From positions 1 to 64,000 of the forward strand of contig NZ_SMNA01000011.1 of the NCBI RefSeq assembly GCF_004353825.1: 64,000 bases of DNA. The letters are read 5' to 3'. Positions 1 to 64,000 of this stretch are shown piece by piece. The stretch's first letter is position 1. Each line of letters opens with the position of its first letter. Source of the stretch: Occultella glacieicola. GTDB lineage: Bacteria > Actinomycetota > Actinomycetes > Actinomycetales > Beutenbergiaceae. The notes beneath the pieces were generated by a model. The model saw only the letters and a list, made by a program, of their open reading frames with translations. It searched no databases and was not told the DNA's origin. Both the position numbers and the translations under genes were made by a program.

Positions 1-1
1 G

Positions 2-1846
2 GCCCGGGCGGCGCTCGCGGCGGCCGAGGCCGCCGCGGCTGGGTCCGACCAGCGCTCCGACGCACGCGAGGCGCCGGCGCCGGAACCGGACGTGGACCCC
101 GTCGGCGCGCCTGACCCCACCGGCCCCGAACCGACAGGTGACGACGCGACCGATGCCCCGCCGTCGGCCCCCACCGAGACCACCGACACCGGACCGGCGG
201 CCGACAGCGCCACCCAGGCACCGCCGTCGGGCGCCGACCTGTCCGAGTCCGCGGCCGCGATCGTCGCCGGCTACCGGTTCGAGGGCGGCATGCTGCCCCT
301 CGGCGCGCTCGTCGAGGGCGACCGGGCGATCGCGGGCGCCCAGATCGGCCTGCCGCTGTCGATGATGAACCGCCACGGACTGGTCGCCGGCGCCACCGGG
401 ACCGGCAAGACCCGCACGCTGCAGGGGATGGCGGAGGGCTTGTCGGCGGCCGGGGTCCCGGTGTTCCTCGCCGACATCAAGGGTGACCTGTCCGGCCTCG
501 CCGTGCCGGGGGTGGGCAACGAGAAGCTGCTCGCTCGCACCACGAGCCTCGGCCAGGACTGGCAGGGCGTCGCCTACCCGGTCGAGTTCTACTCGCTCGG
601 CGGGATGGGGCACGGCGCCCCCATCCGCACCACCGTCACCGACTTCGGCCCGCTGCTGCTGTCGAAGGTGCTCGGGCTGAACGACACCCAGGAGTCCTCG
701 CTCGGCCTGATCTTCCACTGGGCCGACGCCCAGGGACTCGCGCTGCTCGACCTCAAGGACCTGCGGTCGACCATCGCCTACCTGACCTCCGACGACGGCA
801 AGGACGAGCTCAGGGGCATCGGCGGGATCTCGACCGCGACGGCCGGGGTGATCCTGCGGGAGATCGTCGCGTTGCAGGCCCAGGGCGCGGACGTCTTCTT
901 CGGCGAGCCCGCGTTCGTCACGTCCGACCTGATCCGGCTGGCCCCGGACGGGCGCGGCGTGATCTCAGCCCTGGAACTGCCGTCGGTACAGGACCGGCCC
1001 GCGCTGTTCTCCACGTTCCTGATGTGGCTGCTCGCGGACCTGTTCAGCGACCTGCCGGAGATCGGGGACGCCGACAAGCCCAAGCTCGTGTTCTTCTTCG
1101 ACGAGGCACACCTGCTCTTCAACGACGCCTCGAAGGACTTCCTGGCGCAGGTGGTCCAGACGGTGCGGCTGATCCGGTCGAAGGGCGTGGGGATCTTCTT
1201 CGTCACCCAGACCCCCAAGGACGTGCCCGGCGACGTGCTCGCCCAGCTCGGCAACCGGGTCCAGCACGCCCTACGGGCCTTCACCCCGGACGACCAGAAG
1301 GCGCTGCGAGCCACGGTGCGCACGTTCCCCGAGTCCGCCTACGACCTCGAGGAGCTGCTGACCTCGCTGGGCACCGGCGAGGCGGTCGTCACCGTGCTCA
1401 CCGAGAAGGGGGCGCCGACCCCGGTCGCCTGGACCAGGCTGCGGGCACCGCAGGCCTCGATGGACCCCGCGCCCGAGGCGACGCTCGCCGCGATGGTGGC
1501 CGGGTCGCCGTCGAACGCGACGTACGGCACCGCGGTCGACAACGAGTCGGCCTACGAACTGCTGACCCGGCGCATCGACTCCGACCGGGCCGCCGCCGCG
1601 GCGGCGGAGCAGGCCGAGGCCGAGGCGAAGGCGAGGGAGAAGGAGGAGGACGACCTGGAGCAGATGCAGGAGAAGCTGCGCCAGGACGCGGCGAAGGAGG
1701 CCGAACGCGCCCAGCGGGACGCCGAGAAGCGGCGGGCCTCGACCTCCCGGAGCGCACGCGGCGGCCTCGATTCGTTCCTGCGCAGTGCCGGCACGGTACT
1801 CGGCAGGGAGATCACCCGGTCCATCTTCGGCACCCGCAGACGCTGA
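2..1846 (+). CDS. DUF853 / HerA-like P-loop ATPase (YjgR family), 5'-truncated by window edge
   Basis: Walker A GATGTGKT, FLADIKGDLSG, Walker B FFFDEAH, RLIRSKGVG, QLGNRVQHALRA; frame is open from base 2, so the true start is probably upstream of the window. Confidence 0.85.
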   Translation, partial: ARAALAAAEAAAAGSDQRSDAREAPAPEPDVDPVGAPDPTGPEPTGDDATDAPPSAPTETTDTGPAADSATQAPPSGADLSESAAAIVAGYRFEGGMLPLGALVEGDRAIAGAQIGLPLSMMNRHGLVAGATGTGKTRTLQGMAEGLSAAGVPVFLADIKGDLSGLAVPGVGNEKLLARTTSLGQDWQGVAYPVEFYSLGGMGHGAPIRTTVTDFGPLLLSKVLGLNDTQESSLGLIFHWADAQGLALLDLKDLRSTIAYLTSDDGKDELRGIGGISTATAGVILREIVALQAQGADVFFGEPAFVTSDLIRLAPDGRGVISALELPSVQDRPALFSTFLMWLLADLFSDLPEIGDADKPKLVFFFDEAHLLFNDASKDFLAQVVQTVRLIRSKGVGIFFVTQTPKDVPGDVLAQLGNRVQHALRAFTPDDQKALRATVRTFPESAYDLEELLTSLGTGEAVVTVLTEKGAPTPVAWTRLRAPQASMDPAPEATLAAMVAGSPSNATYGTAVDNESAYELLTRRIDSDRAAAAAAEQAEAEAKAREKEEDDLEQMQEKLRQDAAKEAERAQRDAEKRRASTSRSARGGLDSFLRSAGTVLGREITRSIFGTRRR

Positions 1847-1889
1847 CGATCCCCCGCCGACCCGCTCTCTGCGGTTCGGCGAGGGATCG
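1847..1889. terminator. GC-rich hairpin between convergent genes
   Basis: CGATCCC-CCGCCGA...TCGGCG-AGGGATCG imperfect inverted repeat right after the stop codon. Confidence 0.6.
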
Positions 1890-1910
1890 CCTCGGGATTC
1901 AGCGTCCTCC

Positions 1911-3266
1911 TCAGAACGTGCCCGCTTCGATCGCGGCGGTGCGCTCGGCCTGCTTGGCCGCGTCCTTGGGGTACACCCGGTAGAACAGGAACCAGTAGCC
2001 GGCGTTCAGCAGGTACGGGACCGTTACCAGGTAGAGCATCACCTGCTGGAGCCCGAGGGCGTCGGCCAGGAAGCCCATCGCGAGGGTCATCAGCGCGCTG
2101 ATCGCGCCCTGGATCAGGGAGAACAGCACGGCGAACGCCGTCGCCGAGAGCTGCTTGGGCGCCACGGTGGAGACCATCGGCAGCACGCAGGCGGAGAACC
2201 CGACCGAGGCGATGAGGCCGAAGGCGAAGATCACCGCGTAGATGGCGAAGCCCTTGCCCCAGTCCATCTGCAGCGCCACGTAGGACATGCCGGCCATCGC
2301 GACCAGGTAGATCTGCATGAGGATGATGCGGCCCTTGGCGCCGAACTTGCGGACGAACAGGTCGCCGAGGAGTCCGCCGACGAACGCGGACACCGCCATG
2401 CCTGCCGCGAACACCGACCACAGGATCGCCGCGCCGGGGATGTCCCAGCCGCGCACGTCGACCATGTAGGTCACGAAGAAGGAGAACAGCACGAGGCTGG
2501 TGACCAGCGGGAGCATGCCGGCCAGGAGGCCGATGGTGGGGATCTTGAACAGCTTCGCCGCGTCGGAGATCTTGAACCGGCCCACGTCGGGGTCGTCGGA
2601 GATCGAACTCTGTCGCTTGGGTTCCTTGACGAACAGCAGGATCAGGATGCCGGACAGGACACTGAGGCCACCCATGGTGAACATGCCGTAGCGCCAGCCG
2701 TTCGGGTCGTTCGCGAACAGGGCGATGGCCGGGCCGAGGATCATGCCGAGCACCGAGCCGATACCGCGGACGGTGCCGAACGCCCGGCCGCGGGTCTTGT
2801 CGTCGAACAGGTCGCCGAGCAGGCCGTTCACGATCGGCTCGGAGGCGACGGTGCCGATCACGCCGATGCCGTACAGGATCACCAACCAGGTGAAGTTCGG
2901 CGCGAGGCCGGCGGCGGCGGTCCACAGCCCCCAGACGCCGGTGACGATGAACAGGACCTTCTTGCGGCCGTAGCGGTCGGCGGCGAGCGCCCAGGCCGGT
3001 CCGAAGATCATCCGGGCGAACCGGGCCAGGCTGGCCAGGATGCCGAGCGCCCCGAGGGAGAGCCCGAACGCGTCCCGGATCAGCGGGAAGAACGTGTTGA
3101 TGAGCGAGTTCTCGGAGTTGTCGATCGCTCCTGCGACCGCGAGGGCGCCGACGGCCTTGCCGCGGCCCTTCGTCTCCGGGGTCTCGGTCGCGACCGGACC
3201 GGTCGGGGCGACCGGGTCGGCGGTCGCCGTCCGGCCGGCGCCCTTCACTTCGTCGAGCACACTCAT
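1911..3266 (-). CDS. MFS transporter, possibly hexuronate/glucuronide uptake
   Basis: About 12 hydrophobic segments, MFS motif A (LAADRYGRKK, LLGDLFVRKFG); ATG 3266 preceded by GAGAGG; substrate inferred only from upstream motifs. Confidence 0.85.
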   Translation of the reverse strand: MSVLDEVKGAGRTATADPVAPTGPVATETPETKGRGKAVGALAVAGAIDNSENSLINTFFPLIRDAFGLSLGALGILASLARFARMIFGPAWALAADRYGRKKVLFIVTGVWGLWTAAAGLAPNFTWLVILYGIGVIGTVASEPIVNGLLGDLFDDKTRGRAFGTVRGIGSVLGMILGPAIALFANDPNGWRYGMFTMGGLSVLSGILILLFVKEPKRQSSISDDPDVGRFKISDAAKLFKIPTIGLLAGMLPLVTSLVLFSFFVTYMVDVRGWDIPGAAILWSVFAAGMAVSAFVGGLLGDLFVRKFGAKGRIILMQIYLVAMAGMSYVALQMDWGKGFAIYAVIFAFGLIASVGFSACVLPMVSTVAPKQLSATAFAVLFSLIQGAISALMTLAMGFLADALGLQQVMLYLVTVPYLLNAGYWFLFYRVYPKDAAKQAERTAAIEAGTF

Positions 3267-3346
3267 GATCTGCCTCTCTGCAGCCGCCGGAGGGTCCGAC
3301 AGGGCCGACCGGGGGGTTGGTGGTGTGCCTCCATTGAGGCAGTCGA

Positions 3347-3423
3347 TGGCAACCTCCGGACATCTGTTGCCACCCGTTGCCGGGTGGTTGCCGGGAGTTG
3401 TTCCGGGGTTGCCATGCGTTGCC
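3347..3423. promoter_or_regulatory. Array of GTTGCC half-sites matching the hexuronate-cluster operator
   Basis: TGGCAACC at 3347; GTTGCC at 3366, 3376, 3387, 3408, 3418 (GTTGTT at 3397); same hexamer forms the palindromes at 19870 and 20950. Confidence 0.6.
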
Positions 3424-3495
3424 CCGGAGCGGGTGTCCCGGACCGGGCGGGGGCGCGCGTGCGCAGGCGACCTCGTTGGCGTCGCGCCGGCGCTG

Positions 3496-4824
3496 CTACC
3501 CGAGCTGCTCCAGGAGTCGGCGCAGGTTGGCGGCGACCACGCCGGCCAGCTCCCACCTGGAGTCGGGTTCCAGGGATCGGGCGATCCCCTCGTAGGAGAT
3601 GCACTGGTGGACCAGGTTCGCGATCGGTGCGAGAGCGAGCGCGCGGTCGGTGTCCGCTCCCGGTGCGTGCGCGCGCCAGACGGTGGCGAACTCCTCGAGC
3701 ACGGCGTTCCCCGCGGCCGGGTCCTTCTCCCGTCGGCCGTTCGCGAGCAGCGCGGCGTCCAGGAACGGGTGGGCGATCGCCGCGTCGGTCCAGTCGTAGA
3801 TGACCAGCCGGCCGGCACCGGTGGCGACGTTGCCGAGGTGCAGGTCGCCGTGGGTGAGCGTGTCAGGGACGCCGCACTCGGCCAGCTCCCGCAGGTGCTT
3901 CTCGACGCGGCGTCCGAGCGCGGGCAGTCCCGCGCGTTCGTGCTCGGTCAGCCGGGACAGTTCGACGCTGCCGGTGAGGACGTCGGCGAATGCCGCCAGG
4001 GTCGGCTCGATGGTGCGATCGGGACAACCGGCGCCCCTGAGCGCGTCGACGTGCTCCAGCGAGCGACGCTGCAGTTCGGCCATCGTCCGCGCCGTCCCGA
4101 GGGCCACGTCCGCGCCCTCGGGTTCGGCGGCCCCGCCGGCGTCGGTCTCGGGGAGCGGGTCGAGCAGGAGCCAGCCACGGGCCGGGTCCGTCGCACGGAC
4201 CGTCGGCACCCGTTCGGGGTCCAGGGCACCGACCGCGACCGTGATCGCCGGCTCGGCGTGGAACCAGTCGCACGCGGCCTTGAGGTACAGCGGCACGTTC
4301 GCGCCGCCGTCGCCGCGGCAGTCGAAGCGGACGACGGCGGACAGGCACCAGATCTTGACCGGTTCGCCCGGTCCCTCGCGACGTAGGCCGAGCGCGGCGA
4401 TCTGCCGATCGAGCCACGCGGTCGCCTCGTCGAGCCAGCCGGTCCGGTACCAGTCGGGGCGGGCCGGCGGGGTCGGGACGACGCCGTCGCGCTCGGCGAG
4501 GGCGAGCACGACGGCGGCACGCACCTCCTCGGGCAGCGTCAGCCGGTCGAGGTGGTCCACCGCGACGCGCTGACCGGTGGGCCATGAGGGCGGGTCGGGG
4601 ACGTCGAGCACCTGCACCACCGTGTGGTCACCGACCAGCCGGGCCGGGGCGACCGGCCGCGCCGCCGGGAGGCCGGTCGCCGCTCGCAACTCGGTTGCCG
4701 AGAGCCATCGGCCCGGAACGCTCGGCAGGGTGCGGGTGCCGTCCGCGGCGAGCGTGGTGAGCAGGTCGGTGCCGGCGATCGCGGCGACCCAGACCCACCC
4801 GTCCTGCTCCCGCGACGCCGTCAT
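3496..4824 (-). CDS. Aminoglycoside phosphotransferase/choline kinase-like family protein
   Basis: LYLKA, HGDLHLGNV catalytic loop, IYDW metal-binding motif. Confidence 0.8.
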   Translation of the reverse strand: MTASREQDGWVWVAAIAGTDLLTTLAADGTRTLPSVPGRWLSATELRAATGLPAARPVAPARLVGDHTVVQVLDVPDPPSWPTGQRVAVDHLDRLTLPEEVRAAVVLALAERDGVVPTPPARPDWYRTGWLDEATAWLDRQIAALGLRREGPGEPVKIWCLSAVVRFDCRGDGGANVPLYLKAACDWFHAEPAITVAVGALDPERVPTVRATDPARGWLLLDPLPETDAGGAAEPEGADVALGTARTMAELQRRSLEHVDALRGAGCPDRTIEPTLAAFADVLTGSVELSRLTEHERAGLPALGRRVEKHLRELAECGVPDTLTHGDLHLGNVATGAGRLVIYDWTDAAIAHPFLDAALLANGRREKDPAAGNAVLEEFATVWRAHAPGADTDRALALAPIANLVHQCISYEGIARSLEPDSRWELAGVVAANLRRLLEQLG

Positions 4825-4836
4825 GGGCCCATCCTG

Positions 4837-5006
4837 CCTGTCGAGAGTGCTGAAATGGTCGCCATTTCCGCACCCTCACCGCCGGGCGCGTCGCCCCACC
4901 GCGCGGCTCACCCTGTCGAGAGTGCTGAAATGGTCGCCATTTCCGCACCCTCACCGCCGGCGCGGGAGTGCTGAACCGGCGCCCACTTCCGCACCCTCAC
5001 CGCCGG
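4837..5006. repeat. Cluster of palindromic REP-like repeats (3 copies)
   Basis: Identical 49-bp copies at 4837-4885 and 4912-4960, degenerate copy 4964-5006; core GAGAGTGCTGAAATGG-TCG-CCATTTCCGCACCCTC is an imperfect hairpin. Confidence 0.85.
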
Positions 5007-5150
5007 CCTCGGCCGGGTCAGCCGGGTGCGCCGGGCCCGGCGTGGGCGGCGGCCGCGCCACCCGCGACGAGCCGCCGCCTCGGGTGTTCCGATGTCGCAC
5101 GCCTCGGCGGCGTTCGCGCAGGTCGTACCTGCCGGAGAAGCGATCGCCCC

Positions 5151-8105
<2,955 letters not shown>

Positions 8106-8160
8106 GTGCGTTTCCTTGGGCAGGGCCACCGACAGGCGGCGGCGTCACGGAGGCTGACAT

Positions 8161-8187
8161 GAGAAGACCTCCCGGATAAGGGAGGTC
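8161..8187 (-). terminator. Attenuator terminator hairpin in the leuS leader
   Basis: Minus strand GACCTCCC-TTATCC-GGGAGGTC-TTCTC, perfect 8-bp stem. Confidence 0.75.
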
Positions 8188-8228
8188 GGCCGCGCTGACG
8201 CGGCGCCACAAGGGGCGCCCGCTGAAGA

Positions 8229-8267
8229 TCAGCGCGGCTGGCTAAGCAGCGAGTCCGTGAAGAACAT
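8229..8267 (-). CDS. leuS leader peptide MFFTDSLLSQPR
   Basis: ATG TTC TTC ACG GAC TCG CTG CTT AGC CAG CCG CGC TGA; tandem Leu codons; TAGGCT -10 box 7 nt upstream of the ATG. Confidence 0.8.
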   Translation of the reverse strand: MFFTDSLLSQPR

Positions 8268-8323
8268 GCCCACCAGCCTACCGCAGCCCGATCCGCGCAG
8301 CCGCGACGATTCCCGCGCAGTGA

Positions 8324-8350
8324 TTGGTCTGGTCAACCAGACCAGACCAA
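8324..8350. promoter_or_regulatory. Inverted-repeat operator of the TA operon
   Basis: TTGGTCTGGT (8324-8333) / ACCAGACCAA (8341-8350), just upstream of TAGCCT -10 at 8353-8358. Confidence 0.7.
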
Positions 8351-8364
8351 TCTAGCCTTGCCAC

Positions 8365-8601
8365 ATGGGTGCCCAGGTCAACGTCCAGGAGGCGAAGACT
8401 CGCTTGTCCGAGCTGCTCAAGCGGGTTGAGGCCGGGGAGTCGATCACGATCGCGCGCGCCGGCAGGCCGGTGGCCGAACTGCGGCCCGCCCAACCGGTCG
8501 CCCCCGTGTTCGGCGGACTCGTGCCCGGCCTCGTCGTCGGGCCGGAGTTCTTCGAGGAACTTCCCGAGGACGAGTTGTCGCGCTGGGACGGGACGCCATG
8601 A
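8365..8601 (+). CDS. vapB: Phd/YefM-family antitoxin
   Basis: VNVQEAKTRLSELLKRVEAGESITIARAGRPVAEL; ATGA overlap with the PIN gene. Confidence 0.9.
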   Translation: MGAQVNVQEAKTRLSELLKRVEAGESITIARAGRPVAELRPAQPVAPVFGGLVPGLVVGPEFFEELPEDELSRWDGTP

Positions 8602-8987
8602 GATACCTCCTCGACACCCACGTCCTGCTGTGGTTGGCGAATGAGGCCGAACGGGTACCGGTCGAGACTCGGAACCAACTGGCGCAGGCGTCGGGCCGCG
8701 TGGTCTCGAGCGCCTCGGCGATGGAGATCGCACTCAAGACCAGGCTGGGAAGGCTCACGGGTGGCCACGCGATCACGACCGGCTGGCAGCGCGTCCTGTC
8801 GAGCTTCCTGGCCGACGAACTCCCGTTGTCCGGTCCGCACATGCTCTATGCAGGCGGTATGGATTGGGCGCATCGTGACCCGTTCGACCGGATGCTCGTC
8901 GCACAGGCACTGCTCGAAGGGCTCGTCCTGGTCACCCTCGACCGCGCCATCATCGCGCACGCCGAGGTCGAGACCCTGTCCTGGTGA
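8598..8987 (+). CDS. vapC: PIN-domain toxin
   Basis: YLLDTHVLLW, SAMEIALK, HRDPFDRMLVAQA, LVTLD acidic PIN residues. Confidence 0.92.
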   Translation: MRYLLDTHVLLWLANEAERVPVETRNQLAQASGRVVSSASAMEIALKTRLGRLTGGHAITTGWQRVLSSFLADELPLSGPHMLYAGGMDWAHRDPFDRMLVAQALLEGLVLVTLDRAIIAHAEVETLSW

Positions 8988-9020
8988 GCGCCACTCTCGC
9001 CACCAATGGTTCCCGCGTCG

Positions 9021-10055
9021 TCAGGTCGCGTCGATCCCCGCAGTGCTCTCGCGGACCACGAGCGTGAACGGAACCTTCTCGTCGACGGCCGCCGCCGGCC
9101 CGGTCCCGGCCGCGAGCTGCGCCTCGAGCATCCGCAACGCCACCTCGGCGAGCGCCGACCGGTCCGGGGAGATCGTGGTCAGCGAGGGCGTGACCGCCCG
9201 CGCGTACGGGATGTCGTCGAAGCCGACCACAGCCACGTCGTCCGGCACGTGCAGGCCGCGCAGGTGCAGCGCACGCATCGCGCCGAGGGCAACCCAGTCG
9301 GTCACGGCGAAGATCCCGTCGGGGGCTGCGGCGCCGAGTTCGAGCAGGGCCCGGGCCGCGCGTTCGCCCTCCTCCCCCGAGTTGGCCGTGATCGGCACCA
9401 TCAGCTCGGGAAGCACCGGCAGGCCCGCGGATTCGAGCGCCTCGACGTAGCCTTCCTGGCGGGGCCCGGCGGTCGCCCCGACCAGCGCGATCCGGCGTCT
9501 GCCGAGATCGAGGAGATGCTCGACGGCGGCGCGTGCGGCCTCGGTGTTGTCGATCGCCACGTGGTGGGCCGCGTCGCCGAACGTCTGCTCACCGAGGAGC
9601 ACCAGCGGGGTGCGGTCGGTGCGCTCGGCCAGGTCCGACGGCGCCAGGTGCTGGGCGCTCACGATGAGGCCGTCGATCCGCTGCGGGAAGCGGCCCTCGA
9701 GCGCCTCCCGCTCAGCCGCGTGGTCGCCGCCGCTCTCGTGGATGAGCACGAACCACCCGCGGGCCTCGGCCCGTTCGACGACCCGGCCGGCGAGCGCCGC
9801 GAAGTACGGCATCTCCAACCGGGGCACCACGAGTGCGATCACCCCGGACCGACCGCGGGCGAGGTTGCGGGCCGAGAGGTTCGGGCGGTAGCCCACCTCC
9901 GCTATCGCGGCGAGGACGCGGGTGCGGGTGCGCTCGGTCACGTGCGCGTACCCGTTGATCACGTTGGAGACCGTCTTCATCGACACACCCGCGATCTCGG
10001 CGACATCGGTGAGCCGCGGCTGCGGCGACCTCCGGTCCTGGACCACGGCGGTCAC
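9021..10055 (-). CDS. LacI-family transcriptional regulator
   Basis: LTDVAEIAGVSMKTVSNVIN HTH, YRPNLSARNL hinge, VVGFDD; GTG start uncertain. Confidence 0.92.
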   Translation of the reverse strand: MTAVVQDRRSPQPRLTDVAEIAGVSMKTVSNVINGYAHVTERTRTRVLAAIAEVGYRPNLSARNLARGRSGVIALVVPRLEMPYFAALAGRVVERAEARGWFVLIHESGGDHAAEREALEGRFPQRIDGLIVSAQHLAPSDLAERTDRTPLVLLGEQTFGDAAHHVAIDNTEAARAAVEHLLDLGRRRIALVGATAGPRQEGYVEALESAGLPVLPELMVPITANSGEEGERAARALLELGAAAPDGIFAVTDWVALGAMRALHLRGLHVPDDVAVVGFDDIPYARAVTPSLTTISPDRSALAEVALRMLEAQLAAGTGPAAAVDEKVPFTLVVRESTAGIDAT

Positions 10056-10116
10056 CCTACCGGAGCCGTGCCGCCCGGTTGCGGGCCGAGGGGCGCGCCC
10101 CCGGACCGGGCGCCGG

Positions 10117-11430
10117 TCACGATCCGAAGACGCGGGCGGCCTCGTCGACGAACTGGGCGGCGGCGTCGGCCGGGGTCGCGGCACCGAACCCGACGTCCTG
10201 GTTCAGGCGCGGGAACGCAGTGCCCTGCAGTTCGCCGTAGCCGGTGGGCCACGCCTCCGGAGACGGCCCGACCTGGCCGGCGATCTCGTCCACGAACGCG
10301 ACGGCCCGTCCCTCCGCGGTCTCCGGGTCCAGGGCGAGCAGCTCACGCGAGCTCTCCGACGGTGGCACCCCGAGGGTCAGCCCGATGGAGGTGACCGCAC
10401 GCTCGTCGTTCAGGAGGAAGTCGATCAGCTCGGCAGCGGTGTCCTGGTTCGCCGAGGTGTTCATGACGCACCAGAAGTCGAGCGCCTTGACGAACTGCCC
10501 GTCCAGGGACCCCGCCGTCAGTCCCGGCACCGGACCGACGGCGAGCGGGTGCTCGGGAACCAGCGGCTGCAGGAACGCGACCTGCTGCACCCAGCCGAAC
10601 GTGACCGCGGCGTTGAGCTGCGAGAGCTGCGACGTCTCGAACGTGTCGCTCTCGGCCGTGACGTCCGGCGGGGGCACGGCCCCGGCGGCCCGCAGGTCCT
10701 GCCACATCACCAGCCACTCCTCGATGACGCCGGCACCCACGGCCAGGCCCTGCTCGTCGAACAGGTCGGTTCCGTGCTGGCGAGCCCAGACCTCGAACAT
10801 CTGGAAGTCGCCGCCGGCGTCCGTCGACCCGTACTTGCCCGGCCCGGCCGCCTCGGCGAAGGAGGTGCAGAACTCGGTGAAGTCGGCCCAGCTCCACTGC
10901 TCGGGCAGCTCGAGGCCGTGCTCGGACGCCAGGCCGGTGTTCCGGAACGTGGCGTGCGTGATCGAGGACTGGCCGATCCCGTAGAGGCCGTCGTTCAGGG
11001 CGCCACTGGTGGCCACGTCCTCGTCCAGTGCGTCGGTGTCGATGACCTCGCCCACGTAGTCACCGAGGTCCAGCAGGGCGCCCCGGTCGGCGTACTCCGC
11101 CAGGAACGTCATGGACATCCGCAGCACGTCCGGCCCGTCACCGCCGGCCACCTGGGTGGCCAGCCGGTCCCAGTAGTCGCCGAAGGGAGCCTTCTCGGTG
11201 GCGATCGAGGAGTCGGGGTGGTCCTCACCGAACGCCGCCAGGGCCCCCTCGATGCCCTCGTGCGCCGGCTGGCCGCCGTACCAGGCGACCCGCAGAGCGT
11301 CCCCGTCCGGCCCGCCGCCCGAGCCGTCGGAACCGGAGCCACCGCCGGCGGAGCGGCAACCGGCCAGGGCGCCGGCCACGAGGGCGGCGCCCCCGGCGCC
11401 GAGGAATGCACGTCGATCGATCGTTGACAC
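10117..11430 (-). CDS. Carbohydrate ABC substrate-binding lipoprotein with Tat signal
   Basis: IDRRAFLG twin-arginine motif, LAGC lipobox, GPDVLRM; GTG start after GGAGGT. Confidence 0.88.
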   Translation of the reverse strand: MSTIDRRAFLGAGGAALVAGALAGCRSAGGGSGSDGSGGGPDGDALRVAWYGGQPAHEGIEGALAAFGEDHPDSSIATEKAPFGDYWDRLATQVAGGDGPDVLRMSMTFLAEYADRGALLDLGDYVGEVIDTDALDEDVATSGALNDGLYGIGQSSITHATFRNTGLASEHGLELPEQWSWADFTEFCTSFAEAAGPGKYGSTDAGGDFQMFEVWARQHGTDLFDEQGLAVGAGVIEEWLVMWQDLRAAGAVPPPDVTAESDTFETSQLSQLNAAVTFGWVQQVAFLQPLVPEHPLAVGPVPGLTAGSLDGQFVKALDFWCVMNTSANQDTAAELIDFLLNDERAVTSIGLTLGVPPSESSRELLALDPETAEGRAVAFVDEIAGQVGPSPEAWPTGYGELQGTAFPRLNQDVGFGAATPADAAAQFVDEAARVFGS

Positions 11431-11462
11431 GGTGACCTCCATTGGTCGCGGCGTGGGCCCGG

Positions 11463-12920
11463 TCAGGCCCAGCGCCAGTTGTGGGGACGGTGACGGGGTT
11501 GGTAGTGCCCCTGGGGTAGGTCGTCCGCGGCGCGCAGCAGCCACTGGACGAGCCGGCGGTGCAGGTCGGCACGGATCTCGCCGTACGCGGGGTCGTCGCT
11601 GAGATCGTGGGTCTCGGCGGGGTCGTTGACGAGGTCGAACAGGGCGTCCGCGCCCGTGTCGTCGACGACGAGTTTGAAGTCGCCGGCGACCAGCATCCGC
11701 ATCTCGCCGCTCATCGTGACGCTGTTCAGCTCGTCGAAGGTGGGCCCGTCGTAGGGGAAGTGCAGGGGGGGCCGGTCCGCCTCGGTGTAGGAGACACCGC
11801 CGTAGCCGGACTCACCGAGGATGCTGCCGAACTCGCCCCCCGGGGCCGGGGCGCCACGCAGCAGCGGGGCCAGAGAACGGCCCTGCACGCCGGCCGGGAT
11901 GGGCTCGTCGAGCCACTCGGCGATCGTCGGGAGCAGGTCGACCATCGAGACGAGCTCGTCCCGGCGCTGCGGCACGATCCCCGGTCCGCGGATGGCCAGT
12001 GGAATACGCATCAGTGCGTCCGACATCCCGGCACCCTTGCGCTGCAGTCCGTAGTCACCGAGGAAGTCGCCGTGGTCGGCCAGGAACACGAACAGGGTGT
12101 TCTCGCACACGTCGCCGAGGTGGTCCAGCAGCCGCCCGATCTGGTCGTCGATCAGGCGCAGCATGCCGAGGTAGTTCGCTCGGTAGCGCCGCCAGTGCGC
12201 GTCGTAGCCCGGCCGCTTGTCCTCGATCAGCCTGCGCAGCCAGCGGTAGCGCCAGTCGAGGGAGTCCAGGACCTCGGGGCCGACGGCCCGCTCCGGCACC
12301 TCGGCCTCGGCGAACATGCTGAAGTACGGCTCGGGAACCTGGTAGGGGTTATGGGGCTCCGGGAAGGACAACCAGAGGAGGAAGGGCTGCTCGACGGCGG
12401 TGCGTGCGAGCGCGTCGACGGCTCCGTCGACGATCCGGTACGGGAGCTGGGCCCGGACCCCGAACGGGGTCGGCACGGCGGACACGCCGTGGTCCAGCTC
12501 GCGCAACCACGCGTCGAAGGCGACGTGGACCGGATCGGTGCCCGGTCCGCCGTCGTGCAGGTACGGCCCGTTGAAGGTGTCGAAGTCGGCCGGGCCCCGA
12601 TGCATGTGCGGCTTGCCGCTGAAGTGCAGCGAGTAGCCGGCGCCGCGGAGCAGGTCGAGCAGATCGGTGGCGTAGCGCGCGAACTCCGCGGTGCTGTTCT
12701 GACGTACGCCGTGGGCGCTCGGGAACCTGCCGGTGAGCAGACTGGTGCGGGCCGGCACGCACACCGGGCTGGAGGTGTACGCGCGCGGGAACCGGGCGCC
12801 ACCGGCGAGCAACCGGTCCAGCCGCGGCATCGTGTCCGGGCCGCCCTCGCCCGCCGTGAAGCCGGCGCGCTGCTGGTCGGTCATCAGCAGCACGATGTTC
12901 GGCCGGTTGCTGGAGGTCAT
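11463..12920 (-). CDS. Formylglycine-dependent sulfatase (Cys type)
   Basis: RPNIVLLMTDQQ, CVPARTSLLTGR (CxPxR), GKPH, ADHGD, FDLVNDPAE. Confidence 0.92.
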   Translation of the reverse strand: MTSSNRPNIVLLMTDQQRAGFTAGEGGPDTMPRLDRLLAGGARFPRAYTSSPVCVPARTSLLTGRFPSAHGVRQNSTAEFARYATDLLDLLRGAGYSLHFSGKPHMHRGPADFDTFNGPYLHDGGPGTDPVHVAFDAWLRELDHGVSAVPTPFGVRAQLPYRIVDGAVDALARTAVEQPFLLWLSFPEPHNPYQVPEPYFSMFAEAEVPERAVGPEVLDSLDWRYRWLRRLIEDKRPGYDAHWRRYRANYLGMLRLIDDQIGRLLDHLGDVCENTLFVFLADHGDFLGDYGLQRKGAGMSDALMRIPLAIRGPGIVPQRRDELVSMVDLLPTIAEWLDEPIPAGVQGRSLAPLLRGAPAPGGEFGSILGESGYGGVSYTEADRPPLHFPYDGPTFDELNSVTMSGEMRMLVAGDFKLVVDDTGADALFDLVNDPAETHDLSDDPAYGEIRADLHRRLVQWLLRAADDLPQGHYQPRHRPHNWRWA

Positions 12921-12956
12921 GGGGTCGGAGGTTCCTCTCGCGGGGGTGGAAAGGAA

Positions 12957-13016
12957 TCTACAGCGCTGTAGAACGGGAAGTCCAGAGGCTCGGGAGGGCA
13001 ATCTCTAGCGCTGTAC
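12957..13016. promoter_or_regulatory. LacI-type operator(s) for the sulfatase unit
   Basis: Perfect 16-bp palindrome TCTACAGCGCTGTAGA (12957-12972) and a weaker copy CTAGCGCTGTAC (13005-13016). Confidence 0.75.
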
Positions 13017-13040
13017 CGATACCCGCCGACGGCCGAGCGC

Positions 13041-13069
13041 GGTCGGGCCGACGAAATGCCGGCCCGACC
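13041..13069 (-). terminator. Hairpin downstream of the FMN reductase gene
   Basis: GGTCGGGCCG-N9-CGGCCCGACC perfect 10-bp stem. Confidence 0.6.
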
Positions 13070-13083
13070 CGCCGCGCGCGGAC

Positions 13084-13659
13084 TCAGGCTCCGGCGTGGG
13101 TCCGCGCCGTCGCGAGGGCGAGCCGCAGCGCCTCGTCACCGGCGCGGCCGATCCGCTCGGCCAGGGCCGGCGTGGCGGTTCCGGCCACCCCGAAGTCGTC
13201 CGTGGAGGCGTACACCGCCGTCGGGGCGATCAGCGCGCCGAAGTAGGCGAACAGCGGTCGCAGGGCCTGATCGATCGCGAGCTGGTGCCGTGAGGATCCG
13301 CCGGTGGCGCCGAGCAGCACACTCTTGCCCCGCATCGCGACCGGGTCCACGAGGTCAAGGAAGGCCTTGAAGATGCCCGCGTACGAGCCCCGGAACACCG
13401 GGCTCGCCGCGATCAGCAGATCCGCACCCTCGACGGCGCGCAGGGCCTCGTCCAGCGCGGGGCTGGGCAGACCGAGCACGGTCGCGTTCGCGACGTCGAC
13501 CGCATGCTCGCGCGCCTCGACGGTGCGCAGATCGACCTCGACGCCTGCGGTCGTCGCGGCCTCGGCGACGGCGGCGAGCAGGTCGTCGGTCAGGGTCCGG
13601 GTGGTCGAGGGGAAGCCGACGCCGCCGGTGAGGGCGACGATCTTCAGGGTCCGGCTCAT
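13084..13659 (-). CDS. NAD(P)H-dependent FMN reductase (CE1759-like)
   Basis: IAASPVFRGSYAGIFKAFLD, LGATGGSSRH, LRPLFAYF; in an operon with an LLM. Confidence 0.88.
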   Translation of the reverse strand: MSRTLKIVALTGGVGFPSTTRTLTDDLLAAVAEAATTAGVEVDLRTVEAREHAVDVANATVLGLPSPALDEALRAVEGADLLIAASPVFRGSYAGIFKAFLDLVDPVAMRGKSVLLGATGGSSRHQLAIDQALRPLFAYFGALIAPTAVYASTDDFGVAGTATPALAERIGRAGDEALRLALATARTHAGA

Positions 13660-14144
13660 GAGGATCGGAGCTCCGTTCGGGTACGAGTCGTGGGGGTGGT
13701 GGTGGGGGCGTCGGACACGGCGGCCCGCAGCCGCTCGCAGATGCGGGTCAGGGCGGCCTGGTCGTCGTCGTCGAGCCCGGCGTCGACGAGCGCCGCGATG
13801 TGACGCACGTGCCGCCGTCCGATCTGCTTCTGCAGCAGCGCCCCCGCGTCGGTGAGGACGACGACCACGCCGCGACCGTCGTCGTCGGCCTCCCGCCGGG
13901 CGACCAGCCCGGCACCGGCGAGCCGGTCGACCATCCGCGACAGACTCGGTTGCGAGATCAGCAACCGGGCGTTCAGGTCGCGAAGGCGAGCGGCGCCGTC
14001 GGGCATCCGGGAGAGGTTGAACAGCACGTCGTACTCGCGTGAGCTGAGCGGCTCGAAGTCCTTCGCAGCCTCGAACCGCTGCATCAGCGTGACCTGCGTG
14101 CGGAACAGCGACTCCCACGCCGTCGCGGCGGTCCGGGTGGTCAT
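13656..14144 (-). CDS. MarR-family regulator
   Basis: EYDVLFNL, ISQPSLSRMVDRLAGAGLVAR, DDGRGVVVVLTDAG winged HTH; 4-bp overlaps on both sides. Confidence 0.9.
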   Translation of the reverse strand: MTTRTAATAWESLFRTQVTLMQRFEAAKDFEPLSSREYDVLFNLSRMPDGAARLRDLNARLLISQPSLSRMVDRLAGAGLVARREADDDGRGVVVVLTDAGALLQKQIGRRHVRHIAALVDAGLDDDDQAALTRICERLRAAVSDAPTTTPTTRTRTELRSS

Positions 14145-15286
14145 GACGCGGTGCGGCCGGTGACGGTGTCCTTGACGACCTCGCCCTGGGTGACGTCGGT
14201 GAGGTCGACCTCAGCACCCCTGGCCGCGACCAGCGCCGCGTGCGTGGGGCCGTCCGGCACGTGCGCCGGCCGGTTCTTCGCGAACTCGGCGCGCAGCGCC
14301 GGAACCACCTCGCCGCCGAGCAGGTCGAGTTGCTCGAGCACGGTCTTCAGCGGCAGGCCGGCGTGGTCCATCAGGAACAGTTGGCGCTGGTAGTCACCGA
14401 AGGACTCGCGGAACTCGAGGGTCTTGTCGATGACCTCCTGCGGGCTGCCGACGGTCAGCGGGGTGGCATCGGTGAACTCCTCCAGCGAGGGGCCGCCGCC
14501 GTAGACCGGCGCGTTGTCGAAGTACGGCCGGAACTCGCGCACGGCGTCCTGGGAGTTCTTGCGCATGAACACCTGCCCGCCGAGGCCGACGATCGCCTGG
14601 TCGGCACTGCCGTGCCCGTAGTGCTCGAAGCGCTGGCGGTACAGGCCGATCAGCTGCTTGAAGTGCTCCTTGGGCCAGAAGATGTTGTTCGCGAAGAAGC
14701 CGTCGCCGTAGAACGCGGCGAGCTCGGCCACCTGCGGGGAACGGATCGAGCCGTGCCACACGAACGGGGCGACGCCGTCGAGCGGGCGCGGGGTGGACGT
14801 GAAGCCCTGCAGCGGGGTGCGGAACCGGCCCTCCCAGTCCACCACCTCCTCGTCCCACAGCTGGCGCAGGAGCTGGTAGTTCTCCACGGTCAGCGGGATC
14901 GCCTGGCGGATGTCCTTGCCGAACCAGGGGTAGACCGGGCCGGTGTTGCCGCGGCCGAGCATCAGGTCCGCGCGACCGTCGGAGACGTGCTGGAGCATCG
15001 CGAAGTCCTCGGCGATCTTCACCGGGTCGTTCGTCGTGATCAGGGTCGTCGAGGTGGACAGGATGATCTTCGACGTCTGCGCGGCGAGGTAGCCGAGCAT
15101 CGTGGTCGGCGAGGAGGGGACGAACGGCGGGTTGTGGTGCTCCCCGGTGGCGAACACGTCCAGGCCGACGTCCTCGGCGTGCTTGGCGATCGTCAGGATC
15201 GCCTTGATCCGTTCGCCCTCGGTGGGGGTCTGGCCGGTGGTCGGGTCGGTGGTGACGTCCCCGACGGTGAAGATCCCGAACTGCAT
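14141..15286 (-). CDS. Luciferase-like (LLM class) flavin-dependent monooxygenase (CE1758-like)
   Basis: MQFGIFTVGD, ATGEHH, DPVKIAEDFA, GRADLMLGRG; GAGGAGG RBS. Confidence 0.92.
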   Translation of the reverse strand: MQFGIFTVGDVTTDPTTGQTPTEGERIKAILTIAKHAEDVGLDVFATGEHHNPPFVPSSPTTMLGYLAAQTSKIILSTSTTLITTNDPVKIAEDFAMLQHVSDGRADLMLGRGNTGPVYPWFGKDIRQAIPLTVENYQLLRQLWDEEVVDWEGRFRTPLQGFTSTPRPLDGVAPFVWHGSIRSPQVAELAAFYGDGFFANNIFWPKEHFKQLIGLYRQRFEHYGHGSADQAIVGLGGQVFMRKNSQDAVREFRPYFDNAPVYGGGPSLEEFTDATPLTVGSPQEVIDKTLEFRESFGDYQRQLFLMDHAGLPLKTVLEQLDLLGGEVVPALRAEFAKNRPAHVPDGPTHAALVAARGAEVDLTDVTQGEVVKDTVTGRTAS

Positions 15287-15305
15287 CTGAACTCCTCCTC
15301 GATCT

Positions 15306-15321
15306 TCATGCATTTGCATGA
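15306..15321. promoter_or_regulatory. Palindrome, candidate MarR operator
   Basis: TCATGCA-TT-TGCATGA about 20 bp upstream of the LLM start in an AT-richer patch. Confidence 0.6.
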
Positions 15322-15460
15322 TTCCAAGGGCTTCAACGTACGACGGCGTCAGGTATTCCCGGATGATGGCTCGCCGCTCGAACGCGAGGTTGTTGGCCCC
15401 GATCCGAGGAGACAGGCCAATAAACTTGCGTTCGAGCGCGACCCACAGCCGGACGGTCGG

Positions 15461-17032
15461 TCAGGGGCGGGCGTTCTCGAAGACGTCGGCCACCTCGGCC
15501 AGGGAGCGGATCAACTCGGGCAGCCGGGACCGGCGGGTGGCGTACCCGGCGACCAGGTCCGCGGACACGGGGACCTGAGTGCCGCCGTCGACCCCTCCCT
15601 CACCGCCGGGACCACCGACCGCCTGCAGCGCGGTGGCCAGGTCGGCGGCGCCGTCGAGGGCGTACCAGCCGAGGGCGGCGGCACCGAGGGCGGTGCCGCC
15701 CGCGTCGGAGGCGATCGCGAACGGCCGCCCGATCGTGGCGGCCATGACCTGGCGCCACAGCTGGGCCCGGAACGGCCCGCCGGTGGCCCGCACGGCCCGT
15801 ACCGGCGCGGTCGCGTCCAGCAGGTCGACGATGGTGGCGACCTGCAGGCACACGCCCTCGACCGCGGCCCGCAGGAAGTGGGCCCGGCCGTGATGGTGGC
15901 GCACCCCGAGGAAAGCGCCGGTCAGGTCCGGGTCCCACAGCGGCGCCCGTTCGGAGAGCACGTACGGAAGCATGACGAGTCCGTCCGCGCCGGCCGGGAC
16001 CTGGGTCGCGAGCGCGAGCAGTTCGGTGTCCGCGTGGCCGTGGGTGAGCAGGTCCGGAGTGAACGTCTCCCCCGCCCACCGCAGCGTGATACCGCCGTTG
16101 CTGACGGCCCCGCCGAGCACCCACAGGTCCTCGGTGAGCGCGTAGCAGAACAGCCGGCCGGCGTCGTCGGTGACCGGGCCGTTCACCGCCATCCGGACGG
16201 CCCCGCTGGTGCCGAGGGACAACCCGGCGATGCCCGGCGTGATCGCACCGGTGCCGAGGTTCCCGAGCGGGCCGTCCGCCGCGCCGACCGCCACCGGCAG
16301 GCCCGCGGTCAGGCCGGTGGCATCGGCGACCTCCGCGGCCAGCGGCAGGGTGGCGGTGGTCGGCAGCACCTCCGGCAGCTGGTCGGCGCTGATCCCGGCC
16401 AGGGCCAGCGCCTCCGGGGACCAGGCGCGCGAGTGCACGTCGAACAGCCCGGTGGCCGAGGCGCTGGAGAGTTCGGTGACCAGGTGACCGGTCAGGTGCT
16501 CCAGGACGAGGTCCTTCAGGCCGATCCACCACCGGGCCCGCGCGACCAGGTCCGGCTCGTGCCGGCCGAGCCACCTGAGCTTGACCAGCGGGCTCATCGG
16601 GTGCACCGGGGTGCCGGTCAGCCGGAGCAGCTCCGCGCCACGACCGGCCGCGCGCAGTTCCCGGGCCTGCGGTGCCGAACGGGCGTCGGCCCACGTGATC
16701 AGCGGGGTCAGTGGCACCGAGTCGGCGCCGAGCCCGATCAGCCCGTGCATGGCGGTGGACACAGACACCCCGAGGATCCGCCGACCGTCCAGCGAGGCGA
16801 CGACGTCCGCGAGGGCCGCGTCGATCGCGGCCAGGATGGCGGCCGGGTCCTGCACCTGCCAGCCCGGGTGGGGCTGCTCGAGCCGGTACTCGCGCAGCGC
16901 CTCCGCGGCCGCGGCCCCCACGGCCGTGGCGGACCGGCCCGCCCCGGTCGCGTCGGCCACCTCGAAGGCGGCCACCTTCGCGGCCGTGGTGCCGACGTCG
17001 AGACCGATCAGCACCGGGAGCGGGCCCGCCAT
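15461..17032 (-). CDS. gntK: FGGY-family carbohydrate kinase, probable gluconokinase
   Basis: IGLDVGTTAAK, STAMHGLI, TGTPVHPMSPLVKL, DGPLGNLG, GTSGAVR, LFCYAL, ERAPLW, typical of Bacillus-type GntK. Confidence 0.8.
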   Translation of the reverse strand: MAGPLPVLIGLDVGTTAAKVAAFEVADATGAGRSATAVGAAAAEALREYRLEQPHPGWQVQDPAAILAAIDAALADVVASLDGRRILGVSVSTAMHGLIGLGADSVPLTPLITWADARSAPQARELRAAGRGAELLRLTGTPVHPMSPLVKLRWLGRHEPDLVARARWWIGLKDLVLEHLTGHLVTELSSASATGLFDVHSRAWSPEALALAGISADQLPEVLPTTATLPLAAEVADATGLTAGLPVAVGAADGPLGNLGTGAITPGIAGLSLGTSGAVRMAVNGPVTDDAGRLFCYALTEDLWVLGGAVSNGGITLRWAGETFTPDLLTHGHADTELLALATQVPAGADGLVMLPYVLSERAPLWDPDLTGAFLGVRHHHGRAHFLRAAVEGVCLQVATIVDLLDATAPVRAVRATGGPFRAQLWRQVMAATIGRPFAIASDAGGTALGAAALGWYALDGAADLATALQAVGGPGGEGGVDGGTQVPVSADLVAGYATRRSRLPELIRSLAEVADVFENARP

Positions 17033-17039
17033 CGCCGAG

Positions 17040-18422
17040 CTACTCCTGGATCGTCGCGGCCTGCGCCACGACGGCCGCGACCAGGTCGGCGTCCGCGCCC
17101 AGGCCCGCCTGCAGGGTGTTCAGCACCGCCGGCACCACCTCGGCGAGGTCACCGGAGTTCGCGGCGTCCTGCGCCGGACCGGCGCCGGGGTCCTTGACCG
17201 GGGCACCGACACCGCGCAGGTGCAGCACCCACCCGGCCAGGGTGGTCGCGGCGCCGACGGGGACGCGCCCCGCGGCTCGTTCGGCGTTCAGGGTGGGCAG
17301 GGTCCGCACCGGGAGCTTCTGCGAGCCGTCGTTGGCGATCTGGGCGAGCAGGTGGCGTACCCGTTCGTTGCGGTACCGGTCCAGGAGCGCGGCCCGGTAG
17401 GCGCTCACGTCCTCGTCCGGTAGGCCGAGGTTGGCCTGTGCCTCGTCCCAGAACTGCTCCACCCAGGCCAGGCACCTGGGGTCGGCGATGGCCTGGTCGA
17501 TGGTCGTGTGGCCGCGGACGCTGCCCACGTAGGCGAGCTGGGAGTGCGACCCGTTGAGCAGCCAGAGCTTGCGCCGTTCGTGCGGGGCCACGTCGTCGAC
17601 GATCTTCACGCCGGCGTCCTCCCAGCGGGGCCGGCCGGCCGGGAACGTGCCCGAGACGACCCACTCGCTGAACGGCTCGGTCGGCACCGGGGAGGCGTCG
17701 TCGTAGCCGCGCTCGGCCGCCACGTGCTCCCGGTCCTCGGGGGTGGTGGCCGGGGTGATCCGGTCCACCATCGAGGTGGCGAAATCGACGTTGGCCGTGG
17801 TCCAGTCCACCAGGGACTCGTCCACGAGCGCGGCGAGCTCGGTGACCAGGGTGCGGGTCACCGCGCCGTTCTCCGGCAGGTTGTCGCAGGACAGGATCGT
17901 CAGCGCACCGGCGCCGGCGGCCCGGCGGGCGAGCAGCCCGGCGACCAGCTTCGCCGGCATCGTGGTGACGGAGGAGCGCGGGTCCTCGCGCAGCGCCTCG
18001 ACGTCTGCGAGCACCTCCGGACGCCGGGCGTCGAGGTGGTCGCCGTCGCCGCGCACGTACCCGTGCTCGGTCACGGTCATCGTCACGATGGCCAGCGCCG
18101 GGTCGGCCAGGTAGCCGAGGTAGGCGTCCTGCTCCGACGCGGCATGCACGGCCGACAGGGACCCGATCAGCTCGTAGTCGTCACCCTCCCGGCCGCGCAC
18201 GATCAGCGTGTACAGCCCGTCCTGCGGGCCCAGTGCCTCCGCCTGGTCCGGGCGGCGGCCGGTGAAGGCCGCGATCCCCCACTCGCCGGCGTCCGGGGCG
18301 TGGTGGGTGTACCAGGCCTGGTGCGCGCGGTGGAAGTTGCCCACGCCGAGGTGCACGATCCGCACCGGCGCGGCGGCCGGGGCGTCGGGTAGGGACCGGG
18401 ACAGACGAGGGGTCGCACTCAC
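17040..18422 (-). CDS. Mannitol dehydrogenase family, probable fructuronate reductase (UxuB-like)
   Basis: IVHLGVGNFHRAHQA, SCDNLPENG, SMVDRITP, TEPFSEWVV, KLWLLNGSHS; overlaps uxaC. Confidence 0.85.
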   Translation of the reverse strand: MSATPRLSRSLPDAPAAAPVRIVHLGVGNFHRAHQAWYTHHAPDAGEWGIAAFTGRRPDQAEALGPQDGLYTLIVRGREGDDYELIGSLSAVHAASEQDAYLGYLADPALAIVTMTVTEHGYVRGDGDHLDARRPEVLADVEALREDPRSSVTTMPAKLVAGLLARRAAGAGALTILSCDNLPENGAVTRTLVTELAALVDESLVDWTTANVDFATSMVDRITPATTPEDREHVAAERGYDDASPVPTEPFSEWVVSGTFPAGRPRWEDAGVKIVDDVAPHERRKLWLLNGSHSQLAYVGSVRGHTTIDQAIADPRCLAWVEQFWDEAQANLGLPDEDVSAYRAALLDRYRNERVRHLLAQIANDGSQKLPVRTLPTLNAERAAGRVPVGAATTLAGWVLHLRGVGAPVKDPGAGPAQDAANSGDLAEVVPAVLNTLQAGLGADADLVAAVVAQAATIQE

Positions 18423-19837
18423 AGCTTGAACACCTTTCGCGGGTTGTTCGCCACCAGGTCGGTGATGGCCTCGAACGCCTCATCCTCGGGGAGCCGGTGC
18501 TCGGTGACCAACTTGGCGATGTACCCGGCGTCCAGGCGGCGGCTCATGTCGTGCCGGGCCGGGATCGAGCAGAACGCGCGGGTGTCGTCGATGAAGCCGG
18601 ACGTGCGGGAGAACCCAGCGGTCTCGGTCACCGCGGACCGGAACCGCTGGATGGCCTCCGGGGCATCGATGAACCACCACGGCACGCCCACGTACACCGA
18701 CGGGTAGAACCCGGCCAGCGGCGCGAGCTCACGCGAATAGACGGTCTCGTCGATGGTGAACAGCACCAGGTGCAGGTTCGGGTGCGTGCCGTAGGCGTTC
18801 AGCAGCGGCCGCAGGGCATCGGTGTACTCGACCGCGATCGGGATGTCGCAGCCGACGTCGGCGCCGTAGGTCTGATGAGTGGGTGTGTGGTGGTTGCGGC
18901 GCACGCCCGGGTGGATGGTCATGACCAGGCCGTCGTCGCAGGACATCCGGGCCATCTCCGAGAGCATGTGCCGACGGAACGCGGTGGTCTCCTCGGCCGT
19001 GGCCGACCCGGCGCGGGCGGCGGCGAAGATCCGGCTCGCCTCCGCCTCGGAGAGGATGTCGGTGCGGGCGTCGATGACGCCGTGGTCCGCGGAGACGGCG
19101 CCGTGGTCGACGAAGTACCGACGGCGGTTCTCGAGCGCGCCGATGTAGCCGGCGTAGTCGCCGGTGCCGACCCCGGAGACCTCGCCGAGACGGTCCACGT
19201 CGGCGGTCCAGGTGGCCAGCGCGGGGTCCAGGTACTTGTCGGGGCGGAACGTCGGGACCACGCGGCGCGTGAACGAGGCGTCCTGGGCGAGCGCCTCGTG
19301 CGCGGACAGGTCGTCGCACGGATCGTCGGTGGTGGCCATCACCGCGATGTCGAAGGCGTCCATCAGGGCGCGCGGGCGGAACTGCGGGGTCGCGATCTTC
19401 GCGGCGATCTGGTCGTAGATCGCGTCTGCGGTCTCCGCGCTCGGGCGCTGCGTGACCCCGAAGATCAGGCCAAGCTCGTCCTCGAGCCAGTACCGGACCG
19501 GGGTGCCCCGGTAGGCGGACCAGTTCGAGCACAGGATCCGGAACGCGGCGCGGGCGTCGTCCTCCGAGAGCGGGCCGCGGCCGACGCCGAGGTCCGCGAG
19601 CGAGGCCCCGTGCGCGTGCAGCATCCGGTTCACGTAGTGGTCCGGGGTGATCAGCAGCGAGGTCGGGTCCCGGAACGGGATGTCCTCGGCGATCCACTGC
19701 GGCGGCACGTGACCGTGCGGGGAGATGATCGGCAGCTCCTTGACGGAGTCGTAGAGCCGGCGTGCGACGGACCGCTGGGAGGGGTCCGCGGGGAGCAGGC
19801 GATCGGGGTGGACGTCAAGGGCTGCGGTGGCTGACAT
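18419..19837 (-). CDS. uxaC: Glucuronate isomerase
   Basis: PIISPHGH, PDHYVNRML, TTDDPCDDL, PTFRPD, WWFIDA, GFIDDTRAFCSIPARHD. Confidence 0.95.
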   Translation of the reverse strand: MSATAALDVHPDRLLPADPSQRSVARRLYDSVKELPIISPHGHVPPQWIAEDIPFRDPTSLLITPDHYVNRMLHAHGASLADLGVGRGPLSEDDARAAFRILCSNWSAYRGTPVRYWLEDELGLIFGVTQRPSAETADAIYDQIAAKIATPQFRPRALMDAFDIAVMATTDDPCDDLSAHEALAQDASFTRRVVPTFRPDKYLDPALATWTADVDRLGEVSGVGTGDYAGYIGALENRRRYFVDHGAVSADHGVIDARTDILSEAEASRIFAAARAGSATAEETTAFRRHMLSEMARMSCDDGLVMTIHPGVRRNHHTPTHQTYGADVGCDIPIAVEYTDALRPLLNAYGTHPNLHLVLFTIDETVYSRELAPLAGFYPSVYVGVPWWFIDAPEAIQRFRSAVTETAGFSRTSGFIDDTRAFCSIPARHDMSRRLDAGYIAKLVTEHRLPEDEAFEAITDLVANNPRKVFKL

Positions 19838-19869
19838 GGTCCTCATCCTCTCGGACCGACCGCCACGGT

Positions 19870-19895
19870 TGGCAACCCGTTGCCAGGTGTTGCCA
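19870..19895. promoter_or_regulatory. Operator upstream of uxaC
   Basis: TGGCAACCCGTTGCCA near-palindrome plus a second GTTGCCA 10 bp further on. Confidence 0.75.
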
Positions 19896-19912
19896 CGTCG
19901 GACCGTGGTCGG

Positions 19913-20920
19913 TCACGCTTCGATGGCGCTGGTGGACTCGCGCACCACGAGCTTGGTGGGCAGCACCACGGCCTCGGTGGAGCGGGACTGGGCCCCGCGC
20001 GAGATCGCGAGCACGTTGCGCGCCGCGGTCACCCCGAGGGAGTGCAGCGGCGAGGCGACCGTGGTCAGCGCGGGGGTCACGATCTCGGAGAGGTTCGAGT
20101 TGTCGAACCCGACCACGCTCACGTCCCGCGGCACCTGACCCCCCATGGCCCGCACCCCGCGCATGAATCCGATCGCCATCTGGTCGTTGTAGGCGACCAC
20201 CGCGCTCGTGCGCTGGCGGGCCCACTCGGCGGCCGCCGCGACACCGCCGTTGACGGTCGGCGGGTACGGGCCGACGCGACGGACCCGCAGCTCGAGCTCC
20301 ATGCCGGCCTCCCGCAGGCCCCGCCAGCGCATCCCGTCCGCCCAGGACGCCTCCGGGCCGGCCAGGTAGCAGACCTGCTCGTGTCCGAGTTCGCCGAGAT
20401 GCTCGGCCGCCCGCCGCATCCCGCGCAGATTGTCCGTGACCACGCTGGGGACCCCGGTGACCACGCGGTTCAGCACGATCACCGGCTTGACCTTCGCGAT
20501 CTGACGGATCGCCGAGTCCGACATCCGCGAGCTCGTCAGGACGATCCCGTCCACCGTGGACAGGGCCCGCTCCAGGACCGCCCGCTCCCGCTCCGCGGAC
20601 TCCTGCGTCTCGGCCAGCAGCATCGTGTAGCCGGCCTCGTAGGCGGCAAGCTCGGCACCCCGGACCACCTCGAAGAACACCGGGTTCGTCACGTCCGCGA
20701 GGATCACCGCGATCATGGACGTGCGGGTGGTGGACAGGGCGCGCGCCTGCGGGTTCGCCCGGTACCCGAGTTCGGCGGCGACCGCGCGGATCCGCTCGGC
20801 GGTCTCGGCGTTCACCCGCCCGGGCCTGGAGAAGGCCCGCGAGACGGTCGACGGCGCGACCCCGGCGGCCTTCGCGACGTCGTAGATCGTGGTGGATCGG
20901 CCTCCCGGCGGCGCTGCCAC
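19913..20920 (-). CDS. LacI-family regulator of the hexuronate cluster
   Basis: TIYDVAKAAGVAPSTVSRAF HTH, YRANPQARAL, VVGFDN; TAGACT -10 box 6 nt before the GTG (leaderless). Confidence 0.92.
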   Translation of the reverse strand: MAAPPGGRSTTIYDVAKAAGVAPSTVSRAFSRPGRVNAETAERIRAVAAELGYRANPQARALSTTRTSMIAVILADVTNPVFFEVVRGAELAAYEAGYTMLLAETQESAERERAVLERALSTVDGIVLTSSRMSDSAIRQIAKVKPVIVLNRVVTGVPSVVTDNLRGMRRAAEHLGELGHEQVCYLAGPEASWADGMRWRGLREAGMELELRVRRVGPYPPTVNGGVAAAAEWARQRTSAVVAYNDQMAIGFMRGVRAMGGQVPRDVSVVGFDNSNLSEIVTPALTTVASPLHSLGVTAARNVLAISRGAQSRSTEAVVLPTKLVVRESTSAIEA

Positions 20921-20941
20921 GCGGCGAGTCTAGGAGGAACT

Positions 20942-20965
20942 GCAACAAGTGGCAACCGCTTGCCG
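20942..20965. promoter_or_regulatory. Operator in the divergent lacI/isomerase promoter
   Basis: TGGCAACCGCTTGCCG (20950-20965) with an extra GCAAC 10 bp upstream. Confidence 0.7.
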
Positions 20966-21063
20966 TCCGGGTGGGTCGCTGACTGAATGGAGGAACCGGA
21001 CGCTGGCGCGCCCCGACGTCGACGTCCCGACCGAACCGCCACCCGAACCAGGAGCGATGACCC

Positions 21064-21891
21064 ATGTGGACCCTGTCCGGATTCTCCGATGAGATCTCAC
21101 CCGACCTTCAGGTGCAGGCCTCGACCGCGAAGGACCTCGGCCTGACCCATATCGAGTTCCGCAGCGCGTGGAACACGAACGTGCTCGATCTGGATGCCGA
21201 TCAGTTGGCCGAGGCGAAGCGCATCCTGGACGACCACGGCCTCAAGGTCTCCAGCATCGGCTCCCCGATCGGCAAGATCTTCATCGACTCCGACTTCGGC
21301 CCGCACCTGGACCGGATGCGTCACGCCGCGAAGGTGGCCGAGCACTTCGGCGCCCCGTTCATCCGGATCTTCTCGTTCTACCTGCGTCCGGGCACCGACC
21401 CGGCCTCGGTGCGCGACGAGGTCATCACCCGGATCCGCGCCCTCGCCGAGGTGGCCGCCGAAGCGGGTGTGGTCCTGCTGCACGAGAACGAGAAGGAGAT
21501 CTACGGAGACATCCCGGAGCGCTGCCTCGACATCGTGGAGTCGGTCGACTCCCCCAACCTGCGCCTGGCCTGGGACTCCGCGAACTTCGTCCAGGTCGGC
21601 GTGCGTCCGTTCAGCGACGGGTACGCGATGCTGCGCCCGCACGTGGTCTACATCCAGATCAAGGACGCCCACCTCGCGAACGGCGAGGTGGTCCCGGCCG
21701 GCCGCGGCGACGGCGAGCTGCTGGACACCGTCCGCGCGCTGCGCAGCGACGGTTTCGACGGGTTCTTCTCCCTCGAGCCGCACCTGAGCCAGGCCCACAG
21801 CCTCGGCGGCTTCTCCGGTCCCGAACTGTTCACCGAGGCATGGCAGGCTTTCACCGACATGCTCAAGGCCGAAGAGATCCCCTTCGCCTGA
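21064..21891 (+). CDS. Sugar phosphate isomerase/epimerase (AP endonuclease 2-like TIM barrel)
   Basis: LLHENE, WDSANF, IQIKDA, FSLEPH metal-ligand pattern. Confidence 0.85.
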   Translation: MWTLSGFSDEISPDLQVQASTAKDLGLTHIEFRSAWNTNVLDLDADQLAEAKRILDDHGLKVSSIGSPIGKIFIDSDFGPHLDRMRHAAKVAEHFGAPFIRIFSFYLRPGTDPASVRDEVITRIRALAEVAAEAGVVLLHENEKEIYGDIPERCLDIVESVDSPNLRLAWDSANFVQVGVRPFSDGYAMLRPHVVYIQIKDAHLANGEVVPAGRGDGELLDTVRALRSDGFDGFFSLEPHLSQAHSLGGFSGPELFTEAWQAFTDMLKAEEIPFA

Positions 21892-21925
21892 GCGGCCACG
21901 CACGATCTATCGACTGGAGAAACCT

Positions 21926-22954
21926 GTGCCAACGGCGGCGGTCATCGGCTGCGGTGACATCTCGATCGTCCATCTCGAAGCCATCTCCTCACTCGGCGCG
22001 GAGCTCGTCGCCGTGGCGGACACCGACGCCGACCTCGCGCACGCGACCGGTGCCCGCCTCGGGGTCGCGGCCTTCACCGATCACCGACGCCTGCTCGCCG
22101 AGGTCCGCCCGGACGTGGTGCACGTGTGCACCCCGCACGACCAGCACGTGAACGTCGCCCTCGACGCGATCGAGGCCGGAGTGCACGTGATCACCGAGAA
22201 GCCGCTGGCGCACACGATCGCCGACGGTGAGCGACTCGTCGCCGCGGCCGAGGGAGCCCCGGTCAAGGTGGGCGTCTGCCTGCAGAACCGGTACAACGCC
22301 CCGAACGCCCGGATGAAGGAACTGCTCGACTCCGGCGAGCTCGGCGCGGTCCTGGGTGCCTCCGCCGGGGTCTACTGGCATCGGAACGCCGCCTACTACG
22401 AGGCGAAGCCGTGGCGGGGCACCTGGGCGCGCAGCGGCGGTGGCCTGCTGATCAACCAGGCCATCCACACGGTGGACCTGCTCCAGTGGCTGCTCGGCGA
22501 CGTCGAGCAGGTCCGCGGCCACGCGGCCACCCACGTGCTCGGTGACGCGATCGAGGTCGAGGACACCGCCGAGCTGATCCTGGACCACTCCGGCGGCGCC
22601 CGGTCCGTCATGTTCGCCACGAACGCGCACTCGGTGAACGCCCCGGTGTTCGTCGAGGTCCTCACCGAGCAGGCCACCCTGACCATGCGCGGCGACCTGC
22701 GGGTGCACTACACCGACGGACGCACCGAACACGTCGCCGAGCGCACCGCGACCTCGAGCGGACGGGCGTACTGGGGCCTGTCCCACGAGCTCCTGATCGG
22801 TGACTTCTACGCCAGGCTCGACGAGCCGGAGCCGTTCTGGATCTCGCCCGCCGAGGCGGCGAAGTCCCTCGCGATCCTGAAGAGCATCTACGCGCAGTCC
22901 CCTGACCTGGGCGCGCCCGCCGAGGCGGTCCCGCTGACCGCGGGCCGGCGCTGA
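21926..22954 (+). CDS. Gfo/Idh/MocA-family oxidoreductase
   Basis: AVIGCGDIS, CTPHDQH, EKP, GGGLLINQAIHTVD. Confidence 0.9.
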   Translation: MPTAAVIGCGDISIVHLEAISSLGAELVAVADTDADLAHATGARLGVAAFTDHRRLLAEVRPDVVHVCTPHDQHVNVALDAIEAGVHVITEKPLAHTIADGERLVAAAEGAPVKVGVCLQNRYNAPNARMKELLDSGELGAVLGASAGVYWHRNAAYYEAKPWRGTWARSGGGLLINQAIHTVDLLQWLLGDVEQVRGHAATHVLGDAIEVEDTAELILDHSGGARSVMFATNAHSVNAPVFVEVLTEQATLTMRGDLRVHYTDGRTEHVAERTATSSGRAYWGLSHELLIGDFYARLDEPEPFWISPAEAAKSLAILKSIYAQSPDLGAPAEAVPLTAGRR

Positions 22955-23090
22955 GGGCGACGCGGAACTGAGACGGTCGCGCCCCGGCGCGGTCCGCGTG
23001 CCACGATCTAGACCAACCGCCCACACCCTCCCCGACGCGGCGTGTCGGGCCGATCCGAACCTCACCCACACACCCGGAAGGACACCCACA

Positions 23091-24536
23091 ATGAGTTCGT
23101 CCCCCAGCGCGACCGCACAGGTCGGCGTCGTCGGACTGGCGGTCATGGGCCGCAACCTCGCGCGCAACTTCGCCAATCACGGGCACACCGTGGCCCTGTA
23201 CAACCGCACCCAGGCGCGCACCGACGACCTGATGGCGGCCCACGGCAGCGACGGCAACTTCGTGCCCGCCACCTCCGTCGAGGAGTTCGTGGCCAGCCTG
23301 GAGCGCCCGCGCCGGATCATCCTGATGGTCCAGGCCGGTGCCGGCACCGACGCCTCGATCGAGTCGCTGCTGCCCTACCTCGAGGAGGGTGACATCGTCG
23401 TCGACGGCGGCAACGCCAACTACGAGGACACCCGGGTCCGCGAGGAGAACCTGCGCGCGAAGGGTCTGCACTTCTTCGGCGTCGGCATCTCCGGCGGGGA
23501 GGAGGGCGCCCTGAACGGCCCGTCGATCATGCCGGGTGGCTCCAAGGAGGGCTACGCCCAGATCGGCCCGCTGCTGGAGGACATCTCCGCGAAGTACGAA
23601 GGCGAGCCCTGCTGCGCCTACATCGGGCCCGACGGTGCCGGCCACTTCGTCAAGATGGTGCACAACGGCATCGAGTACGCCGACATGCAGTTCATCGCCG
23701 AGGCCTACGACGTGCTGAAGGCCGCCGGCCTGGACACGAAGGCGATCTCGGACGCGTTCCGCGAGTGGAACACCGGCGACCTCGACTCGTTCCTGATCGA
23801 GATCACCTCCGAGGTGCTCGACCAGGTGGACGCGAGCACCGGCAAGGCGCTCGTCGACGTGATCAGGGACGCCGCCGGCCAGAAGGGCACCGGCCGCTGG
23901 ACGGTCCAGAACGCCCTCGAGCTCGGGGTGCCGGTGAACACCATCGCCGAGTCCGTGTTCGCCCGCTCGGTCTCCGGGCACGCGGACCTGCGGGCCGCCG
24001 GACAGGCGAGCCTGACCGGCCCGGACCAGACCTTCACGCCCGACGACGTCGCCACCCTGGTCGAGGACGTGCGCCAGGCGCTGTGGGCGTCCAAGGTGAT
24101 CGCGTACGCGCAGGGTCTCGACCTGATCCGCACCGGCAGCATCCAGTACGGCTGGGACATCGACGTGGCCGAGGTCGCGAAGATCTGGCGCGCCGGCTGC
24201 ATCATCCGGGCCCGCCTGCTCGAGCGGATCCGCTCCGAGTACGCGGCCGGGAACCTGCCGACGCTGCTCGCCGCGCCGAGCATCAGCGAGGGCCTGGCCA
24301 ACGCCCAGAAGGGCTGGCGCCGGGTGGTCGCCGACGCGACGTTGGCCGGGGTGCCGGTGCCGGGCTTCGCGAGCGCGGTGTCGTACTACGACTCGGTTCG
24401 CGCCGAGCGCCTGCCCGCGTCCCTGATCCAGGGTCTGCGGGACTTCTTCGGTGCCCACACCTATCAGCGCGTCGACGTCGACGGCACGTTCCACACCGAG
24501 TGGTCCGGCGATCGCTCGGAGACGAAGGAAGCCTGA
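23091..24536 (+). CDS. gnd: NADP-dependent 6-phosphogluconate dehydrogenase (decarboxylating)
   Basis: GLAVMGRN, ISGGEEGA, GHFVKMVHNGIEY, QKGTGRWT, WRAGCIIRA, RDFFGAHTY; ATG after AAGGA. Confidence 0.96.
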   Translation: MSSSPSATAQVGVVGLAVMGRNLARNFANHGHTVALYNRTQARTDDLMAAHGSDGNFVPATSVEEFVASLERPRRIILMVQAGAGTDASIESLLPYLEEGDIVVDGGNANYEDTRVREENLRAKGLHFFGVGISGGEEGALNGPSIMPGGSKEGYAQIGPLLEDISAKYEGEPCCAYIGPDGAGHFVKMVHNGIEYADMQFIAEAYDVLKAAGLDTKAISDAFREWNTGDLDSFLIEITSEVLDQVDASTGKALVDVIRDAAGQKGTGRWTVQNALELGVPVNTIAESVFARSVSGHADLRAAGQASLTGPDQTFTPDDVATLVEDVRQALWASKVIAYAQGLDLIRTGSIQYGWDIDVAEVAKIWRAGCIIRARLLERIRSEYAAGNLPTLLAAPSISEGLANAQKGWRRVVADATLAGVPVPGFASAVSYYDSVRAERLPASLIQGLRDFFGAHTYQRVDVDGTFHTEWSGDRSETKEA

Positions 24537-24539
24537 CCC

Positions 24540-25406
24540 ATGGGGCACGGACCCACGCTGAGCATCCTCACGCCGGGCCAGATCGAGGCCGGCGCCCAGC
24601 GGGTCCGTGCCCTCCTGGCGGGGACCGGGCCGCTCGGCGTCGCCTACTCCGGCGGCGTCGACTCCACGGTGCTGCTGGCCCTGGCGGTGCAGGCCCTCGG
24701 CCGCGAGGACGTGGTCGCGATCCTCGGCATCTCGCCGAGCCTCGCGGGCGACGAACGGACGGCGGCCCACGAGGTCGCGGACGTCATCGGTGCGCGGGTG
24801 GTCGAGGTGCACACCCACGAGGGTGAGAACCCGGACTACCAGCGCAACGACGTCGACCGCTGCTTCTTCTGCAAGGACGAGCTGTTCAACCGGATCTCGG
24901 ACGACGTGGTCGCCGAGCACGGCCTGGTCAGCGTCGCCTACGGGGAGAACGCCGACGACGCCAAGCGCCCGGACCGGCCCGGCGCGCAGGCCGCGACGAA
25001 CCACCGGGTGCTGCGCCCGCTCAGCGAGGCCGGCGTGGACAAGGCGATGGTCCGGGCGATCGCCCGGTCCCTCGGCCTGCCCAATGCGGACAAGCCCGCC
25101 GCCCCGTGCCTGGCCTCGCGGATCCCGCACCACCAGGAGGTCACCCCGGCCAAGCTGGGACAGATCGAGACCGTCGAGGCCGGCCTGCGCCGGCTCGGGT
25201 TCGCCGACTCCCGGGTGCGTCACCACGGCGAGATCGCGCGGCTGGAGCTTCTCGCCCAGGACATCCCGCGGGCCACGGAGCCGGGACTGCGCGAGCAGAT
25301 CCAGGAACTCGTGACCGGCGCCGGGTTCGCGTTCGCGGCCGTGGACCTCAAGGGGATCCAGTCCGGTGCGTTCACGATGGCGCTGGTCGAGGGCCGCGGT
25401 GCCTGA
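24540..25406 (+). CDS. larE: ATP-dependent sulfur transferase of nickel-pincer cofactor synthesis
   Basis: AYSGGVDS PP-loop, RCFFCK, DRPG, KPAAPCLASRIP, RVRHHGEIARLE. Confidence 0.9.
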   Translation: MGHGPTLSILTPGQIEAGAQRVRALLAGTGPLGVAYSGGVDSTVLLALAVQALGREDVVAILGISPSLAGDERTAAHEVADVIGARVVEVHTHEGENPDYQRNDVDRCFFCKDELFNRISDDVVAEHGLVSVAYGENADDAKRPDRPGAQAATNHRVLRPLSEAGVDKAMVRAIARSLGLPNADKPAAPCLASRIPHHQEVTPAKLGQIETVEAGLRRLGFADSRVRHHGEIARLELLAQDIPRATEPGLREQIQELVTGAGFAFAAVDLKGIQSGAFTMALVEGRGA

Positions 25407-26199
25407 GGCCTGGACTCCCCCGCCGGAGCTGAGCCGGCTCGCCGATCTGGACCACGACCGGGGCGCCCGTCGCGGCTACCCGGAGGCGGTCTACTGCGAG
25501 GGCAAGAGCGTCGAGCAGGTCCGCCTGATCGCGGCCGCCTACGCCGCCCGGCACAACCCACCGCAGCGCACCCCGGCCCGCCCCACCCCCGCCGAGAGTG
25601 CTGAAACGGCAGCCACCACCGCACTCCCACCGCAGCCCACCTCGGCCGTGCTGTTCACCCGGGCGAGCGCCGAGCACGCCGCCGCCGTCCTGGCCGAGCT
25701 GCCGGACGCCGTCGACGACCGCGAGGCGCGGCTGGTCGCGTGGCCGCCGACGCCGCCGGAACCGACCGGCGGACTCGTGGTCGTGGCCGCGGCCGGGACC
25801 TCCGACCTGTCGGTGGCTCGCGAGGCCGAGCTCACCGCCCGCTACCTGGGCCGGCGCACCGTGCTGGTCATGGACGTCGGGGTCGCCGGACTGCACCGGG
25901 TGCTGGCCCGGCTCGACCTGCTCCGCTCCGCCGCGGCGATCGTGGTGGTGGCCGGCATGGACGGTGCGCTCCCGGCCGTCGTCGCCGGCCTGGTGAGCGC
26001 CCCCGTCGTCGCGGTTCCGACGTCCGTCGGGTACGGCGCGGCGTTCTCGGGCCTGGCCCCGCTGCTGTCGATGCTGAACGCGTGCGCACCGGGTGTGGGG
26101 GTCGTCAACATCGACAACGGCTACGGCGGCGGCCACCTGGCCGCCCAGATCGCGGCCACCGCGGGGCCGGGCGACGGCACCGCAGGTGAAACTCGGTAG
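25399..26199 (+). CDS. larB: Nickel-pincer cofactor biosynthesis carboxylase/hydrolase
   Basis: DLDHDRGARRGYPEAVYCEGK, AGTSD, DVGVAGLHR, AGMDGALP, PTSVGYG, MLNACAPG, VNIDNGYGG; GTG overlaps the larE end. Confidence 0.9.
   Translation: MPEAWTPPPELSRLADLDHDRGARRGYPEAVYCEGKSVEQVRLIAAAYAARHNPPQRTPARPTPAESAETAATTALPPQPTSAVLFTRASAEHAAAVLAELPDAVDDREARLVAWPPTPPEPTGGLVVVAAAGTSDLSVAREAELTARYLGRRTVLVMDVGVAGLHRVLARLDLLRSAAAIVVVAGMDGALPAVVAGLVSAPVVAVPTSVGYGAAFSGLAPLLSMLNACAPGVGVVNIDNGYGGGHLAAQIAATAGPGDGTAGETR
25593..25633 (+). repeat. Degenerate copy of the REP-like element inside larB
   Basis: 33/41 ungapped identity to 4842-4882. Confidence 0.75.
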
Positions 26200-26257
26200 C
26201 ATGATCCGCAGCCACGCGATCCGCGGTGGCTGACCACACCCTTCCAGGATGGAGAAC

Positions 26258-26428
26258 ATGGGCGCCACCGGCGACTATGACAGTACCGACGACACCGGGT
26301 CCGGCGAGCAGCCGACGGCCTCCGATACGGAGAGTCACAGACCCTGGCCCGGACCGGACAATGACGATCCGGAGGGCCATCATCCCGGGCCTCGCGGCCC
26401 GCTGACCCGCGAGGCGGCCGTCCGATGA
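26258..26428 (+). CDS. Possible 56-aa upstream ORF coupled to the CNNM gene
   Basis: GGAG-N3-ATG at 26258, open frame to a TGA overlapping the next ATG (ATGA); low complexity, no recognisable family. Confidence 0.3.
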   Translation: MGATGDYDSTDDTGSGEQPTASDTESHRPWPGPDNDDPEGHHPGPRGPLTREAAVR

Positions 26429-27843
26429 CGGAGGTCGCACTCCTCCTGTTCGCCATGGTGCTCGTCGCGGCATGCGGTGGGTTCGTGGCCGCGGAGTTCG
26501 CGCTGGTCACCGTGCCCCGGGCCACCGTCGAACATGAGGCGGCCGCCGGGGACCGTAAGTCCCAGGGCGTCCTGACCGCCCTGCGCAGCCTGTCGACACA
26601 ACTGTCCGGAGCGCAGCTCGGGATCACCGTCACCAACCTTGGCATCGGGTTCCTCGCAGAGCCCGCCATCGCGCGCCTGGTCAGCCCGGGGCTCGAGAAC
26701 GCGGGCCTGACGGCGTCCGGGGCCTCATCGGTCGCGCTCGCGATCGCGCTGGTGCTCGCCACCTCGATCACGATGATCTTCGGCGAGCTGGTGCCGAAGA
26801 ACCTCGCGATCGCGGCTCCCCTCGCCACCGCCCGCGCCGTGGCCGGGTTCCAGCGTGGCTTCACGAAGGCGACTGCCTGGCCGATCCGGTTCTTCAACGG
26901 CACCGCGAACGCGATCCTGCGCCGCCTCGGCATCGAGCCCCAGGAGGAGCTGGCCTCGGCCCGCTCGGCCGAAGAACTCTCCGCGCTGGTGCGCCACTCC
27001 GCGAACTCCGGCACCCTCGCCGAGGACACCGCCGAGCTCGTGGAGCGCTCGCTGGCGTTCGGGGACCGCCGGGCCCGGGACGCGATGACGCCCCGGTCCC
27101 AGATGATCAGCCTGCGTCCGCAGGACAGTCTCGACGTGCTGATCACCACCGCGAAGGAGTCCGGCCACTCCCGGTTCCCGGTGATCGAGGTGATCCAGGA
27201 GAACGGGCACACCGAGATCGACGTGCTCGGCCTGGCGCACGTGCGCGGCGCCCTGGCGGTGCCGTTCGAGCAACGGGCGCACACCCCGGTGTCCACGGTG
27301 GTCACGGACGCGACGCTGGTGCCCGACTCCCTGGAGCTGGACGAGCTGCTCGACGACCTGCGCGCCGGCGGCCTGCAGATGGCCCTCCTGATCGACGAGT
27401 TCGGCTCCCTGGCCGGGCTGGTCACGCTCGAGGACCTCGTCGAGGAGATCGTCGGCGAGGTTCGCGACGAGCACGACACCGACGAGTTCGTCCCGGCCGC
27501 GGACGCGGACGGGAGCTGGCACCTGCCCGGCCTGATGCGGGTCGACGAGGCGAGCGAACGGCTCGGCGTCGAACTGCCCGAGGACGAGGCCTACGACACC
27601 CTCGGTGGGCTGGTCGCGGACGAGTTGGGCCGGCTCGCGGCCGTCGGCGACAGCATCGAGCTGGTCAGCGCGCAGGTGCCCGGCGAGGACCGGCAACGGC
27701 TCCGCGTGGACGTGCTCGAGCTCGACGGGCACCGCGTGGAGTCGGTCCGCATCGCCGTGCTCGGACCGGTCGACCCCGACGACGACGAGCCACCCTCGTC
27801 CAACCGGGGCGACCACGCGAGCGAGCGGGAGGACCACCGGTGA
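26425..27843 (+). CDS. Hemolysin-family CNNM (DUF21)-CBS-CorC protein
   Basis: FVAAEFAL, AQLGIT, FGELVPKN, GHSRFPV, IDEFG, VTLEDLVEEIVGE, YDTLGGL. Confidence 0.92.
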   Translation: MTEVALLLFAMVLVAACGGFVAAEFALVTVPRATVEHEAAAGDRKSQGVLTALRSLSTQLSGAQLGITVTNLGIGFLAEPAIARLVSPGLENAGLTASGASSVALAIALVLATSITMIFGELVPKNLAIAAPLATARAVAGFQRGFTKATAWPIRFFNGTANAILRRLGIEPQEELASARSAEELSALVRHSANSGTLAEDTAELVERSLAFGDRRARDAMTPRSQMISLRPQDSLDVLITTAKESGHSRFPVIEVIQENGHTEIDVLGLAHVRGALAVPFEQRAHTPVSTVVTDATLVPDSLELDELLDDLRAGGLQMALLIDEFGSLAGLVTLEDLVEEIVGEVRDEHDTDEFVPAADADGSWHLPGLMRVDEASERLGVELPEDEAYDTLGGLVADELGRLAAVGDSIELVSAQVPGEDRQRLRVDVLELDGHRVESVRIAVLGPVDPDDDEPPSSNRGDHASEREDHR

Positions 27844-28886
27844 GCGCCGCCGTCGGGATCCCCCTGACCCTCGCCCTGCTGGCCCTGAACGCGTTCTTCG
27901 TGGGCGCCGAGTTCGCGCTGATCTCCGCCCGCCGCACGAAGATCGAACCGCTCGCCCTCGAGGGTTCCCGCCGCGCCCGGATCACGCTGAGCGCGATGGA
28001 GCGGGTCTCGATGATGATGGCCGGTGCGCAGCTGGGCATCACGATCGCCTCGCTCGCGCTCGGGTCGATCAGCGAACCGGTCATCGCGCACCTGCTCGAG
28101 GTGCCGTTCGAGGCGATCGGCGTTCCGGACGCCCTGGTCCACCCGATCTCGTTCGCGATCGCCCTGTCCCTGGTCACCTACCTGCACGTGGTGCTCGGCG
28201 AGATGGTGCCCAAGAACATCGCCCTGGCCGGCCCGGAGCGGATGGCGATGGCGCTCGCGCCGCCGCTGACCGTCATCGTACGGGTCCTGTTCCCGCTGCT
28301 GTGGGTGCTGAACGCGCTCGCGAACCTGATCCTGCGCATGATGCGGGTGCAGCCACGCGATGAGGTGGCGAGCACGTTCACGCGGGACGAGGTCGCCTCG
28401 TTGGTCACGGAGTCCCGTTCCGGGGGGCTGATCGAGCTCAACGACGAACGCCTGCTGATGGGCGCCCTGCAGTTCTCGGACCGGGACGTGCGGTCCGTGC
28501 TGCTGCCCATGGCGACGCTGCGGACGCTGCCCGAGGGGGCCAGCCCGGCGACCGCGGAGTCGGTCTCGGTGGAGGGCTTCTCCCGGTTCCCGCTGCGCCG
28601 CCCGGACGGGTCGCTGAGCGGCTACGTGCACATCAAGGACCTCCTCGAGACCGACCCGCTGCTCCGGGAACGTCCGGTGCCGGCCGACGTGGTGCGGACC
28701 CTGCCGGACGTGCGGGCCACCGACTCGCTGCGGTCAGTGCTCGCCGCGATGCAGGGCAGCGGCGCGCATCTGGCGCAGGTCCGCGACACCGACGGCGCCC
28801 CGCTCGGCGTGGTCACGCTGGAGGACGTGCTCGAGGAACTGGTCGGCGTGATCCGGGACGACTCCCGGCGGCTGCCGGCGCGCTGA
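27840..28886 (+). CDS. Hemolysin-family CNNM-CBS protein lacking the CorC domain
   Basis: FFVGAEFAL, AQLGIT, LGEMVPKN, GFSRFP, VTLEDVLEELVG; GTGA overlap. Confidence 0.92.
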   Translation: MSAAVGIPLTLALLALNAFFVGAEFALISARRTKIEPLALEGSRRARITLSAMERVSMMMAGAQLGITIASLALGSISEPVIAHLLEVPFEAIGVPDALVHPISFAIALSLVTYLHVVLGEMVPKNIALAGPERMAMALAPPLTVIVRVLFPLLWVLNALANLILRMMRVQPRDEVASTFTRDEVASLVTESRSGGLIELNDERLLMGALQFSDRDVRSVLLPMATLRTLPEGASPATAESVSVEGFSRFPLRRPDGSLSGYVHIKDLLETDPLLRERPVPADVVRTLPDVRATDSLRSVLAAMQGSGAHLAQVRDTDGAPLGVVTLEDVLEELVGVIRDDSRRLPAR

Positions 28887-28943
28887 GGCCCGACGGCGGC
28901 CGGTCGCCTCGGGTCCGAACAGGCCCGACGGCAGCCGGTCGCC
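28886..28943. repeat. 23-bp direct repeat in a convergent intergenic region
   Basis: AGGCCCGACGGC(G/A)GCCGGTCGCC at 28886 and 28921. Confidence 0.7.
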
Positions 28944-28985
28944 CTGGCTGCGCGGGCGCGGCCCGGATCCGGGTCGCCGCGGGCG

Positions 28986-29774
28986 TCAGGCGCTGATCAC
29001 CCAGATGGCCGCGGTCGCGTCGGGGCTCAGGTCGACCGAGCCGGCCTCGATCTCGGTGTCGAGGTCCAGCTCAAGGTCGGCGATCTCCCGGAGCAGCTCC
29101 GGTTCGGCATCGCTGATCCTGGCGATGCGTACCGGTTGGCCGGGCGTGACGTCTGCCAGGCGGTGCGCCCGCGGCAGCGCCACGGTGCCGTCAGGCTGCG
29201 GGATCGGGTCCCCGTGCGGATCGCGGACCGGGTGGCCGAGCACCTCGTCCATCCTGCCGAGCAGCCGGTCCGAGACGGAATGCTCAAGCTGTTCCGCGTC
29301 GTCGTGGACCTCGTCCCAACCGTAGCCGAGCTGCAGGGCCAGGTAGGTCTCCATCAGGCGGTGCCGGCGCACCATCGCCAGCGCCACCCGGCGGCCCTGC
29401 ACCGTCAGCGTGATGCGGCGGTACGGCTTGTAGTGCACGAGTCCGGCGCCGGCCAGCCGCTGCACGTTCTCCGAGACCGTCGGCGCGCCCACACCGAGGC
29501 GGGCGGCGAGTTCGGAGGTACTGGCGCCCTCGGGACCCCACTCGCCGATGTTGTAGATGGCCTTGAGGTAGTCCTGCGTGACGTTCGAGGCCGGCAGCTC
29601 GACGTCGTCCAGGCGTAGCGAACCGCCGTGGTCGCTCCCCTCGGACCCTGGTGAGAACGAGCCCAGTGCTCCGGCCACACCCGCGTCCGGGTGTTCGCAA
29701 CGCACGCCCGATGCCAGCGTGAGGCCGGCACAGACCTGTTGCTGCGCCGTCGCCGGCTCGTTCGAGGCGACCAC
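28986..29774 (-). CDS. DtxR/MntR-family metal-dependent regulator (start uncertain)
   Basis: TQDYLKAIY, RRHRLMETYL, VHDDAEQLEH, DPHGDPIP, short FeoA-like tail; recognisable homology begins near 29600. Confidence 0.88.
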   Translation of the reverse strand: MVASNEPATAQQQVCAGLTLASGVRCEHPDAGVAGALGSFSPGSEGSDHGGSLRLDDVELPASNVTQDYLKAIYNIGEWGPEGASTSELAARLGVGAPTVSENVQRLAGAGLVHYKPYRRITLTVQGRRVALAMVRRHRLMETYLALQLGYGWDEVHDDAEQLEHSVSDRLLGRMDEVLGHPVRDPHGDPIPQPDGTVALPRAHRLADVTPGQPVRIARISDAEPELLREIADLELDLDTEIEAGSVDLSPDATAAIWVISA

Positions 29775-29775
29775 C

Positions 29776-30510
29776 TCAGAACACCAGCAGCCACTTCTCG
29801 CCGAAGGCGAGCACCGCGGCGGCGATCACGATCAGGTACCAGAGCGCGGTGATGATCCAGCGGTTCCCGACCAGGAACGACCGCAGGCCCGGCCCACCGG
29901 GCAGCGCGCCGTTCTGCACCGAACGCGCCGTGGTGTGCACGAACAACGGGATGATCGCCGCCCAGACCACCAGGCAGTACGGGCACAGCGCCCCGATCTG
30001 GGTGAGCGCCTGGACCTGCAGCCAGGTGACGAACCCGATCGCGAACACGGTCCCGGCGAAGAACCCGCGCCAGTACCAGCGCGGCAGGCGCAGGCCACCC
30101 AGCAGCAGGACCCCGGTCGTGATCACCACGGGGAACGCCACCAGCCCGATCACCACGTTCGGGAAGCCGAATGCGCTGGACTGCTCGCTGGCCAGGAACA
30201 CCCCGCAGCCGATCAGCGGGTTGATGTCGCAGGCGGGCGTGAAGTTCGGGTCGGCGAGGGTCGCGAAGTAGTCCAACGTGAGCCGGATCGAGGCCCACAG
30301 GCCGGCGAGCCCCGCCACCAGGGTGAGGATCGCGAACTCCCGACGAGAACCACCGAGCCGCTCATGCTCGGTCGGTTCACTGCGCGCCCCGGCTGCCGGG
30401 ATCGGCTCGAGCCCGTCGAGGTCGTCATCGGCGAGATGGTCGCCGACCTCGCCGGGAGCCAAGCCGTCGGGTACGTCCGCGCTCGCGCTGGTCGGTTGAT
30501 CCAGGCTCAC
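29776..30510 (-). CDS. Vitamin K epoxide reductase (VKOR) family disulfide-formation protein
   Basis: CDINPLIGC loop cysteines, FGFPN, LCPYC active site, hydrophobic helices. Confidence 0.92.
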   Translation of the reverse strand: MSLDQPTSASADVPDGLAPGEVGDHLADDDLDGLEPIPAAGARSEPTEHERLGGSRREFAILTLVAGLAGLWASIRLTLDYFATLADPNFTPACDINPLIGCGVFLASEQSSAFGFPNVVIGLVAFPVVITTGVLLLGGLRLPRWYWRGFFAGTVFAIGFVTWLQVQALTQIGALCPYCLVVWAAIIPLFVHTTARSVQNGALPGGPGLRSFLVGNRWIITALWYLIVIAAAVLAFGEKWLLVF

Positions 30511-30570
30511 AGTCTTGGCTCCGTCACGTCGGGGATCTCACCTCAAGTATGGGACATGCGCGAGGCCCGC

Positions 30571-32883
30571 TCACTCGTCGGTCGAACCCTGTGCGTCCCC
30601 GGGCACGAACGTATCCGGGACCTCCGGGAACGCGTACCAGTCGGAGAGGTCGACGCTGGTGTCCGGGTCGATGGTGATGAGCCGGTAATCCACCGGCAGG
30701 CCCGCCTCGGGATCCCACCGGATCACGGTCATCACGGACGGGTTCGCCAGCGGCCCGATCGTCGGGGTGCCGCTGCCCGCGCCCGCGGTGCTCGCGGACG
30801 TGTACTGCAGCCCGAGGCCGAGCTGCCGTGGCCCGACCTGCCGATGCAGGTGCCCGGAGATGCTGAGCGTCGCGCACCCGGCCTCGACCGCCTGCCGGCC
30901 CGCGAACGGGCTGTGGATGAGCACGATGTCCACCGGCTCCCCGTCCTCATCGAGGCGGCAGGCCTCCTGACTGATCCGGTTGCCCATCTGGTTGATCGTC
31001 TCGTCCCGCTCCGGGCGGGTCGGCGCCCCGAGCGAGGTGAGCGTGGGGTCGGTGTCACCGAGGATCCGGATGCCCTGCACGTCGACCGGCTCACCGTGGA
31101 GCACGGTCCAGCCGGCCGCGGCCTCCTGCTCGGCCGTGGTGACCGAGTCGTGGTTGCCGTCCGAGACGACGACCGGGACGCCGTCGGGGATCCCGCGTGC
31201 GAAGGCGTTCACGCAGTACGACTCGACCGAGGTGCCACCCATCACGGTGTCTCCGGCGTTCAGCACGAGCGAGGCCTCCGACGCGGTCACCGCCGCCCCG
31301 ACCACCGGGGCCATGCCGACGTTGCAGTGCAGGTCGCTGACCAGCAGCATCGTGACGAGATCGGGGTCCGCCTCGGTGGTCTCGGACTCGTCGGCGCCGG
31401 GGCCGTCGGCAGGCCCGTCCGCGTCGGCGCCCTGGGCGTCGGTGGCGTCCGCGTCGGCGCCCGACGGCGACGCGTCCGTTCCGGTGGCGGCGTCGCCGGA
31501 GTCCGTGGTCGGGTCGCCCGAGCCCGTCGGGTCGCCGGTGGACGTGGCGTCGCCCGGAGCTGTGGTCGCGTCGCTGGCGAGGTCGGTCGGCCCGGTCCCG
31601 GAGTCCGGCGGGCTCTCCTGCGGGGTCTCCCCCTCGGCCGGCCCGAGCGGCTCATCCTCAGCCGCGTAGGCGGCCTCGAGGTTCGTCTGCGCCTGGGCGT
31701 AGAACTCGGTGTTGTCGTTGATGGCGTCCACCACGTAGCCGCCGTAGTGGTCCACCAGGGTCGCCAGCCGCCCGGTGATCCGCGCCTCGGCGAGCGGGGT
31801 GTCCGCGAGGATCCGCGAGGTCCGGCCCACACCCCCCGAGGTCTGGGTCGCCTCCACCAGCGGCAGCGCGACGAGCGCCACTGCGAGGGCGATACTGACG
31901 GCGGGCACACCCTGCTGATGCCACGCGCTCTTGACGGCGTCGCGGAGCACGCCGTGGGCTGCCAACCGCCCGAGCGCGACGGCCACCAGGAGCAGCGACC
32001 AGTACAGGATCCACCGCGACACGATGTCCAGGGCGAGCCCGTAGGCGGCGTCCTCGATCGCGGCCTGCGGGTTGGCGAGGAACTGGCTGTAGCTGGTGAG
32101 ATCGGCGGTGAGGCCGGCGACCGGGTTGGTCTCCGGGGTGCTCAGCTCGATCGGGATCTCCTTGACGAGCACGTCCACGCCGAGGTTCAGCGGCAGCGGT
32201 GAGTCGATGATCAGGGCCCCGAGTGGGCCCATGTCCACCTGGATCTCACCGTTCAGACGCACCGTGTAGTCGGCCCGGTGCGGGCCGAGGGAGCCCTCGA
32301 AGTCCGCGGTCATCAGTCCAGCGAACAGCGACAGCACCCCGCTGAGCACGAACGCGACGACCACCCGGATCGTCCGGCGCGTGCGCGGCCGCAACTGGTG
32401 CCACCACTCGAACCGCCGGCGCCCAGGCTGTGCGTCGCCCGGTTCGGTCACCGTCGGGTCGTCGGCCGATCCGCTCGCGCGGTTCGCCGTGACGGCCGTG
32501 CCACCGGCCGGGTCGACGGGCCCAGGTGCGGGGTCGGCAGGCTCTGCCGCCGGGTCGGCAGTCGAGCCGACCGAACCGTCGTCGGCATCCTCTGCCGCTT
32601 CCCCCGACCCGCCGCCGTCCGGGCAGACCGAACCAGCACCGGCCTCGTCCGGGCCGACCGAACCAGCACCGGCCTCGTCCGGGCCGACCGAACCAGCACC
32701 GGCCTCGTCCGTGCCCCCCGCCGACGATCCATCCTCCGGAGCGACTGAACCTGCACCCTCATGGTCTGCGGCCTGCCCTGTGGCACCGTCAGCGCCAGAC
32801 CCGGCGGGGCTCGTTGGACCGTCGGGTCGGTCGACCTCGTCCGGAGTCCGGCCGTCGTCGCTCTGGTCGGGCTTGTCGCTCAT
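30571..32883 (-). CDS. Membrane-anchored metallophosphoesterase
   Basis: SDLH, AGD, GNHD, IHSP, SGHLH motifs; TM segments; long acidic disordered regions. Confidence 0.85.
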   Translation of the reverse strand: MSDKPDQSDDGRTPDEVDRPDGPTSPAGSGADGATGQAADHEGAGSVAPEDGSSAGGTDEAGAGSVGPDEAGAGSVGPDEAGAGSVCPDGGGSGEAAEDADDGSVGSTADPAAEPADPAPGPVDPAGGTAVTANRASGSADDPTVTEPGDAQPGRRRFEWWHQLRPRTRRTIRVVVAFVLSGVLSLFAGLMTADFEGSLGPHRADYTVRLNGEIQVDMGPLGALIIDSPLPLNLGVDVLVKEIPIELSTPETNPVAGLTADLTSYSQFLANPQAAIEDAAYGLALDIVSRWILYWSLLLVAVALGRLAAHGVLRDAVKSAWHQQGVPAVSIALAVALVALPLVEATQTSGGVGRTSRILADTPLAEARITGRLATLVDHYGGYVVDAINDNTEFYAQAQTNLEAAYAAEDEPLGPAEGETPQESPPDSGTGPTDLASDATTAPGDATSTGDPTGSGDPTTDSGDAATGTDASPSGADADATDAQGADADGPADGPGADESETTEADPDLVTMLLVSDLHCNVGMAPVVGAAVTASEASLVLNAGDTVMGGTSVESYCVNAFARGIPDGVPVVVSDGNHDSVTTAEQEAAAGWTVLHGEPVDVQGIRILGDTDPTLTSLGAPTRPERDETINQMGNRISQEACRLDEDGEPVDIVLIHSPFAGRQAVEAGCATLSISGHLHRQVGPRQLGLGLQYTSASTAGAGSGTPTIGPLANPSVMTVIRWDPEAGLPVDYRLITIDPDTSVDLSDWYAFPEVPDTFVPGDAQGSTDE
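32616..32711. repeat. 30-bp coding tandem repeat (about 3 copies, DEAGAGSVGP)
   Basis: CGTCCGGGCCGACCGAACCAGCACCGGCCT repeated. Confidence 0.85.
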
Positions 32884-33122
32884 AGGTCGATTTTCACATT
32901 GACCCAGGACTCCGCGCGCACCCGGCCACGCTACGGTCCTGGCGCAGATCCGCAAGCCCGGGGACTCCCCTCGTGGCGGCCCGTGTGCGGCGGTCACGCC
33001 ACCTCGCGCGTCCGCACGCACCCTGTGGACGGCCCGTCACCAAGGCGTCACGGACCTCGGTTCTGCCTGCTCGCGACTCCTTGGTGTCCCAGCATTCACA
33101 ACGGAAATCAGGATTCTGGCGA

Positions 33123-33144
33123 TGTCGGTGGGTCGTCCTAGGGT
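33123..33144 (+). promoter_or_regulatory. RecA-NDp / PafBC-type DNA-damage promoter
   Basis: TGTCGG-N10-TAGGGT fits the TGTCGG-N10-TA-N3-T consensus. Confidence 0.75.
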
Positions 33145-33155
33145 AGAACCAGCAA

Positions 33156-33171
33156 TCGAACATGCGTCCGA
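33156..33171. promoter_or_regulatory. LexA SOS box (actinobacterial type)
   Basis: TCGAAC-ATGC-GTCCGA, one mismatch from TCGAAC-N4-GTTCGA. Confidence 0.75.
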
Positions 33172-33213
33172 GTGATATGAGGCACGAGCGTCACAGAGGG
33201 GAGGTGAGCGCAC

Positions 33214-35694
33214 ATGGACGACACAGACACCGGCACCGGCGGCATCCAGGGCACCCGCGGCCCTTCGAATTCGGCCGTGGCGCTCGCGTCCCGCTTGCAC
33301 CTGCCCCTCGGTCACCTGCTGGGTGCGTCGCTGGACGACAAGCTGATCGCCCTCGAGGCGCTGACCAAGTCCATCACGTGCGCCGACCCGATCGACGAAG
33401 CCGACCGGTACGGGGCCACTTTCCTGGGCCAGGCGGCGCTCCGGGCCCACTTGATCTCGGAGTCCCTGACCGGTGCCCAGCTCGACTGGATGGGTCTCGA
33501 GGAAGAGGCCGGCACCTGGGATCCCTCGCGGGGATTCCGCACCTACCCCCACTTCGTCGCGAAGACGTTCGGCATCTCCGGCGCCAACGCTCGCCGTCTG
33601 GTCACGCTGGCCAAGGGTCTCCGCAACAGCCTGCCCGCGACCCGGCGGCGCCTGCGCGCCGGGCAGATCGGCGTCGATCAGGCACAGATCCTGCTCAAGG
33701 CCATCGCCACCGAGGCCACCGCCGAGTCCCTCCAACTACCCTCCAGCCCGGCCGAGGCCACGTCCACGGGGTGCGCGAGCAGTGCGGACACCACCGGCAC
33801 GGCGCCCGCGACGACGGATACCGAGCCGGGCACTGGCGCAAAGGACACCACGGAGCCGGGCGCCGGTCCGGACGGAACCGATGATGTCGCCGAGCCGGAC
33901 GACGCTCCCGTGGCCGACGCTGCCGACGGTGACATATCCGGCGCCGACCCGGCTGACGACCGCCGTCGGGCCGACGGAACTACCGAGAGGCGGGCGCCGA
34001 CGGTCGAGGAACTCCTGCTTGATCACGCCGCCATGCGCTCCCCCGAGGACCTGCGCAAACTCGTCGATCACTATGTCGCCGTCGCAGATCCGGACGCCAC
34101 CGACAAGGCTCACCGGCAGGCCGCCGACCGCGAGTACCTCAGCGTCGACCGCACCCTGGGCGGTTACAACGTGGCCGGGTTCCTGACGATCGAACACGGT
34201 CAGTACATCCGCACCGCCCTCGAGTCCGTGATGGGGCCGCCCGCGGCCGGCGAGACCCGGACCGCCGCCCAGCGGCGCGCCCAGGCCCTCGCAGACCTCG
34301 CCCACACCGCCCTCGACCAGGGCAAGGTCGGCACGTCGGCCTCAGTGCGCCCCCATGTGGGCGTCCTGATCAGCACGCCCGAGTTCCTCGACCTCGTCCG
34401 CAGCACCGAAGCCGCCGAGGCGGCGGGCGGAGTCGGCCGAGGTCCCGCTGCAGGCCCGGAGACGATCGCCGACCCCCTGCCCGGGCTGGCGCCCACCGCC
34501 GACCCGATCATCGACAACCCTCCTCCGGGCGCGGCTCAGACAGGCGCGACGCCGGCGGTGCCCGGTCCGGCGGTGCCCGGTCCGGCGGTGCCCGGCCCAG
34601 TGGTGCCCGGTCTAGCGGTGCCCGGTCCGGCGGTGCCCGGCCCAGTGGTGCCCGGTCTAGCGGTGCCCGGTCCGGCGGTGCCCGGTCCGGCGGTGCCCGG
34701 TCTAGCGGTGCCCGGTCCGGCGGTGCCCGGTCCAGTGGTGCCCGGTCCCTTGACCGCGGATTCAGGCGCCGCTGCCGACCCCGAGCCTGGCCCCGACGCG
34801 CCCGCGTCATCTCCCGAGCAGCACACCGGCGTCGGTTCGGACGAACCGGCCTCGCACGAGCCCCCGAACGCCACCGGTGGACCCGCGGCACCATCCGGGG
34901 AACCCAGCCCCTGCGATGGGACGGCTCCGCCCACCCGCCGAACGGGCGTCACCGGGTCGCCGAGTCGACCCACTGGCACCGCTGTGCCTGCCACGTCGAC
35001 CACCGACGCCAGCACCGCCACGCCCACCATGCCGACCACTGACGCCACCGGCGCCAACTCGGCCACGTCGCCCTGCAGACCGCCGAGCGACGCCACCGGC
35101 ACCGCCCTGCCCACCACGCCGACCACCGACGCCAGCACCGCCACGCCGCCCATCGACGCCACCGGCACCGCCACGCCGCCCACCACCGACGCCACCCTGC
35201 CGCTTGGATCCGTCGCCCAGACGAGGGGCAGCGCCATCAGTTCCACCGGGCGGGACTGGGCCGCTCTCCTGGCCTCCGGTCCCGCGACGTTCATCGACAA
35301 CACCGGCCCCGTCCCCCGCGACCTGCTCGAGCGCATGATCAACTGCCACGGGGAGATCTACCGCATCATCTTCGGGCCCGACAACGAAGTCCTCAACCAC
35401 GGTCGCGCCCACCGCCTCTTCACGGCCCACCAACGCCGCGCCCTGGTCGCCCGCGACCGCCACTGCGTCCACCTCGACTGCACCGCCCCGCCGGAACGCT
35501 GCGAGTCCCACCACGGCGCCCGGGCGTTCGCCGACGGCGGCAACACCGACCTGCACGACGGCTGCCTCCTCTGCTACCACCACCACGCCTGGGTGCACGC
35601 CCACAACATCACCATGAGGAGAATCAACGGGACCTGGCACTTCTACAAGCCCGACGGCACCGAGATCCGACCCACCAAGCCGCCCTGGAACTGA
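33214..35694 (+). CDS. DUF222 + HNH endonuclease-signature protein (13E12-repeat-like family)
   Basis: RTAAQRRAQALADL, RPHV, HGRAHRLFTAHQRRALVARDRHC, CESHH, GGNTD, LLCYHHH; GGAGG RBS. Confidence 0.88.
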   Translation: MDDTDTGTGGIQGTRGPSNSAVALASRLHLPLGHLLGASLDDKLIALEALTKSITCADPIDEADRYGATFLGQAALRAHLISESLTGAQLDWMGLEEEAGTWDPSRGFRTYPHFVAKTFGISGANARRLVTLAKGLRNSLPATRRRLRAGQIGVDQAQILLKAIATEATAESLQLPSSPAEATSTGCASSADTTGTAPATTDTEPGTGAKDTTEPGAGPDGTDDVAEPDDAPVADAADGDISGADPADDRRRADGTTERRAPTVEELLLDHAAMRSPEDLRKLVDHYVAVADPDATDKAHRQAADREYLSVDRTLGGYNVAGFLTIEHGQYIRTALESVMGPPAAGETRTAAQRRAQALADLAHTALDQGKVGTSASVRPHVGVLISTPEFLDLVRSTEAAEAAGGVGRGPAAGPETIADPLPGLAPTADPIIDNPPPGAAQTGATPAVPGPAVPGPAVPGPVVPGLAVPGPAVPGPVVPGLAVPGPAVPGPAVPGLAVPGPAVPGPVVPGPLTADSGAAADPEPGPDAPASSPEQHTGVGSDEPASHEPPNATGGPAAPSGEPSPCDGTAPPTRRTGVTGSPSRPTGTAVPATSTTDASTATPTMPTTDATGANSATSPCRPPSDATGTALPTTPTTDASTATPPIDATGTATPPTTDATLPLGSVAQTRGSAISSTGRDWAALLASGPATFIDNTGPVPRDLLERMINCHGEIYRIIFGPDNEVLNHGRAHRLFTAHQRRALVARDRHCVHLDCTAPPERCESHHGARAFADGGNTDLHDGCLLCYHHHAWVHAHNITMRRINGTWHFYKPDGTEIRPTKPPWN
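34552..34748. repeat. 15-bp coding VNTR, 13 x VPG(P/L)(A/V)
   Basis: GCGGTGCCCGGTCCG and variants in tandem. Confidence 0.95.
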
Positions 35695-35723
35695 GCCGAC
35701 GCATGGCTCGCACCTTCTGCCGG

Positions 35724-35892
35724 CGATGACGATCGGCCGGTCCGACCGCGACCACGGTCAGTCGGTTCGACGGACCGGCCAACGGTCAGTCCGGTCCCGA
35801 AACGGCCAGGCAGTCCGGCCGACATCGACGGACCGGCCGACATCGACGGACCGGCCGGCGACAATGATCGGCCGGTCCGGCGACCGACGGCC
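35724..35892. repeat. Intergenic patch of short direct and inverted repeats
   Basis: GACGGACCGGCC x3, inverted GATCGGCCGGTCCG x2, tandem 18-mer CCGGCCGACATCGACGGA x2. Confidence 0.65.
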
Positions 35893-35901
35893 ACCGTGCA
35901 C

Positions 35902-37842
35902 CTACTGGTAGCTCACGAAGTCCGGCATCGGGGTCACCGCGTAGGTCTGGGCCGGTGTGAGCGTCGGCTGATCCTCGTCGATGAAGTTCTTCCAGCCCCA
36001 GTGGACGCCTGCCGGGGCATTGACGTGCAGCGCGGACCAGGTCCCGGCCTTCGCCGCCTGGGTCCCCTGCCCGTCGGCGTGGATGAGCAGCGCCACCTCG
36101 GCGCGGCTGGTGTCGAGGTTCTCGCGGCCCTCGATCATCGACACGCTGAACTGGTGCAGCACGATCAGCTTCTGGGGCAGCCGGTTCTCCCGGACGAAGT
36201 CGGCGAGGTACGTCACGACCGAGTTCACCTCGTCGATGCCGACGTGCCCGATCTGGCGCAGGTGCACCTGGTCCGACTCGAGCCGCCACTCCGGGTCGAG
36301 CGCGATGCCCACGTTCGGGTACCGCAACAGTGACTCGTACGCCTGGACCTGCTCGAGGAAGCTCGTCCGGCCCGGTTGGAAGTCCAGCACCACGTACTGG
36401 CCGGCCGCCTGCGCGGCCTCGATCATCGGGACGAACCCCTCGGCCGGCCACTCGTTGGAGTAGTTGCCGTCCTCCCCGGCGCTGCCCGAAGCCACCGTCA
36501 CGATGATCTCGAGCGCGGGCACGACCGTGTCCTCGGTGAGCGGCTGGTACGTGGCGGCGACGGCTGCGGCGCGCTCGACCGTCGCGGGGGTGTCCTGCTC
36601 GCCGAGCAGCCCAAGCGACGCCGTATGTGGACTCCCGTACAGGGCGACGTACCTCTTCCCGTCGAAGACCAGCTGCCCGCCGCCAGGAAGCTGCGTGCCG
36701 GTGGCCGCAGTCTCGCTCTGCCAGGCGAACTGGGTCAGGTCGCCATAGGTGGTTCCGATGCCGACGACCGACGTCGCCGACGCCAGCGCCGCCATCGCCT
36801 CCGACGAGGCCCGTGGGTCCCCCGCGATCACCAGGACCGTGCCGCCGGCGGCCCGCACGGTCCCGACCGCGGCCGCTTGCACCGGGTCGCCGTCCGCGAG
36901 CGCGAGGACGCCCTCGAGCCGCTCGGTCGCCTCGAGCTCGGGCATCTCGCCGACCGCCTCCGGCGTCTCACCCGGGTCGACGGGGTCGCTCGGGTCGGGG
37001 TCGGAGCCCTCGCCCGCTGCGGTGGTGCCGGTGTCCTCCGGTGCGTCGGCGGGCGAGCCGTCGGCCGTCGGGGTGGCAGCTCCGTCGGAGCCGGCGTCGG
37101 CAGGGTCGGTCGACGCCGGGTCGGACGCCGCAGGATCGGACGCCGCGGGGTCGGTGCCGGCAGGATCGGTGCCGGCCGGATCGGTACCGGCGGAACTGGC
37201 GTCGGCAGGGTCGGTCCCGGCCGGGTCGGTGCCGGCCGGCGACTCGCTCGGGTCGGGCTCAGCGTCCGCGGAACCCTCGGGTAGCACCTGGTCCGTGGGG
37301 AGCGCCGCCAACGCGGCGACCTCGCCACCGGCCGGTGCGGCCTCGGCCTCGGTCAGGTCCAGCCCGAGCAGTTCGCCGAGGTCGCCCACGTCCGCGGGCG
37401 CGGGCGCGATGGTCAGCCCGGTGATGTCGAAGGATTCCAGCACCACACCGCCGACCGTGACCACGGCGCCGACACCGAGCCGGACCCACTCCTGCTCGAC
37501 GCCGATGTCGTCGACGCCGGTGAGGAGCACGGGCACGCCCAGCGCCGACCCGATCGACGCCGCCCGGGCGCTCGCGGAGACGTCGGCAGCGGGCGCGACC
37601 ACGGCAACCTGCGCGGACTCGAAGAACGCCTGGCTGGCCATCATGGCCAGCTCGCTCGCCTCACTGGAGGCGAACAGGGTGGTCGGTTCGGTCGGTGGCT
37701 GCGGCACTCCGGCCGGCCGCGGCGCCTGGGAGGTCGTCGGGCTCGACGGGTCGGGGTCCAGGTTCACGTTCCCGTCGCAGCCCGCCAGGAGCAGCAGGGC
37801 GGCCGCGACCGCGGCCCACCACGCGCGCGAACGATGACGCAA
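35902..37842 (-). CDS. Lipoprotein of unknown function with an enzyme-like C-terminal domain
   Basis: LLLLAGC lipobox after a TTG start with GGGAG; DPAGT/DPAAS linker repeats; C-terminal VALYG, VLDFQPGR, ALDPEWR, LHQF, HADGQG, WGWKNF. Confidence 0.7.
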   Translation of the reverse strand: MRHRSRAWWAAVAAALLLLAGCDGNVNLDPDPSSPTTSQAPRPAGVPQPPTEPTTLFASSEASELAMMASQAFFESAQVAVVAPAADVSASARAASIGSALGVPVLLTGVDDIGVEQEWVRLGVGAVVTVGGVVLESFDITGLTIAPAPADVGDLGELLGLDLTEAEAAPAGGEVAALAALPTDQVLPEGSADAEPDPSESPAGTDPAGTDPADASSAGTDPAGTDPAGTDPAASDPAASDPASTDPADAGSDGAATPTADGSPADAPEDTGTTAAGEGSDPDPSDPVDPGETPEAVGEMPELEATERLEGVLALADGDPVQAAAVGTVRAAGGTVLVIAGDPRASSEAMAALASATSVVGIGTTYGDLTQFAWQSETAATGTQLPGGGQLVFDGKRYVALYGSPHTASLGLLGEQDTPATVERAAAVAATYQPLTEDTVVPALEIIVTVASGSAGEDGNYSNEWPAEGFVPMIEAAQAAGQYVVLDFQPGRTSFLEQVQAYESLLRYPNVGIALDPEWRLESDQVHLRQIGHVGIDEVNSVVTYLADFVRENRLPQKLIVLHQFSVSMIEGRENLDTSRAEVALLIHADGQGTQAAKAGTWSALHVNAPAGVHWGWKNFIDEDQPTLTPAQTYAVTPMPDFVSYQ

Positions 37843-38062
37843 AGGGATCTCCCGCCCGGGTTCTCGAGTGTCTGGCGACCCCGTCACCCGGGGCACCACC
37901 ACTGTACGCAATGGACCTGAACGTCCGGGGTGTGATCCCGGTCGCCCGGGCGCCCACCGGGCCCGGTCGCCCACTCCGCATGCCCACCCGCCGGGCTCCG
38001 TCCGGCGGGCGCGCCACCGCCTCCCCAGGGGCGGCCGGTACCTCGTCCGCCTCCTTCGCGTC

Positions 38063-40651
38063 CTACCCGGGGACCCGCACCGACTGCCCGGTGCTCAGCC
38101 GGACCGGGATGTCCATCCGGGTACCGCCGAGCACGAGGACGTCGACGGAGAGCTCCCCGCTCAGGCACCGCAGCTCGTATCCCCCATGCCGTTCGCGCAC
38201 GTCGCCCCAGCCGCGGTCGGTCAGCACCGGCCAGGCCCCACCGGCGGGTGGTGCCGCCACGGTGAGCGTGCCGACGGTCGCGTCCCAGTCGTGCCCGGTG
38301 AGCGCATCGAGAACGCTCCAGCCGGACAAGGCCCTCACATAGTGGTCGCCGCACTCGATCTGGTTGTACGGGTTCCGGCGCCGCCCGTCGTACCGGTCAC
38401 GGAGCCCACGCAGCACCGCGTCGGCCTCCTCGGTCAGCCCCTCCATGATCAGGTGCGCTGCGACCTGCCCCTCGGTGCCGGTCCACACCTCGTCGCAGTA
38501 CTGGGTCGGCACGTCCGGCCGCCCACCGCTGGGCCAGGTGCACATCAGGAGCCCGGTGTCGTCGCCGTCGGCGAACACCCGATCGGTGTTCTCGAAGTCG
38601 GCGAAGCCGACGCGCAGGTTGTGCCGCACCACGGACCGCAGCGCGGTGCGCACGTGCTCGGCGGGGAGGAGGTGCCCGAGGCCGAGCAGGTGCGCCCACC
38701 ACTGCCCGATCAACTGGTCGCCCAGGCACCCGGACTCCCACTGGAACTTCCGCGGGTCGCCCTCCTCGAGCACCTGCACGTAGTACTCGCCGTTGAACAG
38801 CGCCGCGTCGTAGGCGGCGCTGCCTCGCTCGAACCACTCGCGCCACCGATCGGCGACGTCGGAGCGCCCCACGAGCCGGGCCAACTCCTCGCCGGCCCGC
38901 AGAGCCGCCAGCCACAGCGTGCCCATGAACGGGTTCAGCCCGGCCAGGTCGATGTCATGGGTGGACGGCTGGATCCCGTGCAGCATCCCGGTCCCGTCGG
39001 CGTCCCAGGTCCGGGCCACGTACTCGACCAGGCGTTCCACGTTCGGCCAGTACCGCTCCAGCCACGCCGATCCGGCGCCGCCACGCACCTCCCGGTAGGT
39101 CTTGAGCACCGTGCCGAGCATGCCGTCCAGCGCGGGCTGCTCGGGGCCGCCGATCGGCCGGTCCCACAACTGCGGGAGGTAGGTCGGCGAGATGACCCGG
39201 TGCGGGATGAAGCCCGCCGGTGCCTGCATCACGTCGAACTCACACTCGCGCATGTCCCGCTCGATCTGTGGGAACAGCCGGGCGATGCCCTGGGCGTAGT
39301 TGTACACGTGGGTGCAGTTCAGCGGGCAGGAGCCGCCCACCTCGCCGCCCCACATGGTCGTCGACGCACCGAGCACGCCCTCGAACCCGAAGAAGTGCCC
39401 GTCGGCCGCCCGGAAGAATGTCGGGCTGCGCACGATCGCGGCCTGCGCCGCGAGATGCTCGACGGCGTCGCTCGCCAGTGCGCTGCCGCGCAGCATCGTG
39501 GTCCAGGCCCGGGAGTCGGCCTCAAGGTCCGCCCACTGGCTCCGGACCCGGTCGGCGACCGCCTCCGCGTCGGGGTACACGGTGGCGTAGTGGTTGCCGA
39601 GCCAGAACCGGCTCGGCCCCCACTCGGGCCGGGACCCGCCGAACTGGACGAAGTTCACGTACCGGTTCGGGAAGTGCCAGGCGAGCGCGAACCGCACGGT
39701 CACGCTCCGGCCCGGGTCCACCGAGAAGTGCGCGGCCAGCCCACCGTTCCAGGTGGACCCCTCGGGGCTGGCTCCCGAGTGCGCCCGCACCCCGTTCGGC
39801 TGCAGATCCGCCGTCGTCGGTGCCGTCGCCCAGTCGGCCGGACCGAACGGCTGCCGCCCGCGCAGGAAGTCGAGGAACTGCCGCGGGTGCGTCCACTGGG
39901 GCAGCGCGGAGGCCTCGGAGGTGTCGGCTGCCAGGACCATCTGCCCGGCGCCGGGCTCCTCCGGAGCGAGACCATGGTTCTCCAGGATCAGGTCGGTCCA
40001 TCCGTCCCGGCGGCGGACCCGGTTCGTGTTGCCGCCGTAGCCGGGTGCCCGGACGCCGTCGGGCGCGAGTGTCCCGTCGGCGCCGACGGCGTTCTGCACC
40101 GCCCCGCCGAGCCACCCGTGCACGGGCGTGACGTCGGTGTTCGTGATCGTGAAGGTGAACATGGCCACCGGCAGGCTGCTGCGGTCCAGGTCGAGGGGCA
40201 CCATCGGGGTGAACGCCTCGAGGCTGATCCGCACCGGGAGACCGTCGTCGTGGTAGTCGACGCGACCGAACGGATAGGTGCCCGTGAAGGTCGTGGCCTG
40301 GACGCCGTCGGCCTCCCTCAGCAGTTCCCGCTGCCAGCGCGGCACCTCGTCGTCGGTGACCAGCGGGGTGCTGGTGGTGCCCGGCTCGGGCGGTGGTGCC
40401 TGCAGCACCCGGACCGCGTCGAACGGCGGGTCCCACTGCGAGACCCGAACGGCGAAGAACGAGTACGGCAGGTCACCGCGGTGGTTGCCGATGTTGTGCA
40501 GCTGCCACTGCCGCAGCCCACCGTCCGCACCGAGTGCGAGGTTGCCGGTGCCGATGCCGCCGAGCGGCATCGCCACGTGCGGGCCCTCGGTGTGCGGGAT
40601 CGAGCGGGCGACGGCGGAGGTCGCCTCCGCGTGGGCGCGTGCGTCAGTCAT
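38063..40651 (-). CDS. GH116-family glycoside hydrolase (candidate exo-beta-D-arabinofuranosidase)
   Basis: MPLGGIGTG, FEG...CPLNCTHV, STHD, DQLIGQW, EVWTG, ECGDHY; no signal peptide; specificity inferred from context. Confidence 0.88.
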   Translation of the reverse strand: MTDARAHAEATSAVARSIPHTEGPHVAMPLGGIGTGNLALGADGGLRQWQLHNIGNHRGDLPYSFFAVRVSQWDPPFDAVRVLQAPPPEPGTTSTPLVTDDEVPRWQRELLREADGVQATTFTGTYPFGRVDYHDDGLPVRISLEAFTPMVPLDLDRSSLPVAMFTFTITNTDVTPVHGWLGGAVQNAVGADGTLAPDGVRAPGYGGNTNRVRRRDGWTDLILENHGLAPEEPGAGQMVLAADTSEASALPQWTHPRQFLDFLRGRQPFGPADWATAPTTADLQPNGVRAHSGASPEGSTWNGGLAAHFSVDPGRSVTVRFALAWHFPNRYVNFVQFGGSRPEWGPSRFWLGNHYATVYPDAEAVADRVRSQWADLEADSRAWTTMLRGSALASDAVEHLAAQAAIVRSPTFFRAADGHFFGFEGVLGASTTMWGGEVGGSCPLNCTHVYNYAQGIARLFPQIERDMRECEFDVMQAPAGFIPHRVISPTYLPQLWDRPIGGPEQPALDGMLGTVLKTYREVRGGAGSAWLERYWPNVERLVEYVARTWDADGTGMLHGIQPSTHDIDLAGLNPFMGTLWLAALRAGEELARLVGRSDVADRWREWFERGSAAYDAALFNGEYYVQVLEEGDPRKFQWESGCLGDQLIGQWWAHLLGLGHLLPAEHVRTALRSVVRHNLRVGFADFENTDRVFADGDDTGLLMCTWPSGGRPDVPTQYCDEVWTGTEGQVAAHLIMEGLTEEADAVLRGLRDRYDGRRRNPYNQIECGDHYVRALSGWSVLDALTGHDWDATVGTLTVAAPPAGGAWPVLTDRGWGDVRERHGGYELRCLSGELSVDVLVLGGTRMDIPVRLSTGQSVRVPG

Positions 40652-40683
40652 CGGTGCCGTTCGTCGTGTGTCATGTGATCAGC

Positions 40684-41604
40684 TCACTTGATCCCGCTGA
40701 TCCGGATGCCGCTGATGATGTAGCGCTGGAAGATCAGGAACAGCACGATCACGGGGGTGGCGGCGAGCGTGGACCCGGCGAGCAGCAGCCCGTACTCGAT
40801 GCGCCGCTCGGACCGGAACGTGGCCAGGTACTGCTGGATCTGCGTCAGTGCCGAGTCCGGTTCGGTGATCGTCATGATCGGCCAGACGTACGCGTTCCAG
40901 AAGGCCAGGAACGAGGTGATCCCGACCACCACGAACACCGGCTTGGACATCGGCAGGAAGATCGCCGTGAAGATCCGCCACCGGTCCGCGCCGTCGATGA
41001 GCGCGGCCTCCTCGATCGAGGTCGGGATGCCCAGGTAGAACTGCCGGATGAAGAAGATGTGCACCGCGGCGGCCGCGCCGGGAACCACCAGGACCGCGAG
41101 CGTGTTCAGCATGCCCATCCGGGTCACCACGATGTAGGAGGTGAGCAGGATGGCCATCCCAGGGATGAACATCGTCATCAGGACCGCCACCCAGATGGTC
41201 CGCTTGAACGCGAACTCCAGCCGCGCGAACGCGTACGCGGCCATCGAGTTCACGGTCAGGCTCAGCGCCGCGAACAGCAGCGCCCCGCCGAAGGAGACCC
41301 CGACGGCCCGCAGGAACTGGGGGTCGGAGGCGATCTCGACGTAGTTCTGCGGCTGCCAGACGTCCGGGAAGAACTGGAACGGTGAGCTGACCACCTCGTT
41401 GCGGGCCTTGAACCCCGAGATCGCCATCCACGCCAGCGGGAACAGAGCGGCGAGGAAGATGAGCGCCGAGAACACGTAGCGCAGCACCGTCCCACCCGGC
41501 CCGGTGGCGCGGGCCGAGCGCCGCCGGCGGTGCGCGGCGGCGGGGGTCGGTGAGGTGAGTTCCCGGGTGCCGTCGGTGAGGACGATCGGTGCGTTCGCGG
41601 CCAT
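40684..41604 (-). CDS. Carbohydrate ABC permease (MalG-like)
   Basis: AAYAFARL, EEAALIDGA EAA loop, WNAYVWP, QRYIISG. Confidence 0.93.
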   Translation of the reverse strand: MAANAPIVLTDGTRELTSPTPAAAHRRRRSARATGPGGTVLRYVFSALIFLAALFPLAWMAISGFKARNEVVSSPFQFFPDVWQPQNYVEIASDPQFLRAVGVSFGGALLFAALSLTVNSMAAYAFARLEFAFKRTIWVAVLMTMFIPGMAILLTSYIVVTRMGMLNTLAVLVVPGAAAAVHIFFIRQFYLGIPTSIEEAALIDGADRWRIFTAIFLPMSKPVFVVVGITSFLAFWNAYVWPIMTITEPDSALTQIQQYLATFRSERRIEYGLLLAGSTLAATPVIVLFLIFQRYIISGIRISGIK

Positions 41605-42539
41605 CAGCCGTCCACCGCCTTCTCGGAGTTGATCACCCTGAAGATCACCGCGGACAGCCCGCCGAGGACCACGAACAGCAACAGCGCCGCAGCGATCGAG
41701 TAGCCGACGGTGACGTCGTTGGTGAAGCGCAGGAAGATGTGCAGGTTCGGGAGCAGGGTGGACTGGGTCGGTCCGCCCTGGGTCATGATCAGCGGCAGCT
41801 CGTACTGCTGGATCGTGGCCACGAAGCTGGTCACGAGCAGGTACAGGCCGATGTTGCGCATCAGCGGGATCGTGATGAACACGGTCCGTTGCCACCACTT
41901 CGCCCCGTCGAGCTCGGCCGACTCGAAGTAGCTCTCCGGGATGTCCAGCAGCCCGGCGAGCATGATCAGCGAGGCGAGCCCGAGGCCCAGCCAGATCGCC
42001 GGTGCGGTCAGCGCCAGCAGTGCCGTGCTCGCACTGCCCAGCCACGGCTGGTTCTCGAACCCGACCAGGCTGATCAGCCAGTTCAGCAGGCCCTGCCGGT
42101 ACTCGTAGATCAGCACGAACACGATCGAGGCGATCACCCCGGAGATCACCGTCGGGATGTAGATGCTCACCTTGAGCCATGTCGCCATCCGCGACCCCAT
42201 GGTCTTGACCAGGTTCGCGAACGCGAAAGCCAGGATCATGATCCCCGGGACCACGATCACGGAGAACCGCAGCCCCCGGCCGATCGAGGCCCAGAACACC
42301 GGGTCGGCGAGCACCAGGCGGAAGTTGCGCAGCCCGACGAACGTCGACTCCGTGTAGAAGCTCCAGTTGAAGAAGCTCACGTACCACGCATAGACGAGCG
42401 GCCACAGCACGAAGATCCCGAGCAGGACCAGCGCCGGCGCGAGCATCAGGAAGGCGATCCTGTTGTCACGGTGGGCGGGTTTGGGGCGGCGGCGCGGCCT
42501 GCTCGAGGTCGGTCGCGCCGGTGCCTGGATAGTCGTCAT
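41604..42539 (-). CDS. Carbohydrate ABC permease (MalF-like)
   Basis: FVGLRNF, ESAELDGA EAA loop, ITIPLMR, MTQGGP. Confidence 0.93.
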   Translation of the reverse strand: MTTIQAPARPTSSRPRRRPKPAHRDNRIAFLMLAPALVLLGIFVLWPLVYAWYVSFFNWSFYTESTFVGLRNFRLVLADPVFWASIGRGLRFSVIVVPGIMILAFAFANLVKTMGSRMATWLKVSIYIPTVISGVIASIVFVLIYEYRQGLLNWLISLVGFENQPWLGSASTALLALTAPAIWLGLGLASLIMLAGLLDIPESYFESAELDGAKWWQRTVFITIPLMRNIGLYLLVTSFVATIQQYELPLIMTQGGPTQSTLLPNLHIFLRFTNDVTVGYSIAAALLLFVVLGGLSAVIFRVINSEKAVDG

Positions 42540-42606
42540 CTCATCACCTTCGAGGTGTCCACGGCTGTCGCCGTCGACTCGGTCGGGTCCACGCAGCGGT
42601 CGGAAC

Positions 42607-42641
42607 CGGGTGGGTGCACCCTGGCCGGGTACACCCACCCG
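42607..42641 (-). other. Intercistronic stem-loop after the binding-protein gene
   Basis: CGGGTGGGTG...CACCCACCCG perfect 10-bp arms; usual position for an mRNA-stabilising hairpin. Confidence 0.65.
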
Positions 42642-42647
42642 CTCCGG

Positions 42648-43994
42648 TCAGCTACCGGTGCCCGCCAACTGGGAGTTGGCGATCTCGGTGTTGATCTTCT
42701 CGTTCGCCGCGGCGAGCGCCTCCTCCACCGCGGTGCCCTGCATGGCGGCCTCGATCGCCTCGCCCATGGCCAGGCTGACGTTCCAGGGGTAGGCCGGCTC
42801 CGGCTGGGCGAACGGCACGATCTCCTCCTGGATGACGGCGTTCCACGGGTTCACGCTGTCCACGTCCGGGAGCGCGCTGATCGCGTCCGCGACGGACACC
42901 CGCGGCGAGACCTTCGAGAACTGGGTGGCCTCGAAGAACGGCACCACGTTCTCGGTGTCACCGCCGAGCGCCCACTCGATGAACCCGGCCGCCTCGGCCG
43001 ACCGCTCGCTGTTGCCGTCGACCACCCAGGTCCACCCGCCGAGCGTCGCCGTGGTCTGGCCGCTCTGCCCGTCGAAGGACGGCATCGGGGCGACGGCCAC
43101 GTTCGGCACGAGGTCCGGGTAGTCGTTGAGCAACTGGCTGGCGGCCCAGGAGCCGTTCGCCATCATCGCGTACTGGCCGTCGCCGAACGTGGCCGAGTCG
43201 GGGTAGCCCACGCCGTCCGCGGGCGGCAGCGCGCCGCTGGCGAACAGGTCCTGGAACGCCTGCAGCAGCGGCGCGTAGTCCGTGGTCGCCATGGCCTCGG
43301 ACCAGTCGTCGCTGATCGGCAGGTGCCCTGCCACGTTCCACTGGTAGCCCCAGGTGGACCAGGACATGTCCGGCGCGTTCTGGGCGAGCCGGATCCCGAA
43401 CACCTCGTCGTTGGTCAGTGCCTCGGCGTCCGCGACCAGCTCGTCCCAGGTGGTCGGCGGCCCGTCGATGCCGGCCGCCTCGAACAGGTCGGTCCGGTAC
43501 CAGAGCACCGCGGAAGGCTCCACGAGCATCGGGTAGGCGTACTCCTCGCCGTCGACCGTGACCGAGCCGCGGACGTTCTCCTGCAGGTCGTCCCAGGCCT
43601 CGGCGCCGATCAGGTCCGAGAGCGGCGTGATCTCGCTGGCGAGCGCCGCGGCCCGGACGCCGCCGTAGTTCATGGTGCGGATGTCCGGGGCGTTCCCGGC
43701 GGCCTGGGCGGCCGTCATCCGCTGCTCCCAGGCGTCCCCGGGCACCGCGGTGAGGGTGATGTGCACCTCGTCCTGGGACTCGTTGTAGGCGTCCACGACG
43801 CCCTCGTACCATTCGTTCTCCTCATCGGTGAACGAGGTCTGCCAGAAGGTCACCTCGGTGACCCCCTCGGGAACCTCCTCGCCGGGCTCCGAACCGCCGG
43901 TTCCGCCGTCGGGCGTTCCGCTGCAGGCGGCGAGCACCAGAGCGGTGGCGGCCACGACACCGAGGCCGCCGGTCAATCTGCGTGTCGAACGCAT
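42648..43994 (-). CDS. Carbohydrate ABC substrate-binding lipoprotein
   Basis: LAAC lipobox, VTFWQ, APDI, LWYRTDLFEAAG, PTTWDEL, LGGWTW; AAGGAGG RBS. Confidence 0.93.
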   Translation of the reverse strand: MRSTRRLTGGLGVVAATALVLAACSGTPDGGTGGSEPGEEVPEGVTEVTFWQTSFTDEENEWYEGVVDAYNESQDEVHITLTAVPGDAWEQRMTAAQAAGNAPDIRTMNYGGVRAAALASEITPLSDLIGAEAWDDLQENVRGSVTVDGEEYAYPMLVEPSAVLWYRTDLFEAAGIDGPPTTWDELVADAEALTNDEVFGIRLAQNAPDMSWSTWGYQWNVAGHLPISDDWSEAMATTDYAPLLQAFQDLFASGALPPADGVGYPDSATFGDGQYAMMANGSWAASQLLNDYPDLVPNVAVAPMPSFDGQSGQTTATLGGWTWVVDGNSERSAEAAGFIEWALGGDTENVVPFFEATQFSKVSPRVSVADAISALPDVDSVNPWNAVIQEEIVPFAQPEPAYPWNVSLAMGEAIEAAMQGTAVEEALAAANEKINTEIANSQLAGTGS

Positions 43995-44039
43995 CTCATC
44001 CTCCTTGATGATCGGCTCCGCGAGGAGCCTCGGTTGGTT

Positions 44040-45188
44040 TCATGCGGGCGCCGGCACGAGCTCGGCGCTGTACCAGAACACGTTGTAGGGACCCCAGATC
44101 GAGAGCGTGAAGTAGATCGTGAGGCCGTCATCGCTGACGTATCGAGGATTCAGGTAGGGGCTGTACAGCCCCGGTGTCTCGGCCTGGGTGGTGAGCACGT
44201 GCGGCTCGCTCCACGGCCCCCAGGGGGTGATGCCCTCGGCGAGCACCGCGTCCCCGTCCGTGGAGTAGGTCATCAGCCACCGGTCGAGGGTGGGGCTGTG
44301 GACCACGGACAGCTCGCCGATGGTCCCCTCCAGGACGGTCTGCGCGTCCGCCATCGACTCCGACCAGCGGGGGTCGCCGTCATCGTCGGTGCCGGCGAAG
44401 TACCGGTAGGCGGACAGGTCCTCGACGGCCTCGGTGGTGGCCGGGACCTTCATCAGCTGCACCCCACCGAACCGGCCGGACGGGATCGACCAGAAGTACA
44501 GGAAGTCCTCCCCGTCCTCGGTGACCTCGGCGACCGAGACCTGAACGAAGTTCGAGTCACCGGGCCACTGCGGCGCCGGCAGCGTCTCCCAGCTGGCGCC
44601 GCCGTCGGTGCTGCGGGCCAGGCCCGCGTGGTTCGCGTCCCACTGGCCCGGCTCGCCCCAGTGCCGTACCGACATGTACTGCAGGTAGAGCGTCTCGCCG
44701 ACGGCGAAGCCGTAGGTCGGGATCTTCGTCACCTCGCCCCCGGCGTCGTTGTGGTCGTGCTCGCCGGGCACCACCTCGAGGGCGAGCCCGATGTCGTCGA
44801 GCAGCCAGCCGTCGAAGGTGAGCCCGTCGCTCGGATCCTCGTCGGTGGTGTAGGCGACCGCGTTCGAGCGCCAATTGCCGCCCTGGCCGCCGACCGCGTC
44901 GGGGTCACGGGTGCCGAACGTGTCGCCGAACACGAGGTAGGTCGTGTCCCCGACGTTGAACATCGAGCCGAGGTCGGTGCCGGCAACCGCGACGCTCGCG
45001 GTGTCGTTGACTCCGGAGTCCGGCCCGGTGAGCTGGGTGATCTGCGTGACGTTCGTGACGCCGTCGAGCACGAACGGGCGGTCGGGGTCGGTGTTCACGT
45101 CGGTGCCTCCTCCGGTCGAGCCGCACGCGACCAGCGCCACCGAGGACACTGTGGCGGCGCAGATCATCGCCATCCTCGCCCGCCTCAT
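44040..45188 (-). CDS. DUF4185 (GH183) lipoprotein, candidate endo-D-arabinanase
   Basis: LVAC lipobox, GTDLG, FGDTFG, WRSN, IPT, GELSV, GPWS, LYSPY, YNV. Confidence 0.85.
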   Translation of the reverse strand: MRRARMAMICAATVSSVALVACGSTGGGTDVNTDPDRPFVLDGVTNVTQITQLTGPDSGVNDTASVAVAGTDLGSMFNVGDTTYLVFGDTFGTRDPDAVGGQGGNWRSNAVAYTTDEDPSDGLTFDGWLLDDIGLALEVVPGEHDHNDAGGEVTKIPTYGFAVGETLYLQYMSVRHWGEPGQWDANHAGLARSTDGGASWETLPAPQWPGDSNFVQVSVAEVTEDGEDFLYFWSIPSGRFGGVQLMKVPATTEAVEDLSAYRYFAGTDDDGDPRWSESMADAQTVLEGTIGELSVVHSPTLDRWLMTYSTDGDAVLAEGITPWGPWSEPHVLTTQAETPGLYSPYLNPRYVSDDGLTIYFTLSIWGPYNVFWYSAELVPAPA

Positions 45189-46285
45189 CCCAGCCTCGGC
45201 AGCCGTTGACCGACCGGCGCCAGCGTGAGGTGCTCGGCCGGGGTCTCCTGGTACCAGTACGCGGTCGAGGACAGGTCGTCGCTCCGCCGGTTCGCGTGCC
45301 CGTGCTCGATGGTGACCCGGATCGACGTGGTGAACGGCACCGGGTCCTCGATGTGGAACCGGTACGTCGAGACCTGACCGGACCAGTTCTCCCCGCCGGC
45401 CAGGGTGATGCCGTGGTACGGCGCGCTGTAGCTCTCCGACGGGCACCAGGCCGTGTTGAAGTAGTCCTCGGTGCCGGTGCCGTGCAGGCTCGGTGGCCAC
45501 GTCTCGCCGTCGACGAAGATCATGTCGTCGCCCTCGCCGTACCAGTTCCACTCGGCGGTGTGGCGCAGGTTCGTCACGTTCAGGACGCAGCCGACGTAGT
45601 GCCCGCGGCCGGATGTCTGCAGGATCGTGTAGTTGCCCTCGCCGGTCAGGTTCGGCCCCTCGAACAGCAGCTCGGAGTTCGTCAGGCCTGCCGCAGTGGT
45701 CTCGTCCAGGCCGGCCGTCGGGTTCTCCCGGTTCCAGGACGCGTGGAACCGCCCGAGTCCGTCCTCGAGGGCGTCGAACGCGTCGTAGTCGATGTAGTAG
45801 TAGAACCAGAGCACCTCCTCGCTGCACTCGCTGATGATCTCGAATCGGGCGCGGGTCGCGAACGGCATATGGAAGAACGAGTTCAGGGCCTTGCCGTCCT
45901 GCGGGCTCATCTGCAGCGGCGCCGACGCGTAGTTCACGGTGCGCCCGTGCCCCACCCCGAAGAAGTCCCCGAGCGGCACCAGCACCGACGGGTGCGGCGA
46001 GTCGTCCCAGTAGACGGCGAGCACCAGCTTGCGCAGGAAGTCGCGGTCGGCGCTGTCCGGCGTCGGCGCGTCCCGAGGCGCCACCGTCATCCAGATGTGG
46101 TTGACCGAGCCGGCGCCACGCAGGTCGGCCAGCTCGACCCGCTCGCCGGGGTGCAGCGTGAGCCGGTCCTCGTTGCCGCCGGACCGGTCCCAACTGGACG
46201 CGCGCAGGCGCCGGTGCGTGCGCAGCCGCGGCAGGTCGCGCAGGCTGCTGCCGTACGGGCCGTAACCCCCGGTCGCGATCGCCAT
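45185..46285 (-). CDS. DUF2961 (GH172) glycoside hydrolase
   Basis: SSWDRSGGNED, GAGSVNHIWMT, VPLGDFFG, MPF, WYGEGDD, GTGTEDYF, YRFHIEDP, IEHGH; ATG after GAGAGGA. Confidence 0.9.
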   Translation of the reverse strand: MAIATGGYGPYGSSLRDLPRLRTHRRLRASSWDRSGGNEDRLTLHPGERVELADLRGAGSVNHIWMTVAPRDAPTPDSADRDFLRKLVLAVYWDDSPHPSVLVPLGDFFGVGHGRTVNYASAPLQMSPQDGKALNSFFHMPFATRARFEIISECSEEVLWFYYYIDYDAFDALEDGLGRFHASWNRENPTAGLDETTAAGLTNSELLFEGPNLTGEGNYTILQTSGRGHYVGCVLNVTNLRHTAEWNWYGEGDDMIFVDGETWPPSLHGTGTEDYFNTAWCPSESYSAPYHGITLAGGENWSGQVSTYRFHIEDPVPFTTSIRVTIEHGHANRRSDDLSSTAYWYQETPAEHLTLAPVGQRLPRLG

Positions 46286-46327
46286 CTGATTCCTCTCCAT
46301 CGAGTCCATGTCCCGCACCCGCCCGGC

Positions 46328-47254
46328 TCAGGTCCGCGCCGGTGTGCCGGCCAGGTCGAGCACCTCGGCCCGGCGCGGCGCGGACGCCGCACCCCCGCGT
46401 CGGGTCACGGAGACGGCGGCCGCGGCGTTCGCGAAGGCCACCGCCTCGGTGATCGGGTCGCCGGCGGCCAGGCGGGCGCCCAGGCTGCCGCAGAACGCGT
46501 CCCCCGCCCCGATCGTGTCCAGCACGTCGACCCGGAGCCCGGGCACGTGGACCTCGCCCCGGCCCGGTTCGAGGACGAGCGCACCGTCCGGTCCGAGGGT
46601 GACGATCAGCGCGTAGGACCGGCCCGCGGCCGCCCGGCGGGCCACGTCCAGGACCAGCTCGTCGGCGCGGGCCCCGGTCAGCTGTCGCAGCTCCGGCTCG
46701 TTCGGGACGAGGACGTCGACGGCGTCCGCCAGGTCCGCCGGGACGGTCGCCGCCGGCGCCGGGTTCAGCACGACGCGTACGCCCGCGGCCCGGGCGATCC
46801 GGGCGGCCCGCACGGTGGCGTCCATCGGCAGTTCGAGTTGCAGGAGCAGCACGGTCGCGGACTCGATCCGGGCACGGGCCGCCTCGACGTCGGCGACCGT
46901 GACGGCCAGGTTCGCCCGGGGGATCACGATGATCGAGTTCTGGCCGGTCTCGTCCAGCACCGGCAGGCCGACGCCGGTGCCGTGCTCGGGATCGCTGCTC
47001 ACGTCGGTGGCACCGATCCCCTCGGCGCCGAGGAACTCGCGGAACTCGGCCGCGAACAGGTCCTCGCCGAGGCGCCCGATCACCGCGGTCGTGGCGCCCG
47101 CACGCGCCGCCGCGACCGCCTGGTTGAAGCCCTTGCCGCCGACGAACGTGGCGAACTGGCTCCCGATCAGGGTCTCACCCGGGCCGGGGCGCCGCGGTGC
47201 GGTGGCCACCAGGTCGTACATGAAGGAGGCCAGGACACAGACGTCGGCGCTCAC
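46328..47254 (-). CDS. PfkB-family ribokinase-like sugar kinase
   Basis: GGKGFNQAVAAAR, GQNSI, LQLE, NPAPA, PNEPE, DTIGAGDAF. Confidence 0.9.
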   Translation of the reverse strand: MSADVCVLASFMYDLVATAPRRPGPGETLIGSQFATFVGGKGFNQAVAAARAGATTAVIGRLGEDLFAAEFREFLGAEGIGATDVSSDPEHGTGVGLPVLDETGQNSIIVIPRANLAVTVADVEAARARIESATVLLLQLELPMDATVRAARIARAAGVRVVLNPAPAATVPADLADAVDVLVPNEPELRQLTGARADELVLDVARRAAAGRSYALIVTLGPDGALVLEPGRGEVHVPGLRVDVLDTIGAGDAFCGSLGARLAAGDPITEAVAFANAAAAVSVTRRGGAASAPRRAEVLDLAGTPART

Positions 47255-47874
47255 GAGGACACCTGCCGTGAGCCGGGCCCGAGCAGCTTCTGTCCGAGCG
47301 CCCCGCTCGGATGGCGTTCGCCGAACTGCTCCGAGGTGAACCCGGAGAGCGTCATCAGCGCGATCGCGAGCGCGTCGCCCACGGCGAGCGTCGACACCGC
47401 CGAGGCCGTCGGGGCGAGCCCGAGCGGATCCGCCTCACCGTCCACGGAGATGTCGAGGGTCACCCTCGCGAAGAACGCCAGGGGCGAGGCCGGGTCCCGG
47501 GTCATGGCGATGATCGGCACGCCCCACGCCGTCAGCATGTTCGCGAACTCGCACACCTCCACGGTCTCGCCGGAGTTCGAGATCAGGATCGCGACGTCAC
47601 CGGGCGTGGCGGCGCCGGAGTCGCCGTGCAGGGCCTCGCCGGCGTGGACGAACTGGGCCGGGGTGCCGGTGCTGGAGAGCGTCGCCGCGATCTTGCGGGC
47701 GATGTGGCCGGACTTGCCGAGACCGGAGACCAGGACCCGCCCGTGGGAGGCCCGGATCAGGGTGATCGCTGCCCCCAGGGTGGGCTCGACGAGGTCCGCC
47801 GTGCGGGCGATCGAGCGGGACTCGATCAGCATGGCGGAGCGGGCTGCGGCGAGGGCGTCGGCGATGGTGACCAC
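47251..47874 (-). CDS. KpsF/GutQ-type SIS-domain isomerase without CBS domains (candidate arabinose-5-phosphate isomerase)
   Basis: GLGKSGHIARKIAATLSSTGTP, EALHGD, SNSGET, GLAPTAS, GDALA, HPSGALG; ends right after the SIS domain. Confidence 0.88.
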   Translation of the reverse strand: MVTIADALAAARSAMLIESRSIARTADLVEPTLGAAITLIRASHGRVLVSGLGKSGHIARKIAATLSSTGTPAQFVHAGEALHGDSGAATPGDVAILISNSGETVEVCEFANMLTAWGVPIIAMTRDPASPLAFFARVTLDISVDGEADPLGLAPTASAVSTLAVGDALAIALMTLSGFTSEQFGERHPSGALGQKLLGPGSRQVSS

Positions 47875-47937
47875 GGTGTCTCTCAGTGCCTCTCAGTGCG
47901 TCGGTGCATGAGTGTGACCAGGTGTCGATCAGTGGCG

Positions 47938-47963
47938 GTAAACGATTACTGGTAATCGATTAC
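47938..47963. promoter_or_regulatory. Tandem LacI-type operators
   Basis: GTAAACGATTAC (47938-47949) and perfect palindrome GTAATCGATTAC (47952-47963). Confidence 0.8.
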
Positions 47964-48066
47964 TCGAGGGTAGGCGGACGACCTGCGGATGTCAACGCCT
48001 CCGGTGCCGCTCGTGGATAACGATCCGCTAACCGACCGCTCGGGCGGCAGCCGCGGACGGCCGGGT

Positions 48067-49137
48067 TCAGAGGATCTCGAGCTGGTCCACGGTCGGAGTC
48101 GGCGGGCGGGCCGCACTCGGCGCATCCAGGTAGAACAGCGCGGTCGAGGCGATGTCGTCGCGCAGCGGGAGGTACCGGCCGCCGGTGCGCCAGCCGAGGG
48201 CCTGGATGTCCACGGTGAGGTCGGTCTCGAAGTGGATCGGGTCCGGCACGTGCCAGCGGTACATGCCGAACCGTTGCTGGGAGGCGTAGAGCCCGTCCGG
48301 ACGCAGTACCTGGTGCAGGCCGAGATAGGGGGTCGTGAACTCCGTGTAGCCCTGCCCGGGCACGTCGAAGTTCCACGCTCCCCCGATGTAGTCCTCGGTG
48401 CCCGTGCCACAGATCGTCGGGTACGGCTCCGCCTGCGCCGCGTCCCCGTCGAGGTAGAACTTGATCTCGCCCTCACCCCACCACCCGGTGGAGTTCACAC
48501 CCCAGGCGAGATAGGTGCCGACGTACTGGCCGCGGCCGCGGACGTCGTCGAGCAGCACGTGCGTGGCTCGGTCCGGCAGCGGGTTGCTGCGCCGCCACTG
48601 CGCGTGCAGCCGCCCGGTGCCGACTTCGTCGCCGCCGTCGGTATAGGTGACCTGGAAGTACACGATCACGGGCTCGGGGCCGAGGTTCTCGATGCTCAGC
48701 CGGGCACCGTCGGCGAACGGCATCGGCCAGTACGAGTTGAAGCCTCCGTGCGGGTTCGCGGCCACCATCGCCGAGCTGAGCTGAGCGAACGCGCCCCAAC
48801 CCTGACCGAAGAAGTCCCCGACCGGCACCTCGATCGCGGGTTCGGACGCCCCATCCCAGTACCCGCGCAGCAGCAGCCGGCGCCAGTTGTCGGTGTGGGT
48901 GGTGAGCCAGAGGTGGGTGATCCGCCCGGACCCGGTGATCCGGGCCAGGTCGTACGTCTGCCCGGGCTCGATCCGCACGCTCGGGGAGACCTTCCAGCCG
49001 ACGCCCAGGTCGCGGGCCGCCTCGGCACCGGTGCCCTCGGTGGCCCGGCCACCGCCGCCCTTGGCGCCGTCGGGGTTCTCCGGGCTGATCGAACGGGTCC
49101 GCACGTCGCGGAGCGCGGCCAGGTCGCTGTTGAACAT
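48067..49137 (-). CDS. Second DUF2961 (GH172) glycoside hydrolase
   Basis: RSISPENPDGAKG, GWKVSP, GRITHLWLT, VPVGDFFG, NSYWPMPF, WWGEGE, GTGTEDY, YRWHVPDP. Confidence 0.9.
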   Translation of the reverse strand: MFNSDLAALRDVRTRSISPENPDGAKGGGGRATEGTGAEAARDLGVGWKVSPSVRIEPGQTYDLARITGSGRITHLWLTTHTDNWRRLLLRGYWDGASEPAIEVPVGDFFGQGWGAFAQLSSAMVAANPHGGFNSYWPMPFADGARLSIENLGPEPVIVYFQVTYTDGGDEVGTGRLHAQWRRSNPLPDRATHVLLDDVRGRGQYVGTYLAWGVNSTGWWGEGEIKFYLDGDAAQAEPYPTICGTGTEDYIGGAWNFDVPGQGYTEFTTPYLGLHQVLRPDGLYASQQRFGMYRWHVPDPIHFETDLTVDIQALGWRTGGRYLPLRDDIASTALFYLDAPSAARPPTPTVDQLEIL

Positions 49138-49181
49138 GAGGCCTCACATCTGTGTCGGGAGCGGTCGAGGGGGATCGGATC

Positions 49182-50198
49182 TCAGGCGGCCGAGGTAGTA
49201 CCCCGGACGAGCAGGTGCGGCGGCAGCAACAGGTGGACCGGTTCGCTGGCCGGGTCCGCGGCGAGGGCCACCAGACGCTCAGCGGCCCGGGTGCCCATCT
49301 CCTCGACCGGCTGGGCCACCAGCGTCACCGCCGGGCTGACCATCTGGGTCCAGCGATCGTCGTCGACTCCCACGAGCGAGATCTCGTCCGGCATCCGCAG
49401 CCCGCTGGCCTGCACACCCCGGTAGGCGCCGGTGGTCAGCGGTCCGTTCATGGCGAAGATCGCGTCCGGGTGGTTGCGCGGGTCCGCGAGCGCGGCCCGC
49501 ACCGCGGCCTCGGCGTCGTCGATCTTGAGGTCGGTGCGCACCATCCGGGCCGGGTCGAGGGTCAGCCCGGCGCCGGTGAGCGCCTGCCGCACGCCCTGGA
49601 GGCGGTCCTCCGTGGTGCTCACGCCGGAGGGGCCCGCCAGGCACATGATGTCGCGGTGGCCGAGCTCGAGCAGGTGCTCGGTGGCGAGCCGGCCGGCCTC
49701 GACGTTGTCCAACAGGATCGTGTCCCCGGTGAAGTCGTGCACGCGCCGGTCGACCACGACGGTCGGCACCTGCGCGGCGAGCAGCGCGCTCAGGTCGGAC
49801 GTCGCCTCGGAGGTCACCGAGACCACCACGCCGGCCATCCGCTGGGCCACGGCCGTGGTCAGGTAGCTGCGCTCCCGGTCGAGTTGCTCATCGGTATTGC
49901 AGAGCATCACCGAGATCCCCGAGCGCACGGCGACATGTTCGACCGCTGTCACCAGCGAGGTGAAGAACGGGTTCTGCACATCGGAGACGATCGCGGCCCA
50001 GACGTCCGCCCGCTGGCGCCGCAGGGCCCGGCCGTTCGGGTTCGGGACGTACCGGGTGACCTCGGCGGCGCGCCGCACCCGGGCGGCCAGCTCGGGGTCG
50101 ACGGAGCCCAGGCCGTTGAGCACCCGGGACACGGTGGCCGTGGAGACCCCGGCCTCCCGCGCGACGTCCGTGATCCGCACCGCCCGCTGCCCGTTCAT
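49182..50198 (-). CDS. LacI-family regulator of the arabinan locus
   Basis: ITDVAREAGVSTATVSRVLN, YVPNPNGRAL, LVGVDD; ATGA overlap with the upstream gene. Confidence 0.92.
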   Translation of the reverse strand: MNGQRAVRITDVAREAGVSTATVSRVLNGLGSVDPELAARVRRAAEVTRYVPNPNGRALRRQRADVWAAIVSDVQNPFFTSLVTAVEHVAVRSGISVMLCNTDEQLDRERSYLTTAVAQRMAGVVVSVTSEATSDLSALLAAQVPTVVVDRRVHDFTGDTILLDNVEAGRLATEHLLELGHRDIMCLAGPSGVSTTEDRLQGVRQALTGAGLTLDPARMVRTDLKIDDAEAAVRAALADPRNHPDAIFAMNGPLTTGAYRGVQASGLRMPDEISLVGVDDDRWTQMVSPAVTLVAQPVEEMGTRAAERLVALAADPASEPVHLLLPPHLLVRGTTSAA

Positions 50199-52045
50199 GG
50201 CGCGATCCTCGCACCCTCGCCGTAGACCGCCAGCTCCGACACCGACGTGTAGCCCGCCCAGCCGCCCGCGCGACCTCCCAGCCGGACGCCGGTGCTGATC
50301 TGGGCCGGCACGGTGAATGTGTACGTCCTGGTGCCGGTGGCGGTCCAGTCCGCCGGGTAGGGCGGTTCCACGACGGCCGGCACCTCCACCCAGTCCGCGC
50401 CGCGGCGCACCTGCACCCGGGGCGGCGCGTCGAACCAGCCGGCGCCGTAGTCGTGTGGCCCGGAGGTGAACTCGAGTCGCTCGATCCGCACCGGCTCCGG
50501 CCAGGTGTATCCCCAGTACTCGGCGTCCTTGCGCAGCCCGTTCCAGGAGTCCTCGGCCCGGTCGGTGCTGCCGTCGTTGAGCACCTCGATGCGTCCGGAG
50601 CGGCAGGCGGTGGCGATCGCGCGGACGCCGGGCGCGGTGGCGAGATTGCCGGCGTCGGGCTCGGAGACGGTGTCGGCGCCGCGGGCCGGCGGTGCGGTCC
50701 GCGCGGCCAGGGCCGCCGGGTCCGTGCGGGGCATCGGGTCCAGTCGCAGCGGCCGCAGCGAGAAGTGGTAGCTCGAGCCGCCGTGGGTGGAGGCTCCGAC
50801 GAACCAGTTCGACTGGACCCACGCGTCCCGGCCGTCCTCACTGAGGAACTTGCTCGGGATCGTGGTGGCGTACCCGCCGTGCCGCGGCTCGGCGGACCGC
50901 GGCCCGGACCAGGGGAACGGGCCGAAATCATGGCTCAGGAACGGGCGCCAGGGGCCCCACGGCGTCGGCGACTCGTAGAACTCGAACGTGAACTCGGTCC
51001 AGGACGAGTACAGGTACCGGTCCAGGCCCGGGTTGTAGACGATCCCGCCCTGGGCGAGCACAGAGCCGGGGACCGGTGCCGGTGCCATCGGCACCGGCAC
51101 CGCGGTACCGACCCGGCGGGTGTCGGTCAGGACCGGGACGCGGTCGGTGAGGACGGACGAGAAGGTGGGGACGTCGTCGGGCCCGGTGCCGGCGAAGAAC
51201 TCCCAGGTGGAGCGGTCCAGGACGGAGGCCGCGGGGACCCGGGCCAGGTACAGGTCCTGCGGGTCCGGCACGACGCCCGAGTAGGAGGTGCGCCAGTTGT
51301 GGTCGAGGCCGTAGGCGTAGACGAAGGCGGCCGGGTCCGGCTCACCCGGGCCGACGGTGCCGGCGGTGGCGCGGAGCACGGCGGCGCGGCGGTTGCTCTG
51401 CCCGAAATCGAGGAACATGATCGTGGTGAACTCGTCGGTGAACATGGCCCGCTCGGGTGCGGTCCAGGTGCGCCCGTAGTCGCGGGAGCACACGACGCCG
51501 GCGGCGGGCGCGGTGTTGAACGTGTCCGGCGAGGCCCCGCAGCGCAGGTCCTGCACGGCCAGGTAAAGCTCGTCACGGCCGTCCCCGTCGCCGTCCACGG
51601 CGACCATGCCGGTCGGCTTGCTGTTGAACCGCTCCGGGTCGGTCCAGACCGGGGCGACCTCCCGGCCCGCCGCCAGCCGTTGCCCGGTCAGGCCCGTACG
51701 CGGGTCCCCGTCGACGCGGTTGATCACGAGGTCGGACCACGGACCGTCCGAGAAGCCGAGCCCGTCCCCGCACGCGGCATAGAGGGCGCCGTCGTCGGCC
51801 CAGGCGCTCGGCCAGAGGTCGCCGTCGCTCGGCGAGGAGACGCCGGCCGCGTAGGACACCGCGGCGACCGCGAAGAAGTCCGACGGCGGGGGCACGGTCC
51901 CGGGGGCACCGTCGCCGGGGCGGTGGCTGCCCCGGGCGTCGCGCGCGCCGCCTGTGCCGACTGTGCCGACGGTGCCACCCGCGCCGCCTGTGTCACCTGT
52001 GCCGAACAAGCCGGGCACGCCGGGGAACTCCTCGGGCTGGGTCAC
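50195..52045 (-). CDS. DUF4185-like beta-propeller glycosidase with a C-terminal beta-sandwich-like domain
   Basis: SDGDLWPSAWADDG, GDGLGF, KPTGM, LARVP, WEFFAG, YNPGLDRY, ESPTPWGPW, GYATTIPSK; no signal peptide; family call tentative. Confidence 0.65.
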   Translation of the reverse strand: MTQPEEFPGVPGLFGTGDTGGAGGTVGTVGTGGARDARGSHRPGDGAPGTVPPPSDFFAVAAVSYAAGVSSPSDGDLWPSAWADDGALYAACGDGLGFSDGPWSDLVINRVDGDPRTGLTGQRLAAGREVAPVWTDPERFNSKPTGMVAVDGDGDGRDELYLAVQDLRCGASPDTFNTAPAAGVVCSRDYGRTWTAPERAMFTDEFTTIMFLDFGQSNRRAAVLRATAGTVGPGEPDPAAFVYAYGLDHNWRTSYSGVVPDPQDLYLARVPAASVLDRSTWEFFAGTGPDDVPTFSSVLTDRVPVLTDTRRVGTAVPVPMAPAPVPGSVLAQGGIVYNPGLDRYLYSSWTEFTFEFYESPTPWGPWRPFLSHDFGPFPWSGPRSAEPRHGGYATTIPSKFLSEDGRDAWVQSNWFVGASTHGGSSYHFSLRPLRLDPMPRTDPAALAARTAPPARGADTVSEPDAGNLATAPGVRAIATACRSGRIEVLNDGSTDRAEDSWNGLRKDAEYWGYTWPEPVRIERLEFTSGPHDYGAGWFDAPPRVQVRRGADWVEVPAVVEPPYPADWTATGTRTYTFTVPAQISTGVRLGGRAGGWAGYTSVSELAVYGEGARIAP

Positions 52046-52061
52046 TCCGCCTCCGATGCCG

Positions 52062-52073
52062 GTAATCGATTAC
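52062..52073. promoter_or_regulatory. LacI-type operator
   Basis: GTAATCGATTAC, identical to 47952-47963, 16 bp upstream of the GTG. Confidence 0.8.
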
Positions 52074-52182
52074 GCACAATCTACCCACACCCGGCGCACC
52101 GAGTTCAACGCCCACCAGCGCGGGGCGGCCAGCATGACGGCGGTGGCCATGCCGGCCGCGTGCGCCCGGTCGTCGTCGACTG

Positions 52183-52959
52183 CTACCGTCCGGAGTTCGG
52201 CGCGCCGGTGGCGTCGGGCCCGATCACGTCGTCCGGGAGCACAAGACCGCGGTCCACGAAGGTGGCCGTGAGCGCCGCGGCCACCACGCCTGGATCGCTG
52301 ATGCCGGTCTCGGCGGCCACGGAGGAGGTCACCGCCGGGTCCACGTCCTGCTCGAGTGCGGCCGCGCAGGCGGCCGTGACCGACGCGAGCGGCCCGGTGT
52401 CACCGACCTGGATCACCGAACTCACCTGCCAGGCGTTTCGGGACACCCGCTGGGCGGTGCCACTGATCTTGACCACGCCGCGGGCGTTCACACTGAACTC
52501 GCCCGGACAGTACTCCGCGGGCACAGGTCCGACCCGGGCGTCGATACCGAGCCCCGCGAACACCTCGACCAAGGCGTCGGTGTGAGCCGCGAACCGCTCC
52601 CGCGGACCGATCCGGGCCACCGGGTCCGCCCCGTAGTGCTCCACCACGAGGCTGCCCCGATGCAGCGGCGCGAAGGCGCCGCCGACCGGTCGCACGACCG
52701 GCCGGAAGCTCGCGGCCCGGGCGACCTCGACGGCCGCGGCATAGCCGGGGTGCAACTGGTCACGCCGGCTGAACGCCAGGATCCGGCCGGGCCTGCGCAG
52801 GTGCAGCAGGCGCACCGGACCGGTCGCCTCGTGCAACCGGTGCAGGAGGGCGGGCACGTGGCCGAACGGGTCGTCCGGGTCGGCCCCCGCGAGTTCCGCA
52901 CGCCGGTGCGCGAGGAACTGCTCGGTCCGCTCCCCCGGTGGCGCGCCGTCCGGGGTCAC
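52183..52959 (-). CDS. Lipoate-protein ligase (BPL/LPL) family protein, LipL-like
   Basis: VVRPVGG, EYCPGEFSV, KISGTAQR. Confidence 0.75.
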   Translation of the reverse strand: MTPDGAPPGERTEQFLAHRRAELAGADPDDPFGHVPALLHRLHEATGPVRLLHLRRPGRILAFSRRDQLHPGYAAAVEVARAASFRPVVRPVGGAFAPLHRGSLVVEHYGADPVARIGPRERFAAHTDALVEVFAGLGIDARVGPVPAEYCPGEFSVNARGVVKISGTAQRVSRNAWQVSSVIQVGDTGPLASVTAACAAALEQDVDPAVTSSVAAETGISDPGVVAAALTATFVDRGLVLPDDVIGPDATGAPNSGR

Positions 52960-54176
52960 CGGGAGGGGTCGGTATCCGGCCCGGCCGGTCCGGGTCCGGC
53001 GCTTGTCGGACGAGGATCGGTGGGCCTGCGACCGTCCGGGTCAGTCCTGCCCGGCGAGGTGCCGGACGGGGTGGTCGGGTCGGGCCCGGCGAGGTCGTCG
53101 AGTTCGTCGAGCGGCACCGGCCAGTCCAGGGAGCGGGCTCGCGCGGCGCCACGCGGACGCTCGCCGCTCCGTGCCACGTCACCGGAGGCGATCGTTCCGT
53201 CGGCGAGGAGGCGGTCCCCGGAGCCGCTCGTGCCCGAGCCGGGCGGCGGGCCCTCGGACGCGCTCGTGCCCGCGTCCGGGAGCGTGCCGCGGGATGTCGC
53301 GGCGGGCGGTCCGGCCGACCCGGGACCGGTCCCGACCGCCGGCGGCTCGAGGCCCGGTCCGGGCGCAGGTCGCGGCGCCGGTTCGACGCCCGACCCGGCC
53401 CGCTCGTCCGAGCCAGGCGGCACGTTCGACCCGGCCCGCTCATCCGACCCGGCCCGCTCGTCCGAGCCAGGCCGTACGTTCGAGCCCGGCCGCTCGGCCG
53501 ACGCGGGCCGCTCGGCCGGGCCGGGCTGCTCGCCCGGCGCACGCCTGGTGCGCCGGCGACCGCGCGGCTCCTCCTCCGGTGCCGAGGTGCCGAGCGCCCC
53601 GGAGGCCACCTTCCCGCGGAGCTCCTCGAGCTCACGCTTGCGCCGGCGGGAGCTCCAGACCAGATACCAGATCGCGACCGCCAGCAGCACCGCCACGATC
53701 ACGCCGATCAGGGAGGCGAGACGGAACGAGGGGGCCTGGATGAGCATGTCGTTGCGCGCCACCCGGGTGCTCTCCAGGCCGCCGACGGCGACCGCCAGGG
53801 TGAGCACGTTCGGCGCCGTGAACAGCACCGCCACACCGCCGATGATCAGCCGGGTGCGGGTCGAGTACCGGGCCCGGACCGCCCAGAACCCGAGTGCGAT
53901 CGGGACGGCCGTGAACACGAAGCCGATCGTCAGGCCGAGTAGGACCCCGGCGCTGCTGACCCCCTCGACCTGGTTGCCGATGGTCCGGGCCCACCAGCCC
54001 GGAAGCACCGCGCTGCCGACCAGGTACAACACCGCCACGACCGCCACGGCGGCGACCACGACGGTGGGCCACCGCAGCCACGCGGGGATGGCTGCCTTGG
54101 ATCCGAGCGTGGTACCCCTCGCGGGATCCTCCGGCCGTTCGGGCGGGTTCCCATCCTTGGCTGATCGTGGGCTCAT
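52956..54176 (-). CDS. Membrane protein with about 4 TM helices and a long disordered repetitive C-terminal tail
   Basis: Hydrophobic segments in the first 180 aa; 18-bp-period repeats (GSDERA/GSNVxP) at about 53392-53517; overlaps the next gene. Confidence 0.65.
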   Translation of the reverse strand: MSPRSAKDGNPPERPEDPARGTTLGSKAAIPAWLRWPTVVVAAVAVVAVLYLVGSAVLPGWWARTIGNQVEGVSSAGVLLGLTIGFVFTAVPIALGFWAVRARYSTRTRLIIGGVAVLFTAPNVLTLAVAVGGLESTRVARNDMLIQAPSFRLASLIGVIVAVLLAVAIWYLVWSSRRRKRELEELRGKVASGALGTSAPEEEPRGRRRTRRAPGEQPGPAERPASAERPGSNVRPGSDERAGSDERAGSNVPPGSDERAGSGVEPAPRPAPGPGLEPPAVGTGPGSAGPPAATSRGTLPDAGTSASEGPPPGSGTSGSGDRLLADGTIASGDVARSGERPRGAARARSLDWPVPLDELDDLAGPDPTTPSGTSPGRTDPDGRRPTDPRPTSAGPGPAGPDTDPSR

Positions 54177-54336
54177 GCGTCACATCCTGTCAGCCCTCGC
54201 CCGAGCACGCCCGAGCCACTCCGGGCGGCCGGGCGGCGAGTCAGTCCCCGCCCTCTCGACGTAGTCTGAAACAGAGGGACGCGGCGACTTCCTCGAGGAC
54301 CACGCGACTGCATCCCCGGCCCTCATCCCGCGCCGC

Positions 54337-56166
54337 TCAGACCAGCGAGTCCTCCCACGCGTGGTGCAGCGCCGCGAACCGGCCGTCACCGGCGATCAGC
54401 TCCTCGGGAGTGCCGTCCTCGACCACCCGGCCGTCGCTCATCACGAGCACCCGGTCCGCGATCGCCACCGTGGACAGCCGGTGCGCGATGATCAGCGCGG
54501 TCCGGTCGGCGAGCAGCGTCTGCAGACCACGCTGGACGAGCCGTTCCCCGGGGATGTCCAGCGAACTGGTCGCCTCGTCCAGGATCAGCACGGCCGGGTC
54601 GGCAAGGAACGCCCGGGCGAACGAGATCAGTTGCCGCTGTCCGGCCGAGACCCGGCCCCCACGCTTGTTCACGTCGGTGTCGTAGCCGTCCGGGAGGGCC
54701 AGGATGAAGTCGTGGGCACCGACGGCCCGGGCCGCGGCCTCCACCTCGGAGTCCGTCGCCTCCGGCTTGGCCAGCGCGATGTTGTCACGCACCGTCCCGG
54801 AGAACAGGTAGGCCTCCTGGGTCACCATCACGATGGCGCGGCGCAGGTCCCGGGAGGCGAGCTCGCGCAGGTCGACACCGTCGAGGGTGACCGAGCCACC
54901 GGTGACGTCGTAGAACCTGGCCACGAGCTTGGCCACCGTGGACTTCCCGGCGCCGGTCTGCCCCACGAGCGCGATGGTCTGCCCGGCGGGGATGTCCAGG
55001 TCCAGGTTCGGTAGGACGACCTTCCCGGCGCCGTACCCGAACTCCACATCGGAGAAGCGCAGGGCCCCCTTGGCGTTGGGCAGCGGCACGGGATCGGCAG
55101 CCTGCCGGACCGTCGGGATCTCCTCGAGCAGCCCGGAGATCTTCTCCAGCGCCGCCGCGGCGGACTGGAACGAGTTGTAGAACATCGCCATCTGCTGCAC
55201 CGGCTGGAAGAACCGCTTCGTGTACAGCAGGGTTGCGATCAGCACGCCGACCTCGAGCGAACCGTCCAGGACCCGGAACCCACCGAACGCGAGCGCGACG
55301 GCCACCGTGACGTTCCCGGTCAGCTGCAGCGCCGGGTCGTAGATGCCGTTCAGGCCCATGGTCCTGGCGGTGTTGGCGCGGTAGTCCTCGGTGAGGGCGC
55401 CGTAGCGGGCGTTGTTGGCGTCCTCGCGGCGGAACGCCTGGACGGCCCGGATCCCGGTCATGTTCTCGACGAAGTTCACGATCAGACGGGCCGAGGCGAC
55501 CCGGGAGATCCGGTAGAGCACCTGGGAGCGCTTCTGGAACCACCGGGTGATCAGCCAGACCGGGATCGCCGCGACCAGCAGCACCAGCCCGGCCTGCACG
55601 TCCAGCACGAACAGCGACACGGCGGTGAAGACCATGTACAGGAAGCCGGACGCCAGCGACGTCACGCCCGAGTCGAGGAGCTCGCGCAGCGCCTCCAGGT
55701 CCGAGGTCTGGCGCGAGATGATCCGGCCCGAGGTGTAGGACTCGTGGAACTCCAGGCTCAGCCGCTGCGTCTGCCCGAACACCCGCTGGCGCAGGTCCAG
55801 GAGCACGGTCTGGGAGACCCGCGCGGCGAGGCGGATGAACGCCGCCGTGGTGGCGCCGGCCACGATCGCGGCGAGGACGTAGCCGCCGCTGATCCAGATG
55901 GCGGGGCCCCAGTTGCCGGCCTGCGCCTGCGGCAGTGCCGTGTCGACCGCGAGCGCGATCAGCGCCGGCCCGAGCACCCGCGTGGCCTGGGCGATCACGA
56001 CGAGTACCACGGTGCCCACGAACGTGGCCCGCAGCGGGGCGAGCGTCGAGCCGAGAAGCCGCAGCGACCGCCGTCGGACCGCCTTGCTGTGCACCCGGTC
56101 GAGCTGGCTGTTCTCCTCGTCCTGGACCCCGAGCGGCACGGACGGGGTTGCCGGTACCCCTTTCAT
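54337..56166 (-). CDS. ABC exporter TMD-NBD subunit (consensus site)
   Basis: [29 protein letters not shown]. Confidence 0.93.
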
Positions 56167-58028
56167 GAGCGCACCTTCCCCACGAGCTCGCTCTCCTCGT
56201 CCTCGATCAGGCTCGAGATCACGAACCGGTAGTGGTCATGGCTCACGAGCAGTTCGGAGTGGGTGCCCACCCCGGTGACCCGGCCGTCCTGGAGGACGGC
56301 GACCCGGTCCGCGAGCGCCACGGTCGAGGGCCGGTGCGCCACGATCAGGGTGGTGGTGCGCTCGAGCTCGGCGCGCAGCTGCTCGGTGACGGCCTCCTCG
56401 GTGCTCACGTCGAGGGCGGAGAGCGGGTCGTCCAGCACGAGCACGTACGGCCGGGCGGCGACGGCCCGGGCGAGCGCGAGCCGTTGCCGCTGTCCCCCGG
56501 ACAGGCTCATCCCCTCCTCGCCGATCAGGGTGTCCACGCCGTCGGGCAGGTCGTGGACGAACAGGGCCTGCGCCACGGTGAGCGCCCGCTCCAGGTCCCT
56601 CTGGTCGTCCTGGCCCGGTGGTGCCCCGAACAGCACGTTCTCCCGCACCGACGCGGAGAACAGGGTGGCGTCCTCGAACGCGATCGACACGAGCGTGCGC
56701 AGGTCGCGGCGGGTCAGGTCGCGCACATCCACGCCGTCGATCCGCAGGGAGCCCGCGGTGACGTCGAACAGCCGCGGCACCAGGGACGCCATGGTCGTCT
56801 TCCCGGACCCGGTCAGGCCGACCAGGGCCATCGTCTCCCCGGGTCGGATGTGCAGGTCCACCCCGGACAGCACCTCTTCCCGTGGCGCCTCGCTCGGCAC
56901 GGTCGTCGGGGCCGGGATGAGGTCGATCGGTGGCGCGTCCGCGTAGTGGAAGTGGACCCCCTCGAACGTCACCTCACCGCGCGGGGCGTTCACCCGCACC
57001 GGTTCGGCCGGGTCCGTGACCTCGTTCACGGTGTCGAGGACCTCGAAGTACCGGTCCACGGCGGTCTTCGCGTACAGCGACATCGAGACGAGCTCACCCA
57101 GCCGCTCGACCGGGCCGTTGACGACCCCGGCGGTGGCGAAGAACGCGACCAGCGCACCGACGGTCATCTGCCCGTCGACGACGAGCCATACCCCCGCGAA
57201 CACGCACAGGCCGAGCACGACCTCCGAGATCGTCATGATCGCGAACGAGAACATCGACAGGACGCGGGCCTTGCTCAGTTCGGTGCCGCGCAGCTCGTCG
57301 GCCTGGCTGGAGAAGTTCCGGTAGGCCTCCCGGCCCCGACCGTACGCCTTCAGCACCCGGATGCCGTGCACGGACTCCTCGACGGTGGTCGCGAGGTCTC
57401 CGGCCTGGTCCTGGCTGAGCCGGGAGATCCGACGGAACCGGCGGGAGAACCGGTAGGAGAAGAACACGACGGGCAGGGCTCCGATGAGGTACGCGACGCC
57501 CAGCGGCGCCGCCATCCGGATCATCAGGACGATCCCGACCACGATCGTGGTGGAGTTCACCACCAGCATCACGATCCCGAACGAGAGCCACCGGCGCAGG
57601 CTGGACAGGTCGCTCATCGACCGGGACAGCAACTGCCCGCCCGGCCACTGGTCGTGGAACGCGATCGGCAGGTCCTGCAGGTGCCGGAACAGCGACATCC
57701 GCAGACCCGCCTCCACGCGCGTGCCGGGGATGAGGATGAAGGCACGCCGGGCGGCGATCAGCCCGGCCTCGAGGATCCCGAGTCCCAGGACGAGCAGAAC
57801 CGCGAACCAGACACCCGAGGTGTCGCCGGCGTCCACGGAGCCGAGCAGCGGCCCGTTGACGGCGTACTCGAGGACCTGCGGGATCGCGAGCGCGCACAGG
57901 CTGGCGCCGAGGGCGCAGATCATGCCGGCGATCAGGCGTGGCAGCGCCGGCTTCACGAATGGATAGAGGCGGGCGAGGGTGGCGACGACCGGCGTGTCCG
58001 CCGAGGAGGCCGCTGGCCGGGACCTCAC
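56163..58028 (-). CDS. ABC exporter TMD-NBD subunit (degenerate Walker B)
   Basis: [33 protein letters not shown] overlap with its partner. Confidence 0.93.
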
Positions 58029-58290
58029 GAGTGCGTCGGGGTTGTTCGAACCTTCAGTGACGGCATGGCAGAGCGCTGACCTCCGAGGGTGCAGGTCGGT
58101 TGTGACGTCCGCATCGGCCGTCCGACAGCGGGGTCGGCGGGGGAATACGGCGGTTACCTCAACACTACTCTCATCGGCGTCGCACCTGCACCTGGATTTC
58201 GGTCCGTGGGACGCCGACGGCGCAACCCGCGCCGGACTGGTCCGCTCGCCCCGCCCGGGCGCGGTACCGGCAGGCCGCAGTGGGGTCGAC

Positions 58291-58345
58291 GTCGAGGTCC
58301 AAACGTTTCGATCATGGGATGAGGCGTGGCCGGGTGGACCTCGAC
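58291..58345. terminator. 11-bp inverted repeat downstream of ku
   Basis: GTCGAGGTCCA ... TGGACCTCGAC with a 33-bp spacer. Confidence 0.4.
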
Positions 58346-58362
58346 AGAGGCCTCGGCGCGGT

Positions 58363-59376
58363 TCAGGCCGACTTCTTGGTCCGCCGTCGGGTCGGCTTGG
58401 CCTCCTCTGCCTCGTCGTCCGCCTCCGCCTTCGCGGTCTTCGACTTGGTGTCCTTCGCCGTGCCGGACTTCGAGGCGGCGGACTTCGAGGTCTTGGCCGC
58501 GCCCGAGGTGGACGTGCTCTTCGCCCGGCTCGAGGAGGGCTTCGACGCAGGCGACCCGCCGTCGTCGTCCGCCTCGGCGGTCGTGCTCGCCGTGTCCCGC
58601 TTCGCGCGCGACGCCTCGACGCTGCGGCGCAGGGCCTCCATCAGGTCGAGGACCTCGCCACCCTCCTCGGCCTCCTCGGGCGCCTCGTTCTCGAACGCCT
58701 CGCCCTTCTCGAGCTTGGCCTCGATCAGGCGCTTCATCTGCGCCTGGTAGTCGTCGGTGAACTCCCCGGGAGCGAAGTCCGACTCGTAGCTGCTGACCAG
58801 GGCCGCGGACATCTGGAGCTCCTTCGCGGAGATCTTGACGTCGTCGGCCAGGGCCGGGAAGTCCGCTTCGCGCACCTCGTCGGACCAGAGCAGGGTCTGC
58901 AGCAGCAGCACGTCGCCGCGCACCCGCAGCGCCGCGAGCCGGGTCTTCTGCCGGAGGGTGAAGGAGACGATCGCGGTGCGCTCGGACTCCTCCAGGGTGC
59001 GGCGCAGCAGCACGTAGGACTTCGTCGACGCGGACGTGGGGGCCAGGTAGTAGGAGGATTCCAGCATGATCGGTTCGACCTGCTCGCTCGGGACGAACTC
59101 GAGCACATCGATCTCGCGACTGCGCTCGGCCGGGAGCGTCTGCAGGTCGTCATCGGTCAGCACGACGGTCTGCTCGCCGTCCGTGTAGGCCTTGTCGATG
59201 TGCTCGTAGGGCACCACCTCGCCGCACACCTCGCACTTGCGCTGGTACCGGATCCGGCCGCCGTCCGCATCGTGCACCTGGTGCAGCTTCACGTCGTGGC
59301 TCTCCGTGGCCGAGTAGACCGACACCGGCACGTTCACGAGCCCGAACGTGATGGCCCCCTTCCAGATCGACCGCAT
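58363..59376 (-). CDS. ku: Non-homologous end-joining protein Ku
   Basis: MRSIWKGAITFGLVNVPV, YYLAP, FTDDYQ, VLDLMEALRRS, basic C-terminal tail; GAGG RBS. Confidence 0.95.
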   Translation of the reverse strand: MRSIWKGAITFGLVNVPVSVYSATESHDVKLHQVHDADGGRIRYQRKCEVCGEVVPYEHIDKAYTDGEQTVVLTDDDLQTLPAERSREIDVLEFVPSEQVEPIMLESSYYLAPTSASTKSYVLLRRTLEESERTAIVSFTLRQKTRLAALRVRGDVLLLQTLLWSDEVREADFPALADDVKISAKELQMSAALVSSYESDFAPGEFTDDYQAQMKRLIEAKLEKGEAFENEAPEEAEEGGEVLDLMEALRRSVEASRAKRDTASTTAEADDDGGSPASKPSSSRAKSTSTSGAAKTSKSAASKSGTAKDTKSKTAKAEADDEAEEAKPTRRRTKKSA

Positions 59377-59550
59377 CGGCCCTCGCCTCTCCCTCGACAC
59401 CACGATTGTCAGTCCCAGTACACACGTCCGACGGACCGAGCGCCAGACCACGCGGCGTCCATCATGCGGGACGTCCGGACGGTCGGTGGTTGTGCCGGCC
59501 CCGCGCTCCTAGCCTGGCAGACGCCCTGACGCCAGCCGAGGAAGAGGACC

Positions 59551-60084
59551 ATGTCGCTGCTGCTCATCGAGACCACCACCCCCGCCGACGAGGGAGCCCG
59601 CACCTATCTGGACCGGATCGCCGCGGCCATCGACCCGGTCGGAGCCGACTTCGTCGAGGCGCAGGTCACCGCGGACGGCAAGGTCTTCGTCATCGCCGAC
59701 CTCGAGGGCGGCGCGACGAGCGAGGCCACGTTGGCCGCGCTCGCCGGGGCCGGGATCGGGGTCGAGGACTCCGCGCCGGTGCGGCTCGTCGGTGCGGACC
59801 TCGCCCAGATCAAGGCGACCCGGCCCGCGGGCCAGTACCTGGTGGAGTGGGACATCCCCGCCGGGATCAGCATGGACGCCTACCTGACCCGCAAGGCCGA
59901 GAAGAGCCCGCTCTACGACCAGGTGCCGGACGTGCAGTTCCTGCGTACCTACGTCCGCGAGGACATGGTGAAGTGCCTGTGCTTCTACGACGGTCAGGAC
60001 GAGGCCGCCGTCCGGCGCGCCCGCGACGTGGTCTCGACCCCGGTGGACCGCCTGCACGAACTGGACACCAAGGTCTTCGGATGA
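59551..60084 (+). CDS. DUF4242-domain protein
   Basis: YLVEWDIP, FLRTYVREDMVKCLCFY, AVRRAR, PVDRL; GAGGA RBS; TAGCCT -10 at 59510. Confidence 0.75.
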   Translation: MSLLLIETTTPADEGARTYLDRIAAAIDPVGADFVEAQVTADGKVFVIADLEGGATSEATLAALAGAGIGVEDSAPVRLVGADLAQIKATRPAGQYLVEWDIPAGISMDAYLTRKAEKSPLYDQVPDVQFLRTYVREDMVKCLCFYDGQDEAAVRRARDVVSTPVDRLHELDTKVFG

Positions 60085-61181
60085 CGGTCGCCGCCGCGCC
60101 CACGGCGCTCACGGACCGGTCCCCCCTGCCGGGCACGCACCTGGACGAGATCGCGGCGGACGCGGCCCGGGTGGATGCCGAGCGCGTCGACCTGCGGCCG
60201 GCCGTGCGCCGGATCCTCACCGGCGGCGGGCTGCACCGGGGTACGGACGGCGTGGCGACCCAGGCCGCAGTGATCGCCGAGGTGGCCGGGCGGTGCATGA
60301 GCACCGCGTTCTCCCTGTGGGGGCACCGGATGGCCGTCGAGTACCTGGACCGGTTCGGCGGGCCCGAGCAGTCCGGTCGGCTGGCCGACGTGGTGGCCGG
60401 GGTCCGGCCCGGGGTCTCCGCGATGGGTGCCTCGTTCAAGCACTTGGCCCAGCTGCGGGCGGGCGTCCCGCCCGCGGGTCTCGGCATCCGGGCCCGCAGG
60501 GACGACTCAGGTGGCCCGGGTGGCACGGACCTGATCCTGGACGGGTTCGCGCCGTACGCGACGAACCTGCATCCCGACGCCGTGGTCGTGATCGGCGCGC
60601 ACCTGGTCGAGGAGAACGGCGTCACGGACGTGGTCCTCGCGATCGACCTCGACCAGCCCGGCGTCGAGGTCAGGGAGGCCACGGATCTCCTGGCGTTGAA
60701 CTCCACGACGTCGGGGTCCGTGCGTCTGGACGGCGTCCGGGTTCCGGCGACGGCCGTGCTCCCGACTCCGTTCGAGGACCTCGTGGGCGGTGTCCGGGGC
60801 GTGTTCCTGGTGCTGCAGTCGGCGTTCTGCCTGGGGCATGCCGCCGGCTCGCTGGCCCACGCGGACGGACCCGGTGGCCCGTTCGCGGACGAGATCGCGG
60901 CACGCCGGGCCGACCAGGATCGCCTGGCCGGGACGTTGGGCGATCTCGCGACCGGCGCCCATGCCGCCGCCGACCACACCGAGTACCTGCGGGTCCGCCT
61001 TGAGTCGATGGAGCAGGCTCAGGCGAGCGCGCAGTTGGCCCTGTGCCTGACCGGGGGGCGCGGCTACGCCCGGACCCACCCGGTCGCCCGCGGGCTGCGG
61101 GAGGCCGCCTTCCTGCCCGTGCAGGCCCCGACGAAGGGACAACTCCTGTGGGAGCTGCAGTCGCTGAACTCCGCGGCGTAG
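60081..61181 (+). CDS. Acyl-CoA dehydrogenase-like flavoprotein
   Basis: CMSTAFSLWGH, LDGFAPYATN, LALNSTTSGSVRLDGV, LQSAFCLG, TGGRGY, LREAAFLPVQAP; ATGA overlap. Confidence 0.8.
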   Translation: MTVAAAPTALTDRSPLPGTHLDEIAADAARVDAERVDLRPAVRRILTGGGLHRGTDGVATQAAVIAEVAGRCMSTAFSLWGHRMAVEYLDRFGGPEQSGRLADVVAGVRPGVSAMGASFKHLAQLRAGVPPAGLGIRARRDDSGGPGGTDLILDGFAPYATNLHPDAVVVIGAHLVEENGVTDVVLAIDLDQPGVEVREATDLLALNSTTSGSVRLDGVRVPATAVLPTPFEDLVGGVRGVFLVLQSAFCLGHAAGSLAHADGPGGPFADEIAARRADQDRLAGTLGDLATGAHAAADHTEYLRVRLESMEQAQASAQLALCLTGGRGYARTHPVARGLREAAFLPVQAPTKGQLLWELQSLNSAA

Positions 61182-63136
61182 GCGTCGCCTACGGCGGGCG
61201 TCCGGTGCTCGCCGACGTCGACCTGCGGATCGAACCGGGTGAGCTGCTCGCCATCGTCGGCCCGTCCGGGGCCGGCAAGTCCACGTTGCTGCGGGTGCTC
61301 GCGAGCCTGCGCGAGGCCGACTCCGGGCAGGTGCTACGGCCGGAGGCCGGCGGTGGTTCGACCCGCGTGGTCTTCCAGGCCCCGCACCTGCTGCCGTGGC
61401 GCTCCGTGTCCGGGAACGTCCGGATCGGGCTGGAGTACCGCGCCAACGGTGGCCACCGCCGCCGGGGCCGCGCGGACGCGAACGCCCAGGTGGCCACCGC
61501 GCTGGACGAGCTGGGCATCGCCGATCTCGCGAACCGGCGTCCCGGGCAGCTGTCCGGCGGACAGGCCCAGCGGGTGGCGGTCGCCCGGGCGGTCGTCGCG
61601 AATCCCTCCCTGCTGCTGCTGGACGAGCCGTTCGGCGCCCTCGACCCGCTCACCCGGGCCGACGCCCAGGAGTGGCTGCGCGGCGTCCGCGAGCGGCTCG
61701 GGATCGCCATGCTGCTGATCACCCACGACCTCGAGGAGGCGCTCTACCTCGGCGACCGGGTCGGCCTGCTGCATGCCGCGCCCGGACCGCTGGAGTTCCT
61801 CGACTCCCCCGTTCACGAGCGCGCCGATCTCGCGGACGGCACGGCGCGCGCCGCCCTCCTGCACCGGTTCACGAGCAGCGGTGAGAGCAGCGACCTGGAC
61901 AGTTCCGCCGTCGGACCGGGATCCCTCGCCGAACCGGAACCGGCCGGGGCCTCCCGGCGGCAACTGCTCACGGTCGGTGGCGCAGCCACCCTGCTCGCCG
62001 TGCCGGCCGTCGCCGCCGGCGTGGCCCACGCCCGGGAAGTGCCCGCCGACGCCGGCGACGACGCGCCCGGCGCCGATCCTGCCGAGGTCGCCACCCTCCG
62101 GATCGGCTACCTGCCCATCACCGACGCTTCGCCGCTGCTGCTCGCCCATGCCGACGGCGACTTCGCCTCGCGGGGCATCGACGTCCCCGAGCCCACCCTG
62201 TTCCGCGGCTGGGCGCCCCTGGTCGAGGCACTGCAGGGGGGCCAGGTGGACATCGTGCACCTGCTCATGCCGCTCGCGATCCAACTTCGCTACGGCGCGG
62301 GCGTGCCGGTCAAGGTTCTCGGCTGGAACCACACCAACGGATCGGCGCTCGCGGTGGCCCACGACGTGGACGACCTCGCCGACCTCGCTGGCACCACCTT
62401 CGCGGTGCCTGGCTGGTACTCCGTGCACAACGTGGTCTTCCAGAAGATGCTGCGCGACGCGGGCCTTGAGCCCGTCATCGACACCGAGCCGGGACCCGGG
62501 ACCGTCCAGTTGGTGGTGCTGCCGCCCGCGGACATGCCGACCGCGCTCGAGGCGGGGACGGTCTCCGGCTACATCGTCGCGGAGCCGTTCTGCGCCGTCG
62601 CCGAGGTGCAGGGCATCGGGAAGATCCTGCGCTTCACCGGGGACGTCTGGAAGGACCACGCCTGCTGTGTGACCGTGGTGCACGAACGGCTCGTGACGGA
62701 ACGGCCCGACGTGGCGGCCCGTGCCCTGGAGGCGATCGTGGCCGCCCAGCTGCGGATCCGCGACGACCGGCACACCGCCGCCGTCGGGCTCTCCGAGGGT
62801 GGGTACCTGCCCCAGCCGTTGCCGGCGATCGACCTCACCCTCACCGAGGAGCAGGATCCCGCCTACGTGACCTCCGGGGCCGTGCAGCACCCCGAGTGGG
62901 AGTCCCACCGGATCGACTTCCAGCCCTATCCGTTCCCCGGCTACACCGCGGAACTCGTCGACGCGATGCGCGAGACCACGGTGGACGACTCGCTCGACTG
63001 GCTCGACGCCGTCGAGACCGGCGATGTGCACGCCGACCTCGTCGCGACCGATCTGAACCTGGCCGCGATCGAGTCGGTCGGCGGACTCGCCGCGTTCGGG
63101 GTCGGCCCCGACCGAGTGGAGGTGATCGCGCCATGA
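61148..63136 (+). CDS. Fused ABC ATPase + NrtA/CmpA-like substrate-binding domain
   Basis: GPSGAGKS, LSGGQAQ, LLDEPF, ITHD, then IGYLPITD, NHTNGS, SVHN, YIVAEPF, WKDHACC in one frame; GTG start approximate. Confidence 0.85.
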   Translation: MGAAVAELRGVGVAYGGRPVLADVDLRIEPGELLAIVGPSGAGKSTLLRVLASLREADSGQVLRPEAGGGSTRVVFQAPHLLPWRSVSGNVRIGLEYRANGGHRRRGRADANAQVATALDELGIADLANRRPGQLSGGQAQRVAVARAVVANPSLLLLDEPFGALDPLTRADAQEWLRGVRERLGIAMLLITHDLEEALYLGDRVGLLHAAPGPLEFLDSPVHERADLADGTARAALLHRFTSSGESSDLDSSAVGPGSLAEPEPAGASRRQLLTVGGAATLLAVPAVAAGVAHAREVPADAGDDAPGADPAEVATLRIGYLPITDASPLLLAHADGDFASRGIDVPEPTLFRGWAPLVEALQGGQVDIVHLLMPLAIQLRYGAGVPVKVLGWNHTNGSALAVAHDVDDLADLAGTTFAVPGWYSVHNVVFQKMLRDAGLEPVIDTEPGPGTVQLVVLPPADMPTALEAGTVSGYIVAEPFCAVAEVQGIGKILRFTGDVWKDHACCVTVVHERLVTERPDVAARALEAIVAAQLRIRDDRHTAAVGLSEGGYLPQPLPAIDLTLTEEQDPAYVTSGAVQHPEWESHRIDFQPYPFPGYTAELVDAMRETTVDDSLDWLDAVETGDVHADLVATDLNLAAIESVGGLAAFGVGPDRVEVIAP

Positions 63137-63975
63137 GCGACGTCCAGCTCGCCGAGGCACCGGTCCGAACGCCCGCCCCGACAGTGCGCCCGGCCGGTGA
63201 CGACCGGAGCAGGCCGCCGCGCGGCGCCTCCCTGGCCGCCCGCGTGCTCGCCCGGGTCGCCGTGGTGGCCGTCGTCCTCGCGCTCTGGTGGCTCGCCACC
63301 GGGGTGATCTTCGCCGACAACGCCGTCGTCGCCCGGATGGGTCCGTGGGCCGCGATCTCGGAACTGGTCCTCAGCCTCGGCGACGTGGCGACCCTGGACG
63401 CGGTCGCCGTCTCCCTCGGCCGGCTGCTGGCCGGGCTGGGCCTGTCCATCGTGGTGGCGGTCCCGCTCGGGCTGCTGCTCGGGTCGAACGCGCTGCTCGA
63501 CTACGCCTCGGCACCGGTGGTGCAGTTCCTGCGGATGACGTCGCCGCTGGCCTGGGCGCCGCTGGTGATCGTGCTGCTCGGCAGCGGTACCCCCGCGGTG
63601 ATCGCGCTGGTCGCGCTCGCGACCACCTGGCCCGTGGTGCTCGGCACTGCGAGCGGCCGCCGGGCCATCGACGCCGGCATGCTGGACATGGTCCGCTCGC
63701 TCGGCGCCACCCGGTGGGAGGGGATCCGCACCGTCGTCCTGCCCGGACTCGTCACGCACCTACGGACTGCGGTCCGGGTGGCCCTCGGGGTCGGTTGGGT
63801 CGTGCTGGTCCCGGCCGAGATGTTCGGGGTCACGAACGGGCTCGGCTACGCGATCCTGAACGCCCGCGACAACCTCGACTACGAGGCCCTCGCCGCCACC
63901 ATGCTGCTGATCGGGGTGGTCGGGTTCCTCCTGGACTCGATCCTGCGCGCGGTCGGCGCCGACGACCAGGCCTGA
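63133..63975 (+). CDS. NitT/TauT/SsuC-type ABC permease
   Basis: SLGRLLAG, LRMTSPLAWAP, RSLGATRW, WVVLVPAEM, GLGYAI. Confidence 0.92.
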   Translation: MSDVQLAEAPVRTPAPTVRPAGDDRSRPPRGASLAARVLARVAVVAVVLALWWLATGVIFADNAVVARMGPWAAISELVLSLGDVATLDAVAVSLGRLLAGLGLSIVVAVPLGLLLGSNALLDYASAPVVQFLRMTSPLAWAPLVIVLLGSGTPAVIALVALATTWPVVLGTASGRRAIDAGMLDMVRSLGATRWEGIRTVVLPGLVTHLRTAVRVALGVGWVVLVPAEMFGVTNGLGYAILNARDNLDYEALAATMLLIGVVGFLLDSILRAVGADDQA

Positions 63976-64000
63976 CCGGCCGGCGAGCTCGACCCGCGGT

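Follow-up and report, generated by a model that had tools for sequence, protein, structure and literature searches.

Occultella glacieicola encodes a uronate-catabolic gene cluster carrying larE and larB, together with a group-18 LarA on another contig, and its genome lacks the nickel insertase gene larC. This larC-less LarA/LarB/LarE set is the element that is new with respect to the literature, in a search of which no report was found of this LarA sub-branch working without larC; the sugar pathway itself has already been described and here gains a new host group, nothing more. The passages of PMC13524815 that concern LarC regard it as indispensable for the nickel-pincer cofactor and as the strongest indicator that a cell makes it. 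Genomes that conserve larA, larB, and larE under selection although larC is missing point to a novelty of one of three kinds: a pincer precursor serving as cofactor without nickel, an enzyme forming its own nickel–carbon bond, or a second nickel insertase unrelated to LarC. All three bear on the role of nickel in pincer chemistry, and genome mining anchored on larC overlooks such systems. The whole reading put forward here—that glucuronate passes via the group-18 LarA into the pentose phosphate pathway and that LarA takes P2TMN directly without LarC—is held with slightly more belief than doubt.

The uronate cluster and its regulator

The cluster lies within a 64,000-nucleotide window of contig NZ_SMNA01000011.1 (Table 1). 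Every gene named in the first-pass annotation proved intact in profile searches, with Gnd, LarE, and LarB over their cut-offs and the uxuB and gntK assignments being best matches below cut-off; uxuA, kdgK, and eda are all missing from the cluster, as that annotation had said. The kinase finds its best PDB match in gluconate kinase 3GBT (E 2e-78), and its gene is missing in five clusters of genus g9. The reductase scores similarly on the D-arabinitol 4-dehydrogenase profile and on the fructuronate reductase profile NF011611, and its gene overlaps the stop of uxaC—the only uxaC copy in the genome—by 4 nt. LarE conserves its PP-loop, CxxC motif, and third cysteine. The gnd start is an ATG with a ribosome site, and the longest larB reading frame begins at 25366, with the GTG at 25399 overlapping the larE stop.

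Table 1. Features of the cluster and of linked loci elsewhere in the genome (C1, C17, and C18 are other contigs; "." = no strand).
Feature	Position	Strand	Basis or remark
FGGY carbohydrate kinase, likely gluconokinase (GntK-like)	15461..17032	(-)	best NCBIfam match gntK_FGGY TIGR01314, 344 bits against a cut-off of 649
Mannitol-dehydrogenase-family reductase, likely fructuronate reductase (UxuB-like)	17040..18422	(-)	PF01232 + PF08125; NF011611 256 bits, below cut-off 603
Uronate isomerase UxaC	18419..19846	(-)	NF002794 562 bits, cut-off 387
Operator-like palindrome upstream of uxaC	19870..19885	.	matches GGCAACCNGTTGCC
Site of group-19 larA in the collinear G009 cluster; empty here	19892..19931	.	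blastn collinearity
LacI-family regulator	19913..20920	(-)	PF00356 + PF13377; missed by the first-pass annotation
Second operator-like site (20951), overlapping the sigma-70-like promoter for lacI	20927..20964	(-)	
AP_endonuc_2 TIM-barrel putative sugar isomerase/epimerase, accessory	21064..21891	(+)	PF01261
Gfo/Idh/MocA oxidoreductase, accessory	21926..22954	(+)	PF01408 + PF22725
6-Phosphogluconate dehydrogenase Gnd	23091..24536	(+)	TIGR00873 660 bits, cut-off 427
LarE sulfur insertase of the [4Fe-4S] type, with three cysteines	24540..25406	(+)	TIGR00268 262 bits, cut-off 150
LarB carboxylase/hydrolase	25399..26199	(+)	NF033503 249 bits, cut-off 175
Gap after larB, where G009 carries larC	26200..26424	.	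without larC or remnant here
larA, group 18	G000:C1:60885-62207 (= L002:12886-14208), outside the window	(+)	PF09861, sole match in genome
ManD (enolase-family mannonate dehydratase)	C18:256759-257979		NF043051 693 bits, cut-off 550
eda + KdgK-like kinase gene	C17:14434-16210		

The LacI protein, whose gene recurs across related clusters, probably binds the palindrome upstream of uxaC, which is the one place in the 5.34 Mb genome where GGCAACCNGTTGCC is matched perfectly; sites with one mismatch are not specific, since 23 such strand-matches occur. Both operator-like palindromes (19871 and 20951) had, like lacI, escaped the first-pass annotation. The putative lacI promoter is the only promoter-like site between 13000 and 29000, with 0.3 expected by chance. 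The gene order is collinear with that of a genome from another genus (G009; 76–80% DNA identity by blastn), and uxaC, uxuB, gnd, larE, and larB recur as a group in relatives; the grouping is therefore more than chance.

Substrates for the two accessory proteins were not indicated by PDB and Atlas searches. PDB matches to the TIM-barrel protein are weak throughout (best E 2e-8), with Atlas neighbours named to family level only, and the best match of the Gfo/Idh/MocA protein is 3Q2K (E 2e-42); a Gfo/Idh/MocA gene also adjoins group-19 larA at two other loci (L237 and L241). Both genes share an operon with larE and larB, and non-LarA folds are among those described as using the cofactor (parts of PMC13524815), so that one of the pair might be what actually uses the LarB/LarE product, or might perform the C2 inversion. 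This is scarcely credible: larB follows larA exactly (20/20), and the pair is missing in compact related clusters. Either protein was accordingly rejected as the missing epimerase.

A group-18 LarA and a proposed route to gluconate

The LarA-family epimerase that the first-pass annotation had predicted was found on contig C1. It passes NF052594 (585.8 bits, cut-off 500), the model of LarA group 18, designated a "putative hexonate epimerase" (G2E3) in the relevant parts of Desguin and colleagues (2020, PMC7583248), and shares the group signature D-R-H-H-E-V-K-H..W..N-K. It is 70% identical to a protein of Granulicella mallensis, a species listed in group 18, and the gnd and uxaC context of LarA matches Table S1 of the same paper. 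Within the group-18 rows of that source it falls in a small sub-branch (4/25) with invariant residues of its own, namely T78, Q81, H85, H155, H350, T418, and S420; His167 was dropped as a sub-branch marker after residue comparison.

Residues D47, R50, H82, H159, E160, V161, K169, H185, W285, and K289 are kept in 51/51 sub-branch sequences, and these positions appear in the relevant lists of PMC7583248 under catalysis, cofactor binding, and hexonate specificity. Placed via alignment to 4NAR and the Dataset S2 rows, D47, H82, H159, and K289 are equivalent to catalytic D72, H108, H174, and K298, and R50, K169, and H185 to cofactor-binding R75, K184, and H200. The hexonate signature comprises the loop EV (E160, V161), W285 in helix 11, and W-x-x-N-K with N288 and K289. 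The group-19 motifs W-T-A-K-G and L-A-H-S-T-H are lacking, with W-V-A-N-K and A-H-L-V-H carried instead, and identity to the group-19 protein of G009 is 26%. The predicted structure (pLDDT 95.8) has the two-domain LarA fold, its top matches being 4NAR, 2YJG, 9EIA, and 5HUQ. The closest, 4NAR (TM 0.79; sequence E 4e-31), is Thermotoga maritima GntE2, which nevertheless belongs to another LarA group (group 20) and shares 24% identity in the fold alignment.

In O. glacieicola, larA is unlinked to the uronate cluster and has no operator-like site upstream, whereas it is linked in relatives: among 18 loci chosen because both genes are present, larA and uxaC are head-to-head in 15, and larA is co-directional and downstream in the remaining three. 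In four proteins of other bacteria (P0006, P0016, P0032, and P0040), group-18 LarA is fused to a GntK/IdnK-type gluconokinase. Judged from this gene context and these fusions, LarA likely interconverts D-mannonate and D-gluconate. UxaC would likely convert glucuronate to fructuronate, the UxuB-like reductase fructuronate to mannonate, and LarA mannonate to gluconate, which the kinase and Gnd would feed into the pentose phosphate pathway.

The route from glucuronate through fructuronate, mannonate, and gluconate to 6-phosphogluconate, as proposed in the first-pass annotation, is plausible. It is not, however, new: passages of PMC7583248 and PMC6978723 already propose it for the hexuronates of T. 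maritima, with the GntE step assayed and GntE2 characterised as a mannonate/gluconate 2-epimerase (the former source). Reaction order and gene logic are common to both organisms, and uxaC, uxuB, gntE, gntK, and gnd are all encoded here (uxuB and gntK below cut-off). T. maritima possesses larC and uxuA, which served as search controls; the present genome has neither.

The isomerase–phosphoketolase route of Lactobacillus suebicus likewise leads from mannonate to 6-phosphogluconate without KDG, but in the account of it in PMC6978723 phosphorylation precedes epimerisation and no gene is assigned to the epimerase. A similarly reversed order here, with phosphorylation of mannonate preceding epimerisation of 6-phosphomannonate, is improbable: every GntE-type LarA whose assay is reported in the relevant parts of PMC7583248 and PMC11770544 acts on free mannonate, and the fused and neighbouring kinases include the GntK/IdnK gluconokinase type.

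The description "dehydratase-free" holds for the cluster, and uxuA is absent genome-wide, but it fails for the genome, in which ManD, Eda, and a KdgK-like kinase are encoded elsewhere. Each of the four genomes of the genus encodes ManD. One alignment column of this enzyme, Ala/Pro, is reportedly a marker of activity; it did not separate genomes with larA from those without. Mannonate might exit via ManD, KdgK, and Eda, with LarA, LarB, and LarE serving a side route or another sugar acid, for example one arising from the TIM-barrel and Gfo proteins. A similar Pro-type ManD adjoins uxuB in G001, and group 19 may prefer a different substrate, as suggested in part of PMC7583248. Here, however, manD adjoins an unrelated ABC sugar transporter away from the uronate cluster, whereas gnd, larE, larB, and the kinase gene all lie in the LacI-flanked cluster. 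Across the family, ManD or full UxuA occurs in 11 of 12 genomes with UxaC but without larA, whereas neither was matched in 9 of 20 with both (three of the nine being single-contig and 99–100% complete). An exit through ManD is thus quite unlikely, and the larC question would remain under it.

Absence of larC in this genome and in relatives

Searches with PF01969, TIGR00299, and tblastn (best E 1.6) found no larC, whole or as LarC1/LarC2 halves, in the genome, which is 100% complete in 23 contigs; the first-pass annotation assumed a nickel-pincer cofactor, yet the nickel insertase is missing. A split or divergent larC was rejected as far as these searches detect, the same larC model having detected half-genes in other genomes. 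An assembly gap was also rejected, since the deletion point lies inside the window and single-contig relatives likewise lack larC: collinearity with L069, which holds larC, stops at 26157 and resumes at 26363 (L069 span 438–2104).

Actinomycete group-19 clusters, including that of Corynebacterium glutamicum GntE1, comprise uxaC, uxuB, lacI, group-19 larA, larE, larB, and larC, and the window is collinear with one such cluster in G009, from which both the group-19 larA and larC are deleted here. Identity to the G009 counterparts, which occur together with larC, is 75% for LarE and 85% for the core of LarB. LarE/LarB variants as the cause of its absence are hence unsupported, and their motifs are alike in larC-less and larC-bearing sets. 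Incoming group-18 larA may have displaced the resident group-19 larA, with larC then being deleted from the operon.

In the family survey of 36 genomes, larA and larB occur in one identical set of 20, and larC in a single genome, which is also the only one with a group-19 LarA; genomes with the present sub-branch hold larB in 19/19 and larC in 0/19. Fifty further genomes with this LarA gave larB in 49 and a larC match in 17, and larC in 0/21 of those in which larA adjoins larE or larB (Actinomycetota, Acidobacteriota, and Kiritimatiellota), although the counts are not independent, many of the genomes without larC being drafts or closely related. As a control, 400 sampled actinomycete genomes yielded 23 with a LarA match, all of group-19 type; 22 of these have larB, and the same 22 all hold larC. 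That the sub-branch mostly lacks larC is a point absent from the group-18 passages of PMC7583248.

The presence of a second LarA explains the larC-positive genomes in part only: one was found in 5 of 17 (plus one fragment) as against 3 of 33 larC-negative genomes (plus one fragment), and 9 of 15 non-actinomycete carriers with a larC match have no second LarA found. No LarA residue splits larC-positive from larC-negative genomes, the best difference (0.59) following taxonomy. On a quick LarA tree, larC is missing in scattered branches, requiring at least seven changes; truncated remnants persist in G043 and G070. Where larC is present in G064, G065, and G072, an aldo-keto reductase gene adjoins it.

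Possible ways of completing the cofactor without LarC

With larB and larE present and larC absent, LarA likely takes their nickel-free product, P2TMN, directly in place of the finished nickel-pincer cofactor. In one version, P2TMN lacking a nickel–carbon bond would act as an NAD-like hydride carrier, either by itself or together with a different metal at His185; in the other, LarA would insert nickel itself, aided by the sub-branch residues His85, His155, His350, and Cys207. The nickel-free version is slightly favoured because dedicated nickel importers are also mostly missing: in a survey confined to the NiCoT and CbiM/NikM types, 1 of 10 larC-less genomes had a NiCoT importer over cut-off and CbiM/NikM occurred in 0 of 5, whereas all five group-19 genomes had one or the other. 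Extended to the group-18 sub-branch at large (Actinomycetota, Acidobacteriota, and PVC phyla), epimerisation with nickel-free P2TMN or a non-nickel metal form would amount to a novel functional cofactor and to a pincer system of three genes that is independent of nickel, a proposal that is tentative and open to considerable doubt. Some observations weigh against direct use of P2TMN: throughout the sub-branch His185, the nickel ligand, and Lys169, the tether, do not vary, which is what binding of the usual cofactor would predict, and in L. plantarum LarA P2TMN was not attached without nickel (part of PMC11796402). The larC matches in 17 of the 50 further genomes, with no LarA residue tied to larC status, count on the same side.

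The same invariance, and the lack of any LarA residue that follows larC status, would suit a normal nickel-pincer cofactor serving the same pathway, with nickel inserted by an unlinked protein unlike LarC; in the known system, a dedicated enzyme carries out C–H metallation and requires CTP (passages of PMC13510736). Such an insertase is nonetheless unlikely. No extra gene recurs in about 100 loci clustered (by crude ORF calling, the largest cluster being an artefact of chained matches) or in 20 checked gene by gene, and Granulicella and Terriglobus carry three-gene larA–larE–larB cassettes. The scattered loss would, moreover, require a substitute in several phyla, and group-19 relatives always keep larC.

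Frameshifts occur in larA of G011 and G004 and in larB of G024 and G006, for which decay and sequencing error are both possible, and together with the truncated larC remnants they could suggest that the lar genes are remnants in decay, or that finished cofactor is taken up from neighbours. This is very improbable. The retention of larB in 49/50 and 19/19 genomes with this LarA counts against import, since larB would be pointless if finished cofactor were imported, and larA, larE, and larB are under purifying selection in larC-less genomes: across five larC-less pairs, dN/dS is 0.07–0.16 for larA, 0.12–0.26 for larE, and 0.13–0.26 for larB, similar to the 0.08–0.22 for uxaC and 0.07–0.20 for gnd as comparison genes.

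Gene content of the cluster in the window

The Occultella glacieicola genome (G000), that of a high-GC actinomycete, comprises 5.34 Mb in 23 contigs and has a completeness rating of 100%; the window opens its contig C2. Reading of open reading frames together with profile searches found every gene that the first-pass annotation had listed for the cluster, as well as a LacI gene that it had overlooked between the two arms. The pair formed by the TIM-barrel isomerase and the Gfo/Idh/MocA protein is present in its own genus, in the related genus g9, and in G009 (a family genome of another genus) and is missing from compact clusters. Structure searches gave no informative match for either protein; the two likely act together to feed in a second sugar acid or a keto-sugar. 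The monooxygenase, MarR-like, and FMN-reductase-like genes that extend the uxa strand are kept in relatives, and the context table for group 19 lists COG2141 as well.

Features of the window, of other G000 contigs, and of loci fetched from other genomes (L)
Feature	Location	Strand	Remark
PIN-domain (VapC-like) gene, putative	window 8598-8987	+	adjoins leuS
Sulfatase, sugar-binding lipoprotein, LacI gene	window 9021-13001	-	just outside cluster
CE1758-family luciferase-like monooxygenase, MarR-like regulator, FMN-reductase-like gene	window 13084-15319	-	
FGGY kinase	window 15461-17032	-	top family gntK_FGGY, below cut-off; top structure match gluconate kinase
Mannitol-dehydrogenase-family reductase, UxuB-like	window 17040-18422	-	below cut-off
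uxaC	window 18419-19846	-	over family cut-off
Palindrome	window 19871		sole perfect copy genome-wide; one-mismatch copy at 20951
LacI gene	window 19913-20920		between the two arms
TIM-barrel isomerase, Gfo/Idh/MocA protein		+	cluster arm
gnd, larE, larB		+	cluster arm; all three over cut-off
Tandem CNNM/CorC (CBS-domain) transporter genes	window 26425-28886	+	after larB; after larC in G009
Long repeat-rich gene	window 33214-35694	+	HNH-like motif at end; apparently DUF222-type by eye
larA	C1:60885-62207		sole Lar_N match in G000
eda, then KdgK-like PfkB kinase	C17:14434-16210 (L222:6427-8203)	+	eda over cut-off; divergent LacI gene
ManD/RspA (enolase family)	C18:256759-257979 (L165)	-	693 bits, cut-off 550
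larC of G043	L217:6308-7129		truncated, unlinked
C-terminal larC part, G070	L223:5394-6725		apparently in frame behind larE
larC split as a pair on two contigs	L219:6321-7184 with G065:C2		
Aldo-keto reductases adjoining larC	L204:8583-9599; L207:4919-5923; L219:7312-8361		three Acidobacteria; Tat-like N-termini
PfkB-family kinases beside gnd and larA/larE/larB	L137:906-2048; L140:831-1901; L111:17129-18199; L085		Kiritimatiellota, Propionibacteriales

A predicted LarA epimerase and the fate of mannonate

The proposed route from glucuronate through fructuronate, mannonate, and gluconate to 6-phosphogluconate called for a LarA epimerase, and the single candidate in G000 was located on contig C1 among unrelated genes. 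It scores 585.8 bits against NF052594 (group 18; cut-off 500), and its model (pLDDT 95.8) has T. maritima GntE2 as nearest structure (4NAR, TM 0.79). In alignments, all catalytic and cofactor residues, the EV loop, and the W-x-x-N-K signature are kept. By motif it groups with Terro_4320, AciPR4_3673, AciX8_0744, and Psta_1048, four of the 25 rows that Desguin 2020 lists for group 18. The nearest relatives to carry a name are Occultella proteins, at 94-95%. The small part of group 18 that holds this protein is referred to here as the sub-branch.

Among 18 relatives' loci, selected because both larA and uxaC were present, 15 have larA head-to-head with uxaC-uxuB(-gntK) across a gap of about 110-150 bp. 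Across 80 larA-centred loci, many of them truncated, larB and larE each occur in at least 31, uxuB in at least 22, uxaC in at least 21, gnd in at least 15, and the kinase in at least 12. A GntK/IdnK-type gluconokinase is fused to group-18 LarA in P0006, P0016, P0032, and P0040; that the kinase acts first, before epimerisation, seems highly improbable. P0127 is listed with these four as a fusion of the same type, and in P0014 (823 aa) a cellobiose 2-epimerase-like domain is fused to group-18 LarA. No gntK-like gene lies within the 20 kb fetched around the genus g9 clusters L056, L058, L060, L062, and L066. The recurrent PfkB-family kinase near gnd and the lar genes may represent a third kind of gluconate kinase.

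The cluster had also been called "dehydratase-free", which holds for uxuA, not found genome-wide, but not for G000 as a whole, where ManD, Eda, and KdgK-like genes lie elsewhere. Each of the genus's four genomes retains ManD; its Ala/Pro column, which we take to be a marker of ManD activity, was uninformative when compared among genomes. G000 holds 17 enolase-family genes (L155-L171; 15 scanned), most of them under every named family's cut-off, and a second aldolase lies about 2 kb beyond the eda/KdgK-like pair. A KDG route in G000 itself is possible. Mannonate might then leave through ManD, with LarA serving another substrate, a reading to which these genes lend some weight; ManD, however, adjoins an ABC sugar transporter outside the uronate cluster, and we regard this reading as distinctly unlikely. 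UxaC occurs in 32 of 36 family genomes. Because nine of the 20 with larA (three of the nine single-contig) lack any ManD or UxuA match, whereas 11 of the 12 without larA have ManD or full-length UxuA (with ManD counted at E 1e-120, so that remote dehydratases could escape), the family pattern, together with LarA linkage and the fusions, supports a predicted passage from mannonate through gluconate to 6-phosphogluconate.

The glucuronate route through GntE is not new: gene context led to its proposal for T. maritima, as PMC6978723 recounts. GntE1 and GntE2 have been assayed, the reaction being said in PMC7583248 to admit mannonate to the pentose phosphate pathway, and a Phytophthora LarA is a third assayed GntE (PMC11770544). 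Given a Phytophthora row in group 18, we infer that this enzyme belongs there. What is new is not the sugar pathway but a LarA sub-branch that may be independent of larC.

Frequent absence of larC from genomes with a sub-branch LarA

LarC is treated as required in PMC13510736, and PMC12393405 deals with a different subfamily. No account of larC-less systems was found in the papers searched; a 2014 survey of lar genes and various reviews may mention such genomes. In G000, neither the models PF01969 and TIGR00299 nor a tblastn search seeded with LarC from a relative gave a larC match, and the two models do give matches in six control genomes. The window and the G009 cluster are collinear at 76-80% identity with the exception of two gaps: a group-19 larA between lacI and uxaC, and larC directly after larB, are both present in G009 and missing in the window.

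In counts that cover the group-18 sub-branch and group-19 controls, and that include kin and so are not independent, larA and larB co-occur in an identical 20 of 36 family genomes, with larC in one, G009, and in none of the 19 that carry a sub-branch LarA; larE is present in all nine sub-branch clusters fetched. A further 50 sub-branch genomes, drawn from 80 genomes of relatives by leaving out mostly own-family members and short contigs, have larB in 49 and a larC match in 17. The latter comprise two of 23 actinomycetes (G045, which has an additional group-19 LarA, and G043), seven of 14 Acidobacteria, and eight of 13 PVC genomes, several matches being halves or fragments. Where larE or larB lies within the fetched flank of larA, larC is found in none of 21 genomes, against 17 of 29 otherwise, a contrast whose Fisher values are inflated by the kin included; Granulicella and Terriglobus have a bare larA-larE-larB cassette. 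Among 400 other genomes of the class (class-wide, at least 95% complete), 23 have a LarA match, all of group-19 type; 22 of these carry larB and the same 22 carry larC, the 23rd lacking both, and in one control (G315) both genes are broken. A quickly built tree of LarA requires 10 changes of the larC label, no fewer than seven of them forced by strong branches, suggesting that larC was lost or gained repeatedly.

The lar genes of larC-less genomes are alive and under purifying selection: over five pairs, dN/dS spans 0.07-0.16 in larA, 0.12-0.26 in larE, and 0.13-0.26 in larB, as it does in uxaC, uxuB, and gnd, whose values share this range. LarE retains the PP-loop and three cysteines. Frameshifts in larA (G011 and G004; L052, L065) and larB (G024 and G006; L066, L050) could be decay or sequencing error; G011 also has full UxuA and ManD.

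Cofactor maturation and nickel supply

Clustering of loci and gene-by-gene reading found no further gene recurring in lar cassettes. LarB and LarE show no visible difference between the larC-positive and larC-negative sets; the difference therefore lies in LarA or in an unlinked factor. The residues that mark sub-branch LarA include T78, Q81, H85, H155, H350, T418, and S420 (51 of 51 proteins) and C207 (49 of 51). Among 37 other group-18-like proteins, none of these exceeds a frequency of 15%, and in the columns compared none is common in 24 group-19 proteins. Several appear to flank catalytic histidines or to sit in the substrate loop. No LarA residue splits larC-positive from larC-negative carriers, and larC independence would therefore be a trait of the whole sub-branch.

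We lean slightly towards a model, drawn from sequence comparison, in which sub-branch LarA would take P2TMN, the nickel-free product of LarB and LarE, directly and without LarC. Within it, a nickel-free or other-metal cofactor and self-insertion of nickel are given about equal weight. Against a nickel-free cofactor stand the invariance of His185 and Lys169 in the sub-branch and the failure of L. plantarum LarA to attach P2TMN without nickel (PMC11796402). Completion of the cofactor by a new, unlinked nickel insertase is unlikely. Under direct use of P2TMN, larC would be retained where another client needs the finished cofactor. NphT has an aldo-keto reductase fold (PMC13524815), and the reductases adjoining larC in Acidobacteria are possibly NphT-type cofactor users.

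Nickel supply looks reduced in larC-less genomes. In small samples surveyed for the importers NiCoT and CbiM/NikM, NiCoT exceeded its cut-off in none of five family genomes and one of five other larC-less genomes, and CbiM/NikM was found in none of five larC-less genomes, whereas all five group-19 genomes have one or the other. A motif search of G000 detected none of urease, SodN, and NikR, and gave no hydrogenase match that was convincing. The tandem CNNM/CorC genes that follow larB may be a link to metal transport.

Follow-up and report, generated by a model that had tools for sequence, protein, structure and literature searches.

Organisation of the locus

The window analysed here is a stretch of 64,000 nucleotides from Occultella glacieicola (GCF_004353825.1, NZ_SMNA01000011.1:1-64000). 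Within this window, a pair of genes for a SIS protein and a kinase heads a same-strand run that continues with genes for a GH172 protein, a GH183 protein, a binding protein, two permeases, and a GH116 protein. On the 5' side of the pair lie another GH172 gene, a LacI-family regulator gene, and a gene for a GH183-like protein. The features are as follows.

38063-40651, minus strand: GH116 protein, homolog of the exo-beta-D-arabinofuranosidase ExoMA2 (PDB 8IC6, E 3.8e-126, versus 1e-33 for beta-glucosidases)
40684-43994, minus strand: oligosaccharide ABC importer, comprising a binding protein (42648-43994) and two permeases
44040-45188, minus strand: homolog of the GH183 endo-D-arabinanase EndoMA1 with a lipoprotein-like N-terminus (PF13810, E 2.6e-82; PDB 8HHV, E 8.3e-50)
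45185-46318, minus strand: second GH172 protein, nearer the BACUNI/alphaFFase1/DgGH172c type
46328-47254, minus strand: ribokinase-fold kinase, 308 aa, predicted D-arabinose 5-kinase (from fold and pocket residues)
47251-47874, minus strand: SIS protein of the CBS-less arabinose-5-phosphate isomerase type, 207 aa (from KdsD-like residues, identity, and PDB matches)
47938-47963, no strand: tandem 12-base palindromes 5' of the SIS gene, probable LacI-family operators (from shuffling and a genome scan)
48067-49137, minus strand: GH172 protein, close homolog of the exo-alpha-D-arabinofuranosidase ExoMA1 (PF11175; PDB 8IC8, E 1.8e-176)
49182-50198, minus strand: LacI-family regulator, start inferred
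50195-52045, minus strand: distant DUF4185 (GH183-like) protein (PF13810, E 5.9e-8, below cut-off)
52062-52073, no strand: third copy of the palindrome, 5' of the unit of GH183-like, LacI, and GH172 genes

An earlier reading of the sequence alone had described the first two operon genes as encoding a CBS-less SIS protein and a ribokinase-like kinase that overlap by 4 bp. Both open reading frames were recovered in this arrangement on the minus strand, the four shared bases being GTGA, and the overlap likewise spans four bases, there ATGA, in three genomes of the same genus. The nearest named homologs are in Occultella (87% identity for the kinase and 82% for the SIS protein). The gene pair is real and conserved, and the function predicted for it below is well supported on comparative grounds. 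The gene set of a Microbacterium-type D-arabinan locus (GH183, GH172, GH116 subfamily 4, and an ABC importer) is present, with the GH116 subfamily assigned by the best PDB match alone. No gene for an ABC ATPase was found among the scanned ORFs of the locus (38063-52045); in actinobacteria, such importers usually draw on a shared ATPase whose gene lies at another site. A scan for sigma-70 promoters 5' of the SIS gene gave no match. The ribosome-binding site of the SIS gene carries a 10-base tandem duplication (window 47880-47900) that is absent from the three same-genus genomes.

The SIS protein has the residues of an arabinose-5-phosphate isomerase

In a profile search, the SIS protein showed a single SIS domain and no CBS match. 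Its best NCBIfam matches were GutQ, KpsF, and KdsD, every one of them under its cut-off (192 bits against 204 for TIGR00393), which is partly because these models span the CBS part. It thus has neither the C-terminal CBS pair nor a score above the curated cut-off of the KdsD/GutQ/KpsF type, and it fits the CBS-less subtype of arabinose-5-phosphate isomerase (API), with 5UQI and 2XHZ as best PDB matches. Sequence identity is 48% with Escherichia coli KdsD and 44% with the CBS-less API that strain CFT073 encodes. Equivalents of K59, E85, H88, E111, E152, and H193 (KdsD numbering), which we take to be the active-site residue set of KdsD, are all six present. Among 120 close homologs, K59, H88, E152, and H193 were found in all 120, E111 in 119, and E85 in 90, with Asp in the other 30. 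Thr and Asp stand at the positions of K59 and E85 in the Listeria SIS protein 3FXA and in three distant matches from related genomes, so that the API type can be distinguished. From these residues we predict that the protein interconverts arabinose 5-phosphate and ribulose 5-phosphate, in the catabolic direction.

Fold and active-site residues are shared with KdsD, GutQ, KpsF, c3406 of CFT073, and the API of Clostridium tetani, the last of which is a known API from a Gram-positive bacterium (cited in PMC11301363). Two differences from these enzymes stand out in the surroundings of the gene: c3406 adjoins PTS and aminotransferase genes and no kinase gene, whereas the present SIS gene adjoins a kinase gene; and unlike the KdsD-type APIs, the present protein belongs to a genome without a detected Kdo pathway. 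Neither KdsA nor KdsB family members were found in this genome (23 contigs, 100% complete by markers), and its sole DAHP-synthase-family gene did not score on the KdsA model. A whole-genome search for a FucI-like isomerase with PF07881, PF02952, and a direct FucI-like query was equally without a match. The initial reading had listed genes for a fucose/arabinose isomerase, ribulokinase, aldolase, and Kdo synthesis as missing from the window; for FucI, KdsA, and KdsB this extends to the genome, but the window, of which selected ORFs were scanned, does hold an FGGY kinase gene (15461-17032), one of nine FGGY matches in the genome. It lies 30 kb from the pair, has a gluconokinase as its best match, and adjoins uronate genes. 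Ribulose 5-phosphate could be taken up by the products of three RpiB-family genes and Rpe.

The FGGY kinase gene belongs to a separate sugar-acid cluster (window 15461-24536) that also includes a fructuronate-reductase-like gene and genes for glucuronate isomerase, a LacI regulator, and 6-phosphogluconate dehydrogenase; the nickel-pincer cofactor genes larE and larB follow at 24540-26199. A long ORF at 33214-35694 has, by eye, a DUF222/HNH-type look and internal proline-rich repeats.

The kinase is a ribokinase fold with a remodelled sugar pocket

The kinase is a PfkB protein and scored highest on the ribokinase profile TIGR02152, where its 277 bits fall short of the cut-off of 300; on the fructokinase profile it scored 75 bits. 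Its structure model (pLDDT 96.5) has 1RKD as top fold match with a TM score of 0.92. The fold and the catalytic and anchoring residues (D16, N46, E143, and D255 in E. coli RbsK numbering) are shared with RbsK, its E. coli A98G variant, the Thermus A92G variant (PDB 8CQX), and DeoK. The kinase differs from RbsK and DeoK in a natural Gly98 combined with F13, M14, F45, P100, and R115, that is, in the substitutions I13F, N14M, A45F, A98G, I100P, and G115R relative to E. coli RbsK. These residues surround C2 of the sugar, and the ribose-facing lid residues N14, A98, and I100 are replaced by M, G, and P. PDB 8CQX had been considered as a wild-type ribokinase with Gly98 and was rejected as such, being the engineered Thermus mutant, of which the wild type (6ZNX) has Ala.

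Identity is 41% to E. coli RbsK and 35% to a DeoK-type protein, and the kinase is neither closer to DeoK than to RbsK nor set in a deoxyribose gene context. A Met at the position of N14, a DeoK-associated feature, is present in the kinase as well; it is not diagnostic, since human ribokinase and the CFT073 gene product taken as deoxyribokinase have it too. The DeoK-type protein keeps A45, A98, and I100. Two UniRef names among the top kinase matches read deoxyribokinase, and the current database names are ribokinase or deoxyribokinase.

Among 119 close homologs of the kinase, G98 was present in 114, M14 in 118, and P100 in 118. The corresponding counts were three, one, and one in the 150 best representatives related to the ordinary ribokinase of the same genome, and none of these 150 had the combination of G98 with F13, M14, F45, P100, and R115. 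As both sets were defined by similarity to their query, these counts describe a family signature rather than a function. The ordinary ribokinases, of which the genome has two, have N14, A45, and A98. Both of their genes (L263 G000:C18 and L264 G000:C11) lie in ABC operons with ADP-ribosylglycohydrolase-family genes, and one adjoins a nucleoside hydrolase gene.

Some of these positions have been related to substrate choice in E. coli RbsK. D-arabinose is the C2 epimer of ribose, and its 2-hydroxyl is faced by A98, I100, and I110 of RbsK (PMC9604405). In the same study, A98G raised kcat on D-arabinose 15-fold and lowered ribose activity, with a KM for arabinose that stayed very high for A98G alone; I100V brought no gain on arabinose, and N14 formed no bond to arabinose in simulation (PMC9604405). 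We therefore predict, from the pocket residues, that the kinase is a D-arabinose 5-kinase.

Probable exchange with a FucI-like isomerase behind an apparently shared operator

Two operator-like palindromes were found 64-89 bases 5' of the SIS gene, with no match in 100 shuffles. When up to one mismatch was allowed, the 12-base palindrome had only three sites in the 5.3-Mb genome, all at the locus, and the palindrome 5' of the SIS gene is kept in the same-genus genomes. By binding these sites, the local LacI protein probably keeps the pair repressed.

Among 61 related genomes, a SIS match of at least 64% identity occurred in 12, with the kinase gene directly downstream in every case and a GH172 gene next in 11 of them. 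The three distant SIS matches (37-40% identity) lack K59 and E85, two of them also E152, and have no kinase gene within 1.5 kb. From the order, 251 genomes were sampled evenly and searched with 5-12 candidates scored per genome; the kinase occurred in 8, SIS protein and kinase in 7, GH172 in 42, and a FucI-like protein in 24 by direct query (close matches) or 34 by PF02952. There was no overlap between the eight kinase-bearing genomes and either FucI-like set. A close GH172 (at least 350 bits against either GH172 of the window, a threshold chosen with the scores already known) was present in 24 genomes. The co-occurrence with GH172 that had been suggested as a check holds for the 7 of these that have the pair, but 14 use a FucI-like isomerase and 3 have neither; none has both. 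The remaining 18 GH172 genomes include two with a FucI-like protein and none with the pair. Exclusion between pair and FucI-like protein among the GH172 genomes gave a Fisher p of 3.5e-4, which overstates the case, as the seven pair-bearing genomes represent four genera.

In four genomes (G008, G024, G027, and G029), the pair is missing while LacI, GH172, binding-protein, and GH116 genes are all retained at the locus. The palindrome was found in exact form just 5' of a stand-alone FucI-like gene in G008, G024, G029, G020, and G150, and with one mismatch in G027; of 12 FucI-like loci checked, 5 had no palindrome and 1 only a distant copy. Genomes that lack the pair thus have the palindrome in front of FucI-like genes, so that a dedicated source of arabinose 5-phosphate is not needed for the regulon to work. 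We infer that the pair and the FucI-like gene are two unrelated solutions in one regulon slot, so that D-arabinan degraders would swap two unrelated two-step routes under an apparently shared operator.

In the six loci concerned (L250, L251, L252, L253, L254, and L257, from G008, G024, G029, G027, G020, and G150, respectively), the divergent FucI-like isomerase gene stands alone behind the palindrome. Such proteins score about 30-40 bits on PF02952 and were missed by blastp with E. coli FucI. A kinase to follow the FucI-like step was not located in G008, G024, and G029, where the best FGGY matches have 30-34% identity. In genome G211 (L161, C1:408001-428000), the signature kinase is accompanied by the palindrome, by genes for a LacI regulator and a monosaccharide ABC importer, and by a distant GH172 frame of great length; despite the full kinase signature, the genome gave no SIS, FSA, or FucI-like match. 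Three genomes with a close GH172 (G015, G079, and G102) showed neither route. In G015 (L156), genes for an FGGY kinase and an iron-containing dehydrogenase lie 5-8 kb from the GH172 gene, possibly a third route.

The kinase family in wider searches

Among the 557 metagenome kinase loci that were confirmed, 80 were kept. The kinase gene is adjacent to a SIS gene in 34 of these 80, directly adjacent to a gene for an FSA-type aldolase in 14, and to both in none. Where M14 and G98 are present and the flank was long enough, a SIS gene is adjacent in 29 of 31 loci, as against 5 of 42 for other kinases. The 34 SIS-adjacent loci include an RbsD/FucU gene in 14 cases (11 nearer RbsD) and a gene for a DHDPS-family aldolase in 5, and several have monosaccharide ABC importers. 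An RbsD/FucU neighbour does not decide the substrate, as a pyranase serves any kinase that needs a furanose, ribose kinases included. A DeoC-like gene, searched with a single query, was found in 1 of the 80 metagenome loci and in none of 60 genome loci. GH172 occurred in the fetched flank of 2 of the 34 SIS-adjacent loci, many contigs being short, and the pair is not confined to arabinan loci.

In a phylum-wide sample of 401 genomes (E 1e-95, five candidates scored per genome), the kinase family was found in one, the window's own, and it is either rare or under-detected across the phylum. A plasmid search with the kinase returned 28 records, all below 60% identity, of which the annotated ones are called ribokinase. 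In a quick kinase tree of 91 rows, from which sequences with fewer than 230 aligned residues were excluded, SIS-linked and FSA-linked kinases cluster, not as single clades, with the outgroups on long branches; the order of events is not readable from this tree.

Two lines were set aside. A search of genome contigs with the SIS protein was swamped by Gram-negative matches of the KdsD type. A SIS-kinase fusion (P0107) was rejected as support, since its SIS segment seems to be partly out of frame, and among longer proteins no SIS-kinase fusion was found at E 1e-50.

A probable kinase-first route for D-arabinose and its alternatives

Altogether, these comparisons are consistent with the view, which we consider likely, that D-arabinose is converted to arabinose 5-phosphate by the kinase and then to ribulose 5-phosphate by the SIS isomerase. 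The locus would serve to break down arabinan of the type found in mycobacterial cell walls. By analogy with the Microbacterium homologs, for which these steps have been demonstrated, GH183 would cut D-arabinan outside the cell, the ABC system would import the oligomers, and GH172 and GH116 would free D-arabinofuranose inside the cell. The PfkB kinase would then phosphorylate D-arabinose at O5 with ATP, and the CBS-less SIS protein would pass the resulting arabinose 5-phosphate, by the reaction known for KdsD-type enzymes, to ribulose 5-phosphate and the pentose phosphate pathway. The pair would thereby be an interchangeable alternative to the route of FucI-like isomerase and FGGY kinase. This order of steps had already been proposed from the sequence, and it gains comparative support from the pocket residues of the kinase, from intact API residues where no Kdo pathway was detected, from the exclusion of FucI-like genes together with the shared palindrome, and from the alternation of API and FSA genes beside the kinase gene.

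The claim of novelty, on the other hand, has to be narrowed. D-arabinokinase and phosphoarabinoisomerase were reportedly both purified by Volk in about 1960-62 from Propionibacterium pentosaceum, an actinobacterium; these are the same two reactions, described as activities only, so the chemistry is old. For D-arabinokinase (EC 2.7.1.54), which is defined by its activity of forming D-arabinose 5-phosphate from ATP and D-arabinose, we found no reference sequence. EC 2.7.1.54 still counted as an orphan when such activities were surveyed in 2007 (PMC1940265). Nor is the end point new for an arabinan locus: for the D-arabinan locus of Microbacterium arabinogalactanolyticum, which like the present one has GH183, GH172, GH116, and an ABC importer, conversion of D-arabinose to ribulose 5-phosphate via "a putative isomerase and kinase" was proposed by Shimokawa et al. 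in 2023 (PMC10509167), the accessible part of the text naming no families for the two. In locus L144, where the GH172 has a match of 814 bits to ExoMA1, there are genes for a FucI-like isomerase and an FGGY kinase, so that the published Microbacterium type is probably isomerase-first, in contrast to the kinase-first order predicted here with unrelated enzyme families. A predicted fucose isomerase is also part of Dysgonomonas PUL42 (PMC10115798), and the FucI-like isomerase of such FucI/FGGY routes was found neither in the present locus nor in its genome. In vitro, human ribokinase has been used to make arabinose 5-phosphate from D-arabinose (PMC11591822). The accessible parts of PMC3347535 and PMC4437456 hold nothing bearing on a kinase-first route, and we found no published gene assignment for one in a search that covered older and subscription literature thinly. 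What would be new is a predicted gene pair for the kinase-first route in a known type of locus.

Of the alternatives, the one that survives best is that the kinase is a divergent ribokinase or deoxyribokinase acting on D-ribose or 2-deoxyribose, and that the SIS protein has some other sugar phosphate as its substrate. The ribokinase profile as best match, the two deoxyribokinase names, the Met14 common to human ribokinase and the DeoK-type protein, and the presence of RbsD-like neighbours at 11 of the 34 metagenome loci with an adjacent SIS gene would all fit such a kinase. We nevertheless judge it improbable, given that A98G lowers ribose activity (PMC9604405), that two ordinary ribokinases and RpiB are already encoded in the genome, that a single-query search found DeoC-like genes so rarely near the kinase gene, and that the enzymes of the locus release D-arabinose; the exclusion of FucI-like genes would also be left unexplained.

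Regulatory roles have been ascribed to GutQ and to the C. tetani API, and the pair could likewise make or remove arabinose 5-phosphate as a LacI inducer while bulk carbon is handled by oxidation, reduction, or another route. G211, with kinase and operator and no isomerase, would agree with this, but the palindrome also precedes FucI-like genes where the pair is absent, and the way in which the pair and a catabolic isomerase exclude each other fits a role in flux, which makes an inducer function very unlikely. We give an equally low probability to a role in which the two enzymes handle another sugar freed at the locus, be it D-fructofuranose from the second GH172 or a capping sugar of lipoarabinomannan, and in which the SIS protein isomerises a hexose phosphate. 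In its favour, the GH172 directly downstream is nearer the alphaFFase1/BACUNI type than ExoMA1, and the CBS-less Listeria relative 3FXA is a glucose-6-phosphate isomerase. Against it, the Thr and Asp of 3FXA and the three distant SIS matches are replaced by API residues here, the kinase scores far higher on ribokinase than on fructokinase, and D-arabinose would be left without a route in the genome.

If the kinase-first reading is correct, an orphan enzyme activity would gain a gene family and a sequence signature, and "LPS-type" isomerases in bacteria without LPS would have a catabolic reason. It would also provide a natural D-arabinose 5-kinase for a weak step in the enzymatic synthesis of arabinonucleoside drugs, for which the best engineered ribokinase keeps a very high KM (PMC9604405).

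A possible arabinose 5-phosphate hub

In the 14 FSA-linked metagenome loci (L200, L202, L204, L211, L213, L218, L221, L225, L226, L229, L231, L233, L245, and L246), the aldolase gene directly follows the kinase gene, and in two more it lies within about 2 kb of it. All 16 FSA-like proteins found have a Gln and a Pro-Tyr motif, which presumably mark FSA and not transaldolase. Engineered pathways use FSA to join glycolaldehyde and glyceraldehyde 3-phosphate into arabinose 5-phosphate (PMC8208507, PMC13550131). That the SIS isomerase and FSA, which are unrelated and both accept arabinose 5-phosphate, alternate beside one kinase family supports this compound as the kinase product. The arrangement suggests that, in loci with the FSA-linked sister kinases, a pentose 5-phosphate is cleaved to glycolaldehyde and glyceraldehyde 3-phosphate.

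Kdo aldolase (EC 4.1.2.23) yields D-arabinose, and the DHDPS-family neighbours of the pair are possibly Kdo aldolases that supply this sugar. Like EC 2.7.1.54, EC 4.1.2.23 was tabulated among the orphan activities in 2007 (PMC1940265).

With somewhat less than even confidence, we tentatively propose that the orphan D-arabinose 5-kinase corresponds to the kinase family with F13, M/V14, F45, P100, R115, and, in most members, G98, and that this family marks a so far unrecognised catabolic hub at arabinose 5-phosphate with two exits and several inputs. The exits would be the CBS-less isomerase, leading to the pentose phosphate pathway, and the FSA-type aldolase, which would split arabinose 5-phosphate to glycolaldehyde and glyceraldehyde 3-phosphate and thereby have a natural function; the inputs would be D-arabinan and free D-arabinose and, where a DHDPS-family aldolase cleaves it, Kdo. 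The DHDPS-family genes near the pair lie on low-GC metagenome contigs (L172:10905-11822, L174, L178:10921-11790, L183:6645-7400, and L210).
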